The notes below the pieces were generated by a model. It worked only from the letters and a program-made list of their open reading frames with translations, searched no databases and was not told the DNA's origin. This document shows, piece by piece, positions 1 to 64,000 of a DNA stretch of 64,000 nucleotides. Origin of the DNA: Eledone cirrhosa (Eukaryota); contig OZ024742.1 of the NCBI GenBank assembly GCA_964016885.1, positions 66,340,001 to 66,404,000 on the forward strand, in the 5' to 3' direction. Numbering within the stretch: position 1 is the stretch's first letter; the number at the start of each line of letters is the position of its first letter. A program made the position numbers and the translations under genes.

Positions 1-1062
1 GCAGGTCTTTTTTTTCTCTCTCTCCTCTACAATTTCACAGAACTTACGTTCACTGAATTTACAGACTAGATCCCTTCTTCCTCCCGTTAGACCTGTACGG
101 AATTCCTTCCTTGCTCACATTCCAACCAGGTTTGATGGTCTTTATTCTCTCTCGTTCACGATTTCACCGAATTTATATTCATGGAAATTTGGGACTTGAC
201 TCCTTCATCCTCAATTTTCGTTGCTTCACCATATTTGTTTGTTTTACTCTCGTGTCCCCTTTATTTACGTGTTCCAACGACTTTTTTTAGCCGTTGCTCG
301 CACCAACCGGAGGTATATAGTCTTTAAAGCGATGAAATACCAATGATGGTTGGAAGATCACTGATGAAGGACTAACTTTATTCATATGTAACCCATTAGC
401 AACGACGTAGCACGTTTATTCTCATATTTACACATATTTTTTCCCTCGCTGTGACGCGTCTATTACGTTCTTACGGCTTCCTCTTTCTCTGTATCTTTAC
501 CCTCTCTAGCAGCCACTCTCTCTGTTAGCCTCTTCCTCACCCTTCACTCACTCATTCTCTGTTACTACCTCTCCTCCTCCTCCTTCTTCCCGTTTGACCT
601 GTGCGTAATTCATTTCTTTCGCACCCTTGGTCAGGCAGGTCCCTTTTTTTCTCTCTCTCGTCTACGATTTCACAGAACTTACGTTCACCGAATTCACAGA
701 CTAGATCCCTTCTTCCTCCCGTTAGACCTGTACGGAATTCCTTCCTTGCTCACATTCCAACCAGGTTTGATGGTCTTTATTCTCTCTCGTTCACGATTTC
801 ACCGAATTTATATTCATGGAAATTTGGGACTTGACTCCTTCATCCTCAATTTTCGTTGCTTCACCATCTTTGTTTGTTTTACTCTCGTGTCCCCTTTATT
901 TACGTGTCCCAACGACTTTTTTTAGCCGTTGCTCGCACCAACTGGAGGTATATGGTATTTAAAGCGAGGAAATACCAATGATGGTTGGAAGATCACTGAT
1001 GAAGGACTAACTTTATTCATATGTAACCCTTTAGCAACCACGCAGCACGTTTATTCTCATAT
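1..1062 (+). repeat. Direct tandem duplication, period about 635 bp (1-~428 repeated at 635-~1062); pLTR-like non-coding unit ending in (TA)n
   Basis: GCAGGTC...TCACAGAACTTACGTTCAC... at 1 and 635; copies stay colinear with scattered substitutions until the (TA)n at ~1062. Both contain GAAATACC...CTGATGA. Confidence 0.85.
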
Positions 1063-1093
1063 ATATATATATCCGACTCAACCCGGGACCTAC

Positions 1094-1133
<40 letters not shown>

Positions 1134-1136
<3 letters not shown>

Positions 1137-1250
1137 AACGAGTAGGACCCCGACGGCTGAGCTCAAGCCGTTTCGACGGCTAATTCTGGACTAAGTATTG
1201 AGTTCTTTGGTGCGTTATGGTCCACTTGGTTCCTTATCACATTTCCTCCG

Positions 1251-1252
<2 letters not shown>
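1134..1252. mobile_element. Fragment of HHR family A with an internal strand switch, inserted in (TA)n
   Basis: GACCCCGACGGCTGAGCTCAAGCCGTTTCGACGGC (minus-sense HHR half) joined at CTAA to the plus-sense 3' tail TATTGAG...GGTGCGTTATGGTCCAC also seen at 51001-51057. Confidence 0.75.
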
Positions 1253-2173
<921 letters not shown>

Positions 2174-2279
2174 AATATATCTGCATGTCTGGGCATATTG
2201 ATATATTTGTCAACGATATATATATTTATATATATATCGTTGACAAATATATCAATATGCCCAGACATGCAGATATATT
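2174..2279. repeat. Palindrome with ~50-bp perfect arms around a TA-rich centre
   Basis: AATATATCTGCATGTCTGGGCATATTGATATATTTGTCAACGATATATA followed by its exact reverse complement. Confidence 0.9.
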
Positions 2280-2388
2280 GCCCTTGGTATGACAGTGTGT
2301 TTTTAGCTCAATAGGATAACTAGTATGCTACAGAGCCGTTATAGTTAGAGGAATAACCAAAGAGTGCTTAGAAATATATTGTTTTATT

Positions 2389-2435
2389 AGCTGACAGTGT
2401 TTCATCCATATACGATGGAAGGAATCATCAGAGCC
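2389..2435 (-). ncRNA. Minimal type I hammerhead ribozyme motif followed by AATAAA
   Basis: Minus: GGCU CUGAUGA uuccuUCCAUcguauAUGGAu GAAAC ACU GUC AGCU AAUAAA. Stem I GGCU/AGCU; the base of stem II is irregular. Confidence 0.65.
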
Positions 2436-3228
2436 TATAAACATGAGTATATCAGTAGTTGCATGCTCCATCGAGCTGCGACACCAGAACAATGTTAAAG
2501 GGCCAGAAGGGGGTCCCAAGGTCAGCGATATATGGAAAAAGACAGAATACATGATGCACATAGTGCCATAAAATGTCTTAAAAATTTAAAAATTAAAAAT
2601 TACACCAAATATGTATCACTTAAATGGTGCAATAGATGAAAAAAGAGGTTGGTTGAGGGTAGCAAGGGATGAGTGACGGCATTACTCAGCATGATCAGAA
2701 ACAATAAGAAAATAATAGAAAAATAATAAAAAAGTACAAAAATACAGGGATAAGAAAAGAGATAAATATAAAAATACAAAACAATGAAGCAACAAAAGGC
2801 CCGGGATCCCCCCAAAATATAAGACAAAGTAAAGCAGAGATGCATCAAAGCACAAGCAGTGCAAAAAGAGGGTGTACAGGCAGATCAAGAGAGTTTGCAA
2901 GCATGAGTCTGTGAAAAGAATAGTTGGTTAGCAGTGGTGCAGCCTTACATGTATGACAGTCCATATGAGGGATGGTGTACTCCCATTATATCGCCTTGTA
3001 ACAGGTCGATTCTCCTTATCATATCCGCACCCTACGAACCACATCGATATGTTCCAGTTCCGAACGTTAAGTGAGATAACACTATTTTTCCATCCTATAC
3101 CCAGGGGATTTATCACCATAGACGATTACCCTTGAAATATCTCTCATTATTCTATATATTTAAAAAAATCACGTTTGAGCGTTAAAAAAAATATCTGAAC
3201 GCTATACTGTTGTTTTATCAACATATAG

Positions 3229-3308
<80 letters not shown>

Positions 3309-3449
3309 CTGCGTGTGTGTGCGTATATACATACATACGTACACACACGCGCCCACACACAGACACACACACACACACACACATATATATATTTATATAT
3401 TTATATATTTATATATATATAGACAATGATATAATTCACCATTTTCAAC

Positions 3450-3803
3450 AGTAAATACATTATTTATTTCGGTCTACCCGTGTTTCATCCCCTTTTACTA
3501 TTGCTCAGAATATCCTTATAAAGAAATTGGCAGACATAGATTATATTAACATCGGAGTAGGACAGCCGACAATACTACGTAGAACATTTTTTATGAACAG
3601 TACCGTTAAATAATTCTGACAAATCTAACATTCCATAACCTTAGAAAAACTTTCTTTACAAATTGCGGCTGGAGCATGTGGTTAAAGAATACATTGATCG
3701 TTATATATATTATTGATCTTGATGATTTCTTTATAAGGATATCGTGAGCAATAGTCTAAGGGCTTGAAACACGTGTAGATCAAATAAATAATGTATTAAC
3801 TGG
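3450..3803. repeat. Inverted repeat (~3450-3528 / ~3724-3803), PLE pLTR-like foldback
   Basis: AATACATTATTTATTTCGGTCTACCCGTGTTTCA...CCTTATAAAGAAAT is the diverged reverse complement of ATTTCTTTATAAGG...TGAAACACGTGTAGATCAAATAAATAATGTATT. Confidence 0.7.
3713..3783 (+). ncRNA. Type I hammerhead motif (C3->U), palindromic stem III
   Basis: UUGAUC UUGAUGA ... GAAAC ACGU GUA GAUCAA, then AATAAA at 3783-3788. Stem I is 6 bp perfect; stem II is weak. Confidence 0.6.
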
Positions 3804-3975
3804 TAAATTATTTTGTTGTTGCTATATGCTCTGTGATTTAAATCTAAGAAAACCGCAAGTATACCAACTGGGATTACCCTTGAAATATCTCTCATTATTC
3901 TGGATATAAAAAAAAAATACGTTTGAGCGTTAAATAAATATCTGAACGCTATACTGTTGTTTTATCAATATATAG

Positions 3976-4025
<50 letters not shown>

Positions 4026-4190
4026 ATATATATATATATTTATTAAAATTTGCTCTACGGTTCTTATATATTTGATGTATATTTATCCTTATCGAGCCCT
4101 CTTTGGATTTTAGTCTTCAAATTTATTATTATTACTATATATATATATATATATATATTTGTGTGTGTGTGTGTGTGTGTGACACACACG

Positions 4191-4266
<76 letters not shown>

Positions 4267-4269
<3 letters not shown>

Positions 4270-4416
4270 AAGAAAGTGTGGACCATAACGCACCAGAATA
4301 CTCGATACTTAGAGTAGTAGAGTGGGCAATAGGAAAAGAGTTAGGACCCCGACGGCTGAGCTCGGATCTAGCTGTCGAAACAGCCGGAGCTCAGACGTCG
4401 GGCCCCCGACTCTTTT

Positions 4417-4420
<4 letters not shown>
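4267..4420. mobile_element. Family A mini-foldback in (TA)n
   Basis: GGACCATAACGCACC...AGGAAAAGAG...GACGGCTGAGCTC followed by inverted GAGCTCAGACGTC...CTCTTTTCCTA. Confidence 0.75.
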
Positions 4421-4486
<66 letters not shown>

Positions 4487-4487
4487 C

Positions 4488-5237
4488 ATGAAATATATGG
4501 AGAATAGAAATGGCTGTGTAGTTGCTATTTAAAGTAACTTAAAATGCAGTGGGAATACGAAGAAAGCAAGAACAGGAGGGTGAGGGGTGTCATCATCAGT
4601 TGTCTACTGGGGGTCTAGGATATTTCTACGCTTTAAAGACAAGATACCACTTCACCCCAAGGCGTAAATAACTGGAAAAGTTATTGGAAAAACGAAGGAA
4701 AGAGGGAAGGAAAGCAAAGGGGGAGAAAAGAGAAACAATAACAAAACAACGAAAAAACCCCACAAACCGAGCAATATGCGAGCAACTATAGGTGGGAAAT
4801 CCAAGACCACTCGATAATAGAACTTAAATTCGAGACTGAGTAATCGAGAGACACCAGACACACGTCTGATGGCAGCAGTTGTAAGTATGACGAGAACTGC
4901 TAAACGGTCAGATGAGGGGGTGAAAGTGAGAGGGAGAAAAGGAGAGGAAGAAAGTGGAGTAAGAGTAGATAGGGAGAAAGGAAGGGGAAGAAAGAGGGAG
5001 GAGAGTAGAAGGTAGCGAAATAGGTAGGTAGAAGGGGGAGAAAAGAATGGCCACAGCGAAAAACATGATGAAATATATGGAGAATAGAAATGGCTGTGCA
5101 GTTGCTATTTAAGGTAACTTAAAATGCAGTTGGAATACGAAGAAAGCAAGAACAGGTGGTGTTATTGGTGGTGGTGGTGGGGGGGGGGGGTCCTCATCAG
5201 TTTGTCTACTGGGGGTCTAGGATATTTCTACGCTTTA
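4488..5237 (-). repeat. Partial direct tandem repeat, period about 580 bp (4488-4635 / ~5068-5237); pLTR-like
   Basis: ATGAAATATATGGAGAATAGAAATGGCTGTG...TCATCAGTT...GGATATTTCTACGCTTTA occurs twice. Shares the TAAAGCG..GAAATA...CTGATGA layout with the repeat at 1-1062. Confidence 0.8.
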
Positions 5238-5828
5238 TCCATTCATGTGGGCCTCTTCTAGATAGTTCATTGGGTGTTCAAATTATTATAAAGTTTTGAA
5301 TAGAAAATGTTTAATTAATATGAGTTCATAATTAAAATTTAGCGATCTGTTTATAGTATTATACTTGAAATATCAATATATCAATTGTTATTTCAATTCA
5401 GCTTTGAAACTGGAGCTGGCACGTTATACGAAATAAATATATTTGTTTTAGGTTTCTGATAACCTGAATATCACTGGTTCATGATTTTTACGATCATAGA
5501 ACATTTTTGGGCATATTTTCTTTGATATCGGGAAATAAAATGAGTAAATGTACTTTCATGGCATAGATAGGAGGCTGGATGATGTTCGTTGATGTAAAAT
5601 AATTAACTCTGTATGTTTCTATGAAATATAATTTACTAACCATAATCGACTAACATTTATTTCTGTCTGGTGGACATACCACCGTGTACATCCTTGATAG
5701 CAAGTAATGTATATTAGCAACACGGTACATTAATATCATCTGGCAGACACACACATATATACATATATATATATGTAAATTTCAGTCGTCACTCTCGTGT
5801 GCGGATATAAATGTTATTTATATATGTG

Positions 5829-5882
<54 letters not shown>

Positions 5883-5886
<4 letters not shown>

Positions 5887-6033
5887 TTTGAAGCATAGAG
5901 TTACGTCCCTTTATGATCTGAGTTCAAACCCAGCCGAGGTTAACTTTGCCTTTCATCCTTACGGGGTCGATCAAATAAAGTACCAGTAATACGCTGGGTA
6001 ATTGCTGGCCTTGTGCCAACAGTAGAAACAATT

Positions 6034-6036
<3 letters not shown>
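5883..6036 (+). mobile_element. tRNA-derived SINE with Meta-like core, 5' truncated
   Basis: GAGTTCAAA (B-box) ... CTTTGCCTTTCATCCTTACGGGGTCGAT...AAGTACCAG...GGCCTTGTGCC; matches the copy at 37918. Confidence 0.8.
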
Positions 6037-6068
<32 letters not shown>

Positions 6069-6224
6069 GCAAAAGGGGGAATATTTCCATTCAAATTAAA
6101 TATTATGGATAAAAAGAAAAAGTGAAAAAGCAGAAAAATATATTCATTAAATATTATTTTTTCTTTAATCCGACAGAATAAATACTTTTATAATTGTTAC
6201 ACTAGGTGGATTTATATTTGGCCA

Positions 6225-6265
6225 AATGTAGCCGGTTTCGATTGGTATCAGTCTTATCAAACATT
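6225..6265 (-). ncRNA. Degenerate hammerhead with U3-A8 core; cleavage triplet mutated to GCU
   Basis: Minus: AAUGU UUGAUAA GACUG AUAC CAAUC GAAAC CG GCU ACAUU. Confidence 0.5.
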
Positions 6266-6920
6266 AATTATTATATATATACAAAAAAGGTTTTTCACTT
6301 AACCTTTGAACTGTTTGAAACGTGAATTTTCTGTCAAAATCCCTTTTTATGTCTATGTTCTTTACGAAGGCGTTGTGGTAAAGGAAAACTCTTTTAGTAG
6401 TTGCTTCCTTCGCTTTATAATTTTTCCTATTATCGTTTGTATGTGTGTGGTTGCCAATGTTTCCATACAGGTAGGGTGTATAAATTGCTTATTCCCATCT
6501 ATAGATCACTAGTTATTGTGGAATGGGAGACAATTACATATTTAGTTGTGGTTTATATAATTAATGAATTGTTTTTCTTTATATAGTCACAGTTGTTGAG
6601 TAAATGAGCCTAAGTATTTGTAGAGAATATTTTTCCCAAAGGTAGAGTCTTGTATTCTAATACAGCGTGAGATATATATATGTATTTAGAGAAAACTTAA
6701 ACACTGACGAAGAGAACCATAGTCTTGATTGATGTTTACCAAAACCGAAAATTTGTGATCGATAATAATTACTGTAATCGATGGTGAGCATTCAATATCT
6801 TTTTATTCTCAGAATCATATCTGTCTATGTTTGGATGGCCACTTAAGTATAACATAATATTATGTTACACTAACACATGTGTACGGCTTTAAATTTGTAA
6901 TTAAATCTACATATCATTTG

Positions 6921-6972
<52 letters not shown>

Positions 6973-8525
6973 CTAGTTTGTTTCTTAATTGTTATATCCT
7001 CGTATATCGTTTACAAATATATTATACATACTAGCAAGAACACGGTGTCTCGAGCGGTTTTCTTTAGCATATGTAGTGTGCATATTGATATAATACGCAA
7101 ATATATATGCCTAAAGATATGATACGTAAATTGAAAAGTAAATTTAAAAGTTGATTGACAATATAAATTGAACAAAACTATGTCACTCTTTCTTCTGTAA
7201 TCAGTAAAGTAAAAAGACGATAATGAAATGAAAAGGTGACGAGACTGTTGACAGAAAATGTTCATGAATCTTGCTTTGAAAATGTCGATGGGAAGCTTCA
7301 ACCAGTGAATTTGAAAATAGATGCAGCTGGAGGGAATTAATGAATTGTATTTACCAATATGAGAGTTGACCTTCGCTATATTGTTGTTTTAATGTATTCG
7401 AATATCGATGTCTTAAGTTATTGTAGTGTCTTTTTTCTAGCAATTAAACAGAAACTTAATTGTATTTCAATTAATTGAGAGTGATATATTTTTAACATCA
7501 CTGTAGAATTTCTTTGTAGACACAGTTGTTAGCGATTAGACCCTTTTCATTCACCTGGGTTAATAGTTTTATATTTTCTTTTTTAAAACTCTTGATAATG
7601 CAACATACATCTGACCATATGGGAAAAAGTGTATGGTAGATATGCACCTATCTTTTCAAATGTCTGCTTTTTTTCCTTGGTAAAGGCTGCTTTCTCAGGA
7701 ATTTGGCGAGTAACTGAGAAATATATAAAGGTTTATGATATAAGGATAGAAATAGAGATGTTTATATATAAGCGTTATGCTATAACGCTGGAAATATAGC
7801 GATGGAAATATTATATTTCAACGACATCACGGTGAATGTTATGATATGGACGCTATCGGAAGTTGAAATTTGAAAGTTTTAACAGAACTGAATCATGAAA
7901 TAAACAATAAATTAAACATAATATCATTTGTACTTATCAAGAGCTATGCAATTTAGTAGATAAATTATATAATATTCCTTCGTGATTTATTCAAATTAAT
8001 CCAACTTATTTTAATAACATGATGTAAAAAAATAAACTGGAGACAGCCTCGCAGTTCTCTAATCTTAATGTATATATATCAATTTATATCCTAAACGGAC
8101 GGTAGTCCGTTTAGTAATATTGTTGTGGTCGTGTTTTCGTTGGCAATCGTCTGTTTACGACAGTACAGCGCGGCTCTACTTTATTTAACTGAGATAAAAC
8201 TTATATGAGCATGAACAGTAGATCATTACGCATCTTTTGGCTTAAAAATCTAGAAATTTGGTCCAGCGGGAAAAAGTTTATAATCAAAGTTTGCTGATAA
8301 ATCTTGTGTTCAAGTGAGTGAGTAGTAAGCGTGACGCTAGGGGAGGTAATCCAGAAATGACGTAGCTTTGTCATTATGACGTAGCTTTGTCATTAAGCCA
8401 GTTGCCTCAACTAGATTGCAATTATACTCAAAAGAACTTTAAAATGTCAATCATTTGTCAGTAATTCACTATGATCATTTAATTATTAGATAGTTGTTGC
8501 TTGCATCGTCTTAAAAAATAGTAGA

Positions 8526-9549
8526 CCAGATAGAAAAATGCGTACAGCAAAAATAAGTAATATTGTTGGAATATAAACCTTTAAAAATACAGGACAAGAA
8601 ACTAAAATAAAACTTTAAAAGAATAGGACAAGAAACTAAGATAAAACTTTAAAGAATTGGACAAGAAATAAAAATGTTTACAATAATATTAGTGGCAAAA
8701 TTTTCTTATTCGTTTCCTATGCTATGCCCCAGTATCTTCTTGATTAGTGCATAATAATTGTCATGCTCTCATTGTGCGTTGCCCCTGAGCGGTTGGTTCT
8801 GGTTGGAGTTGGTTGGCTGAGCAGTTCTGCTCCGTCAGAATGACCATTGCAAGAAGAATTGGCCGATGCAGCTGCAGGTCTCCTCCAAGAATGCACTTCT
8901 GGTCCCGCAACACCAGATGAAGATGGAGAAGACGACCGGGACAAGATGTCGACTCTGACCACCGACTACGGCACCTCCATCAACCACCGGTCCGCCCTCC
9001 TTCTGTCCCGTCATCCCTCCAGTCCTCCTGGTCCCCCTTCCTGTACCAGAAAGCTGTGGCACGCATTCATCTGGATTGACGGACTTGAACTCAAGGACAA
9101 GATGCAAGGAGAGATGGACGGGTTGGTCAAGATCAAGGATGAGCGGGACGACAAGACCGTCCACTGCTGCTCAAGATCTGTGCTCATGGGCCCATGGGTC
9201 ATTCACATTATGCATCACACATGAGGCGTGTCACCGAATGATGAAATAGGGGTATGGTTATGGCCCAATTGGTGTTCAAACCAGGATCAAATGATCCCCC
9301 CGGTCTGACGACGACCTCTGAATGTGGAACCCAGAGCCTATGAATGTGGAACTCGATTTTTTACCAATAAGAATTTTGCCACTAATATTATTGTAATTTT
9401 TTTTATTTCTTGTCCAATTCTTTAAAGTTTTATCTTAGTTTCTTGTCCTATTCTTTTAAAGTTTTATTTTAGTTTCTTGTCCTGTATTTTTAAAAATTTA
9501 TATTCCAACAATATTACTTTTTTTTGCTGTACGCATTTTTCTATCTGGT
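8526..9549. mobile_element. Element with ~185-bp inverted arms (8526-8710 / 9366-9549) around a GC-rich degenerate coding remnant, probably PLE-derived
   Basis: ACCAGATAGAAAAATGCGTACAGC... and its reverse complement ending in (TA)n. The interior peptide ELKDKMQGEMDGLVKIKDERDDKTV loosely resembles the PLE post-thumb region. Confidence 0.6.
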
Positions 9550-9659
9550 ATATATATATTGATATAAATACAAATATACTTACAACTCGACAGACATATA
9601 TTCATACATACATATATACATACATACATCCATACATAAATACATACATACATGCATAG

Positions 9660-12626
9660 AATATGTGACAATGCTCCTTACATGCAAACAAACATAAAAA
9701 AACCTCACTCCTCACCAACAAAGAGTGAAAAATAAAATACAGACGATATTTGGTAGCAGTAGAACCAGAACTCTTCAATAATTGAGAGCTGTTAGCGAAA
9801 AACGCCGATACCTGAAGAAGGTAGATGAGAGAAAACTGCTTAATAAAAGATTCAGAAAAACCAAACATCTATAGAGATATGAAGAACAAAATAATAAGTG
9901 TCACTGAGGCCCCATCCCAGAAAGACATAGATTCCTTTTGGAGAAAAATATGGGGTGAACAGAAGAATTTCAACCAAGATGCAGTGTGGCTGAAAGAAAT
10001 CCGAAAGAACTATTGCTCCTACACTACCACAAAAACATACGAAATAAGTGAGGGTACTCTTGAGACTGTGATAGGAAAACTCCAAGATAGGAAAGCACCA
10101 GGAAGAGACATGATTGTCGGGTGCTGGTACAAAAAACTGATATTATATCTATCGGAGGTATCTTACTGACCTCTACCAATAAGTTCTTAAGGAAGATACA
10201 CTTATACCAGAATGGTTGACATTAGCACAAACATGACTGGTCCCTAAGAATAAAGACACCCACTTGGCAAAAAACTACCGACCCATTGCATGCCAGAACC
10301 TGATGTATAAGATGTATACAGCCTGCCTTAACCTATTCCTCCAAGATCACTGTGAAAATAATAACATCATCACAGATGAACAAACAGCTAGAAAGAAAGG
10401 GGTTTGGGGATGTGCTGAACAACTCCTAATCAACAAAACTGCGATGTCGGAGGTGCGACAACATAGGAGGAATATGGCTACAGTCTGACTGGACTACAGG
10501 AAAGCTTTCGATTCTGTTCCCCACTCTTGGATGATAGAGGCCATCCAGCTTGCTAAAGTCCTAGACATTATTATCAGAGCCATAGAGAAGCTGTCTTCTT
10601 CTTGGTCTACTATCCTAAGGTTAAAGACAGAGAGGGAGGACTCTATTTTCATTGATAACATAAAATATCGAGGGCTATATTTCAGGGAGACAGTCTCTCT
10701 GTGATATTATTCATCTTGTCATTAAGCCCCTTGTCCTTTCTGCTCAAGAAATGTGAAGGATAATCATTGGCTCACAGGAGGACAGAAATACAAACCTTTC
10801 TTTGTGGATGATCTGAAGCTCTATGCCAGGAACATAGATCGGATGCAGAAAAATCTTGACCTGGTTACAGCGTTCTCAAAATATATAGGAGTTTGGCCAA
10901 AGGATAATGGAGTTTGGCCAAAGGATAATGGAGTTTGGCCAAGATAAATGCTCATATATAACTGTAAAGCGGGGAAAAACAACAACCCAATCTAGCAACA
11001 TTGTCATCAATGGCCTAACTGTTTCACCAATATCTGACGAGGAGTACTTCAGATACCTGGGGATAGATGAGACCATATCCTATAATGGTATCTGTAATAA
11101 GGAATGCGTAACCAGGGAATACTAAACCCGATCAAGAAAGATTTGGTCATTGGAACTCTCTGCGCAAAACAAAATGCGTTTGCTGTGTCTGTCCTAACAC
11201 CAACGTTTGGAATACTCAATTGGATGATAGACAAAATCCGAGCAGTTGATGTTGGAACTCGAAAAATACTAAACAGCACCGGAAACTTCCACATCAACAG
11301 TTACATTGACCGCTTTTACTTGAAACATAAGCAGGGAGGCAGGGGCCTAACATCAGACTAGACAGCATTTGAATGTCGCATCATATCCCTCCGACAACAC
11401 CTACGAATCTCGAAGCGTAGGAGCCCGTCTCTCGAGCAAGTCTATCTGCATGAAACAGATAAGATCATGAAAGTTGGGAAGGAACTCCTCTAGAGATATT
11501 CCCTGTGTGATAATCAAAAACTCACACCCAGGGATGTCACTCAGCAGTATCGCAGTGAATCCATGGATGAAAAACTGCATGCTTATCACCAGAAAATCAT
11601 GTATGGATATGTTGCCAGGAAGCTCCAGAGTGGGAGTAATATAGATAAGGAAAGTAGTCTATCTTGGACCAACAACCGCTATATTGGCTTCCACTTTGAA
11701 GTATTCGCTTTTGCAATCCAAGAACAGGAAATTAATACGAAATACCTGATTCAAAATAGAGATAGGGATGCAGGCAAAACACCTAGATGTGATAACAAGT
11801 GCAGACTCTGCAGAACTAACATCGAATATATCACCCATGTCATCAGCAGCTGTCCAAAGATGTCATCGTTGTACTATCTACCTATGAGACATGATGTAGT
11901 GGCCAAAACACTGTACAATGCAATCCGTAGAAAAGATAGCCCCGATAATAAACACATTGAAAGCTACAGCAATGTGGAAGACATCCATGTCCATAATATG
12001 AAACAGTACTGGTGGAATGTTCCAGTAAAAACCCCAATAAAATGCAGGCAAAACAGACCAGATATTATGATATGGGACAGGGAGAAGAAAGCATGCACAG
12101 TAGTGGAAATAGGTGCCCAGCAGATGCCAATATAATATCAAAGATTAGCGAAAAGGAAAATATTTATGCAGAACTGATGAGAAATCTGCAGATACTCCAC
12201 CCTGATTACACCTTCAGATTTATACCTGTGATTTATGCACTGCGATTTATGCACTGGGGTATGTTAGTAACTGCCTCAATACAAATCTTGAGAAGCTAGG
12301 CTTCAGAGAAACAGAAAGAACACAACTAGTTAGGAAATTACAAGTACGATCCATTAATGGAACAGTTAAAATATGTAAAACATTCCAAAAATGTTGCATC
12401 TAATAACTGCACCTAATAACTGAACATGTACAGATACAAATCATATACACATGCACACATACAACTCAAAACATACACATACACATATACAATAACATTC
12501 ATATCTACACATGCATGCATACATTATCTACCTAGTTGATGTTGCGTAAATTCCAATGTAAGAGTCTTGTGTCTATGTTAGAAACCGACTCTCTCTCTAT
12601 TGTGAAATTATAAAACCAGAAGAACA

Positions 12627-12630
<4 letters not shown>
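9660..12630 (+). mobile_element. R4/Dong-clade non-LTR retrotransposon (RT + CCHC + restriction-like endonuclease), 5' truncated, frameshifted
   Basis: KAPGRD, NYRPIACQNLMYK, LDYRKAFDSVPHSW, FQGDSLS, FVDDLKLY, YLGI, KQGGRGL, CRLC..HVISSC, RHD, NRPDIMIWD..VVEI. Several stops and frameshifts; ends at (TA)n. Confidence 0.9.
10888..10947 (+). repeat. 21-bp tandem triplication inside the R4 RT
   Basis: (T)GGAGTTTGGCCAAAGGATAA x~3. Confidence 0.85.
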
Positions 12631-12680
<50 letters not shown>

Positions 12681-12683
<3 letters not shown>

Positions 12684-12883
12684 CGGAAGAGTTGTGGTAA
12701 GGAACCAGATGGACCATAACGCACCAGAGAACTCAATACTTAGGGTAGTAGACTGGGTAATAGGAGAAAGTATGACCTCGACGGCAGAGCTCAAGCCGTT
12801 TCGACGGCTATTTCTGGACTAAAGTTTTAGTCCAGATAAAGCTGTCGAAACGGCTTGAGCTCTGCTGTCGGGCTCATACTTTC

Positions 12884-12888
<5 letters not shown>
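12681..12888. mobile_element. Family A foldback in (TA)n
   Basis: Long arm ACGGAAGAG...GACGGCAGAGCTCAAGCCGTTTCGACGGCTA...CTGGACTAAA then inverted TTTAGTCCAG...GAAACGGCTTGAGCTCTGCTGTC...TTCTATA. Confidence 0.8.
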
Positions 12889-12928
<40 letters not shown>

Positions 12929-13602
12929 TGGCGGGGGGGGGGGGTATATGTGTGTGTGGGAGGGGGGGAGGGTCTATGTGTGTGTATGTGTGTGTGTGTC
13001 TGTGTATAACAAAGGAAATTATTTTGTTGTATTATTTGAAGAGTTAGCTGTGGTTTGGTAGTTTTGTTCACGTTGGCGTGGCAGATGTTGTAATAGTAAT
13101 GTTGTTGTCTTGATGGGCGATTCCGTGAATTTCTTTTTCCTATATAAGTGCTGCGAGAAATTGTGTGACTCATGGAAAATGAATTGAGTGTGTGTACCTC
13201 AGTTAGGTGAGATGTCTGGCTGTATTCGTTGCCGTAGTGAGTAGGTGAAAGTTAATCCGCCATTAGCAATAACCGGTGAACAATAAAAAGGCATCACTAC
13301 CTTAACAATCTTTATTATGAAAAAATTACGTCGAAGCTATTGACAACACAGGAAAATAACAAGGAATCAAGTGAATGCAGTAGTAGTGCTAATCTTATCG
13401 AGTGGGCTAGAGTTTTTTGGTGAAACTCTACATATCTCTGCTTGATGAGGCAAAGTTATGTAATGTGTCTCTTTTGTGAGACGAGAACAGAGTGGCTTGA
13501 AGAAAGTGTTATCATTGATAAACCGTAAATGACACTAGTGGGATTCTGATATCAGCACGAGAGTTCAAATTACGCACAGACACAAACATACACGCACACG
13601 CA

Positions 13603-13748
<146 letters not shown>

Positions 13749-14034
13749 ACACAAACACACACACATATATATATATATATTATCTACGATTAAAATTCGT
13801 CACGGATATACATAACATCTCAATGAAAAGATATCTTTAAGACACCCTATTCAGAGATTTTATATATCCCAAGGCAACGATATTCTATCGATCCGTTGGT
13901 GATATGTATAAACTGTTCTATCTCCCACCCACTCTCTCTCTCTCTCTCTCGCTCTCTCTCCCTCTCTCTCTCTATATATATATGTACATACACACACACA
14001 TATATATATATATACATACACACACACACATATG

Positions 14035-14112
<78 letters not shown>

Positions 14113-14547
14113 TATAGATATATGTGTCAGTGTGTGTGTTACCTGTTATGTGTGTTGGGATGAAGGCGGTGTAAGATGCCTATGCGTATGTAAGTGTGTT
14201 TGAGATTGCAAATGCCTGATGTATGGAAAAACTCTGCACTCTTTAGCGCGTCATAACTCCATCCGCCGCCTTACTCCCTTTCAGTTTATATTCTGACACA
14301 TACACGGAAACATAAACACACAAACACATATGTGCCATTTTTAGAGATATGGTAGTAGGAAAACAAGTGATTTCATTGGAAGTTAATGACGTCAGGGAAC
14401 ATCAGATTGTTTTCTTGTGAGAGTTTATCCAACTGGGTAGATAGATATTTTGTTGCTGTCTTTATAAGTATACTAGATAGATACATACCTAAATTGAAAG
14501 AATACATACACATTACTAGAATGAGCTAGATAAATAGAGAGCGAGAG

Positions 14548-14637
<90 letters not shown>

Positions 14638-15299
14638 GATTGAAAGAGAGAGATTTTCCATTTATATATAAACATGCACCTGTTTATCTGACGCTTATAT
14701 ATCGAAATTTCGTAATAGCAAAGCTATGCTTTTTATCTCGTTTATTTATTTATTTATTTATTTATTCATTTATTTATTTATTTATTTCACATTACAACTG
14801 TTCAATTATTTGTCTACTTATCAATCTCCTTATCTTTTGTCTTATATATCTTCCTGTATATGCGTTCTCTACTTTATGTGTGTCGTTCTATCGATTTACA
14901 TGTAAAGTTTGTCAATACATTTAAAAATGTTTCTCTCTCGCTAAAAATATCTATATGTCTATCTTTTATACCTCAATATTGATCTGCGCTAGTCTTAAGG
15001 ATATTATGAGCCATAAAATACGTCCATTTATCTACTTAGCTGTGTTGTCTGTTGAAAGGTGGCCAGTCTTACCTATATTTCCAGATGAAAGGGTTTATTG
15101 GCTTAAAACAATATCCAATGAGTCTTAATAAGTTATTAGGTCTTTTCTTCATATCTCCATTTATTTTCATTTTTTGTTTCTGTTTAACTTTCAGCCTGTT
15201 TCCATCTTGTCATCTTTTTAATAATGGTTTCTTGTAAACGTATAATATATGCACACACATACATTCATATATGTATATACGCTCTCTTAATTTTAGTGT

Positions 15300-17480
15300 T
15301 TATTTTTGGCCGGCCACATTCCCGTTGGCAAGGTTGTGAAGAAAACGAAATTAGCCTCGTCTCTCGTGTGAGCATATCTCCTTTGACTAGTAAGAATATT
15401 TTACAGATTTTGAAGGATCCAGATATAGCGGGTCATCATTCTAGTTATCACATCATGTCTCGTGTGAAGGTAATGAAAAGACATTCTTGTTGTCACCGAA
15501 GTGTAGGGGATGTATCGCCAAGCCTTTCATTTTTTAGGATTGGCCAAGAGAGCACAAATGTTCTACGTTTTATTGTCAAAAGTGAACATTTGGAGTCACT
15601 AAATTTCATTTCAATATCTGAAGAAAATTTGGTAAAATCATATGGTTGATATTTAGCCCATATGTTTCAGGTCCTAGACAGAGAAAAGATGGGAGTTACC
15701 TCTGAATATATTTTTATGATCTCTATACTTTTGTGAACACGAAGAGCAGCACAGACAAGCTATCAACCTGTAAGTTGCCTTCCTGATAGTGAATGCTATA
15801 AGAGAGAATTTCCCCTTATTACCTCTAAGGGACAAAGTGGTGCACCAAGTCTTGGTCAGGCGTTTGATAGCAGCTAGCAGCGGTTGTGGGATTTTGGCTA
15901 AGTGTAAAGCCTTCATACTCCACCCATGTGGTATATTATCTAACTCCTTCTCGTAGTCCAGCCACACTACTATCATGTTGCTGCGATTCTTCAGTTTCTT
16001 CCTGGATAATTATGTTAATTAGTAGCTACCCCATAAAGCCACACACCTCCTTTCCTCAAGTTTTCTCAAGTATTATGCTGTTGGTAGGACAATGAACCTG
16101 AGACAACAGAATGGCTCACTCTCTGTATAATATATACATGGTAATGTTAGCAAGGGTGGATTGGCCATTATGGGGGCTGATGAAAGAAGTGGCAGTGAAT
16201 AGCCATTTGGGCAGTTCTTATGAGCCCATGACACTTTCTCCACACAAACGTATGAGGTCCCGCCAATAAAATCTGACATTTGGCAGCCAGTAAGCGGTTA
16301 TGAGAGCTTGGATTGGGAATTTCCTGTTTGACATGTTTCCAGGATTGTGCCATCATTCCTATCGTTTTTGCTGGCAGTAGCCCTGCTCTAGTTCTTTTAG
16401 TCATACAACTTATTGGTTGAACTCATCATTTGTTTCCTATTCAGATCTCCAATAGGTCCCAGCCTGGTATTTTGTAGAGATGTCTTTTACTGTGATTGAG
16501 TGTTTCACGGTGTGGCTTCGATAGACTGACTTTGGGTTACAGGCAAATAACAATCTATTCAGCATTTGCCGTTTGTATGCTGTAGATTTACATTTTAGAT
16601 TTTCAGTTATGGCTATTATTTGTTTCAGCTCGTACAGTTTGGCGTTCAGGGCTTTAAATCCTATAGCACCAAATCACCTCTCTAGATTTTTTTTTAGTTT
16701 TTCTCTGTATTACATTTCATAACTACAATGATTTGTGTGATATTCCTTCCCAAGAAGTTATGTATCCAAGCTAGTTCAGTCTCTTTGCCTGTGTCTTAAA
16801 TGTGTATCTTCATCTTTATACGTTAGCTCAGCAATATCATAGCTGAAACATATATATAAACGGTAGTAAGCTTCCAACGCTGTTTGCATGCATATAGACT
16901 GTGTGGTCTTCAGATAATTGTCTGCTATTTCGTATACTGCCTCCGATTCTAATGTAGTGTGATCTTTACGAGTACTAGTGTTGTATGACTTGTTACCCAA
17001 ATTAAGTTTGTAGACATGGTGAAACATAATCCCAGGTCACTTGTAAGACATCCAGAAGATTAAATTATTGTTCGATTTGTTTATTTTAGGTGAGTCGTCC
17101 ATGTGTTGTTATTTACTGCTTCATTTTGCTGATCGCTCTGTCTGTCAATTAGTAGAAGTGGGATGATTATTTTCAACGGCAAGCTTTTTAATAACCGCCT
17201 GCTTCGAATCAGAGAATCCCGTTAAATTTCTCAATCTACATCTAATTATTTGTTTTACTTGAGGGTTTAAATGTTTTGTGAGAAAGTCTAATTCTGGGTG
17301 TTTCAAATTCCCCAAATATTTTAGCTTTTGCATAAAACACTTTATGGTCAGATTGTACTGATTCACCAAGTAGATTTTTGGTGAGATTGTAGCTCGTTGA
17401 CGTGCTTCTGTGCAACTCACGCCCACTATAAAGATATTCATGCAGTTAAACTTGATAGGCCCTTGAATGGATAACATACA
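15300..17480 (-). pseudogene. Highly degenerate R4-clade LINE remnant
   Basis: MIVVWLDYEKELDNIPHGWSMKALHLAKIP (RT motif, compare LDYRKAFDSVPHSW at ~10490); scattered N-terminal-like fragments up to ~17480. Boundaries approximate. Confidence 0.6.
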
Positions 17481-17849
17481 ATTATGGGGACAGCTCTAAT
17501 ACCTACAGACCTAGCAAGCTGGGAGTACAAAGTAGCAAATTCACACATAGACGACTTAAGCAGCCTTTTCCTGGGGCAGCTCTGCTCTGCTGCTAGTCGA
17601 AAGGGACGTATAAACGTTTTTTTCTAAACAAGGCTTGCCCATATCTAAGCTGACCAGGCTTGTGGCTATTCAGTTACGCGAGCAAATGATTTGTAATGAA
17701 ATTATCAATAAGACAAATAGTGTACAGAATACAGCATCTTCAATGACATCTTTGAAATTGTGTCTCGAAACGTACACAAGTTATTTGATTTATTAGGCTC
17801 AAATCCTGAATGTCAAATTGTAAAGAGTTCCATCGGAATCAACGTAATA

Positions 17850-18350
17850 ATGCTGCTCTCTCGGAAACACAGTTGCCTGTACATGGCCAGCTTAGGGAAA
17901 CGAAGTCCGGTTACACTCTATTCTGCAAATGTCAGCCAAAAAACGAGCGTTGTTAAGTGGCATTGATCTTAATTTAACAAACTACCTGGTGCAGCATTCG
18001 ACGGACATTCAGCTTGGTATATTCCGTAGATCTGAGAATAGAGTTGAAACATGTATGTGACGATGCCAATCTTATAGTGCTGGTTGATTTGAATTCTCAT
18101 GTCGGATGTGACTCTACTACATGGAGCAGCAAACGTCTTCATGGAATGGTGGAAAACACATGGTTCAGACAGAAGAACTAGTACAAGGGGTCCCCGATGG
18201 ACTTACGTTCATGTTAATCCCATATTATTGACTATATGATTGGAAGACAAAGATTTGTGGGATGTCAGATCTATCCGTTGTATGAGAGAGACAATGTAAT
18301 TGACGGACCCCCGAATCCTAACAGTAACTCTCCGTGTTCGCGTTCGCAAG
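17850..18350 (+). pseudogene. AP-endonuclease remnant of an RTE-like LINE
   Basis: LIVLVDLNSHVG (GDFNA-like) at ~18070 and HIIDYMIG...TD at ~18220-18310. Confidence 0.55.
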
Positions 18351-18599
18351 ATGAATTGGAGTCACCAATAATGATGATACATGTCTGACTTTCATCAAAT
18401 GGTTTATGGAATTAGCAGCTACAAATTTGTGTTATGCAGTGAAAAAGCATCAGGACAGGCTTACTGCGAATGCACCACTAGGGAAAAGAAAGCATGCCCG
18501 AAGACTTTTAAGTGAATTTCGAGCAGCAAAATATTCATGGTAGCTCAATAAAGCGCATCACATACTATCCTCGACAGAAAGGTGGGTTGTTTGTCGTGT

Positions 18600-19810
18600 T
18601 ATATAGCATATCCGTTCTACCATCTTGAAGTAAAACTTGTTTATAGGCTCTATAATTTGCGTATGTTTTGTACACGCAGCTCGGGCACCGTTCGGAGAGA
18701 TTGTTCAGGGTGTGACCCTTGGCAAATACTATCTCATAGCTTTCTTTATATATAAACCAAAATCCCCCCTGCCCGTCTGCGTATGAGCAGTCCTTCTGGA
18801 GTTTATTTCATTTGAGGATGTTCGGGATGGAGATCTTCTTGAGTACAGTTTGGTCCGGTTTATTCAGTCCTCTATAGTAGTTGTGGATGTACCACCGTGT
18901 CTTAAAACTATTGTCATTGATGCTGACGTATGTTTTTTGTTGTTGTTGCTCTAACCTGATAAGACATCGTATTTCTTTTCCAGATGGCAGGTATCTATGT
19001 TTGGGCAATTGCACAGTATCTCATTACAAGCGTGGGCTTCGGAAGTTGTTGTCATATTCAGTTTAGAGATTTTTAAGTTGGCTATGTTCCTAGGTAGATT
19101 AAATATTCTTGGATAGGGATGTCTAATATTGTTCTTGTTAAAGATAGTATAGTAATCTTCTTGTGTGGGGAAGTGTTTCTTAATAATTTAAAGAAGAAAC
19201 TTTCTAATTGTGTAGACACCACTCTGTTGGGGTTGGTTGTACCAACTAATCCACTGGGCCTATTTCTGTAAAGGTGTCTGGGTTTGCTGTCTATCTAGGT
19301 AATCGTTTTAAAGCCATTGCTGGCTAGGGCCTCATTGTAATAGATGACAGATGCTATAAAGTTGTCTACATTGGATGGATCAAAGACTCGGTATTCCAAG
19401 GGACAGACTTGCAAAACTAGATCATTTGTTATGTTTTGGGGGTTGTATTTAACTTTAATGTATGCAAGACATTCGTTACCTTTGTGGTAGAGGTAGTAGC
19501 GGGAAGCTGCTAAATCTAAAGATCGTCACCGCAGTCTAGCCATCCGGTAATCCCAGGGAAATGTTTCATTTTCCGTAGGATGCACAGACCCATAAGGTCA
19601 CTTGTTTGCGCTGAGTCTCTCGCTCCCATGCTTATAACGAATGGAGTATTCGATGTTTTGTTAATACAATACGATCCTTCGTTGTATAAGATGGCTTTTC
19701 GTGCATAGATTATCACATTACACTCCTCGTCAGAGATTTGGCTAGTGTCCTGGTGTAGACTTGTGCATCCTTAGGCAGGAATTCAGTGATGGAAGCGTAA
19801 TAATCATATA
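18600..19810 (-). pseudogene. Naiad-like Penelope retroelement remnant (RT + GIY-YIG)
   Basis: PFVISMGARDSAQTSDLMG...GWLDCGDDL (FDVTMGSxDGAE/GLYRDDG-like), HFPTQEDYYTIFNKNN, KTYVSINDNSFKTRWYIH. Confidence 0.7.
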
Positions 19811-20617
19811 TTTGGGTAGCGATACTATGAAAATGCTCAATTAGGATGATGATAAACATTGAAGAAAATTGAGGATGCTATTTCATAAGCATTGTCCCCT
19901 TGAATCATTATCTCCAAATAAAAATACACACCAATTACCTCTCGCATCCCAAATAAAATTATTCCTACGGATTTAGAAACTATCAGGCCCACAAAAAATA
20001 TAATTCGATCATCATAAATTCAGAGCAAATAAAATAAAACATTTAAACAGAAATATATTTAGTTTATTAAACTTGTCGAGATAATAATAAAAAATATATA
20101 AATATGAATTATAATAACAAAATATAAAAGTAGAAAATAAAAATAAGAAAACGCAGAATATTTTGGCAAAATATCAATAAAATGTGAATGTTTGTCGCAA
20201 TCAAACGTTAGCACACATCACTTAATTGCGTGATTCTACGTTGTTGATGGAAGATGTTAAGTGACTTTGTAAAGGTTGAATTAGTTCCAATTTGGTGGTA
20301 CTTAAAAATATCTGTATATTATCTCTCCAAGTTTGGATCTAAGGAGCTAAATTTAGGTAAAAAGCGGAGAAAAATAATATTGAAATTCTTTCCTTCATTA
20401 AAAGATAACGTATGTACATATGTGTGTTTGAATATATATTCGAGAGTGTGTGTCTGTGTTATAAACATGAATACGTTATAAACATGCATACGTACCCAAA
20501 ATAATAGTAATGTAAGACGTATGTATACGTACAAATATGTATAGGAAAATGCAAGTCATTACAAATTCGAAAATGAAGGGCACATCCATACAGACACACA
20601 CACACACACACACACAT

Positions 20618-20702
<85 letters not shown>

Positions 20703-20899
20703 TGTATATGTAGTTATACAACAGTCACATATACAGGTACTTAAGTTTCGTTAGGTTCTGCGCCCCAATTTATTCATCCTGTCATAAGAATAATGAAGAT
20801 GACCCCCGAATGTTGAATTTGGTTTACTTTCAGAAGTTGAAAGGATGGCAGGTAATTTCTAAAATAGTTGTAAGTAGCTATGAGCAAAAATAATAGGTA

Positions 20900-21669
20900 A
20901 GATCAGAACAGACATGGTTGTCTTTTTACAGTCATAAGTCCCTCTCGTATTCGGCGTATTGGTTCGGCAGAGGCCGGTCTGCTTGACCGATGTATATGGA
21001 CCCGCAATGGGAACACCGGCGGGCATAGACGACGTTTGTAGAAGTGCAGGTGAAAGAGTGGCAAATGCAAAAAGAATGGTTCGTAGCAATGAAGATGGTG
21101 AGGTTTGTTATATAGACAGTTGTCAAGGTATCACCACGGATCCTGAACAGGGATGGGATCCCATTGGACTTCTAGGGGAGGGAGAGTAGAAACTGTGCAG
21201 CAAAGGACATGGAGACTATGGGCGCGTTTAAAGGTGTTAATGGGTGTGTTAGGAAATAAGTGAGAAGTGACGAGTGTCTGAAGCAAAGAAGGATACGTTG
21301 CCGCACTAGTAGGTTAGAATAGTAGTAGGTGAGGACGAAAGAGGAGGGTGTTGTATGGAGGTGGTTCGTTTCTCGAGCTTGGGTAAGGACAGCGTGTATC
21401 AAGGTGGGAGATTATCCGTCCTGGATTAAACGAGAAGCCATGCTTTTAGACTGACTCTCGAAGTCATGGTCCTGGTTGCTGAGCCAACGAAGACGGAAGA
21501 ATTGGAAGTAGAATATGGAAAAATTGGTGTGGGATGAGATAAAGGTAGAAGTTGGATTGTATCAGATAAAGGTAGCGGGGTGGGGTAAGTGTGGTCGATA
21601 GAGACAGAGAGAGAGAGAGGGATATATATATATATATATATAAATAGAGAGAGAGAGAGAGAGAGAGAT

Positions 21670-21755
<86 letters not shown>

Positions 21756-22570
21756 AGATGTTGAGAAATTAGACGCGAGAATCGGAGATTGTGGTTGTGA
21801 ATGGCTTAAACGACTTGACGAAGGAAAGAAAGGGCTTGGGCTGTTCACGGCAAAGACACATAGCACCGATACAATCGTCGAGATAATGACCATATAACTC
21901 AGGAGTGGGTCGAGTGCACTGGGAGAAGATCTGGGTCTCAACGTATCCAACGTACAAGCTGGCGTAGTTTGCGCTCATTTTCTTTCCCACGGCTACCCGA
22001 GATACTTGCTGGTATAACTCATTGAGGCTTGAACGAGCTCAGCAATGCGAAGAACATTGGACGTAAGGTATAGGGCGTAATTTCAAATTACGATTTAGAG
22101 AGGGGAGATTCCAGTTGAAAAGAAACGGCGATAAGGGCCATAAGATTAAGAGAAGGGGATTAACAGTCGAAGCGCATGATTAGTGTCGTGGGTGGTAGAT
22201 GGGGGGATGGGGGAGGTCAGTAATGATGTGGGGAATAAGCGTGTCAAATTATTTAGAGATAATTTCAGTATAACAGTTGCAAGGGGAATCGATAGGTCGA
22301 CCGGGATAAAGCTAATGTATGTTTGTAAAGTAGATGGTGGGAGTAGTTTCTATAAGATTTGTGATGGGAGGTTACGAGATAGAGGGCGAGGAGTAGGGGA
22401 ATGATGGGGAAAATGACCTCATAATAGCCTAGAACGCGGTCAGAGGAAAAAAGGGCAGCAAAACCGGGTGTTCGGAAGCTGGCGGAGGACCTCAGTCCTG
22501 TAGAGGTCAGTGCGTCACACCACCATGGGAGGAGCGCTATCGGTGGGCTTAAGGATAAAGTTATAGCGAT
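20900..22570 (-). pseudogene. Neptune-like Penelope remnant (RT + GIY-YIG) interrupted by a microsatellite at ~21600-21760
   Basis: QVSRVAVGKKMSANYASLYVGYVE...HYLDDCIG (RT) and FTCTSTNVVYARRCSHCGSIYIGQADR (GIY-YIG). Confidence 0.85.
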
Positions 22571-22594
22571 GCCGTATGTTTATGTGTATATGTA

Positions 22595-22651
<57 letters not shown>

Positions 22652-22676
22652 GTATATGTATATTAATATATATATT

Positions 22677-22785
<109 letters not shown>

Positions 22786-23398
22786 TAATATATATATGTA
22801 TGTATATATATATATATATATATTAGTTTAGCGAGGTTTTTTATATGAAATCGTGTGTCGAAACAGATATTGTTATATTTGGGAAGGGTCATATTTGCGT
22901 AATATTGCCAGAATTAATAACAGAACACACTCACTGTTTGGTTGGTTTTCGCTTCTCGCTGTCTTTTATATCTGCGATCTAACTTACTCGGTCCTCAGTG
23001 TTGCCATTGACTGACCGGCGGTCAAAAATAATACAGATACAATATAGACACAAACACATATATATAGTTTACATAATTTACATAAATCTTTCGTTGCACA
23101 TCTGCAACATCGTCAGTGGTGTTATATTCATTGTTCCTCCTGTTGTGTTGTATGTCTACGCCATTTTTTTATTCAGTCTGTCTATATATTTATTTATTTA
23201 TTTGCTTGTTTGTTTATCTTATTTTATATTGTCTTCTTTGCGCATGCGTTTGCGTGTGTGTATAGTGTTATGTGTGATGTGTAACTAGTGTGTATAGTGT
23301 TGTGTCTGCTGGGTGACTAGTGTGTGTTTATGTGCTTGTTGTTATTGTGCTTGTGTATGTATTTATTTATCTTATTTTATTTTATTTTATTTACTTAT

Positions 23399-24739
23399 TT
23401 ATACTTCTCTTAGGTCAGTGTTGTTTGTTTGGGTGTTGTTGTTGTTCCACTCATTCTTTCTGTTTAGCTTTGGTCTTCTAATTACTATTTCACTGGCCTC
23501 TCTGATTTGCCTATCTGCTGGGTCATTCCTATGTTTAGATATTATTCTAATTTCTATGTTGTCTATGTTACCGTCATGTTGTTGTCTAGCATGTTCGTAT
23601 AGTACTGACCCGTTTTTTCGTCCTTTTAGTTCCCCCCAGTGTTGGTCTATCCTTTCACCTATGCTACGAGCTGTCTCACCTATGTATGTTGTTGTCATGT
23701 TTCTGCAAGTACCCTCTGTACATCTTATGCTATAGACTAGGTTTCTAGTTTTACAGTTTATCCGGGGGTTCACCTTACATATGATACATTTCCTATTGGT
23801 ACAGTGGGTTTTCTTAAAAGGGTAGGTTTTGCTGATCAGGGATTTTATGGTGGTTCCTGGCTTTTCTACCACCTTTATTTTTAAGTGGGTCTTTCTCAGG
23901 GCCTTTCTACACTGGTTAGCTAATTTCCCTCCAGGGGTGGCGTCCACAAACATGACACTCTGATATCTCTGGTTGTTGTACCATGATGTGGCCTTCCCTA
24001 TCTTATGTCTAGCCCTATCTAAGCTATTCCATGATTTGCTCCTGTATAGTGGGCAAATTCCTTTCATGTCCAGTTCTATGAGGGTCTTATACTTTTCCAT
24101 GGCTCCTTCGTATACTCTGACTCTGTCTCTTTGGTTATAGCCAGAGAACTGCATGCGGTTGATGAAGTGTTGGATGTGTCCTTCCATTTCTGTTGGGTCG
24201 CACATGCTGGACACATTCTTCATCACTCGTACCAAATCTGCGATCAGAATATTAAACTTAGCACTACTGGACATTGCTGAGTGTTTGAGTATCAGGTATT
24301 TGGAGGCCATGGGTTTAGCATAGTGTGAGTGGAGAATTTGGGCTCTCTCGTCTATAGTGTTAATCCAGAGTTCTGTGTCTAATACAAGTAGTCTATTGTT
24401 AGGGTGTTTGGAAGGGAAGTCGATAGTTACAGTTATACTCTGGTGTATGGAATTAGCTATCTGCTGGATGCTTTCCATCGTGCTACGTTCTAAATAAAAC
24501 TTGTTAGTGCTCTCTAGTGGGGGTGTTCTTATAACTATATTGATATCGTCTACATAGCAAGAGTACATGATGAGGTCTATGGAGCTTTCATTAAGGAGAT
24601 CTTTAAGTCTCCTTTCCCACCATACCATGAAAAGGTTGGCAACATCACCAGCTATGCTGACGCCGATGGCTGCTCCCTCGTTTTGGGTGTAGATTTTCTC
24701 ATTGAACTTAAATATGTGGTCCTTTAGGGTAGTTTTGAT
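23399..24739 (-). CDS. PLE polyprotein C-terminal part: RT motifs 4-7, thumb, Cys-rich linker, GIY-YIG endonuclease; open frame truncated at the 5' end
   Basis: The frame extends 37 codons upstream of the tracked ATG (IKTTLKDHIFKFNEKIYTQNEGAAIGVSIAGDVANLFM), then YVDD, LDTELW, HYAKPM, SGY, CTNRKCIIC, NLVY..C...C..YIGETAR..ERIDQH, EA, LN. Confidence 0.9.
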   Translation of the reverse strand: MKTTLKDHIFKFNEKIYTQNEGAAIGVSIAGDVANLFMVWWERRLKDLLNESSIDLIMYSCYVDDINIVIRTPPLESTNKFYLERSTMESIQQIANSIHQSITVTIDFPSKHPNNRLLVLDTELWINTIDERAQILHSHYAKPMASKYLILKHSAMSSSAKFNILIADLVRVMKNVSSMCDPTEMEGHIQHFINRMQFSGYNQRDRVRVYEGAMEKYKTLIELDMKGICPLYRSKSWNSLDRARHKIGKATSWYNNQRYQSVMFVDATPGGKLANQCRKALRKTHLKIKVVEKPGTTIKSLISKTYPFKKTHCTNRKCIICKVNPRINCKTRNLVYSIRCTEGTCRNMTTTYIGETARSIGERIDQHWGELKGRKNGSVLYEHARQQHDGNIDNIEIRIISKHRNDPADRQIREASEIVIRRPKLNRKNEWNNNNTQTNNTDLREV

Positions 24740-25100
24740 AAACTGTAAAACTAGAAACGTAGTCTATAGCATAAGATGTACAGAGGGTACTTGCAGAAAC
24801 ATGACAACAACATACATAGGTGAGACAGCTCGTAGCATAGGTGAAAGGATAGACCAACACTGGGGGGAACTAAAAGGACGAAAAAACGGGTCAGTACTAT
24901 ACGAACATGCTAGACAACAACATGACGGTAACATAGACAACATAGAAATTAGAATAATATCTAAACATAGGAATGACCCAGCAGATAGGCAAATCAGAGA
25001 GGCCAGTGAAATAGAAATTAGAAGACCAAAGCTAAACAGAAAGAATGAGTGGAACAACAACAACACCCAAACAAACAACACTGACCTAAGAGAAGTATAA
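24737..25100 (+). pseudogene. Inverted duplicate of the GIY-YIG coding segment
   Basis: INCKTRNVVYSIRC...YIGETARSIGERIDQH; differs from the minus-strand copy by two residues. Confidence 0.85.
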
Positions 25101-25621
25101 ATAAGTAAATAAAATAAAATAAAATAAGATAAATAAATACATACACAAGCACAATAACAACAAGCACATAAACACACACTAGTCACCCAGCAGACACAAC
25201 ACTATACATACTAGTCACACATCACACATAACACTATACACACACGCAAACGCATGCGCAAAGAAGACAAAATAAAATAAGATAAACAAGCAAATAAATA
25301 AATAAATATATAGACAGACTGAATAAAAAAAATGGCGTAGACATACAACACAACAGGAGGAACAATGAATATAACACCACTGACGATGTTGCAGGTGTGC
25401 AACGAAAGATTTATGTAAATTATGTAAACTATATATATGTGTTTGTGTCTATATTGTATCTGTATTATTTTTGACCGCCGGTCAGTCAATGGCAACATTG
25501 AGGACCGAGTAAGTTAGATCGCAGATATAAAAGACAGCGAGAAGCGAAAACCAACCAAACAGTGAGTGTGTTCTGTTATTAATTCTGGCAATATTACGCA
25601 AATATGACCCTCCCCAAATAT

Positions 25622-25755
<134 letters not shown>

Positions 25756-26326
25756 TTTAAATGGAATAGAATGAAACGAAATTTCATTTCTCACTCTTAA
25801 TACGGCACTTACTTAAATGTAAGTATGTATACGTACATACATATATGTATACAGACGTACAGTAGTATGTATATATATACATACATGCACACATATATAT
25901 ATGCACGTATCGGTTTACCGAACATTTATTATAATGCTCGGTTTGTTTGTTTGTGAACAAACAAACAGCCCGAATTACGCCGTACAGGGTTTAGGCAACC
26001 ACGTCACCTTTTTGGTCAACACTGACACAGGAATGATGTACTAGTTTCAAGCTTATTAGCTATCGTCAGCATCGTATATCTTCCTGCCAGATGGTTGAAC
26101 GGCTGAAAGTATATACTTTCCTTATGCATATTAACTCACTCGATATGCAAATTAGGCTGCTCAGCCGTTAATATGCATAAGGAAAGTATATAAACCGAGC
26201 ATTATAATAAATGATCGGTAAACCGATACGTGCATATATATATGTGTGCATGTGTGTATATATATACATACTACTGTACGACTGTATACATATATGTATG
26301 TACGTATACATACATACATGCTTACA
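25756..26326 (-). mobile_element. Non-coding HHR-bearing element, family B, with inverted arms (~25816-25944 / ~26192-26326)
   Basis: Homologous to 49369-49930; flanked by (TA)n; extra internal inverted repeat ~26110-26192. Confidence 0.75.
26035..26073 (-). ncRNA. Minimal type I hammerhead (family B)
   Basis: Minus: GAUG CUGACGA U AGCU AAUA AGCU U GAAAC UA GUA CAUC. Confidence 0.7.
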
Positions 26327-26393
26327 TATATATTTATATATATATACACACACATATATATATATATACACATATATATATATATATACACAC

Positions 26394-26464
<71 letters not shown>

Positions 26465-26698
26465 TGCATATGTGTACACATATATAATGTCACGTCCACA
26501 AATTTCTGCTGATTAGTCTGTTCAATAACAACACTGTAATTCCCTCCAATTATTGCGAATTTTCGCCAACTCTCGCTGCATCGTTGCAATCACTTAACTA
26601 TAGATTGTTTCTTAGAAACATTTCCGTGCTGCCTCTTTTTAATGACAATCAATGCAATGACATGTACTCACACACTCACACTCACACACACACACACA

Positions 26699-26761
<63 letters not shown>

Positions 26762-27599
26762 CGCGGAATTAAAACGATGATGATGATGATATACATATAC
26801 GCACACAAACATAGATATATTTGTGTGATTTTTGTATTCATGCACATGCATGTATACTCGCTCATTAATGCTTTTGTGTATAAAGAAATTGTTAGTGAGT
26901 AAGCGAATGTGGATATATATATATATAAAAAGGTTTTTTGTTTATAGAGAAATTAGGGAATTTCGAATATAGATGTATAAAGAAAGCATGCACGTGAGAT
27001 ACTAAAATAGCGAGAAAAGAAAGGGGGGAGGGGCAAGAGAGGGAATTAGGATTTGATGTAAGTAAAATAGATGTTGGTAAATACAAAGAACGCTTAATTT
27101 GTAAGCGATATACATGAAATAGGTAAAGAGAATTGGTAAAGATATCCAGGTTGTACAATATGTATTAATAAAAAATGCATAAAAACAGACGAATGGCAGA
27201 TCAATGTTAATTAGCATCACGTTTCAATAGTGGGAATCAAAGAATGGGAGGATATAATTTGGAAACGAATGTTTGATCAATGAAAATTCAGATAAAGTTA
27301 AATCTCAAATAACATGAGACAGATATGCATATACTTGATCAATGATTCTCGTATGTTCGGTAATCTGAAAACAAACCAGTTAAACTCTCTAACTAGTGCT
27401 GAAGATGGTAATTTCTTTCCATCCAGGGGAAAGCTCTCTACAATTTCCTTCATAGAACTGAGCCTGAAATGGAAATTGCAATATATATTTCTAACAGGCC
27501 CCAATACACTAGCCCTGGCATTGCCCTGCGACTTGTATTACGTCTGATTGCAAAGAGTTTGAATACAGTTTCTTCCTTGATGAAGTCACCTCAGCCTTA

Positions 27600-27690
27600 G
27601 ATATAATTACGATTGAGTTTTATATCCTGATGGGAGACGTCAATGCACATATTAGCACCAACCACATGACATGGAAAGGAGTGCCTGAAA
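27600..27690 (+). pseudogene. RTE-like AP-endonuclease fragment
   Basis: ILMGDVNAHISTNHMTWKGV; a related fragment lies at ~28540-28600. Confidence 0.5.
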
Positions 27691-29526
27691 AAAACAGAAA
27701 ACTTTTTTTAATTCTCACCTTTTTTACTCTTTATTGCCACGAAGGTTGTAGAAACATTTGCACTATAAAATGAATAGAAGTCAATTGAGACACAGATTTA
27801 TGTATATATTCCTGGTCCATGTCTGATATTGAATAATATTTCAGCACTTAGCGTGTGTATATTATTGCACACAAGTATAGAAATTATATCCTCTATAATT
27901 TAACAAATGCGAAGCAGTTTATGCTTCGTTGTGAATGTGTAACGAGGGGAAAACATGTTTTGCAAAAGTCAGATCAACATACGATTAGTCATTCAGTTAA
28001 TATTTCTTCTCGGCGCATAAATAATATTAATGGACTGAGCATTTCATCTCGCCAAGCACAATCTTAAGTATTTATATATGGAAATTATTCTAGAACTAAC
28101 CCAGCGATTGAAATAAACATTTATTTCAAAACCCGAAGGCACAAACACTTCTTGTTATTTTCATCTTCGACAATGGCGTGAATAATTGACTGGTTTGTTG
28201 GAAAAATCCCCTGAGTTCATACGTTCAACGAGATTATTGTTCCAGAAGGCATGTAATCAAAACAAACAAAAGAAAAGCAAAAAGAGAAGTGAAACCTATT
28301 TACAAAATGAAGAGGAAGAAAAGAAAATGAAGTGTTCGAATGAAAGAAATATGTTAGGATCCATTTGATTTCATCTAGACCAAATATATTAATCTTGTTT
28401 GGCATGAATATTTGTGTTTTATTGTAAGTATAGATGTAACTCACGGAATCAAGAATATGAATGTTTTGTGTACGATCGTATTGGGAGTTTTCCGGCTTTC
28501 CTTTACATTTTTCTCTATGATTGTGTATTATCAAAAATTAGCGACTCGTTCAATACACGTGTTAGAATTGACCACCTGACATGGAAAGGAGTATGGAAGG
28601 AATGGCGAAACCGATCTAAATACTAGACCTCTGTTCTAGACTTCTCTGCAAGAGATATAGAAGGTAGTGCTCACTAGCATTGTCTGTGTCCTGAGAAGTG
28701 CATTATCAATTTAAAAACCTTACAAAGACATTTACTTTTGTGTGTGCCCTTGTGGCAGTATTTGTTTCACCATTGATATTAAAATGTGTGTATTATCAAA
28801 CTTTGCCTCAGGTGCCAGGTTGAAACTCGGCATGATTTGGAAATAAGAAGAATTCAAAGGCAGTTTTAAATAATAATGATAATAAAATCAGAGTTCCATA
28901 GGCTCTAGCTCCCACGAAAGAGGTGTGGTAGAGTCCTAGTCCAACTTGAAACTCCCTATAAAACGACCAAAGGAGGCATGCACATACAGATGAGAGCTTA
29001 AACTCCCAGATCTTGATGATGGTAATGAGCACACGTCACCAACTAAGGAAGCAAAAACTGTGTAAGACAAAAACCAAGCAGGAAAGTTTGAGGAAAATGT
29101 CGAGATTGTGACAAGAAAACCCATTATATGGGCAATACTAAAACAATAGCTGGGGTTAGCTGATATAGATGTGAAAAAAACCATCACTGGCTGCAGAACA
29201 TTGGTTTGAAACATTTATCCTAGCGTCACAACATCAGACTCTCCTGACACTGAACAATTGAGTTATTGCGGACAAATAAAAGGCGTAAAATGCAGACCCA
29301 GCGATTACCAACGTGAGAGCCTTGACCACATATGTTGCCAGTTGCCCAGTCTTTGCTCCTACAGAATATAAAACTAGGCATGATCGAGTTGTTCAATAAT
29401 TGCACTGAAGTATATGCCGTCTCTATGATACCCCGCACTGTAATAACTGGTATGAACACCATCCCCAGCGAGGGAATGAGGAAGAGTACAACACCATCCA
29501 GTGCGAGTATGGGATACCGGCATACA

Positions 29527-29930
29527 CGCAAATAAATGATAACAGGCCAAACATCGTCATCATAGACCTAAGACAAAAAAACATTACTATTAATTGATAT
29601 GGATTGGCAGTATCGGTAGAAGGTCGGACGCCATGATTTCCAGCATAGTTACGTCCCTTTACGATCTGAGTTCAAATCCCGCTGAGGTTGACTTTGCCTT
29701 TCATAAAGTACCAGTAATGCACTGGTTAATTGCTGGCCTTGTGCCTAAAGTAGAAACAATTATTTGATATGACGGCGCCTACTGATACAAAAAATTTCAG
29801 CAAAATAATTTTAGAAACTATCTAACTAACGGGATCTTGAGATTGAGTTATCTAGGATGTGGCAATTAAAAACCAAAACCATCCCTATTGTGGGTGCCCT
29901 TGGAATGATCAGGAAAATAAGCCACACTAT
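29527..29930 (+). pseudogene. R4-clade RLE domain fragment split by a SINE
   Basis: NRPNIVIIDLRQK..LIDM / TAPTD ... DLEIELSRMWQLKTKTIPIVGALGMI. Confidence 0.75.
29602..29763 (+). mobile_element. Meta-like SINE with 8-bp target-site duplication
   Basis: SINE body matches 37918; TTGATATG at 29594-29601 and 29764-29771. Confidence 0.85.
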
Positions 29931-31199
29931 TTGTTTTTCTTTTTGGCAAATATCACAATCCATGAAGATCAAATAATTGTGCTGACATCAACCATTCCAT
30001 CTAATGTGTACATGGCTTAAGTCCTTGGTTGAGACGCGGCCGCCGGAAGATGAAATAAAATGAAAAACAAATGAAAAAATAATGATAACAAACAACGTGA
30101 AATAACTGATAGAATTTTATGTAATTTATGAAACCATGGTAGACTAAATATGTATCCAGCTATTATTGCTTCTTATTCAGCCACATTGGTATGGGAGGAT
30201 GTTTCAAAACGCGCAAACACATAAAAAAAAAATACATGACACCTACAATTCTATTTGACGTTAAGGAATGCTGATCAACTTAAACTATCGATCGTAGTTA
30301 AATATCGATTTTCTTTGGAAGTTATTATATTGATCCGATTATGGCTGATAAGCTTCCTCAGACAATATTTAGACAGGACGCCATTTTGTTCAGAAGTAAC
30401 GCATCGTACTTGAAGCTCTATTCTAAATGTACCATATCTGAAAAATATACACATTCTTAGCACACACACACACGCACACGCACACACACACATGCTCATA
30501 CACAGGCATGCACTTACACACACACACGTATACCCACAAACAGACACTCATTTATACATATATATACTGAATAATGATGTATACTCATGTATCGATACAC
30601 TTATATATATTTTGTATATATATTATATATATTTATATTTATATATATCATGAAGAGATAGAGAGAGTGACTGCTAGATAGTATCAACAATGGACCGACT
30701 AACAGAAACATTTTTTCTTTAGTCCAATTTAACGAGTTCAACCTCACTTGAAACGCGAATGAAGTCTGCCATCTTGTCGATCTATAAATGTATATATACA
30801 TACATATATATATATATAATTAATACATTAACAGAGAAAGCCTTAAGCGATACTATATATGTGTACATATGTGTGTTAATAAAAGATGTGCAAAATTACA
30901 AAAAAAAAAGAAAATATATAAATAAACATAATAAGGATTTCTATTTTAGAGGCAAGGCCAGTAATTTATGGGAGAAGAAAGGCGATTAAATCGACCCCAG
31001 TTCATTACGGGCATCTTATTTTATCGTTAATGAAACTTCGTATGAAAACGCCAGGAAAGGATACTCTACTGATGATTGAATACGAATGAAGAACTTCTAA
31101 TCCTAAAGAAGTAATATCTATTTCTTTGTCTTTCTTTCTCTCTCTCTCTCTGTATCTCCCCTCGCCCGCTCCCTCTGTATATATATATACATATATATA

Positions 31200-32380
31200 G
31201 TGAAAAATGGAACGGAAACAAAACAGAGAGGCAGTACAAACAAAGGTTTATTAGTTTCACGCTCTTGAGAGTGGGGTGGGACGTTTCGGGCATAATCCCT
31301 TCTTCAGGAGAAAAGTCGGTGGGAAGAGAGTTCCGAGGGTGTGTGGGGGAGTGGTGGGGAGACATTTAGAAACAAAGGGGGGGACGGTGGAAAGGGTACA
31401 AATAAAAATAAAAATAAACATGAAGATAAACAAGTGGTGGAAGGATGTGAGGCGTGTAGGGGCGGTGGCGGGTGGAGTTGTGGAGAGGGAGGCTGGGTGT
31501 CCGAGCGGGGAGGGCTCTAAGGTGGTGTTTGTGTATGTGTGTAGGTGTACGTGTGTGTGTGTGTGTGTATGTGAATGTGAGAGTTGGGGAAGAACGAGGT
31601 TCCATGTTCAGGAAAAGGTGTGTGTGTGGGGGGTGGGGTGTGGGTCGGTGTGTGTGTGTGTGTGGATGGGGAGGGGTCAGAGGGGTGGGAGAGGGGAGAG
31701 AGAGGATTCCGGAGGCTGAGTGTGTATATATGTGGGGGTACGCACGTGTGCGTTGGTGTTTATACATTTTGTGGATGTAGGTGGCGTTGTTCGAATAAAC
31801 ATTTTGTGAGTGTATGTCCGTGGGTAAGTTCCTAAGGTAGTTCCGTAGAGGATGTGAAGATGGGCCGGATATTTTCCATGTTATGGAGTGGATAGTGGGA
31901 ACGATGGCCGATGGTGTGTAATCCGTTGGCTGTGGTAGTCGGAAGAGGGGAGATGTGGGGTGCGCGTGCAACAGGAAGTGCTCAGAGGGTCAGGGCAGGA
32001 TGAGAGTAGAGGAGATTGACGGGTGGAGAGGACTGTGTGTCTGTGTTTGCGGAGAAGTGGTCAGAGGGTCAAGGCAGGAGAAGGCATAGCAGCAGTAGAG
32101 GAGAATGGCAGGTGGAGAAAGTCAGTGTGTCAGTGTGTGCGGAGGTGCGGTGGACAGGGGAGAGGATGGGTAGGTGTGAAAGGTGGAGTGAGGAGGGGTC
32201 ATGCGGGGGGGTGGGGTGTATATTAGTACAGGTGTTAGTTGGATGTGTGTGTGTGTGTGAAGGGGTGTGGGTGGAGAGGGGAGAGGGGAGAGGGAGAGAA
32301 AATGTGTGGGGGACGGTGGAGGGAGTGTATTGTGTAGTGTGTGTGCGTGTCAGTATTGTTAGTTGTGGGGTGGGCCATAT
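31200..32380 (-). mobile_element. Degenerate PLE-derived element with a hammerhead core near its 3' end
   Basis: Minus 31280-31307: CUGAAGA A GGG AUUAUG CCC GAAAC GUC, with AATAAA downstream but no clear stem I. LFRLP...AIVPTIHSITWKIS weakly resembles the PLE LPKxHK/RPIVS region. Confidence 0.5.
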
Positions 32381-33456
32381 ATATATATACAGTGTAAATA
32401 AAAATATGTAGTGCAAATAAATATTCTTACACTTAACAGATATGCGTGGCCTTAGGTTTAGAGGTCTAGTTATGGCCACCACTGTACTATTGAGGGCATC
32501 TTATCTAGAACAAGAAAGGCAATTTCTCTGGTCTAGAAAAGTTCAAAACGTGCATATGTGTAATATGTGCGTGACTTAATTTATAAGCTAATCTTTGTGT
32601 ATATATAATATGCGCGTGACTTGAGTTGTAAATTATTTATTAATAAAATCTAAAGGAGCTCGTTACAATCGGATATCTTAGATTGCTTACCCATGAGGGG
32701 CGAGGGGAGGTAACTTCTCATGCGATAAATTTATAAATGTTTTAGTGGAATCTCGCCTGGAAGATATTTTTCAATCATTTAAATCTCTTCTAAAATGTTC
32801 CCAATAATTAATATCTGAACATGCTAAAAATGTTTTTAATTATATGTGTGGTAGCTAGCGTGCAATGGGATTTTCTAAGGCTAACACCTTATTCAACAGT
32901 CAATCATATTATGTGCATATGGATGTGGATGTAATGTGTTTAAAGTTTTTGTGCGTAGACAGGTGACAGAGAGAAATAGTTTAATGGAGGATTTAGCAGG
33001 TCTGATGAAGGAGCATTTGTAGTGTAGGTTTCCGGTTGGATAATAGATGTCACTTCTGATGCGAACTTGTCAAAAGACTTCAGTTTATAATTTTAATTTT
33101 ATTCTACACGTAACCTGAGAAATGGCTAACCTCTCGTTTTTAGGAACTAATCTCCTTTTAGAATTTACATATGTCTAAATAGGATAACACATCTTGGCGT
33201 CATCATTTTTCGATGTTAACTAGCGGCAGATGTTAATGATTTTTGCTGCATGAAATGCTAGGATATAGACCCTGTAAAAACTTGGTAATATAACTATAAT
33301 ACTTAGAATGACTCAACGATTTTTAAACCAACTTACATTGTTCTCTCCAAAATATTAGTTGTGTGGTTTCCTGTGATATCAGAAGTGTGCTAACTTCTAA
33401 GGTTTTTAATTATAAGCCATCGTTCTCTCATAGAGCTATATATTGTATATTGATCT

Positions 33457-33572
<116 letters not shown>

Positions 33573-33654
33573 GTGTGTGCGTGCGTGTGTGTGTGTGTGT
33601 GTGTTTGTGTGCACTATTCAAGTAAAGGAAAGTTAGTTGATCATATAATCTAAC

Positions 33655-33721
<67 letters not shown>

Positions 33722-36076
33722 GCACTGTGAATAGAGTGAGGCAAAAGTGCACACATTGATTGAAGAGTATCATCATAATCTAGTACAGCTCCATCGCAAC
33801 AACCTCGTGATGTCAAAGGTAACTGAAATATAATTGAGATAATAACTTTCCTCTATTCCGGAGTCACCATCTCTCCCGTCACCTGGAGCAAATATATTTA
33901 TTTCTTTTTTAACTAGTTGAAACTGAATGGAACATTCTTTCGATCACTATTGGTAATTGAATTCCCCAACGAAATAGCCTGAAGCTAATGAAACAGAGAA
34001 ATAGAGAAATTGGACGAGATATACATTGACCGAATGAGAGTAGGATAGAATAAAAGAGAGATATGGCAAGAAAGTGAATGTGTTGGGCAGACAGACAGGT
34101 CAAAAAGAGGTGCAATGTGTGATGTTATTGAATTAAGGAAAATCGTAAGATATTTTACTTGATACAGAGTGGCTTCATTTTCATCATTCAGTAAACCATA
34201 AAAACAACTACCATCAACACCATCGCCGACAACTGCAACGCATGCTATGAAATGGCACAAAGAATACTACCAACCATTCTACCAACAGTACCACCAACAT
34301 TACTATCAACTCGCCACTAAACTTGCAGATCTACTACACACTACTCTCACTCTATTTCTCTTTCTCTCACTCTTTCTCGTTCTTCCGCCCCTCACTCTGG
34401 ACCTCGCCTCTTCTGTCTCTCTCTAACCATTCCAGCAACTTAGAACTGTAGCCAATTATTATCAATGGAATCTATTTATCTCTATTGTCACACACAGCAA
34501 CAACCACTCACGTCTACAATCAATCACAACCACAGCCACTCATATATCATTGAAACCACTCGTTTTCATATCCACTCAGTTCTAGAGGTACCCTCCCTTG
34601 AAGCAAGAACTCCCTAATGCAGTCATATACCTTTGATATTTTCAGTATTCAGACCTTCACCTATGTTACGGTCACCAAAAGTATCATTTATAAAGAACAC
34701 CATATACCACTCCAACCACTCAATAATAAAATCACTCACCACTGCAGCATATTACCTACTGCAAGCAGAATGCATGCAACTACTGACAATTGCTACAACG
34801 CACATTTAAATATATTCACTACTTCCACCACTCACGAATACAAACCCAAAATATTGCCACCACTCACCATTGCAAACACTCACTAATGCAACTGCACTCA
34901 ACACTGCCACTCTCACAATTGAAGACACCCAACAATGCTACCACACTCCACTTGCACCAATCTCTAATACAACTATTCACTAATGCCACCACTTAGTATT
35001 GCCATCACTCAATACAACCACATACCATTACTACCCCTCCCAACAGCAAACCCTTACCTCCGTCATTTCCAATACACCACTAGATCCATCCTTCTCTTCA
35101 TTGACTCGACATTGCCACCACATACCACTGCTAACACTCACCACTGTAGTTCTCTATATATCACGTACCAGTGCAACTAATTACTGCAATCTCTAACCAC
35201 TTCAATACCTCACCATTAAAAATATTCATACAAGGAAGATAATATTAAGACAATTGTTACAAGTTAGTTATAGCAGCAGTTTTGCTGTTATTTCCTTCGT
35301 GGTTTGCTAGTGATGCTATTGATGGCGGTGTAAACGGTGCTGGCTATGTTATCGTTAGTCGGAATTTATTCGCGTGTGGTGGTGCTGATGAGGATAGATA
35401 TTCTATTTTAATATACACTGGGAAAAAGATATTTTAAGTAACGTAAATCATTTCATACTTCATAATATTTTAAAACAAACAATATAGAGACCATAAGCTC
35501 ATTATAACCAGCTATAAATTAACCTATCTGTCCTCTTTTTACTCATGCGTCTGCCCTTTATCTCTCTCTTGGTCTAAATCATGAGCAGCATCGGTGTTCA
35601 AACGCTCATGTCTGGTGTTCAAACGCTCACATCAACTTGTCTATTTCTGGCCTTCTCTACACGTTCACTTCTAGTATTAATTGATTATCTATCCCAGCAA
35701 TTACAGCGATTCTCTCCTATTTACTTTCCTTTAAATATGTTTTCAATATCATTTCGTGTTCATTCATATTCATTCTTATCAAAGGTGACATGGACGTTAA
35801 AAGGCCAAAAGAATATATAACGCACGGAAAAGAAGAACTGCCAAAAGCGCGAGTGACAAGGAGAGAAGAAAACATACAAAAATGGCTTGAAAATGTCCCA
35901 ATCGTAATATTATCTCGAAATTATAATTACTTTAGGTTGGCACGTTGAATGAGTTTCTAAATAAACTTAAATATATTCTTAATTGTATTAGTTTAAGCAA
36001 ATAGCTATTCAATTTGGATTACCAACTTAAAAATCAATTTCTCCTCATTTTTTAAATCAATTCCCCCATTACCTTT

Positions 36077-36077
36077 C

Positions 36078-36141
<64 letters not shown>
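36077..36141 (+). repeat. (TAG)n microsatellite
   Basis: Pure AGT run. Confidence 0.95.
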
Positions 36142-36311
36142 AAATTATATTTGTGGCGTGACTGGTGACGTAAAACCATAATTTACTTCATTAGATGAAT
36201 TTGATAAGTATATATCCATGATATGCTATTAATGTAAGAGTTATTTAGAAATATGTCATATTATATACAAACATATATTTATGTGTGTGTGTTGTGTGTG
36301 CATGTGTATGC

Positions 36312-36351
<40 letters not shown>

Positions 36352-37917
36352 ATATTAAATAAATGAAAACTATATTTATAATATATATTTCAAGGGTACC
36401 AAAACATATTGGTACGCTTTCCTGAAATAAAATACAAAGTTTCTTTTATAAATAGAGACATAGCCATGAAAATCATACCTTATCGGTGGGATATTCTCTG
36501 GATAGGGGAAATGTATTAGGGATTTTCTAGCTTATGGGTGAATATGCAAATGAATATGTAAAAATTGAAAAAAAAACGTTTATTTAAACGACTATGGAGA
36601 GAGGGAAGAGAGAGGGGGAGAATGACAAAATAGTGCGAGATAGAGAGAGAGAGGAAACAAAAAGGGGAAAATGAATAAAAACTCATATAACGTTAATTTG
36701 AGGGAAATATATTCTAAGTATATATCTTAATAGTACGTGTATTTACGATTATTAGTTGTTTAAAATTTGTTTATAATATAATATTTTTCTTCTGTTATAA
36801 GTAGATAAATAAAAATAATAAATAAATGAATGAATAAATAAATAAATAAATAAATGGGTATATCATGTTATAGATAATTGTTCTAATGAGTTATGAGGGA
36901 TATTGGTTTGGTATTTTATATAAATAAATATTAAGTTAAATTAAATTAAATTAACTGAGTTAAGAAGAATATTTATATTTATATGATTGAAGATGGGAAC
37001 ATACGGAAAAAACTCCGGTTTTATTTATTTATTCGTTAGTGTGAGACTATTTAGTCAAAATAAATATAGATGTTGAAGATACATTTAGCCAGAATCAGTT
37101 AGTGGTTATTAATCTATTGAAAAAATATTGAAAAAATATTGAGAAAATATTGAAGAAATATTGAAAAAAATATTTTAAAAATATTAAAAAAATATTGAAA
37201 AAAAAATTGAAAAAATATTGAAAATTTGGGGAAAATTAAAAAAAAAAATTTTTTAAGAGATAAGTAATTTTTAAAGAAATAAAAATTATTAATAAAAAAA
37301 AAAATATATATATATATACACTTATAGATACACGTATATATATTTGTTGGTTCATATCTCCTCTCCTATCACGGTGCTATAATTTCTTTCGTTCGGCAAC
37401 CTAAGGACCATTTCGATGATCGATACCCGTGGAATTTCTTATTTATTAATTTTGAAATATATTCTGTGATGCACGCGGCTCCTCCACTTATTTTCATATT
37501 TCTCTCTGCGTGTCACCATCTTTATGGTTTTTTTTCTTCTTCATAGGTCTAAATATGTATATCTCTATACAGATCTATAATTTCACGTGAGTTTTATGTG
37601 GTTTTCAACTAGTAACATACCTGAAGAACAGAGTTTGATTACTTTGTAACATATTTTGACTCGGGTTGGTGCCACAATTGTGTACGTCCATTACTATGGC
37701 AGATGGCCGAGGAGTTTTGTACCTTTTGTCATTTGTGATATATATATATATATAAAATATTATAAAAAGGAATAATAGATACAACATACCTATTTATATG
37801 TACTTGCATTCATATAGAATTCAATCTCACATACTTGTGAAAAATATATATTTATATACACATGTATATGTATGTATACACATATATCTATATACCTCTC
37901 ATTAAATATATATATAA

Positions 37918-38110
37918 GGGCGGTGGATTGGCAGTATCGGTAGAGCGTCGGACAGCATGCTTTGAAGCATAGAGTTACGTCTCCTTTATGATCTGAGTTC
38001 AAATCCCGCCGAGGTTAACTTTGCCTTTCATCCTTACGGGGTCGATAAAATAAAGTACCAGTAATACACTGGGTAATTACTGGCCTTGTGCCAAAAAGTA
38101 GAAACAATTA
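37918..38110 (+). mobile_element. Full-length tRNA-derived SINE with Meta-like central domain
   Basis: GGCGGTGGATTGGCAGTATCGG (A-box-like), GAGTTCAAATCC (B-box), GCCTTTCATCC...GGTCGATAAAATAAAGTACCAG, ATT/TA tail. Confidence 0.85.
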
Positions 38111-38138
38111 TATATATATATATATAAAGTCTGAAGTC

Positions 38139-38395
38139 TTAAGGCAGAAAGATCCCGTGGCCGGTGCTTATCACGGTTTCATGGCATGAAGCGACTGAGT
38201 GTATGCAAGAGACGTCACTGGACAGGACGCGACTCCATCGCAAGATTAATCCCCCAGCTATTGCTGGCAATCACTTTCAGCTTAGTATACTGGAGCGACG
38301 TGAAATGAAGTGTTTTGCTCAGGAACTAAATGCGCAATCCAGGAATCAAACCCACGCCATTAAGATCACTTACTGCTAGGCTTAGTGCCTCCACA
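38139..38395 (-). mobile_element. Second tRNA-derived SINE family, degenerate copy
   Basis: Reverse complement matches 45828-46100 (TTTCACGT.GCTCCAGT...CTCAGTCGCTTCA.GCCATGAA.CCG.GATAAG.ACCGGC). Confidence 0.7.
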
Positions 38396-38485
38396 CATAC
38401 AGACAGACACACACACATATATATACTATATGTATATATACATACATAGATATGTATACACATATGTATACACATATATATATGC

Positions 38486-38550
<65 letters not shown>

Positions 38551-38551
38551 A

Positions 38552-38705
<154 letters not shown>

Positions 38706-38799
38706 ATACACACACATATATGTATATATATATATATATACATATACGCACACACACACATATCTATATATATAAATGGAATCTAAATTTTTTGAATAT

Positions 38800-39433
38800 T
38801 AATAATAAAATTCGATTCGTTTGCAATTAGGCAAACAAGCCTCAATTTTATAGCCATGTCAGTAGAATGAACTCCTCATCCTTGCTCTTGTGTTGGCATG
38901 TGAACAGAACTGCAGTCACTAATGTGTCTGGGTATCACCCTTCATCAGTACAGCTAACTGTTCACCTGCCAAACTGTCAGAGCTAGTGACAGTATATGTT
39001 ATTTTCAAAAATACACAGTGACTGATCGGTCTGATTTGCATATTAGCAGACTGGCTGATTAGTCAGATCTGCATATTAGCAGATCCACTGATCAGCCAGA
39101 TTTGTAAATCAGCACACTGGCCAGTCAATTTCCTGTATACGACTGATAAATAGCCGGCTTTGCCAAATTCAAATAAAAAAGAAAATTATCGCTCTACTTG
39201 GCTGAATACAATCAGTGACTGTGTATTTTTGAAAAAAGCATATATTTTCACTAGCTGTGACAGTTTGGCAGGTGAACTGTGAGCTGTACTGATGAAGGGT
39301 GATACCCAGAAACATTAGTGTCTGCAGTTCCGTTCACATGCCAACACCATAGCAAGATTGAAGGGTTCATTCTACTGACATGGCTATAAAATTGAGGCTT
39401 GTTTGCATAATTGCAAAGGAATCGAATGTTATT
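38800..39433. mobile_element. Foldback element with ~225-bp inverted arms (~38800-39026 / ~39211-39433)
   Basis: AAACAAGCCTCAATTTTATAGCCATGTCAGTAGAATGAA... and its reverse complement; each arm has an HHR-derived motif. Confidence 0.85.
39283..39328 (+). ncRNA. Type I hammerhead ribozyme motif
   Basis: GCUGUA CUGAUGA A GGGU GAU ACCC A GAAAC AUUAGU GUC UGCAGU; 6-bp stem I including G-U pairs. Confidence 0.75.
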
Positions 39434-40561
39434 CGAAAAACTCAGATTACATTTATTGTATTCAGCCATGTAGAGCGAAAGTTTTCTTTTCTCTCTCTCT
39501 ATATATATATATATATAAACTTAATATTAATAAAGTGTGGTGTAAACAAGACGAAAAAACAATTTTTAAGGGCAAACCCTTAAAAAATTATTTTTTAAAC
39601 GAAGAACACAGAACTCAAAAGTTATCGGCTGTTGAGGTGATCTTTGGAAGTTTCGAGCCCTACCAACCCTACTGCTGGTCCAACCTGGGTCACAGCTTCT
39701 GACACAAGCCAAATGCTCTCCAGTGAAGTATGAGACGAGACACAACATATCAATTTATAGCAATTAGCTGCAAGTACATATAGAATTCTATTTAACGTCA
39801 GGGAAATTGTATGGTGCCTCTTATAGCACGAACATTTCATGAATGGAAATAAGAAAAAAAAGGAAGAATAAAGCAAGAAAAAGAAAGTAATATATCGTAT
39901 TAAAAAACGTAAGACATTTAAATAAATGGTTGGTGACGAGATAACACTTTCGTCACATTAGTAATGATAAAGGTAAGAACATTAACAAAGAGAGGACCAG
40001 ACAATGAACGGAAGCAAGGCAAAACAAAAAAACAAAAGATAAACAATAATTTTTTAAGGCGGAAACCATAAAAAATTATTAACATAAATAAAAATACAAA
40101 CGAAGGACATGTGTGTGTATTAGTGTTTTGTTGATCCATGTAGACTACAAAGGATTAAGGTGTATGGCAGGTGCGTAGTGATTCAGGAGAGGCGAGTTGA
40201 AGTTTAAAAGAATGGAGAGCTGTTGTCTATGTTCTTAACATAATGGTAAAATCGTACGAAATAAAGCAATTTATTCAATGAACTGTTGATATGATGATCC
40301 ACAGGGGTTCAAATACAATCAGGAGACTGTTTGCCTCTTTTAATACATCATCGTGGCTTTAAGGATTAACCATATACTGTGAATGATACACTTGATTATA
40401 TTCATTCCCCACATGAAAAGTTGCAGTCTTGTGTTTGCTTAATCAATAAAAATCAATAGTTATACATCTTTACAATATAATTTCGATTTGGCAATTATAA
40501 AACCGAGTTTTTGAGTTCCTAATCCAAAAATTTCCCAACATTCCTTATCCCGTTAAGAAAT

Positions 40562-40632
<71 letters not shown>

Positions 40633-40674
40633 ATACACGCACCCACACACGCACACACACACACGCACACACAT

Positions 40675-40729
<55 letters not shown>

Positions 40730-41280
40730 TATTCATTATTTTATAATTTCCTTGCTGTTTTGTTTTAAAGCAATAGTTTTTTTTTATTTTAGTCAACTTT
40801 ATTAATTAATTATTTAAAGTGTTTTCAATTATTGATTCGAAAATATCTTAGGAATTTTCCAATCTAATGGCATCCAATATACACATATTGATTTCTCAGC
40901 TAGACACAACACCGACGACACCGTACAAAAAGGAGTTTTCGAAACGAAGAGGTTTTTATGACATTCATGCCGTTCTGCGAGTTATCACAATGGCATAATT
41001 ACAGTTAAAGCAAGTTCAAATAAAAAAAAAACAATAACGATTCTAAAATGAGATTGACGTTTTAATTACATAGGATTGTTCTGAATACCGAATGCATTTC
41101 TCATGCACCATGCATATTAGATAGTAGAATTCGAATATATATTTTTAAAATGGAATTTGAAACCTTGATATGGGGAAACGTTGTTTTAGGAAATATTTCA
41201 AGATGCAATAAACACTCACATATAAGATTAATGAAATTGCATCAGCTTGATTATAAAACCTAGATATATGTTTCTGCGCG

Positions 41281-41411
<131 letters not shown>

Positions 41412-41448
41412 ATATATATATATATATATGTCTATATGTATATATATG

Positions 41449-41536
<88 letters not shown>

Positions 41537-41546
41537 CATATATATG

Positions 41547-41657
<111 letters not shown>

Positions 41658-42141
41658 TAAAATAGATATATGTATGTATATATATGTGTGTGTCTGTGTG
41701 CGTATATGAGAGTGTGTGTGTGTGTGTGTGCGTGTGTGTATGTGGAAGTGAGGTGTACATACGTACCCAGCCTGCCGCAATCAAATATGATGCAACTCAA
41801 TACAACGTCATTATTATGAGGTATCTGTCTGTTACAGCCCCAAGGTTGGCTTAATGAAATATTTAATGAGATCTAGGTTAGAGAATGTAGATTCTTCCTG
41901 CTGTTGCTGTAGATGTCGTTGTTATTTCAGTTGTTGTTGTGGTTCTGTACTTTCTGAAACATTCTACATGTTAACAACGTATTGATTTTGATCTTAGTAA
42001 ACAATAATCAATAGAATAGAAACCAGAAAGCAGAAAATTCGATAATTGATCTCCAATGGTTTCTTAAATATTTTCGTGTTAGTAGGTAGGATATATGTAT
42101 GTGTGTATGTATGTTTGCATGTATGCATACATGTATGTATG

Positions 42142-42184
<43 letters not shown>

Positions 42185-42407
42185 ATATATATATATATAT
42201 ATATATAATAAAACAAATGTGTTTATTACTAACTTATACGAACCATTAAATAAGTTTCATTGGTTATACAGTTACAACCAGATAATACTTTCAGTGTTTC
42301 GGTACATTTTTGCGCATGCTTTTAAAGAGATACTCTGGAACTAACATACACACAACCACGCACACACACACACACACACATGCACACACAAATCACACAC
42401 ACACACA

Positions 42408-42445
<38 letters not shown>

Positions 42446-42482
42446 ATTAAATAAATGGAAACTATATTTATAAAACCATATT

Positions 42483-42548
42483 TATTTCATTATATATATT
42501 TCAGGGATATCATATTAACAATATGTTATGCCTTCTTCAGACAAAATA
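42483..42548 (-). ncRNA. Type I hammerhead ribozyme motif with AUA site
   Basis: Minus: UAUUUUGU CUGAAGA AGG c AUA a CAUAUU guu AAUAUG a UAU c CCU GAAAU AUAU AUA AUGAAAUA; 8-bp stem I and long stem II. Confidence 0.7.
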
Positions 42549-42634
42549 CAATATAAACAGTCTTATAAATAAATAGATATATCAGTTATAAATATTTACT
42601 CGTTGTTAACCCAACAATTTAAATATAACTTTCC

Positions 42635-42682
<48 letters not shown>

Positions 42683-43198
42683 GATAATGTTATATCTGTA
42701 TAAATACAAATTATATAAACGTGACTGTTCCATATTTACACATATCTAATATATATTCAAATAAACATGTCTGAAAATAAGATTTTCGGATCTAATTGGA
42801 TCTTCATCAGAATACGTGTATATCTTCCAATCAACCAAAATGAATCTTGTATTTGATGGGTATATATATATATCCACCATTCGCACGCAGTATTATATTC
42901 AAACGGTCGTAATGATTTGCATAATTAACGCTTGAGTTGGTAATTCATTAAGATATATATTAAGAAGTGTGCTAACTGATGAAATATATGATAAATTTAT
43001 ATCTGTATTAATATAGAGTGTGTAACCGAGACTGCAGGAACATGTATGAATACCCGTATCTAACAAGTATGCATGTAAACATTCCAGAAAAAATACAAAT
43101 TGCTCAGTAAAATGAAAAATCCTACTCATTCGTAATCGATTTGCGGATCTAACTGGCAACTTATCAGCAGATATGTATACCATCCCGTCACATATACA

Positions 43199-43472
43199 TG
43201 TAATAATAAAAAGGGCGATTGAGTATTGAGTAGTGACATGCATTTCGCAATTGATCATGGTTCGGTCTGAATAAATCTACCCGAGTCTGGAATGAAAAGC
43301 ACGTCGGAGCTGTCACCCTGTCATTACCACAGCAGAACTTGGACGAGTTTTCGATTCCAGAGTCGGGATAGATCGATACAGAACGAACCTTGAGCTGATC
43401 AATAGCGAAACGTGCGTCACTACTCAATAAACGCAATGAAGACATAACAAATCGTCCTTTTATTATTATTAC
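43199..43472. mobile_element. Small foldback of a pLTR end related to 44441-44575
   Basis: 43199-43305 is a deleted reverse complement of 43342-43472, which contains GCGAAACGTGCGTCAC...AATAAA. Confidence 0.65.
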
Positions 43473-43585
43473 ACTCTGCTTAGTTCTGCATCTCTATACT
43501 TAATAGAAATTACTCATAGAGTGCTCACTCTGGTGAGCCTACAGGAACTAGAAGTTACAATCCCCATATATATATATATATGCGG

Positions 43586-43623
<38 letters not shown>

Positions 43624-43679
43624 TATATATACACATATATATGAAGTTTGAAGGAGACCACGACAATGCGAACATTTTT

Positions 43680-43856
43680 TCTACATTTGGCACAAGGCCA
43701 GCAATTACCCAGTGTATTACTGGTACTTTATTTTATCGACCCCGTAAGGATGAAAGGTAAAGTTGACCTCGGCGGAAATTGAACTCAGAATGGAAAGGGC
43801 CGTAATTCTATGCGTCAAAGCATGACATCCGACCCTCTACCGATTCTGCCAATCCA
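43680..43856 (-). mobile_element. Meta-like SINE
   Basis: GGCACAAGGCCAG...CTGGTACTTTATTTTATCGACCCCGTAAGGATGAAAGG...GAACTCAG...CTGCCAATCCAC. Confidence 0.85.
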
Positions 43857-44440
43857 CACGAACCAAGATGTTTGCCTTATTTATGTAAACAAACCTCTAC
43901 ATATCCTATAATATTTATATTGAAAACATGTGCAAAAACATTAGCGTTTGTTGCTAAATCTATATATTCCTGTGCTCTTTACATTTTAACATTACAGTAT
44001 GTACATCTAATACCAATGACACTCATCATCGTTATTCTTTCTCAACTAACCACAGAATTGACATATAAATATTAAGTCATTATCATGTACATATATTCAA
44101 ATAAATACACACACACACTCTCTCTCACTCGTCGTAGCTAACGCACACACGGACACACACAAACGCACAAACACACACACACATATATATACACATTCAC
44201 AAACACATACACACACGCACACACGCACACACACACACACGCACGCACACACACACATATATATATATATACAGGGTGACCCAAAAAACTTCAACAACAT
44301 CGTAATAAATGTCTGTATACATTTATATATATATATATATATATATCCAGGGAGTGTAACCTGGAGTTAATGTAGGTTCACCCGGGAGAACACTCGATAT
44401 TTATGTTCACTTCAGTGTCGATGTGTATATAATCATAAGG

Positions 44441-44525
44441 GGTCTGACGAGTCGTGGGTTACAGACTCGGGCTAGATCGATGCAGATCGAACCTCGAGCT
44501 GATCAGTGGCGAAACGCGCGTCACC
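44441..44525 (+). ncRNA. Minimal type I hammerhead with ~50-nt insertion in loop II, followed by AATAAA
   Basis: GGU CUGACGA GUCGU [50 nt] GUGGC GAAAC GCGC GUC ACC; AATAAA at 44530-44535. Confidence 0.7.
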
Positions 44526-44589
44526 AACCAATAAACGTAATGAAAGAGCAACCAGTGGTCCTTGTTTTATTTAACTATATATATATATA

Positions 44590-45335
44590 AAAGAAAATTG
44601 AGAAATTAATGTGAGCAAGAAGCTAACAGTATTTCATAATATATAAGTGACTATAACGTCAAGATGGAAAATATTTAAGGTAAGATATGGGAAAATAATT
44701 CAATCTCAATTAAAAAAAAGTCAAGACAGAAATTTTTTCCACATATTTTGTGAAATCCAGGGAAAAAACCAATAGAGTCTTAAATTAAGGTTAAATACTT
44801 ATCCTTCAATTTCGAAAAATCTACAAATGCTCTATATAGTTTTAAAAATACTATTTCACGAAACTGTTCAGTGGGGTTAATCACGGTTGGTGTCGTTCAT
44901 CAATAGAGCTCAAACACGATAACCAAAATCACTGCTAAATTATGCCAGAAAGGGAATTTAAAAGCAGGCTAGTTACACCTCGTTTGGAATTAAGATAATA
45001 AACACACATGGAGAACAGGGGTAGTGACGTCAGAATGAGACGAATGACTGTTTACAAGAAACAGCAGTCAAAACATTCCGAAAAAACTCAACAAATGGTA
45101 TGGTGTTCAGCATAAAGCAATATTGTCGCAGTTTTTTTAAAAAGACCGGGATTAGTCACAAATAATTTTAAGCACTCTAGGAAAAATTCCGAGTATAAAT
45201 ATAAGTGAAAATAGAGAAATTAATGTGAACAAGAAGCAAGAAGCCAGCAGTATTTCATAATATATAAGTGACTATAACGTCAAGATGGAAAATATTTAAC
45301 GTGGGAAAAAACGTATGGGATTCAATCTCAATTAA
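44590..45335 (-). mobile_element. HHR family C, one unit plus partial direct repeat (~44590-44715 repeated at ~45205-45335)
   Basis: Colinear and homologous with 58256-59110; flanked by (TA)n. Confidence 0.75.
44829..44909 (-). ncRNA. Type I hammerhead, family C (C3->U)
   Basis: Minus: GCUCUA UUGAUGA ACGA...UCGU GAAA UAGU...ACUA UA UAGAGC. Confidence 0.65.
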
Positions 45336-45467
45336 AATATATATATATATATATATATACAGAAATAGCCGTCGAAACGCCTTGAGCTCTGCTGTCGGGG
45401 TCATACTTTTTCATATATATATATATATATATATAGGAAAAAGTATGACCCGACGGCAGAGCCCAAG

Positions 45468-45514
<47 letters not shown>

Positions 45515-45523
45515 TTAGAAATG

Positions 45524-46200
<677 letters not shown>

Positions 46201-47455
46201 ATATATATGTATATATATATAAATATTAGGTCAAAAATCGCTAGTGTGTTCCAGCTTAACCACCCACCGCCGTAGTTCCCTAAATGGTACTCGATGTTGC
46301 ACTTGTAATAAAAGAAGCAAAAGCTTTTATTTTTTTCAGCTACATTTTCCATTCTATAAAATAGAAAATAAAATATGAGTTGTTAAAATTTGAGTTGGAA
46401 AGGCTTCTTCAGTTATATATATATACTTATATGGGTTTATGCATATGTTCCTGTGATCTCACTATTATATATAACTGTTATTTCTATTTCTCTACATAGA
46501 AAAGAGAGAGGCAAAAAAAATGATCTTTTGCAATTTTCTATGAGGAGTCATCACTGTATAAAGAAATTTGTGAACTTTTCTAGGTGAATCTGTGAATCAG
46601 TAATCGATATCTTTTAACATTTAACATTATCTCTTCCGTTGTATCACGTTTTCGTTTTCTCTACCTTTATTTTCATTCTGTCATATTATTGTTTGTCTTG
46701 TTCTATTTGTTTCTAGTGTCTGATCTCTGTATGTTACTGTCAATTTAATGTCAACCCTGATGGACATTAATGTGAAACGACACATCTTTACTCAGTCAAT
46801 TTCTATTGTACATTTGTTTCCTGCGCTGATAATGACATACGTTGATTGATGCACATAGTGATAAAGTTATGGAAGCTCGACCTTTCAGTTAAGAAGAGAA
46901 TGCTAAACCAATGAAACGCAGATGTTTATGTTTGATACTATTGAATTATTCTTTTAAGATCCATAGTAGAAAGGTAGCAATAGGTAATAGCCCAGCCACC
47001 TAGATAGATGTATGTAGTATATACCTTATTAATGTACAACCCACTTTTGAAAATAGTAGCATGGTAAAATTCACGTGTTTATTTGTATGATTCTACTTAG
47101 ATCCTTCAATCATGTGTTTGATTATGAACATATATTTAAGAATGTAAACCTAAATTCCACAAATCTGAAACAACTGATGAACAGTGGCAACGTAGATTTA
47201 AGAGTTCTATATTCTAATAGTTCAATTCATAAATAGGTTGAATACGAACTTTAATGAAAGAGGACATTGAAAACCAAAGCAGGTAACTTTCAGTTAAAAT
47301 CAAGGTCACCAGAAGAAATGTACAATAAGATAACATGGTCGGAAATATCGGGGCCTATTTGAGTCAGTTTGACCTCCCTGTTTAATATAACAGAGTGATA
47401 CCTAATTCATTCATCTATATCACACATCAAATTATATTCTTTTTCATCTACTAAT

Positions 47456-47665
47456 GGCGGTGGATTGGCTGTACCATTAGAGCGTCAGACATTCTTTGCG
47501 GCATATAATTATGGCCCTTTACGTTCGGAGTTTAAATACAGTTAAGCTTAGCTTTGCCGCTCATCCTTACGTGGTCGATAAAATAAAGTACCAGTAACGG
47601 ACTGGGATCGATTTAATCGTGTTTCTCCTCTCCTAAAATTGTTGGCCTTGTGCCTAAATAAGAAA
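47456..47665 (+). mobile_element. Meta-like SINE, diverged
   Basis: GGCGGTGGATTGGC...CTTTGCC..TCATCCTTACG.GGTCGATAAAATAAAGTACCAG...GGCCTTGTGCCTAAA. Confidence 0.8.
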
Positions 47666-48304
47666 TCCATAATTTTTATCAAATGATTTCCTTCGATTTT
47701 CATAACCACATATGTGAGAGTTCAGGTATTATGCGTGTGTTAGTGATATGCTACGGCAAATAAACAATTTTTATGTCTTCAGACGATGTATCAATTAATT
47801 TAGAGTAGCTGTAATCAGCATGATATTGCTGCCTGCCTCTTTTTATCTGCCCGACTGAGTGAGACTGTTATGAATGTATGTTGTCACGATCATATGATAT
47901 ATAGCTTAATAACTTTACATGTAGTTGCTGACATGGTATCCGTAGTCCAGAAACGTAAAACCATCAACCATGTTACTTATATAGACAATGCCTCCGGGGA
48001 AATCAAGAAAAGATACAGCTATTTACTCAAAGTTTCACATATATTCCATCACATCAATGATTTACAGGGGAAAATGGGAATATTAGTCTCAAATGAATAT
48101 ATGTATGTTTGTAATCATCTATTCAGACACAGACACCACACATACACCCATACACCCAGAAACAGACACACACACACACAAACACACACAAAAATACAAC
48201 ACACACACACACATATATATATTTATATATATAGTATAAAAGAGAAAACACAGGTAAGCTAAGCATTAAGAGAAGGATTTTATCCAGGTATTTACGACCG
48301 TTAT

Positions 48305-48550
48305 GTAACTGCCCTTGCAAACAAGACCTGGCAACTGAGGGAAAGAAACCATCAATACACCCTGAAGTGGAAAAAATTATCGAACGCGACCCCATATCGG
48401 AGTGGTATGAGAAGCTGTCGATTATGCGACCTTGAGCTGTTCCACATCTTGAGTTCGAAGAATAAGTTACTCAACAATAAAATCGAAAGATCAATTTATT
48501 GTAACCATAGACTCAAAGAGAAGTTTTCGCACTACAAATCGAACCCTTAA
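48305..48550 (+). pseudogene. C-terminal half of a Naiad-type GIY-YIG endonuclease (open frame, not in the ORF track)
   Basis: Hand translation: VTALANKTWQLRERNHQYTLKWKKLSNATPYRSGMRSCRLCDLELFHILSSKNKLLNNKIERSIYCNHRLKEKFSHYKSNP*. Shares TALANK.W with 63749-63958. Confidence 0.8.
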
Positions 48551-48772
48551 CCTCTTACTACCAACTGACAAACTGAATATTCTTAGACTTTATACCCTCT
48601 TGTTGTATCTAAACCCTTTTAATTACCCACAAAACCAATAACTATATCCCCCTCTTCTCCCTCATTCCTCTTCTATTTCTTCGTTTTCTTCCTTCCTTCC
48701 CTCCCCTTCTTGGCTATCTTTTCTTTTCTTCTTTCTCGCCCCCTTCTTTGCTCTTAATTTTGTCATTATTAT

Positions 48773-48832
<60 letters not shown>

Positions 48833-48843
48833 GAACAAGTAAC

Positions 48844-48937
48844 ACCCCGACGGCTGAGCTCAAGCCGTTTCGACGGCTAATTCTTGACTGAATGAAAATT
48901 TATTCAGGTATTTAAATAGCCGAGCTTATCAAGGGGT
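48844..48937 (-). ncRNA. Type I hammerhead with U3-A8 core (family A)
   Basis: Minus: ACCCC UUGAUAA G cu CGGCUA...UAGCCG u C GAAAC GGCU UGAGCUC AGCC GUC GGGGU. Confidence 0.8.
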
Positions 48938-49331
48938 AATTCCATATATGGTCAAAGAGATAATCACCAGGATTGGTCACATCACAAGTTAGTAGTAAAT
49001 CTGTGATGTCAAATTGGTGGGGGAAGGGGTAGCTGAACCTGCCGTTAGGAGAAAAAGGGAGAGGGGGTGGAGTAGACCCATTCATGCGTTGGTAGTGCCG
49101 GCTACAGCTGGGTGTGAGGTCAAAGAAGATACTGGGGAGGGGGAGGGGGAGGAAGTCGAAACGGTAAGTAAAACAAAGAAGGGTAAAACTATAAAAAGTA
49201 CTAAGAGAGAAAAAAAATAATCAAAGTCTGGTTACTAAGACTTAAGTCTCTCGCTATTGCTGGGCTAAAAAAATACATAAATAAATAAATAAACAAATAA
49301 GTGAATAAAAGAATAGATAAATAAATAAAAA

Positions 49332-49368
<37 letters not shown>

Positions 49369-49371
<3 letters not shown>

Positions 49372-49926
49372 GTAAGTATGCATGTATACGTACATACATA
49401 TATGTATACAGACGTACAGTAGCATGCACATATTCGTTTTCATTTTGTTTCAATTTATCGTTTTCGGTATGCCTGACCGATTTAACTCACTCAATATGCA
49501 AATTAGGCTGCTCAGCCGTTAATTTTCATAAGGAAAGTATATACTTTCGAACGTTCAACTATCTGGCAGATGGGTAAACGGTGCTGATGATAGCTAACAA
49601 GCTTGAAACTAGTACATCGTTCCTGTGTCAGTGTTGAACAAAAAGGTGACGTGGTTGCCTTAACACCGTATGGCATAAATTCAGGCTGTTCAGTTTATTT
49701 ACAAACGAACAAAGCGACGTTATAATAAGCGCCGCTAAACTGATACGTGCATATATGTATGTGTACCTGTATGCATATGTATGTATATATGTATATATAT
49801 ATATATATATGTGCATGCTACTGTACGTCTGTATACATATATGTATGTACGTATACATGCATACTTACATTTAAGTAAGTGCCATACTAAGAGTGAGAAA
49901 TGAAATTTCGTTTTCATTTTGTTTCA

Positions 49927-49930
<4 letters not shown>
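49369..49930 (+). mobile_element. HHR family B element inserted into the (TA)n of the palindrome's left arm
   Basis: Absent from the right arm; homologous to 25756-26326; has its own inverted ends (AAATGTAAGTATGCATG... / ...CATGCATACTTACATTT). Confidence 0.8.
49577..49621 (+). ncRNA. Minimal type I hammerhead (family B)
   Basis: AACGGUG CUGAUGA U AGCU AACA AGCU U GAAAC UA GUA CAUCGUU; 7-bp stem I, palindromic ACUAGU stem III. Confidence 0.75.
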
Positions 49931-49963
<33 letters not shown>

Positions 49964-50437
49964 GAAGAATAAAAAATAAATAAAAATAAACTAGGTGGGA
50001 CGGAAATAAAGGGACCCTTAAACGAGGTATAAGTGCGTGTATCGTACGGTGACGGGTCAACAAAGGGGGGGGGGGGAAATACTAAAGAGACTACCACGCA
50101 ATAATAAAGGTTTCTACCCCAATCACAGGGCCAGCAACCACCCAGAGCAAGAAAGTAAACTAGTACGAGAATATAATTCAGGGTCCCGTAAAAAAAAATA
50201 CTCGTGCTAACTCTAAGGGTACCCTTAGAGTTAGCACGAGTTTACTTTCTTGCTCTGGGTAGTTGCTGGCCCTGTGATTGGGGTAGATACCTTTATTATT
50301 TCGTGGCAGTCTCTTTAGTATTTTGCCCCCCCCCCCTTTGTTGACCCGTCACCGTACGATACACGCACTTATACCTCGTATAAGGGTCCCTTTATTTCCG
50401 TCCCACCTAGTTTATTTTTATTTATTTTTTATTCTTC

Positions 50438-50475
<38 letters not shown>

Positions 50476-50872
50476 AATTTTTTTTTTTTAAATTTATTTA
50501 TCTATTCTTTTATTCACTTATTTGTTTATTTATTTATTTATGTATTTTTTTAGCCCAGCAATAGCGAGAGACTTAAGTCTTAGTAACCAGACTTTGCTTA
50601 TTTTTCTCTCTCAGTACTTTTTATAGTTTTACCCTTCTTTGTTTTACTTACCGTATTGACTTCCTCCCCCTCCCCAGTATCTTATTTGACCTCGCACCCA
50701 GCTGTAGCCGGCACTACCAACGCATGAATGGGTCTACTCCACCCCCTCTCCCCTTTTCTCCTACCGGCAGGTTCAGCTACCCCTTCCCCCCACCAATTTG
50801 ACATCACAGATTTACTACTAACTTGTGATGTGACCAATCCTGGTGATTATCTCTTTGACCATATATGGAATT

Positions 50873-50964
50873 ACCCCTTGATAACCTCGGCTATTTATAC
50901 CTGAATACATTTTCATTCACTCCAGAATTAGCCATCGAAACGGCTTGAGCTCAGCCGTCGGGGT
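50873..50964 (+). ncRNA. Type I hammerhead with U3-A8 core (family A); base of stem II mutated
   Basis: ACCCC UUGAUAA ccuc GGCUA...UAGCC auc GAAAC GGCU UGAGCUC AGCC GUC GGGGU. Confidence 0.7.
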
Positions 50965-51673
50965 CTTACTTGTTCCTATTACCCTCTCTACTACCCTAAG
51001 TATTGAGTACTTTGGTGCGTTATGGTCCACCTGGTTCCTTACCACATTTCCTTCGTTATATATATATATATATTTATCTCTTTATATCTCACCCCTCTCT
51101 CTCTCTCCCTCTCTATCCCTCCCACCCACTATGATCAATTTAATTCTCTTTAACTCACTACATTCCACGAAATGAAGTCTGCTATCAAAACTGACCAAGG
51201 ATCCTTCCACCTCTACCCCTCCCTCCATCTCAGTTTGTCACTCTACTTCCTACCTCTTCCCCCCTTCCTCTCTCTCTATACTATTCCGTTTGTCCCCACC
51301 TTCTGATTCCTCTCTCTCTATACTAGTAAATACAATTCCAAATAAATGTTTTTCTCTATATATTAAGAATTATTTCAAGAGTAACTTACTCCCTATTTTG
51401 AAAATTTGGACTGTGAACAACAATTATAATTGAGTGGCTGCTATTTGCAGTATAGCAATATAAGGTTGCACTTACCAATGAAACGGTCGTAAATACCTGG
51501 ATAAAATCCTTCTCTTAATGCTTACCTGTGTTTTCTCTTTTATACTTTATACTCCAAGATTGAACGGAATCCTTACAAACTTGTGGAGTTATCCCTAACC
51601 GTACGTTGAAACCATACATGAAACTGGCTTTCTTAACCAAGAACTGGATCACAATAAGCAATGTTTTGCTTCT

Positions 51674-51756
<83 letters not shown>

Positions 51757-52732
51757 TATACATACATATATATACATGCATATATAGTTAGTTGTAACTA
51801 TATATAATTAGTTACAACATGATATATGCAGGCACTTAAGTTTCGTTGGATTATACACCCTAACTCATTCCTCCCGTTATATAAAAATAAAATAAAATGT
51901 TTACCTCCACAGGTTGATTTGAGGTGTTTAGAAAATAGGCGAGAGTTCCTCAGGGGCAGGTATTTTCAAATTTAGCTATAAATAAACAAGTCTTTTAGAT
52001 AGTGTAAAACGAGGTAACTATGAAAAGACCATCCAGGTTTTGAACTTGTGCAAAGTTAGTAATTCAAAGAAATTAAATTCCTTGAAATCAAAATTACTGT
52101 CTGGTCTATACCATTTTCTCAGAATGAATTTCGATACATGTGGGCAGCAACTAAAACAATAAAGGCGGGTATTTAAGCAGCGTTTCTCAGAAGGCAGCTG
52201 TGAGAGTATATTTCAGTTTGAACCCAATACCCACCAAATTGCCAAGCATTATGTTTTAAAAATCAGCATCATAAGTTACAAGCAATATAATCATACACGA
52301 ACACACACATCCACAATGTTCACTGAAAAGCAAACGCCTTCAAACACATCCACAATGTTCACTGAAAAGCAAACTCCTTCATACATATCTACAACTACAT
52401 GCAAATATGGGTAAGTATTCACTATTGTCTGTTTCTATATTTTCGAGTTTTCTCTGACGTATTCTTATAAATTACAACACATACCAAATTGCATACAATT
52501 TTCTTGAAGCGCACATATGAATTCAGAGATAGGCAAATGTAAATATCATCGCATTATGGATCAATCTTTGCATAATCCAATCAGTGTTATGATTTCTACT
52601 TATTGATCTCCCGATTAATATAAGTTTCACCATGCACAAACAATGGCATTTCGAAATATCAATGTATGAATATTTTATATATCAATTTAATTATCTAATA
52701 CACATTTTGTCTATGTACACACACACACACAA

Positions 52733-52763
<31 letters not shown>

Positions 52764-52814
52764 CGTGTGTGTGTATGTGTGCAGCGTGTGTGTGCTCGTT
52801 TCTGTATGATACAT

Positions 52815-52903
<89 letters not shown>

Positions 52904-54377
52904 CATAGAGATATTGTATTATAGTGAGGCATTGTATTATAGTGAGAAAGACAAATTGGTTTTTGGAAGCTGTTGGAATAAAAGGAAAATCTGATGCTGT
53001 GATTCTTTAGAAATTTAACTTGAATTCACCAACCTATATATTTTAATTATCTGCACATTATTCAATTTTCAATATTTGTCTTCTGAGAAAATGCAATGTT
53101 GATAAATTTCCAAAAATATGCGGAAAATTAAATTTTCCTTTTAGCGACAATTCTTTTTTAATATAAAATTCTGAAATAGCTTATTATAAATAAAGAAAAT
53201 ATAATAAACCTATACATATCGTTGCTGGTTCAATGATGGTCGTCATTATACTACCTGCTCAGAAGATCATTTGTAGATTGAGCAAGATGATTGAGAGAGA
53301 ACTTTAAAAAATAAATAAATGACGAAACGCAAAAGTATTTTTTCATAAAATAAATACACTGTAGGTGAAATAGATTAGCCATATTACAGTTACTTAATAA
53401 TTGGAATGCATAACTCCTCTATGGAAGCGGAATTATAAGGTTACTCACGTATGTGCTGCATATACACAGATAATTATTTCATATTTAGACTGCTTAGAAA
53501 ACGAATAAATATATTAAATGACTACAATCACAAGCTCTAATATTATACAATTTAGTACTTTCATTGTATGATACAACACTGTGTGATACGTTACATAGGT
53601 TACATAATTCGATGTGGTTTCTTAGATAATATACATGCCTTATAATGCGGAACTAACAAGTTCCTCAAATTTGTGAAGGTTATTATTTGTTCACTTGTCA
53701 TGCGCATATATATACATCATATTATATGTGTATATACGAAAACTGTGTGTATACATACATACAACAACACAGTCACATACACATCTATACTGTGCATTTA
53801 GACATATAAGACATTATATTCATATCCCTATATATTTATATACATAAATTTGCAAATTTATATGAATATGCTTATATATGTTTTTATGTTTATATATATT
53901 TATATAGATATTTGGACGTGTATATAAATATGCACAAAATATACGTGTGTATGTACGTGTGTATGTATTTACGTTTCAAATCTGGGCGCAAATTACAAGA
54001 AGCACTCGAAATATTAATTTCTTTTGGGAGAGAGAATAGAAATACGTTTTAATCCAGTGACTATTCATAAGCAATTCATTAGTTGCGCGAATTTGAACAA
54101 AGAATACATCATTGGATTGAAACATATACTTACAGATTTAGTCATGCTTACGTTCAGCTTAGCAGCCTGAAGATCTGAGACACATTACAGTTTCATCCAA
54201 TAAACATTTGCTATTCAATCGCCCGTGAATATGAAATTTGCATAAGGCAAAAGCTGTGAGCAGGAATGCTTCTGAAATAGACATCGCTCAATAAACGGAT
54301 GTTTCACAAAATATTCCTTTGATTAATTATATTTATAGATTATTTATGTATGCGCATATATATATATATATGTGTAT

Positions 54378-57367
54378 AAAATTGGTCGTTTTGGAAGCCT
54401 CATCAATGCAGATGGGTATATCTCAGGGTAACAGAATCAGGTGGTAATGAGAGAGATGTAAGAGGAAATGTAAAATGATACGTATAGGATGTAGCAGAAC
54501 GTAGGAAAGAGTGTAAAAATAATAACATGAGATAGAGTTACCTTGGAAGTGATTTAATTGTCCCTATATTTCGGATTTTGCATCCATGAACTGGGGGTTT
54601 TACGAGGGGGAAAGTTTTAGAGGAACAACACGTGGCCTCTGTTGTCTATCGTGTGTGTACAACTGAACTACTCTGTAGGGTGCCCGTGCGCGCGGAATAG
54701 CTGCGGCCAGACAAAGGTCGAGGTAGTTCCTCTGTACTAGAGTAGTGGGATGGTGATGTGTCAGTGCATACGCATCTTCGCTGTCAATTTCTTATATTCA
54801 GTCTTTGATACTGGCAGGTGTGTTGTTGTATTGGTAGTCTGCCTGATTGTTGTTTGTTTGTCGGTGGATGGTGGACACGCTATACACACAATAACAATCG
54901 TTCGATTGCTACTGTGTGTATTGTTGTTGTTTCATTTGTTTACACCAGCCATCTCGTCTCACTTCTCTCGGATCGGTGATTTATTTATGGTCCGAGGCTT
55001 CCTTGATTCTTAAAGTGCCAACGTTGCGTTCTGTCGCTAACACTGTGACGTCTTTGTTTCCGAATTTGGTTATGTGTTTCCGGAAAGACGAGGCCCTTGT
55101 GTTGACGTGCTCCTTGATCTGGACATGAAGTGGCCGGATGGTGCTACCGATGGAGAAGTCGTTGCACTTGTCACATTCTACCTTGTATACGACGTACGTG
55201 CGTAAGCAACAGTTCGTTTGGCGCATTGGACAGTTGCTGAGGGAACACGCGTCAACCAATTTATCGGGTTTCCTGGAGAGGCATCTCCGTAGGGAGGAGC
55301 CCGAGTGGGCCAAGTGGATGTCGAGGCCCTCTCTCCGTATGGCCCTGCGGATAGCATTGGTGGTTTTTTCGCCTAGGTGCGGGATTTTAAAGAAGCACTT
55401 GCCTTGGGTGTTTCTCTGCCTCTTGCGCCTGGTGTCTCTTACTCTGCTTGTAAATGATGCTGCGTATCCGTTCGTCTCCAGCACCCTGAGGAACCGCTTG
55501 GTATGGGCGACACTACACACGTGATCACTGCATCTATTTTTAATCCACGTGATCTCGTTCGTGATGTACCATCTTTTAGCACTGTTAGGGAGGACAGATT
55601 TGTAGTGGACGAACACGTCCCTGCTGGGTGCCTTGCGGTAGAAGCTGGTCTTGATCCCTCCCTGGTCCGTGATGTTGATTCGGAAGTCGAGGAGGGCAAG
55701 GGACCCCTCGTCGTTGGGGCGTTCAACACTGAAGTCAATATTCTCATCGATGTTGCTGAACAACTCGTAAATCCCGTTCGCCATCTCCTGGGAAGATGTG
55801 AGGATGAGGATGTCGTCCACGTATCTTGAGAAGAAGAGAACGGCGTTGGGGTGGCAGGTGTTGAGTGCATTGCGTTCCAGGCTGTCCATGTACGAGATCT
55901 AGCACACCCGACAGGCTTGAGCCCACGGGTAGTCCTGAGCTCTGTCGGTATGTTTGGTCGAGAAAATTGAAATATGTGTTGTCAACGACGACGGATAGGA
56001 GCTGGTGGATGTCAGTGAAGGTGAGCCCGAAGCAGTGTAGGTTGGTAGATTGAACACGTTCTATCAGTATATCAACGGCCGGGAGCGCCGGGACCGAAGT
56101 GTGAAGAGCGGCCACATCAAGGCTGAAGGCCAACCTGTTAGCCATTCGGGTGTCGGGATCCATTTGATGTAGGCGATCCAACACCACCTCGGAGCTGTTT
56201 AAGTGTCCCGGGAAGGTGTCCAGTAGGAGTTTAAGCATTCTGGCTAGGAGCCATGAAATTTTGTAGAGCGGTCCTTCCACGCTCGATACAATAGGCCTGA
56301 TCTTCAGGTCGGATCCCTGTTTGTGTGTTTTCACGAAGTGATAGAAGGCGGGTAGTCTGCTGTTCCTCGTGAGGACGTTGTTTCTAAGCTTCTTGGGGAG
56401 CTTCCGCCGGTCGCAATTGTTGCTCCAGGCAGCGTTGATGTGCTCCTCGATCTGCGCGGGAGTGATCCCTGTGACTTTAGAGTAGGGGCTGGCATCGTTA
56501 AGATGTTGGAGGGCTAGGGTGTTGTAGGCCTCTCTGCTTATGACGCAGAATTCTTTTCCTTTGTCGGAGGGGAGGTAGATGAGGTTCCTCGATTTTAGGT
56601 TGGAGAAAGTAGTGAGTTGAGATTTAGTTAGGTTGTGTGTTGTGCGTCTATGTGTGTGTTTATGTAGGATATCAGAGATGGAGTATTTCAACATGATGAG
56701 TTTAGTTTCGACTTCGTGGCTGGTGGGTTGTGGAGGGGGGGTGCAGTTGGTTGCCGTGGTGGTAAGTGGGGAACTCGAGGCGAGTTGAGTGGGTGCTGTC
56801 ATTTTCCATGGTTCTGTTGATGGCGGTCACCCATTTCAGTTGGTGAGCGGCTCGGCAGAAGTTGGTTTCGAAAGTTGAGTTCAACTCTGTTGTCGAGTCG
56901 CTGTGAGACGATGAACTTGGGTCCGAGGAGTAGAAGTTCCAGCTCGTCGTTCGTGAGGGTGCTGGTTAGGTCGGTGACAAGGTGCGTCGCATAGTTCAGG
57001 TGTGGCTCTGTGTTGGTGGATGCGGCGGTGGCAGTTGTTATGTTCTTGTTTTTTGTGGAGTTTAAGCAAGGTCCACTCATATTTCTGCTTGAGTTTTGTT
57101 TCGTGTTGGACTCTGGAGTGGTAGCACTGGTCGATTGCTTTTGTGGTTTTAAGGAGCAAGTCGCCGGGTATTAGTGTTAAGCGATGTGTATTTTTACACA
57201 CTTTCCTACGTTCTTCTACACCCTATACGTATCATTCTACACTTCCTCTTACATCTCTCTCATTACCACCTGATTCTGTTACCCGGAGATTTACTTATCT
57301 GTATTGTTGACGCTTCCAAAACGACCAATCTTATTATTCCACAATGCTTCAAGCAAACTTTAACACT

Positions 57368-57370
<3 letters not shown>
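54378..57370 (-). mobile_element. Near full-length Penelope-like element (RT + GIY-YIG), frameshifted, with inverted terminal segments (~54381-54521 / ~57189-57329), in (TA)n
   Basis: LLLGPKF, PSDKG, FYHFVKTHK..IRPIVSS, FSLDVAALHTSVP, QSSGLPVGSSLS, RYVDDIL, LLDFRI, FYRK, NGY, VVYKVECDKC..IGST.RPLH..IKEH. Confidence 0.92.
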
Positions 57371-57409
<39 letters not shown>

Positions 57410-57578
57410 GGAGGAGGAAACCCAAACATTGGGTCTCCTCCACACCCTCTCTCTCTTTCTCCTACTGGCAGATTCAGCTACCCCTTCCCTCCACAAATTG
57501 CCATGATAGAATTATTATGTCTCAACAACAAACTTTTGACCAATCCTTGTGACAATAACTTTTACCATATATGGAATT

Positions 57579-57674
57579 ACCCCTTGAGAAGCTCGGCTAT
57601 TCAAATACCAGGATAAAAATGTTCATTTAGTCCAGAATTAGCCGTCGAAACGGCTTGAGCTCAGCCGTCGGGGT
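57579..57674 (+). ncRNA. Type I hammerhead with U3-A8 core (family A) within insert 57407-57688
   Basis: ACCCC UUGAGAA G cu CGGCUA...UAGCCG u C GAAAC GGCU UGAGCUC AGCC GUC GGGGU. Confidence 0.8.
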
Positions 57675-57684
57675 CCTACTCGTT

Positions 57685-57744
<60 letters not shown>

Positions 57745-58157
57745 ACGTAATTCCGTCGGAAAGGTCCAGGAAAAAAGAGTGCTCTATGTACATTACAGAG
57801 CTTATTAGTTATGTAATAAACAAAATAAGATGATTATTTCATTTACCAGTGGTTTCTTGAAAGCAACTAAATTTGCTTTCATTCATCAGAATGAAAAAAT
57901 CCTGGTGTCTTTATTGACAGTGGAGTTGAAAAACAAAAATATAACAGATATGAGAGTGAGGCTTGAGGAAAAAAAAAGGTGGTGGGGGGGGGGGGGGGGA
58001 TAATAATAAATAAGAATATATAACAACACACACGTACACACACTCACACACGTACACACACTCACATATACACACATATATACATATATATATATATATA
58101 CATATATACACGCATATATACATATATATATACACAGAGACACATATACACACATAT

Positions 58158-58205
<48 letters not shown>

Positions 58206-58221
58206 ATACATAAACACACCA

Positions 58222-58255
<34 letters not shown>

Positions 58256-58256
<1 letters not shown>

Positions 58257-59109
58257 AATGAAAAGTATAGAAATTGTTGTAGCGAGAAGCTAACAGTATT
58301 CCATAACATATATGTGATTATAGCGGCAAAATGGGAAAATAGTTAACATAAGATATGGGAAAAATAATTCAGACTCAATTCAAAAGGAATCAGGATATAG
58401 ATTTATCCAACAGAATTTAGATAAATCCAGGGAAAAATCAATAGAGCCTTAACTCATGATAAAACAAAGTCTAAAGTACTCAACCTTCAATTTGGGACAA
58501 CTTCAAATGCTCAGTATAGTCTTGAAAAGACTATTTCACGAACACTTTCAATTGGGATGGTCACGATTGGATTCCGTTCATCAGCAGAGCTCAACATGGT
58601 AACCAAGGTCTCACTGGTAATATGCCAAAAAGGGAATTTAAAAGCAGGCTAGTTTAACATCATGCGTGATTATTAAAATAAACGCACATGAGGAAAAACA
58701 GGGCTGGTGACGTCAGAATGAGACAAATGTTTGTTTACATGAAACAACAGTCAAAAACATTTCGAAAGAAAACTCTACAAAAGGAGTTCAGCGAAAAGCA
58801 ATATCCTGGCGGTCTTTTTTTCAAAAAAATACCGGGATTAGTCACAAATAATTTAAGAACTCTAGGAAATAAATCTGAGTATATAGATATAAATGAAAAA
58901 TATAGAAATTGTTGTAGCGAGAAGCTAACAATATTCCATAACATATATGCGACTACAGCGACAAAATGGGAAAATAGTTAACATAAGATATGGGAAAAAT
59001 AATTCAGAGTCAATTCAAAATTAATCAGGATATAGATTTATACAACAGAATTTAGAGAAATCCAGAGAAAATTAATAGAGCCTTAACTCATGATAAAACA
59101 AAGTCTAAA

Positions 59110-59110
<1 letters not shown>
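58256..59110 (-). mobile_element. HHR family C: ~635-bp unit plus ~220-bp direct repeat
   Basis: AAATGAAAA.TATAGAAATTGTTGTAGCGAGAAGC...CATGATAAAACAAAGTCTAAAG at 58256 and 58891; (TA)n on both sides. Confidence 0.8.
58509..58590 (-). ncRNA. Type I hammerhead, family C, intact core and 8-bp stem III
   Basis: Minus: GCUCUG CUGAUGA ACGGA...UUCGU GAAA UAGUCUU UUC AAGACUA UA CUGAGC. Confidence 0.8.
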
Positions 59111-59151
<41 letters not shown>

Positions 59152-59153
<2 letters not shown>

Positions 59154-59316
59154 CGAGGGAAAAGTGGTAAGGAACCAGGTGGACCATAACGCACCAAAGT
59201 ACTCAATACTTAGGGTAGTAGAGTGGGTAATAGGAGTAAGTAAGACCCCGACGGCTGAGCTCAAGCCGTTTCGACGGCGAAACGGCTTGAGCTCAGCCGT
59301 CGGGGTCTTACTTACT

Positions 59317-59321
<5 letters not shown>
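59152..59321. mobile_element. Family A foldback with perfect 44-bp arms (59230-59273 / 59278-59321)
   Basis: ATAGGAGTAAGTAAGACCCCGACGGCTGAGCTCAAGCCGTTTCG-acgg-reverse complement. Confidence 0.9.
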
Positions 59322-59397
<76 letters not shown>

Positions 59398-59469
59398 GTA
59401 AACACACACACACATATATATATACATATATATATACATATATATATATACATATATATACACATACAC

Positions 59470-59965
59470 ATGGTGGCTGCCAACGCGTTTTCGAGTACGG
59501 CCACTACTTTATATCCATGTAGGAGAACCCCTACCGATGCGCTGAACGAGTGTGACTTTTTAGTCCAGCCAGCGACTTGAAAACTCTGGTACAAACACTA
59601 CACTTGTGACAATTATTGAAACATAGTGCTGGGCCCATGGTACCATGTGACGACAAGTGCAGAGACATCTCCAGATATAAAGCAATGCCTGTGCCGAGAA
59701 GCTTTTATAGTGAGCAAAGGCACTGCACAAAGCCAGTCCCATTCTCTTAACCAATATGATATTTACCTCAAAGAAGGACAAGTCAACATCATGGATACCA
59801 TCAGGGTTGCAGGTGTTATATGAGAGTTTTCCTTTCTCCTAGAATTCTGCCAGGACAAAGGCTAAGGGGTCATCTCTCCCGGTGATTTTGAATGGCCATT
59901 GACTCTTAAGAGCTCCTTTGCCCTTTGACAGGTTTTGTTTTTAGTCCTGCAGGATGTCCAAAGTC
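59470..59965 (-). mobile_element. Internally deleted RTE-like LINE derivative with terminal C2H2 zinc finger
   Basis: Minus 59605-59531 translates [24 protein letters not shown], followed by a short UTR ending GGCAGCCACCA next to a microsatellite. Confidence 0.5.
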
Positions 59966-60327
59966 ACATACACATACACATATACATACACATACATATA
60001 CATACATACATACACACACACATACATACACACATATATACACACATGTATACGTACTCACATATAAAAGGATACATATGCACACACACAAATAAGAATA
60101 AATAATCATAGTAGGCCGTCACATACAATTAAGCAAATAAAAAATAAGGATTAAGAAAATAAAAAAATAAAAAAATAATGAATATTATTTAGTTGACAGC
60201 GATACAAGACGGCAACATTTAAAATAAAAATTAAAATAATAAAAATAATAATAATAATGATAATAAATGACCAAACGCACGTGGTAAGCAAATGCACACA
60301 AAAAAAAATATATATATATATATATAA

Positions 60328-60412
<85 letters not shown>

Positions 60413-60659
60413 TATATATATATACACACACATATACACACACACATACGCATACATATAAATATACAAGCACACACCATACATATAAACACAGCACAGA
60501 CACAAAAGAGTATATACATACAAATACGATACTCGCACACATAAATGCATACAACCACATACACACATATAGTATAAACATTTCTTAAAGATAAAAACAT
60601 AAATATAAAAACTATAAAGTTACATACACACATACGCATACGTATGTACACACGCACAT

Positions 60660-60704
<45 letters not shown>

Positions 60705-60897
60705 TATATATATCTGTAAATACATATACATATATATATATATATACACACATATATATATATATATCTGTAAATACATATACTTCGGCCCTTGAAAAAA
60801 TTGATTCCACTTCATTCACTCTCATCTCAGGAACAGTTTTGGATAGCGCTAGTTCGTAATTTAAATTCAAGAATTTTATATTCTTCGAATGAAAAGA

Positions 60898-60980
60898 ACC
60901 TTCTGACGAGAATCTTTCTTTGCAACGAAGGCCGTATGGTCTCCGTTTATTTTTGGGATTCGAAACCGATCGGTAAAGGT
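60898..60980 (+). ncRNA. Type I hammerhead ribozyme, array copy 1
   Basis: ACCUU CUGACGA GAAUCUU [loop with internal hairpin] GGGAUUC GAAAC CGAUCG GUA AAGGU. Confidence 0.9.
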
Positions 60981-61382
60981 AACTATAGTAGGTAAAGTCA
61001 ATTTTTTAAAATTTATTTTGAAACTTTTTCATTATTTGCTAAACCTTGTTTATATATGTTCTGGCTCGTTAATTTATTAACCTGCCATTGAACCACATTG
61101 GCATTTGGTTGGACAATACATGCGTCCCTTAGCGCCTTGTGCGTGAAGGAACACATATCCTATTATTACTACTCTCCTCTATTGTTGAGAGACAAATTGG
61201 GTCGTTCCGACTGCTGCTAGTGATAGTTGCGGCCGGTTTGACCTACCTCCCTCTGCCTCTATCTTTACTTCGGCCCTTGAAAAAATTGATTCCACTTCAT
61301 TCACTCTCATCTCAGGAACAGTTTTGGATAGCGCTAGTTCGTAATTTAAATTCAAGAATTTTATATTCTTCGAATGAAAAGA

Positions 61383-61465
61383 ACCTTCTGACGAGAATCT
61401 TTCTTTGCAACGAAGGCCGTATGGTCTCCGTTTATTTTTGGGATTCGAAACCGATCGGTAAAGGT
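61383..61465 (+). ncRNA. Type I hammerhead ribozyme, array copy 2
   Basis: Same sequence as 60898-60980. Confidence 0.9.
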
Positions 61466-61867
61466 AACTATAGTAGGTAAAGTCAATTTTTTAAAATTTA
61501 TTTTGAAACTTTTTCATTATTTGCTAAACCTTGTTTATATATGTTCTGGCTCGTTAATTTATTAACCTGCCATTGAACCACATTGGCATTTGGTTGGACA
61601 ATACATGCGTCCCTTAGCGCCTTGTGCGTGAAGGAACACATATCCTATTATTACTACTCTCCTCTATTGTTGAGAGACAAATTGGGTCGTTCCGACTGCT
61701 GCTAGTGATAGTTGCGGCCGGTTTGACCTACCTCCCTCTGCCTCTATCTTTACTTCGGCCCTTGAAAAAATTGATTCCACTTCATTCACTCTCATCTCAG
61801 GAACAGTTTTGGATAGCGCTAGTTCGTAATTTAAATTCAAGAATTTTATATTCTTCGAATGAAAAGA

Positions 61868-61950
61868 ACCTTCTGACGAGAATCTTTCTTTGCAACGAAG
61901 GCCGTATGGTCTCCGTTTATTTTTGGGATTCGAAACCGATCGGTAAAGGT
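61868..61950 (+). ncRNA. Type I hammerhead ribozyme, array copy 3
   Basis: Same sequence as 60898-60980. Confidence 0.9.
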
Positions 61951-62352
61951 AACTATAGTAGGTAAAGTCAATTTTTTAAAATTTATTTTGAAACTTTTTC
62001 ATTATTTGCTAAACCTTGTTTATATATGTTCTGGCTCGTTAATTTATTAACCTGCCATTGAACCACATTGGCATTTGGTTGGACAATACATGCGTCCCTT
62101 AGCGCCTTGTGCGTGAAGGAACACATATCCTATTATTACTACTCTCCTCTATTGTTGAGAGACAAATTGGGTCGTTCCGACTGCTGCTAGTGATAGTTGC
62201 GGCCGGTTTGACCTACCTCCCTCTGCCTCTATCTTTACTTCGGCCCTTGAAAAAATTGATTCCACTTCATTCACTCTCATCTCAGGAACAGTTTTGGATA
62301 GCGCTAGTTCGTAATTTAAATTCAAGAATTTTATATTCTTCGAATGAAAAGA

Positions 62353-62435
62353 ACCTTCTGACGAGAATCTTTCTTTGCAACGAAGGCCGTATGGTCTCCG
62401 TTTATTTTTGGGATTCGAAACCGATCGGTAAAGGT
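62353..62435 (+). ncRNA. Type I hammerhead ribozyme, array copy 4
   Basis: Same sequence as 60898-60980. Confidence 0.9.
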
Positions 62436-62505
62436 AACTATAGTAGGTAAAGTCAATTTTTTAAAATTTATTTTGAAACTTTTTCATTATTTGCTAAACC
62501 TTGTT

Positions 62506-62565
<60 letters not shown>

Positions 62566-62732
62566 TCTACACACATACACACACGCACACACACATATAT
62601 ATATATATATATACGCACACACATACACACATACACATACACACATACATACATACACACATACATACATACACACATATACACATATATATATATATAA
62701 AAGAAATACATAAAAATTTATTTTCATTTCTA

Positions 62733-62784
<52 letters not shown>

Positions 62785-63572
62785 TACATTCATATATGCA
62801 AAGATATATACATATACATATACATATATATATAGATATACACATACATATACACATATATATACACATACATATATACATACATACATACACAAAATAA
62901 AAATAAAGGGAAGGAAGGGGTATTCAAATAGTAGTGAATAAGACGAATAAAAAATAAAGGTATAAATATTTATAGCTGATTAAGAGCACTCAACAGTCCT
63001 GGAGCAAATAATCAATAAAAGCAAGCATTAAAATACTCTGTATGTAATTATGCATATACATACAAAACCATACATACACACACACACACAATCAACTACA
63101 TAAAATATATATACATAATCAAATATATATATATATGTATATATATACACACACATAAGTACAAAGGGTTACAACACCACAAAGGTAAAAATACACACAC
63201 ATACATATAAACACACACACACATATATATACACATATACATATATATAAAAAATGTATACTTACATATACACACATATATATATATACATACACTTATA
63301 TACACATATACACGACAACATACATACACGTAAAATTAATATCTAAAAATCCAAAGGGGGTTGGTATGTAAAGGGTAAGGTAGAGAGTAGGTGGGCATAA
63401 GAAAATAAATAACATAAGAAAAATTTAAACAATAAGAGGAGATAAGGGAGAAAGAGAAAATAAGATAATGTTACAGAAAGTGAGTTCAGAGAGTAATAAA
63501 AGTCGTAGTAGATGTAAGGCGTAAAGAGCAAAGAAGTTCAAGGTGGTTAAGTCATCGTAGCAAAGAAGAAGT

Positions 63573-64000
63573 TCAAGGTGGTTGAGTCATCGTAGGAATG
63601 TCAATCCAGTTACACAGCAGATGTGATTTCAGGTGAGGACAACATCTGAAGACCTCGGTCTTGAAGTTAAGGCAAGTTGAAGTGACTTTCAAATTCTTTA
63701 GAATTCTAAATTTTTCAGTGGTACACAAAAACAATTCTTTGTGCCCCTTTAGTATTCCCTCGGATGGTCTAAAATAGACCAATCGATAGAGTTTGGGATG
63801 TTATTACCTTTGAATTCCCACACCTTATTAGCGAGGGCCGTTGCTGTTCTTTTATCAGAGTGTTTAAAAGAAGCGACATGTGCATAAAACCTGGTTTTGA
63901 ACCTATCTTGAGTCATACCAACATATCGTTCACTCCTGGCTGGCTGGTTGTTAAGCAAATGTGTTATTTTGGCCTCATATACAACGGATTTGGTGTTACA
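63573..64000 (-). pseudogene. Naiad-like PLE GIY-YIG domain (one stop, one frameshift); runs off the window
   Basis: CNTKSVVYEAKI...RYVGMTQDRFKTRFYAHVASF...TALANKVWEFK...IDWSIL / LCTTEK..CLNFKTE...CPH. Confidence 0.85.

Follow-up and report, generated by a model that had tools for sequence, protein, structure and literature searches.

The stretch of DNA analysed here (the window) comprises 64,000 nucleotides of the Eledone cirrhosa genome (GCA_964016885.1, contig OZ024742.1, positions 66,340,001 to 66,404,000, forward strand). Its first bases (1-1060, plus strand) hold a non-coding repeat of Penelope type, arranged as a partial tandem of about 1.7 units with a period of 635 bp and ending in (TA)n. 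The repeat starts about 19 bases left of the window, and an inverted, 5'-truncated copy is found just left of the window (L001:574-1131). The two copies within the window are 95.9% identical over 438 bases, and the repeat has a GC content of 43%. A DNA search of the 3.0-Gb genome with the repeat returned 1,450 candidates, 40 of which were scored, at 96-100% identity. At 29 loci we observed partial tandems with variable 5' truncation and often an inverted truncated copy upstream. Half of the examined copies of the motif described below (35/70) run into (TA)n, 19 of them at positions 383-384, nine at 422-423 and seven elsewhere. The 'tail' (383-425, plus strand) thus has two preferred insertion 3' ends some 40 bases apart, about 65 and 105 bases beyond the predicted cut. 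Units measure 635 bp here and approximately 515-705 bp in related subfamilies.

The original prediction of a pLTR-like repeat is borne out by the 635-bp tandem unit, the fixed 3' ends, the (TA)n target, the 5' truncation and the inverted copies; a tail, a preference for (TA)n and inverted copies are described for Penelope-like and Naiad elements (PMC8557442), and the anole Penelope element has two internal start sites downstream of its hammerhead (PMC11167929). A non-coding tandem unit with one ribozyme motif per unit and PLE-type geometry is a mark of non-autonomous PLE retrozymes, and the repeat shows all of these; the type I hammerhead of non-LTR retrozymes is absent, as the blocks of its motif run in the order S-G-C. 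An ORF with an N-terminal GIY-YIG, a CxC motif and a C-terminal reverse transcriptase was found neither in the repeat nor beside the sampled copies, so that the repeat is at most a non-autonomous Naiad derivative.

The window contains further Penelope-type sequences. At 1300-2040 lies a fragment of another such repeat, with a canonical type I hammerhead-like core at about 1530-1560 (minus strand) and an inverted partial copy at about 1920-2040; its core also follows PLE ORFs in L260-L284. An element at 22867-25630 encodes reverse transcriptase plus GIY-YIG at the C terminus in one ORF (23399-24763, minus strand), flanked by inverted repeats that each carry a type I hammerhead-like core. A broken Penelope-type ORF of a different family, again with reverse transcriptase and GIY-YIG, is located at 54981-56826 on the minus strand. 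Pfam returned no family for three PLE-like ORFs of the window. A link between the repeat and the PLE ORFs at L024, L035 and L075 was considered and rejected, since the latter share no more than the (TA)n sites with it: their endonuclease is C-terminal, and they come with a type I hammerhead of their own. Elsewhere in the genome (L108:2400-8000; G000:C1:51772400-51778000), an array of units of about 428 bp, 12 copies of which were seen, bears a hammerhead-like core of canonical order in each unit and is probably an ordinary retrozyme.

The motif was originally noticed at 303-380 of the window; all segments listed for it were confirmed in place, and all recur 635 bases on. Read along the plus strand, it begins with the 5' strand of a closing helix, P0 (271-274, pairing with 369-372; 273 is a private C>T change that leaves a wobble). 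A hairpin, Px (275-296, with 275-281 paired to 290-296), stands between P0 and the leader and is missing from subfamilies B and J. The leader (298-302) supplies the 5' strand of stem II, 298-301 pairing with 329-332. It is followed by the 5' strand of the outer helix (303-308), which rests on covariation and RNAalifold, serves as the NC stem of a k-turn and is the topological equivalent of the stem I-II interaction helix of type SGC. The sequence then gives the non-bulged strand of the k-turn (309-311; 3n G, 2n G, 1n A). Stem III, seen in the pairing of the subfamilies, contributes its 5' strand together with U16.1 (316) and H17 (317) at 312-317, and cleavage is predicted, by analogy, between 317 and 318. 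The stem I strand 3' of the predicted site (318-324), identified by covariation, leads into a linker (325-328), the 3' strand of stem II (329-332) and position 11.1 (333), after which come G12, A13, A14 and A15.1 with the 3' strand of stem III (334-341). The k-turn bulge AAU and positions 1b-3b (G, A, U) occupy 342-347. The 3' strand of the outer helix (348-353) passes straight into the second stem I strand (354-360), which is followed by the CUGAUGA core (C3-A9, 361-367), position 10.1 (368, partner 333) and the 3' strand of P0 (369-372).

A second copy of the whole motif lies at 906-1007 (plus strand; predicted site 952/953) and differs by two private changes, at 957 in stem I and at 968, immediately 5' of GAAA. 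The first copy likewise has a private mismatch in its stem I, A319.C359, which reflects a G>A change at 319: G stands there in nearly all aligned copies, giving a stem I of seven pairs, and in about 465,500 of 466,810 of the summed depth of run X1 (the runs are contig sets of unrecorded type). The spacing pattern UH - GAAA - GA - CUGANGA occurs three times in the window (316-367, 951-1002 and, on the minus strand, 4593-4644) and in none of 100 shuffles of it. An Rfam scan of the window yielded no match at the gathering threshold. Two copies of the motif from subfamily F, about 602 bases apart, are present on the minus strand at 4560-4700 and 5170-5290; the former passes our stem descriptor, and the latter is truncated on its 5' side.

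How widespread is this arrangement? Three discovery patterns, which asked only for order and spacing and never for complementarity, while requiring the core and the GA after the bulge, matched the genome 941, 5,438 and 5,653 times, against 95, nine and zero matches of the reversed-pattern controls; the letters following GAAA differ between the three sets, which therefore do not overlap. Because these patterns had required core and GA, the search was repeated with both left free (A group only), giving 11,221 matches and none in the control. The genome thus harbours at least 11,221 related motifs. Sequences for comparison were drawn from part of the first 100 places listed for each pattern, all on contig C1. 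Of 15 seed groups defined, the 11 with at least three copies were counted as subfamilies; counts over these 11 leave aside subfamily D2, the four seed groups with fewer than three copies and 23 regex hits outside the groups. A descriptor of the SGC stems scored 137 hits in 87 of 196 loci from the genome and none on reversed sequence. None of 93 metagenome stretches and none of nine viral stretches, retrieved with one narrow pattern each, passed it. A long tandem array of SGC-motif units of about 513 bp was seen at G000:C1:81650000-81696000 (L318); some of its units share an altered k-turn position 1b, which has spread among them, so that amplification at the DNA level does occur.

Covariation supports stem III, stem I and the outer helix. 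Taken together with the leader helix, these four helices are paired in 87.3% of 418 cells across 19 natural copies of divergent subfamilies, and 19 of the 22 pairs change on both sides. No shuffle among 500 reached this level, and slid registers gave 30-49%; since the subfamilies are related, such shuffle counts are not probabilities and overstate independence. All six pairs of the outer helix change on both sides (92.1% paired over the 19 copies; 62/66 cells among the 11 subfamily majorities), and five close subfamilies of the A group have five different outer helices, each fully complementary. All seven pairs of stem I likewise change on both sides. Among the subfamily majorities, stem I is paired in 70 of 77 cells, its first six pairs in 65/66 and the weak seventh in 5/11, and stem III is paired in 43/44. 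When the 2,850 possible 4-pair helices within 296-380 were scanned, 11 were at least 90% paired over the subfamily majorities, and the top eight by covariation belong to the outer helix, stem I and stem III. RNAalifold, unaided, predicts the outer helix and stem III. The original prediction of stems I and III is upheld, as both covary across copies and subfamilies, and the fold as a whole is almost certainly real.

The leader-made stem II, the closing helix P0 and the hairpin Px have weaker support. P0 and Px are paired in 81.6% and 75.9% of cells, in an alignment whose register is off in this part for subfamilies B, C1 and D; searched for each subfamily separately, P0 comprises 4-7 pairs in most groups and three in F. 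The helices are short, with duplex energies of -3.3 kcal/mol for stem III and -3.6 kcal/mol for stem II. Two alternative helices were examined and rejected: 318-324 with 368-374 shows no covariation (385 of 500 shuffles as high), and 349-353 with 372-376 shows none either (48.4% paired). The energy of 318-324 in the window subfamily is -5.4 with 368-374 and -5.3 with its stem I partner.

Every position of the hammerhead core is in place: C3 U4 G5 A6 N7 G8 A9, G12 A13 A14, A15.1-U16.1 and H17. The U16.1-A15.1 pair is invariant in 19/19 copies. With the core left free in the search, CUGANGA was, by eye, intact in 96 and GAAA in 95 of the first 100 matches listed, and k-turn positions 1b/2b differed in one. 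The core deviations among these matches are scattered over differing subfamily backgrounds, none recurring within one. Within the core only N7 varies (C in 11 of these 100 matches), while many variants recur in the stems. Among these matches the core is better conserved than its flanks, its changes being rare and scattered.

Stem II was the acknowledged weak point of the original prediction, which allowed it at most one pair next to the core. That holds for the strand after CUGANGA, which gives the core at most one pair, 368:333 (A-U in four of the 11 subfamilies, G-U in three, G-C in two and unpaired in two), so that the motif lacks the stem II after CUGANGA of a conventional hammerhead. It does not hold for the stem as a whole, the rest of which is provided by the leader, 298-301 with 329-332. 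The leader helix is paired in 46 of 55 cells among the 11 subfamily majorities, 45 of them Watson-Crick, and in 77.9% over the 19 copies. The 10.1-11.1 pair has switched from A-U to G-C in a close subfamily; position 11.1 finds no partner after the core in subfamilies D and F, and none on either side in subfamily A5 (two copies). The strand before GAAA is very variable in subfamily B (27 variants in 42 copies). The distal stem II proposed originally, UAAAG/CUUUA, fared poorly, with a duplex energy of -0.6 kcal/mol, 28 of 53 cells Watson-Crick across subfamilies and one covarying pair among the three of its five pairs that were tested on the alignment. A stem II made by a strand 5' of the motif is a new feature, if one with weaker support than stems I and III and the outer helix.

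The loop GGA / AAU-GAU, which lies between the outer helix and stem III, conforms to the definition of a standard k-turn given by Huang and Lilley 2016 (PMC5061560), with a 3-nt bulge, G1b.A1n and A2b.G2n; C-G at -1b,-1n and U at L3 are also shared. The C stem differs from that of the standard k-turn in being hammerhead stem III. The bulge of three nucleotides is found in 11/11 subfamilies, A1n.G1b in 10/11 and G2n.A2b in 7/11, and the full standard k-turn is present in the window subfamily and in 7/11 subfamilies overall. Four of the 11 have U at 2n, which is given as the commonest non-standard form in PMC5061560; three of these are Kt-23-like, and one (D) is fully Watson-Crick with a plain 3-nt bulge. 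The window subfamily has G at 3n, a class of k-turn reported to fold in magnesium alone (PMC4382518). A pattern forbidding G at 1b found 898 matches (control, 44). The first 100 listed are mostly scattered damaged copies, together with one local array and a family, J, with a 3x4 loop devoid of GA pairs, in which P0, the leader, stems I and III and the outer helix all persist; its description rests on three copies with an intact 5' part.

The notion of a k-turn bridging the two stems is thus supported for the window subfamily, where a standard k-turn joins stem III to a helix ending beside stem I. It does not extend to a requirement for the k-turn, since D manages with Watson-Crick pairs and a bulge and J with a 3x4 loop. 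Judged from these sequences, the bend is conserved and the k-turn is its commonest form, because family J and subfamily D use other loops; the kinking itself is predicted. A further new feature is that both strands of stem III pass through a bend into the outer helix. A literature search, with most subscription papers outside its coverage, turned up no report of a k-turn in a natural hammerhead.

Is the topology itself new? The cleavage strand, the GAAA strand and the CUGANGA strand follow one another as S-G-C, which is none of the circular orders of types I, II and III (C-G-S, G-S-C and S-C-G). The original prediction of a core in non-circularly permuted, pseudoknotted order is accordingly correct. 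Its claim of an undescribed topology has to be withdrawn, because the S-G-C permutation was published in 2023 as type SGC by Eckert et al. (PMC10085705). Type-SGC hammerheads are reported there from metatranscriptomes only; RNAs with the same three blocks cut at the analogous site, as monomers in vitro, at 0.007-0.19 per minute, and need the interaction helix. The HRIMA-1 motif and its variants share with the present form the S-G-C order, the full core, a short linker between stems I and II, and an additional helix, placed immediately ahead of the stem I strand, by which these two stems are tied (here 303-308/348-353). In the present form four pairs, a kink and nine pair-steps would have to span the distance, and Eckert et al. 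note the same geometric puzzle; the word "kink" is absent from their main text.

The present form departs from type SGC in its block C, which is not an uninterrupted run of stem I strand, CUGANGA and stem II strand. In the SGC-1 and SGC-2 oligos, the stem II strand and the partner of the interaction helix follow CUGAUGA, whereas here both precede the cleavage strand. Unlike in type SGC, both strands of stem III are connected to the extra helix by way of the bend, and P0 closes the ends. Given this connectivity, with a leader-made stem II and a split block C, the window form would correspond to type SGC circularly permuted, with the opening placed inside block C, a block that the type-SGC paper assumes to be indivisible. 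The search pattern published there demands at least two pairs of stem II right after CUGAUGAG or CUGAUGAUG and therefore cannot match the present form. Non-LTR retrozymes and Penelope pLTR hammerheads (PMC7229834; bioRxiv 10.64898/2026.07.22.740005; PMC11167929) resemble the repeat in being non-coding tandem repeats of animals, with the same 43% GC, and in having one hammerhead per unit shortly before the tail and the reverse-transcription start sites; they differ in their type I hammerhead and in units of about 150-450 bp, as opposed to S-G-C order and 635 bp. The 2026 retrozyme preprint describes a search for type I only. We found no earlier description of the present form in the literature covered (hammerhead permutation, Penelope, Naiad, k-turn and octopus, with most subscription papers outside coverage). 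The type-SGC order is hence of a known kind; the detached stem II strand, the bend and the occurrence at Naiad 3' ends are new.

Naiads were reported to be without canonical hammerheads (Craig et al. 2021, PMC8557442), and the same paper marks some of them 'HHR_core' or, in eight cases, 'HHR_half_core', without a structure. We read by eye the last 330-420 bases of 49 of the 54 Naiad consensus sequences in its supplement text. In nine of the 49 3' ends, the blocks run in S-G-C order and stems I and III can be read together with an outer helix. For Naiad_Obim and Ovul we also read Px, a leader helix of six pairs and a standard k-turn whose 3b.3n pair is U.U; these Octopus ends match the window motif in the order of hairpin, leader, k-turn and core. 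Amil, Aacu and Anas, from near-identical corals, have P0, Px and a bulge further out. Naiad-3_Chem and Naiad-2_Movir also have S-G-C ends, as do Esco, with an uncertain leader, and Bfor, with only two pairs in stem I. At these Naiad ends the base preceding GAAA has its partner in the leader rather than in the base that follows the core. The nine represent about six independent lineages in three phyla (ctenophore, cnidarians and cephalopods), and in other Naiads the motif may lie further upstream than the stretch read.

The window repeat further shares with Naiads, as described in PMC8557442, the (TA)n target, partial tandems with inverted copies, a tail of 30-40 bp and a T-rich 3' region, and differs in having no ORF. 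Naiad coding sequence was sought in this genome with an exact Octopus-type motif and a reverse transcriptase motif pattern, neither of which matched; an endonuclease pattern had 40 matches, and 25/25 inspected were of the C-terminal type. No Naiad hallmark motif stands beside the sampled copies. Cephalopod Naiads are remnants according to PMC8557442. We consider it likely, from these shared ends, that the repeat originates from Naiad 3' ends, and the motif is also likely to be the ribozyme that Naiads were reported to lack, its cleavage being predicted. Other kinds of 3' end were seen by eye in the same supplement: twister-like in Naiad-1_Movir and several bivalve Naiads, a canonical-order hammerhead with a long stem II in nematode Naiads, and another conserved motif common to oyster and hemichordate Naiads. 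Naiads may thus swap ribozyme classes.

What would the motif do? We think it probable that the 635-bp repeat encodes a hammerhead-type RNA, knotted in S-G-C order, that cuts its own transcript at 317/318, and we hold it equally probable that it does so as a monomer and without protein. The wiring would be that of the validated type-SGC ribozyme if its ends were joined and the circle then opened between A9 and stem II. A second three-way junction would arise where stem I, stem II and the outer helix meet at their far ends, with linkers of 0, 0-1 and 3-4 bases, and would take the place of the contact between loops I and II in ordinary hammerheads. Because both strands tie stem III to the outer helix, the RNA must turn sharply there, presumably through the standard k-turn in the window subfamily and other bulges or loops elsewhere. 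Cutting of tandem transcripts would release monomers of 635 nt, perhaps as circles, for a Penelope-type reverse transcriptase to copy in trans into (TA)n DNA, starting about 65 and 105 bases past the cut.

Could the fold be hammerhead-derived and yet inactive alone? It might cut only with the element's own or a k-turn-binding protein, or serve as that protein's recognition structure near the reverse-transcription starts. The anole Penelope hammerhead offers a precedent, in that cleavage needed protein and insertion in vitro did not need cleavage (PMC11167929). U.U at 3b.3n in 4/11 subfamilies, as in box C/D k-turns that require L7Ae-type proteins, and the competing 318-324/368-374 pairing of the window subfamily point the same way. 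This reading is nonetheless unlikely, as the UH site and every position of the catalytic core persist amid changing surroundings, and subfamilies without a k-turn exist, so that a k-turn-binding protein is not a general requirement.

Somewhat less probable still is a strand-swapped dimer, in which the same pairs form between two motifs of a tandem transcript rather than within a single knotted chain. Covariation is blind to this difference, the copies do occur in tandems, such dimers are reported for minimal Penelope hammerheads, and amphibian retrozyme hammerheads cut better as dimers (PMC7229834). Yet the outer helix and stem III make up a local hairpin, type-SGC monomers cleave in vitro (PMC10085705), and linker lengths are nearly fixed across subfamilies, as one compact fold would give.

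A third alternative would make the hammerhead likeness incidental, the motif being either a k-turn RNA, box C/D snoRNA-like or of another kind, or a chance arrangement amplified as satellite DNA. It could appeal to the box D- and box C-like words that CUGAUGA contains and to the spread of the 1b change in the L318 array, and is very improbable given that stems I and III flank exactly UH, GAAA and CUGANGA, that U16.1-A15.1 is invariant in the 19 copies, that N7 alone varies in the core, that Rfam has no match in the window and that reversed-pattern controls give 0-95 matches against thousands.

The self-cutting S-G-C hammerhead remains the reading we prefer. In its broadest form, which we favour with some reserve, it holds that nature has wired the hammerhead in one more way, separating CUGANGA from its stem II strand and folding stem III back through a k-turn or an equivalent; that the resulting RNA is catalytically active and is the 3' ribozyme from which those of many Naiads, from ctenophores to cephalopods, descend; and that it gave rise to more than ten thousand retrozyme-like copies in this genome while escaping every descriptor-based search. 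If true, this would be the first non-circularly permuted hammerhead with covariation support in the genome of a cellular organism, and a natural ribozyme using a k-turn, and it would show that CUGANGA can, contrary to what has been assumed, be parted from its stem II strand. The closed, k-turn-braced form would be well suited to providing the SGC crystal structure that is still missing, and L7Ae-type proteins might serve to switch it. The finding matters for the topology of hammerheads, the biology of k-turns and the mobility of Naiads: it would revise the view that Naiads spread without hammerheads, and hence that of hammerheads as dispensable passengers of Penelope elements.

Follow-up and report, generated by a model that had tools for sequence, protein, structure and literature searches.

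The hammerheads of animal non-LTR retrozymes and of Penelope pseudo-LTRs are reportedly type I hammerheads of circular order. Alternative hammerhead forms are represented, in the portion of PMC13725137 available, by citations of Eckert et al. and of one other paper. Type-SGC hammerheads (HRIMA-1 and its variants) were obtained from metatranscriptomes, and the available parts of the original report place none of them in genomes of known organisms (Eckert et al., 2023, PMC10085705). The same parts give cleavage rates of 0.007-0.19 per min and a scheme of six permutations, which assumes that the strand of stem II stays beside CUGANGA in an uninterrupted block (PMC10085705).

Among Penelope-like elements, the Naiads were reported to be devoid of canonical hammerheads, eight of their consensi being marked 'half core' in the portions of the study consulted (Craig et al., 2021, PMC8557442). 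These portions also give (TA)n targets, partial tandems and inverted truncated partners as the insertion marks of Penelope-like elements, call the cephalopod Naiads long inactive and annotate Naiad_Ovul as 'no pLTR' (PMC8557442). Here we compare with these systems a short repeat of the Eledone cirrhosa genome that carries a predicted ribozyme of unusual wiring.

Position and architecture of the predicted ribozyme

The window, by which we mean the whole stretch of 64,000 nucleotides that was analysed, contains on its minus strand at 4593-4666 every base of the hammerhead core (C3-U4-G5-A6-N7-G8-A9, G12-A13-A14, A15.1-U16.1 and H17), in the order site, GAAA, CUGANGA, together with four intact helices of 5, 6, 5 and 6 pairs (Table 1). 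From 5' to 3' the strands follow each other as leader (stem II), P0, stem III, H17, stem I, linker, stem II, GAAA, stem III, bulge or kink, P0, stem I and CUGANGA. A first-pass annotation had placed an element of reversed order at 4593-4658. The 66 nt that it quoted match the minus strand exactly from 4658 to 4593, but the element starts at 4666, because its first 5 nt (4666-4662) form a leader complementary to the 5 nt that precede GAAA (4631-4627). The AUC triplet of the cleavage site lies where it had been put, at plus-strand 4643-4645 (4645-4643 as read on the minus strand); the bond predicted to be cut joins 4643 and 4642. The outer stem had been drawn as GGGGU/ACCCC, an alternative register that ViennaRNA does prefer, but the register homologous to the other families pairs 4660-4655 with 4612-4607. 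That first reading is supported but incomplete: it left stem II unaccounted for and drew no link to the Naiad elements.

Table 1. Features of the predicted ribozyme and its host repeat, in window coordinates
Feature	Position	Strand	Remarks
Host repeat, family B, 1.3 units in partial tandem	4485..5237	-	No ORF >50 aa; 3' end at (TA)n run 4419-4484
Upstream truncated ribozyme copy	5194..5237	-	Begins 7 nt after predicted cut
Family A ribozyme copy, same wiring, regular kink-turn	296..367	+	Second copy 635 nt downstream
5' leader strand of stem II	4662..4666	-	Replaces positions 10.1-10.5; 5 Watson-Crick pairs with 4631-4627
Outer stem P0, 5' strand	4655..4660	-	6 pairs (one G-U) with 4612-4607
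P0/stem III loop, 5' side	4649..4654	-	3 bases longer than the regular kink of sister subfamilies (alignment)
Stem III, 5' strand, last base U16.1	4644..4648	-	Helix 3 pairing
C17, predicted cut 4643/4642	4643..4643	-	By structural analogy; A, C or U, never G, in 25/25 rows
Stem I, strand after predicted cut	4637..4642	-	Helix 4 pairing
Stem II, strand before GAAA	4627..4631	-	Pairs with leader, not with strand after CUGANGA
G12-A13-A14 core and stem III 3' strand (A15.1 at 4623)	4619..4626	-	GAAA invariant in 25/25 rows
3-nt bulge, GA, P0 3' strand (4612-4607)	4607..4618	-	Alignment, helix counts
Stem I, strand before core	4600..4605	-	Helix 4 pairing
C3-A9 core (CUGANGA)	4593..4599	-	C, U, G, G, A invariant; A6 in >=90% of rows; position 7 is U or C

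A descriptor that requires site, GAAA and CUGANGA in this order together with stems III and I was run against shuffled sequence, a check which the same annotation had proposed. It gave three matches in the window, whereas 200 block-wise dinucleotide shuffles averaged 0.055 and never exceeded 1. The 150 of 199 Rfam matches listed for the window at E <= 1 included no hammerhead family and were rejected as driven by microsatellites only. Readings as Pistol, twister, hatchet or HDV-like ribozymes were dropped as well, the hammerhead core accounting for all the conserved bases. Nested folding energies, which are uninformative for a predicted pseudoknot, were unremarkable (z of -1.6 for the window copy, 0.0 and -0.4 for two other family B copies), and in the minimum-energy nested fold of the window copy (ViennaRNA) upstream bases pair with the start of the core.

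Covariation of the four helices

Subfamilies were collected by pattern searches and from 60 regions along the contig C1, and the contigs of three runs of one study were used only for subfamily variants. The window copy was aligned with 24 of the 29 cluster representatives (25 rows), three 5'-truncated representatives and two with deletions being omitted. Over the four helices 86.2% of 565 cells are paired and 18 of 23 pairs have changed on both sides. None of 500 shuffles reached this value, slid registers paired in 34-39% of the cells, and the covariation score of 0.50 compares with 0.22 for shuffled and at most 0.15 for slid alignments. One of the helix-count controls ignores the kinship of the copies, and the structure was derived from the very sequences counted; on the other side, two rows of the main B subfamily are one column out of register in leader and P0, which works against the count.

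The changes are spread over all the helices. Helix 1 (leader and stem II) is paired in 79.7% of its cells, with two-sided change in three of its five pairs, and P0 (helix 2) has changed on both sides in all seven. In stem III (helix 3, 96% paired) the pair A15.1-U16.1 is kept in 25/25 rows and pair 15.2-16.2 covaries, and in stem I (helix 4, 95% paired) two-sided change affects six pairs out of six. Stems I and III flank the core and covary, as they do in hammerheads, and variation inside the core is confined to position 7, H17 and pair 15.2-16.2, precisely the positions that hammerheads let vary. The earlier observation of a reversed-order architecture kept with other stem sequences is therefore borne out in many more than the two subfamilies originally compared. 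The proposal that replaced stems with retained pairing reflect a selected RNA structure finds support in this covariation, chance being excluded by the shuffles and by a genome-wide control (see below).

Pairing of stem II

In an ordinary reading stem II would be completed by the strand that follows CUGANGA. We have looked for it in the alignment rows and found 38.4% of positions paired versus 36.8% after shuffling, that is, chance level, and among 61 copies sampled in their order on contig C1 none had more than two pairs directly after CUGANGA. This candidate was rejected on both counts. In the same 61 copies a leader helix of at least five pairs is present in 48, against 0/61 for a control window of equal width. 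Leader and partner also change together, from UCGC/GCGA in family A to ACGC/GCGU in B and GGCGC/GCGCC in C. Helix II below the A9-G12 pair is present and built by the 5' leader, the closing pair 10.1-11.1 being unpaired in 11/23 rows. This pair, which lies beside G12, is G-A in the majority of family B, and families A and B may therefore be slow or decayed. As judged from these sequences, the predicted hammerhead core of the repeat is open between A9 and stem II, and stem II is paired by the 5' leader.

Comparison with type-SGC and canonical hammerheads

Hammerheads of types I, II and III share the cyclic order C-G-S, which is not the order of this fold. Its blocks follow as S, G, C, and, as far as the parts of PMC10085705 consulted go, it resembles type SGC in the order site, GAAA, CUGANGA, in all the core bases, in the short linker between stem I and stem II and in a fourth helix with one strand between stem III and stem I. 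That a helix ties stem I to stem II, as in type SGC, is supported by the covariation of P0, its role being deduced from connectivity. The two differ in that the SGC stem II strand comes 1-2 bases after CUGANGA, whereas here nothing directly 3' of CUGANGA plays this part and the strand lies 5' of everything else. Another difference is that our fourth helix is joined to stem III via a bulge or kink-turn (PMC10085705, in part). Moreover, type SGC was in none of the known genomes covered there, whereas the leader-wired relative accounts for about 18,000 chromosomal core matches in this genome alone.

In SGC-1, read by eye from the oligonucleotides in the portion of the supplement consulted (PMC10085705), a stem II strand, one base and a strand of the contact helix follow the core on its 3' side. 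The same module stands at the 5' side here, and the fold would therefore, on its connectivity, be a type SGC circularly permuted and opened between A9 and stem II. P0 likely fills the role of the contact between stems I and II, its far end being tied by a few bases to the stem II leader and to stem I. In the literature searched, mainly outside subscription journals and without bioRxiv supplements, we found no prior description of the leader wiring. Viral contigs were also considered and discarded: of 124 loci among the matches listed, a single one satisfied the two-stem descriptor, but neither its leader nor its outer stem was convincing, and we attribute it to chance.

An ordinary type SGC would also be obtained if the core were completed by the leader of the next unit, across tandem units or on a circular monomer, with about 500 nt between A9 and stem II. 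Many copies are partial tandems, Penelope hammerheads have been described as acting as dimers, and on a circle both readings are the same molecule. However, only 1-3 nt separate the local leader from P0 and about 20 nt separate it from the site, which should favour local folding, and Naiad_Ovul, annotated 'no pLTR', has the local form (by eye, in the portion of PMC8557442 consulted). We regard completion by the next unit as very unlikely and retain the local leader as the partner of stem II.

The joint between P0 and stem III

A kink-turn consists of a 3-nt bulge followed by tandem G-A/A-G pairs. It is regular in family A and non-standard in B' and C. The first-pass annotation had called it irregular in the window copy, and rightly so, since the subfamily of this copy has three extra bases opposite the 3-nt bulge and no regular kink. 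The variant with a regular kink makes up most of the contig depth in three runs of one study (place 4617, with loose ends at 4646). In some C-type copies the GA pairs have been exchanged for ordinary pairs, which together with the irregular window copy means that the kink-turn is not a defining part of the fold; it is optional, one solution for the P0-III joint.

The regular kink-turn of family A could also suggest a non-catalytic structure that merely resembles a hammerhead and binds a protein, as a kink-turn, a box C/D-like site or a recognition element for the RT. CUGA resembles box D and UGAUGA resembles box C, which would speak in the same direction. But the GA pairs of the kink are lacking in several subfamilies and several Naiads, position 7 is variable, and GAAA, U16.1 and a base other than G at position 17 are kept in exact hammerhead geometry, which makes such a structure extremely improbable compared with a hammerhead.

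The host repeat and its copies

The repeat units around the window copy are non-coding, flanked by (TA)n and about 565-600 nt long, of Penelope type. Unit length is 565 nt in family B and 636 nt in family A, with no ATG frame of more than 50 and 70 aa, respectively. A partial tandem of ~580 bp had been noted at this locus, and indeed the 3' flanks are 580 nt apart (at about 4487 and 5067) and the cores 602 nt apart. Among the copies, partial tandems are frequent, as are inverted truncated partners, and a (TA)n end follows GAAA at 63-162 nt in 26 of 30 family B copies chosen by their core anchor. The short non-coding unit, the partial tandems, the inverted truncated partners and the (TA)n targets agree with those of non-autonomous Penelope-like elements of the retrozyme type, to which the repeats would belong by their sequence features. 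Families A and B are related, not independent, with 16 of 18 nt in common inside the ribozyme; outside it only short matches were found (E >= 0.012).

A first look at the genome gave 1629 candidates of family B and 938 of family A, of which 40 each were scored; the best family A copies are 98% alike. The genome-wide motif search suggested by the annotation, carried out with the degenerate pattern GAAA...CUGAYGA, yielded 17,937 matches versus 4 for a reversed control, a number that counts cores and not insertions.

Several other repeats were noted along the way. One repeated family A insertion recurs at a spacing of about 28-31 kb (L070-L073, C1:399.29-399.38 Mb), suggesting a larger tandem duplication. 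The window also has a short repeat with an internal palindrome beside (TA)n (1137-1250 on the plus strand, and 4270-4418), found likewise near the B/C copies L003, L006, L016 and L092. Other Penelope-type repeats carry hammerhead-like cores in canonical order (CUGANGA, hairpin, GAAA) at 1551 (minus), 23116 (minus)/25380 (plus) and 31307 (minus), the 23116/25380 pair lying inside a long inverted repeat (22867-25629). At 60781-62511 there is a perfect 485-bp tandem of 3.6 copies with TA-rich flanks and CUGACGA in each unit.

Truncations around the predicted cut

Among 144 copies that were not selected for their 5' side, 108 extend at least 60 nt upstream of GAAA. The other 36 are short matches, 22 of which we judged true truncations; the remaining 14 looked like indels or were unclear on inspection by eye and were left out. 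Relative to the predicted cut, 15 truncations fall at -4..+16, five at -25..-5 and two at -46..-26, an excess over the next two 21-nt windows upstream with one-sided p of 0.02 and 0.0009. Seven arrays end at -4..+16 among the 30 anchored B copies, which overlap with the 144 (p about 0.01, with exposure summed by hand), and at the head-to-head junction of locus L268 both arms start within 1 nt of the predicted cut. A listing of enriched truncations was not counted because subfamily B' matches the pattern without truncation. Most ends lie at +6..+11 or at -4 beside TA-rich sequence, not at +1, so microhomology between TA and the (TA)n target is a live alternative, and the clustering is a weak sign of cutting.

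The fold might be real and have been selected in Naiad ancestors, families A and B (the window copy included) being now slow or dead and carried in a repeat recognised by the RT. The frequently unpaired position 11.1 would fit, as would the competing minimum-energy fold of the window copy, the 108/144 copies that run through the site and the fact that the window-copy subfamily lost its regular kink yet multiplied (a 34-nt anchor of it has 58 exact matches in the genome). Nevertheless, circular or uncut templates should give copies that span the site, compensatory changes are still accruing in all four helices among A- and B-type subfamilies, and the core bases remain fixed. We consider the loss of activity unlikely as a general explanation. 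For the families as a whole self-cleavage appears probable, and for the window copy we would put it at slightly better than an even chance.

Naiads and other Penelope-like elements

The leader wiring, with unrelated stems and with G10.1-C11.1 kept, is present by eye at the 3' ends of at least nine of the 54 Naiad consensi in the part of the supplement covered (PMC8557442). This reading took in 45/62, 15/23, 15/43 and 15/25 places of four core spellings and missed motifs broken across lines, hence the lower bound. The consensi are Naiad_Amil, Aacu, Anas, Plae, 4_Dst, Obim and Ovul, together with one from Clytia and one from Morbakka; the names of the first seven rest on the FASTA header that follows and on the order of the sheet, those of the last two on file position only. 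They belong to cnidarians, an acanthocephalan, an ostracod and octopuses, and in Naiad_Ovul the leader is, by eye, local. The split form is not universal among Naiads, since several nematode ones (again by eye, in the same portion) follow the canonical order and have a long stem II loop. One Darwinula Naiad in the same supplement has GAAA before CUGACGA and, by eye, a contiguous stem II seemingly after the core, a possible ordinary type SGC or intermediate.

The repeats thus share with Naiads the (TA)n targets, the partial tandems, the inverted truncated partners and, for those nine or more consensi read by eye, the wiring of the ribozyme (PMC8557442, in part), and differ from them in having no reading frame. 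A narrow pattern for an RT motif gave no match to a Naiad reading frame (N-terminal GIY-YIG, C-terminal RT) in the source genome, where the pattern of the Octopus Naiad ribozyme found two old copies, one of them with two weak relatives. The likeness to Octopus Naiad motifs would itself point to a cephalopod. All 20 of the long GIY-YIG loci fetched (150 were scored) are elements with the RT before the endonuclease, and in none of them was the split ribozyme found within 2 kb of the frame end. Intact frames of RT-GIY-YIG elements (844-1096 aa) were observed at L190-L192, with no canonical-order core within 500 nt of their ends. Intact RT-before-endonuclease elements may be the movers of the repeats, and the ribozyme of the latter would descend from the 3' UTR of a Naiad.

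Animal retrozymes are similar in that they consist of short non-coding units in tandem, each with a single hammerhead, and are likely mobilised in trans by Penelope-like enzymes; the difference is that their hammerheads, like those of Penelope pseudo-LTRs, are of type I and circular order. In a keyword look at the portion available of bioRxiv 10.64898/2026.07.22.740005, 'pseudoknot' was absent and 'permut' occurred only in the title of a reference.

Proposed mechanism

Beside the sequence, copy number, covariation and repeat anatomy described above, we infer a three-dimensional fold, cleavage and a role in transposition. The hammerhead core, with its order site, GAAA, CUGANGA, its leader-paired stem II and its predicted multiple pseudoknots, probably cleaves itself after C17. 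Folding would start during transcription with leader, P0 and stem III; stems II and I would then form as crossing helices and assemble the usual active site. Read-through or tandem transcripts, cut once in each unit, would yield monomer RNA, which may be reverse-transcribed in trans into (TA)n sites, the repeat behaving as a non-autonomous Penelope-like element.

Biological significance

We find it probable that this is a seventh natural connectivity of the hammerhead, with the core opened between A9 and stem II, and that it is the working ribozyme of many Naiads in four or more animal phyla and also of their non-autonomous offspring, which number in the tens of thousands, the young families of this genome being moved by a different, RT-before-endonuclease Penelope clade that has adopted them. 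If true, two views would be overturned, namely that the blocks of the hammerhead are uninterruptible, which leaves six possible permutations (PMC10085705, in the parts consulted), and that Naiad elements have no hammerheads (PMC8557442, likewise). The split wiring would explain why descriptor and Rfam searches miss such motifs, and it could have been reached from type SGC by re-opening the chain. Animal chromosomes would thereby be seen to carry, in a plausible role, a non-circular permutation so far met only in environmental RNA whose hosts are unknown.

Follow-up and report, generated by a model that had tools for sequence, protein, structure and literature searches.

The three annotated hammerheads of the window (the whole 64,000-nucleotide stretch of Eledone cirrhosa DNA analysed here) are best explained, with a probability of about 0.65, as type I hammerheads carried by the terminal repeat of a Penelope-like element (PLE) of the Hydra clade, in which A8 is fixed and position 3 is U or C depending on the subfamily, and which probably cut themselves weakly and are dispensable for most insertions.

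The three motifs described in the initial annotation were all recovered, UUGAUAA at 48844 (minus strand) and 50873 (plus) and UUGAGAA at 57579 (plus). They lie in PLE insertions as follows, the short and long 3′ ends being those located 17 and 97 nt past the cut site, respectively.

57430..57686, plus strand: 5′-truncated PLE insertion in (TA)n with the 57579 hammerhead, stopping at the short 3′ end
57579..57674, plus: full hammerhead of subfamily B (U3, G7, A8; UUGAGAA), with 99-100% identical copies elsewhere
57579-57583/57670-57674, plus: stem I of this copy
57584-57590, plus: its core, with G10.1 at 57591 and C11.1 at 57646
57625..57635, plus: loop II stretch where copies most commonly start (-45 to -35), probable transcription start
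57647-57650, plus: its GAAA
57650-57655/57663-57668, plus: its stem III
between 57669 and 57670, plus: its predicted cut
50239..51056, plus: right arm of a two-armed PLE insertion, with 3′ UTR, hammerhead and 80-nt tail (long 3′ end), followed by (TA)n
50873..50964, plus: full hammerhead of subfamily A (U3, U7, A8; UUGAUAA), decayed
between 50959 and 50960, plus: its predicted cut
48831..50223, minus: left, inverted arm of the same insertion, with the short 3′ end
48844..48937, minus: full hammerhead of subfamily A (U3, U7, A8; UUGAUAA)
between 48849 and 48848, minus: its predicted cut

Stem I ACCCC/GGGGU, GAAA, a 6-bp stem III and GUC are present in the three copies. All the stems of a type I hammerhead are found together with GAAA and GUC, and the core departs from CUGANGA at position 8 and often at position 3. 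In the 50873 copy, G10.1 has changed to C and one stem II pair is broken. Loop III is palindromic as first described, but it consists of 7 nt (UGAGCUC) rather than GAGCUC. Although the three full copies are real, they represent two insertion events, since those at 48844 and 50873 belong to a single insertion as its inverted arms; the left arm is broken by an unrelated insert of ~555 bp at 49375-49929.

The partial copies annotated at 1134, 4345, 12776, 45366 and 59246 were also found in the window, the D/F type being the one whose stem III is topped by a U-U:

1131..1253: small two-armed insertion, a minus short arm (-43..+17) joined to a plus tail-only arm, without core
4278..4420: older small two-armed insertion, containing just the hammerhead 3′ half
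12681..12880: small two-armed insertion of D/F type, both arms starting at -44, without core
45360..45467: two short D/F-type fragments in (TA)n, without core
59158..59322: small two-armed insertion, tailed arm minus and short arm plus, without core
6225..6265, minus: decayed UUGAUAA hammerhead from a second minimal family, older and unrelated

As all five partial copies stop short of positions 3-8, they are uninformative regarding the core. The 6225-6265 remnant was rightly set apart from the PLE hammerhead, as it belongs to a separate UUGAUAA family that has a 5-bp stem II and a palindromic CCGG stem III, with GUA as the triplet in its relatives, and for which 276 candidates and 41 matches at 77-100% were obtained.

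Judged by sequence, the terminal repeat that bears the hammerhead is that of a Hydra-clade PLE. The PLE affiliation expected from the window was confirmed at locus L031, where a frame encoding RT and GIY-YIG (3184-5339, in three pieces with two frameshifts) is found between hammerhead-bearing direct repeats (1736-2639/5281-6181), with the hammerhead ~180 nt upstream of the ATG. The frame has 266 homologues, the best of them 52% identical, and its motifs HSDKTG, RLRWR, CNCPDGSIC, CNLC and CKH, compared by eye with the available text and alignment of Craig et al. (2021, PMC8557442), match those of the Hydra clade of C-terminal-EN PLEs (DKT, RW(R/K), the CxCx5C linker and CxxC plus CxH around conserved E and N). 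Copies share with that clade the (TA)n insertion target, as well as the inverted 5′-truncated arm and optional tail that also mark Penelope-like elements, and among 242 alignments the 3′ end was the short one in 107 and the long one in 79. In contrast, the available part of that paper gives a repeat unit under 3 kb (~3.5 kb here, with a longer 3′ UTR), a tail of typically 30-40 bp (80 nt here) and, in its File S2, hammerheads that are all CUGANGA, whereas the family described here carries A8.

A PLE frame at 54981-57170 (minus strand) was discarded as that of the 57579 copy, as it lies on the opposite strand and does not match the L031 frame at the nucleotide level; Pfam assigned none of the three frames at 54981-57170 to a family and gave just weak RT-related matches for two other frames. 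A non-LTR retrozyme, described in the available part of bioRxiv 10.64898/2026.07.22.740005 as non-coding head-to-tail tandem repeats with a hammerhead in each, was ruled out, as the copies are scattered fragments whose parent is a coding PLE, mostly arranged as inverted pairs, without tandem arrays.

The family is as successful a mobile one as had been proposed, its hammerhead 3′ half having >32,000 exact genome matches (21,773 and 10,758 for two patterns), of which the core is reached by ~3,400 (1,933 and 1,494, also for two patterns); the first core pattern had no match in a reversed control, far beyond chance. Position 3 was C in 906 of these 1,933 matches, position 8 remaining A, and in 28 of the 100 first-listed of the 1,494. 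Overall, U3-A8 is found in about 6/10 of the full-core matches and C3 with A8 in about 4/10, which does not support the uniformly compensatory U3-A8 core initially proposed; UUGAUAA itself had 344 matches. By contrast, G8 was found in just 12 matches against the 1,933 of the family pattern, and only two of the 12 were C3-G8, so the window copies are not decayed forms of a C3/G8 consensus. Across the family, A8 is almost fixed, and the base at position 3 (U or C) varies with the subfamily. C3 was accompanied by G7 in 123 of the 128 matches listed, whereas any of the four bases occurs at position 7 in U3 lineages, giving a natural core series on a single scaffold (UUGAAAA, UUGACAA, CUGAGAA, UUGAGAA and UUGAUAA).

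Most of the copy samples were the first places on one contig (C1) and not random draws. A tree built with the core columns masked gave the ladder D - F - C - B - B′ - A, with C3 in F and C and the youngest subfamilies being B, B′ and A, its root not being fixed. The CUGAGAA copies constitute a long-lived lineage, most likely the source of the window's U3 subfamilies. Among seven subfamilies chosen by their 5′ side, 2/36 columns differed in the 3′ half compared to 93/185 in the flank plus loop II; the corresponding 0/17 in the 5′ half is a circular result, most of these positions having been set by the search patterns themselves. Sixteen copies retrieved through their 3′ side still had a 5′ half compatible with the hammerhead, with A8 in 15.

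The hammerhead was the minimum-energy fold in the 48844 copy (z -2.57) but not in that at 57579 (z -0.54), and the predicted share of the active fold at 37 °C was 0.001-0.03 in the six copies folded, under constraints and without tertiary contacts or protein. With C3, stem I reaches past the cut site, which lowers this predicted share about five-fold. Rfam gave no match in the window at the gathering threshold, five matches without any hammerhead model on 57540-57690 at E up to 10, and microsatellite-driven matches only among 150 of the 199 listed at E up to 1. Thus, the family is indeed invisible to Rfam, as had been suggested for CUGANGA-based searches, but this blindness is not specific for U3, since the canonical CUGACGA hammerheads of the window are missed too. 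The output of a generic repeat finder on the window was dominated by (TA)n.

When the 5′ limits of 100 tail-anchored copies were analysed, 54 began at -45..-35 from the cut site, within loop II. The A residues at 57629 and 57625 lie in an initiator-like context, and G preceded A(-41) in 7/9 copies compared to 25/93 elsewhere, which may partly reflect microhomology with the tail. A 3′ splice site behind these breakpoints was rejected, as no common upstream exon was seen at the junctions. Loop II is thus likely the transcription start, and PLE transcripts are known to start in the terminal repeat (PMC6765202). As many as 79/100 copies read through the cut site and only 8/100 reach the core, which does not support the link between an intact core and success implied at first. 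Judged by these limits, most copies were made from uncut RNA.

A second group of limits was found at the cut site itself. Seven of the 100 tail-anchored copies begin at -1..+1, that is, 7/34 of those within -33..+35 (p 5.6e-4). Among short (TA)n-flanked copies, counted by hand when starting within ~10 nt of the cut site, 17/31 of subfamily A start exactly at the cut, one at +1 and none cleanly at -1, whereas for B/C 17/54 start at the cut, none at +1 and six at -1; the excess over a uniform spread across +4..-2 had p 4e-9 (A) and 1e-4 (B/C). Copies beginning exactly at the GUC cut site include C3 haplotypes. For short arms, in a count that missed some very short ones, the excess was not significant (2/18, p 0.38). 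The many truncated copies that start exactly at the predicted cut suggest that the RNA was likely self-cut in the living animal, and we regard these starts as a likely fossil record of weak cleavage in vivo.

According to the preferred reading, transcription would start in loop II at about -41, and the main RNA, lacking the 5′ half of the ribozyme, would be unable to cut itself. Copying from two internal priming sites would then run off its 5′ end in loop II, producing the very common 60-140-bp insertions. The whole ribozyme would be present only in read-through RNA, a minority of which would be cut at GUC, and copying of the 3′ product would give insertions beginning exactly at GGGGU. If cutting were efficient, the priming sites would be detached from the coding body, and so weak cores, like the strand-swapped fold that competes, may be tolerated or even favoured. 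The U3 of the window subfamilies would most likely derive from a C3-A8 ancestor, restoring the 3-8 pair.

As the 3′ foot of stem III is where the cut site lies, stalling of the RT could mimic cut-site starts. The ribozyme might then be vestigial in all subfamilies, its sequence being kept as a promoter and RT-binding structure and the GGGGU starts resulting from stalling at either stem III or the run of G. The abundance of copies from uncut RNA, the rarity of the predicted active fold and the prevalence of a C3-A8 lineage, the most frequent one sampled (haplotype in 46/100), agree with this, as does the available report on the Anolis Poseidon PLE PAc, in which the purified protein needs no hammerhead for insertion in vitro and hammerhead mutants do not block it (Frangieh et al., 2024, PMC11167929). 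However, a stalled RT should copy C17, yet the 17 subfamily A starts are at G+1 and none is cleanly at C17, and CpG decay at this site (~3/33 A copies) is too low as an explanation. Moreover, an equally strong competing hairpin with its foot at -14 had no comparable pile-up (1/100 tail-anchored copies), and the hammerhead-fitting 5′ halves of the 16 copies found by their 3′ side also make complete loss of function improbable.

The C3 copies raise a different question, as mutational scans rate a C3-A8-type core nearly dead. Their RNAs could be inactive by themselves and cut in trans by co-expressed U3-A8 RNAs within mixed dimers formed through the self-complementary loop III, as the 3′ halves of B and C are identical, the subfamilies overlap in age and C3 lowers the predicted active fold; the share of exact-cut starts is also lower in B/C than in A (p 0.04, although p 0.37 with -1 included). 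Nevertheless, 9/10 exact-cut copies with a readable tail have the C haplotype, near the share of C in C plus B overall (46 to 5), and so C is not under-represented. In addition, the near-constant association of C3 with G7 would be needless in a dead core, even if shared descent could explain it, and we consider trans cutting quite unlikely. Alternatively, the CUGAGAA subfamilies may cut themselves in a shifted register, with G7 acting as the G8 that pairs C3, A8 as A9, and A9 as an extra base before G10.1. We hold this to be unlikely; if true, it would constitute a natural hammerhead without N7 bridging the canonical and the U3-A8 cores, and the breakpoints would be a fossil record of its cleavage in vivo.

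With regard to the in vivo role of PLE hammerheads, the only purified PLE is ribozyme-independent and its RNA-seq, in the available part of the report, showed no RNA ends at the cut site (PMC11167929). PAc resembles the element described here in its two internal RT starts yielding the tail and its AT-rich targets, but it has a canonical C3-G8 core and no cut-site RNA ends, whereas here genomic breakpoints pile up at this position. As insertions starting exactly at the cut would record RNA cut in the germ line, they offer an in vivo test from genome sequence alone.

The U3-A8 swap by itself is already known, with 3/8 covariation to U and A in natural hammerheads (Perreault et al., 2011, PMC3088659) and, for PLE hammerheads, ~1,300 matches in Schistosoma (Cervera and de la Peña, 2014, PMC4209133). 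The available part of the former states, citing other work, that U3-A8 hammerheads are active in vitro, and it contains a few scattered U3-A8 examples and no C3-A8 form, in contrast to the abundance of C3-A8 here, where a core with a 3-8 mismatch has spread to over a thousand full-core copies. The natural core series, including this mismatch on one scaffold, makes a compensatory path in a tertiary pair directly assayable. The Cercyon PLEs of Schistosoma mansoni, as far as the available part of PMC4209133 describes them, share a terminal-repeat hammerhead of type I, U3-A8, G10.1-C11.1, and copies that are mostly single and truncated or paired on opposite strands. They differ in their minimal hammerheads, with stem III absent or minimal, compared to a stem III of 5-6 bp with a 7-9-nt palindromic loop and a loop II of ~40 nt here, in belonging to a clade other than Hydra, and in that no C3-A8 lineage is mentioned there, whereas a large one exists here.

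Re-inspection of the sequence found the three full motifs of the initial annotation present as described. The copies at 48844 (minus strand) and 50873 (plus strand, with G10.1 lost) are the short-ended and the tailed arm, respectively, of a single inverted insertion (~48831-51056) whose left arm is interrupted by a foreign insert of 555 bp, and the copy at 57579 (plus strand) is a distinct truncated insertion within (TA)n. The foreign insert (~555 bp, 49375-49929) has inverted ends and kin sequence near 26053-26346. The five proposed partial copies exist, but each holds only the 3' half of the hammerhead, and the remnant at 6225-6265, noted as unrelated, comes from another, older UUGAUAA family, as a decayed copy; stem III of that family is palindromic (CCGG). 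An Rfam scan of the window matched none of its hammerheads, the canonical ones included.

The high copy number claimed for the family was borne out by exact genome matches for the 3' half in two versions (21,773 and 10,758), for the 80-nt tail (16,653) and for the 5' core context, again in two versions (1,933 and 1,494), with 0 matches for the reversed-sequence controls of all counts. In the first core context, C occupied position 3 in 906 of the 1,933 matches, UUGAUAA occurred 344 times and G8 only 12 times (slightly shorter pattern), twice with C3, so that a C3/G8 consensus is absent. By hand count, the first 100 of the 1,494 matches of the second context comprised UUGAAAA (32), CUGAGAA (25), UUGAUAA (19), UUGACAA (14), UUGAGAA (3) and CUGAAAA (2), with G8 in 3 and C8 in 2. 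C3 was accompanied by G7 in 97 of 100 listed matches of the first context and, among the matches listed, in 26 of 28 of the second. A8 was also found in 15 of the 16 copies located by their 3' side that retain the 5' half. As A8 is near-constant and position 3 is split between U and C, A8 characterises the family and U3 does not; the U3-A8 core first proposed applies to only some of its members. Three C-lineage copies (L168, L241 and L029) read GUGAGAA and thus have G3. G10.1 is missing as well from L168 and L241, which may represent a duplication. In five further copies (L197, L083, L085, L138 and L370), GAAA and stem III were removed by internal deletions between two AGCCGUCG repeats.

A first tree was built from the 119 of 155 full-core copies of sufficient length, and a second, with the core columns masked, from 30 of those 119 together with 35 others, left from a set of 47 after 12 too short or rearranged copies were dropped. 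The core-masked tree was a ladder of subfamilies, D - F - C - B - B' - A, with cores U3 and A7 or C7 in D, C3 G7 in F and C, U3 G7 in B and B', and U3 U7 in A. Private divergence ranged over 0.028-0.033 for D, F and C and was lower, at 0.014-0.016, for B, B' and A, with one early-C group (n = 5) at 0.018. The distance between F and C was 17.5%, and thus CUGAGAA persisted through roughly 11% master change. Judged from these sequences, the subfamilies of the window, B and A, most likely descend from the CUGAGAA lineage; the root may fall within D or on the branch that joins D to F. Among seven subfamilies, the 3' half varies in 2 of its 36 columns, versus 93 of 185 in the flank plus loop II; these copies were chosen by their 5' side, which makes any 5'-half conservation figure drawn from them circular.

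The PLE frame sought in long copies was found at L031, a locus of the 3.0-Gb animal genome, where the parent element is visible as (TA)n, an inverted arm, a hammerhead-bearing partial tandem repeat and a coding frame of ~718 codons split in three pieces. Its motifs HSDKTG, RLRWR, CNCPDGSIC, CNLC and CKH are Hydra-clade features in the text and supplement alignment of Craig et al. (PMC8557442), and this match would place the host element among the Hydra-clade PLEs; a protein search with the frame gave 266 relatives (top identity 52%). The Hydra hammerheads in File S2 of that paper all read CUGANGA, whereas the present family differs at position 8. Copies of the family demonstrably have two kinds of 3' end, arms in inverted orientation and targets of (TA)n, features that match the two internal RT starts described in vitro for an Anolis PLE, the insertion of which does not depend on its ribozyme (PMC11167929).

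Breakpoints were numbered from the predicted cut GUC/G, the first G being 0. Among the first 100 tail matches on one contig (C1), all retrieved, 54 copies start in loop II (-45 to -35), 79 continue past the cut site, 8 extend as far as the core and 7 start at -1 to +1 (p = 5.6e-4 within -33 to +35); in short arms the cut-site excess was not significant (2 of 18). In a targeted search for (TA)n immediately 5' of the 3' end, with distinct places counted by hand, 17 of 31 subfamily A places (all 49 matches) start exactly at 0, two places 61 bp apart being possibly one event. Among the B/C matches listed (first 100 of 240), 17 of 54 start at 0, none at +1 and 6 at -1; the 11 others listed here start at +2, in many cases through microhomology with the partner arm. 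Both distributions are far from uniform, although the gap limit counts against the positions furthest upstream. One tail letter tells C from B, being T in 14 of 15 C3 and 2 of 2 G3 C-lineage copies and C in 16 of 16 U3 copies (2 others had an unreadable core); of the 10 exact-cut copies in which the tail could be read, 9 are C-type. A single extra G occurs in 4 of 17 exact-cut B/C copies and 0 of 17 in A. One copy (L229) has a 5-nt linker and two arms that both stop at the cut site, and another (L398) consists of two head-to-tail pieces, each starting there.

The positions of these ends suggest that cut-site breakpoints are likely to record cleavage in the animal. Reverse transcriptase stalling is a live rival, the cut site being located at the foot of stem III, but it predicts starts at -1 or within the stem, of which subfamily A has no clean case, and a further peak at the other hairpin, where the breakpoints form none. 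U3-A8 partners could also cleave C-type RNA in trans. The loop II start peak coincides with A residues in an initiator-like context, and 7 of 9 copies have an untemplated G directly before A(-41), versus 25 of 93 elsewhere, partly explicable by microhomology. This pile-up probably marks where the main transcript begins, PLE transcription having been reported to begin in the terminal repeat (PMC6765202). RNA started in loop II would lack the core and not cut in cis; read-through RNA would carry the whole motif, and a minority would be cut and its 3' product then copied. With both priming sites on the 3' side of the cut, full-length copies would be lost to strong cutting and weak cores would be favoured. 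CGGCU and AGCCG are both present twice, making possible a swapped fold in which GAAA is hidden, and the predicted active-fold share at 37 C is 0.013-0.027 for A, ~0.006-0.007 for B and B' and 0.001 for C. PMC9901934 describes a type III hammerhead scanned over the full set of pairwise changes; activity was low for all those in this region except C3G/G8C.

The element is of a known kind and its U3-A8 variant is also known, natural U3-A8 hammerheads having been reported (PMC3088659), with ~1,300 U3-A8 matches in Schistosoma PLEs (PMC4209133); the proposed general acid is the 2'-OH of residue 8 (PMC6257768). A literature search of incomplete coverage, made on listings and abstract openings, did not bring up a CUGAGAA lineage of PLEs, a natural N7-less core or PLE breakpoints at the cut site. 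What is added is a large mismatch-core lineage and a breakpoint record of likely cleavage.

The window holds other elements:

Other elements in the window
60781-62511, plus strand: 3.6 tandem copies of a 485-bp unit, at 100% identity
60903, 61388, 61873 and 62358, plus strand: canonical CUGACGA hammerhead in each 485-bp unit, palindromic CCGAUCGG stem III, GUA site
44435-44535, plus strand: lone canonical CUGACGA hammerhead-like motif, palindromic CGCGCG stem III, GUC
54981-57170, minus strand: frameshifted PLE frame of a different family, with DKG motif, YVDD and C-terminal GIY-YIG-like part
22867-25629: further PLE piece (frame 23399-24763, minus strand), inverted arm 97-99% identical
11494-12135, plus strand: 213-aa frame, zf-RVT match under the Pfam cut-off

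The 485-bp array may be either retrozyme-like or an array of PLE terminal repeats, and the 213-aa frame is probably the end of a LINE. The 5' region of the frameshifted PLE frame has an inverted copy at 54376-54521, and both arms of the 22867-25629 piece carry CUGACGA and CUGAGGA motifs.
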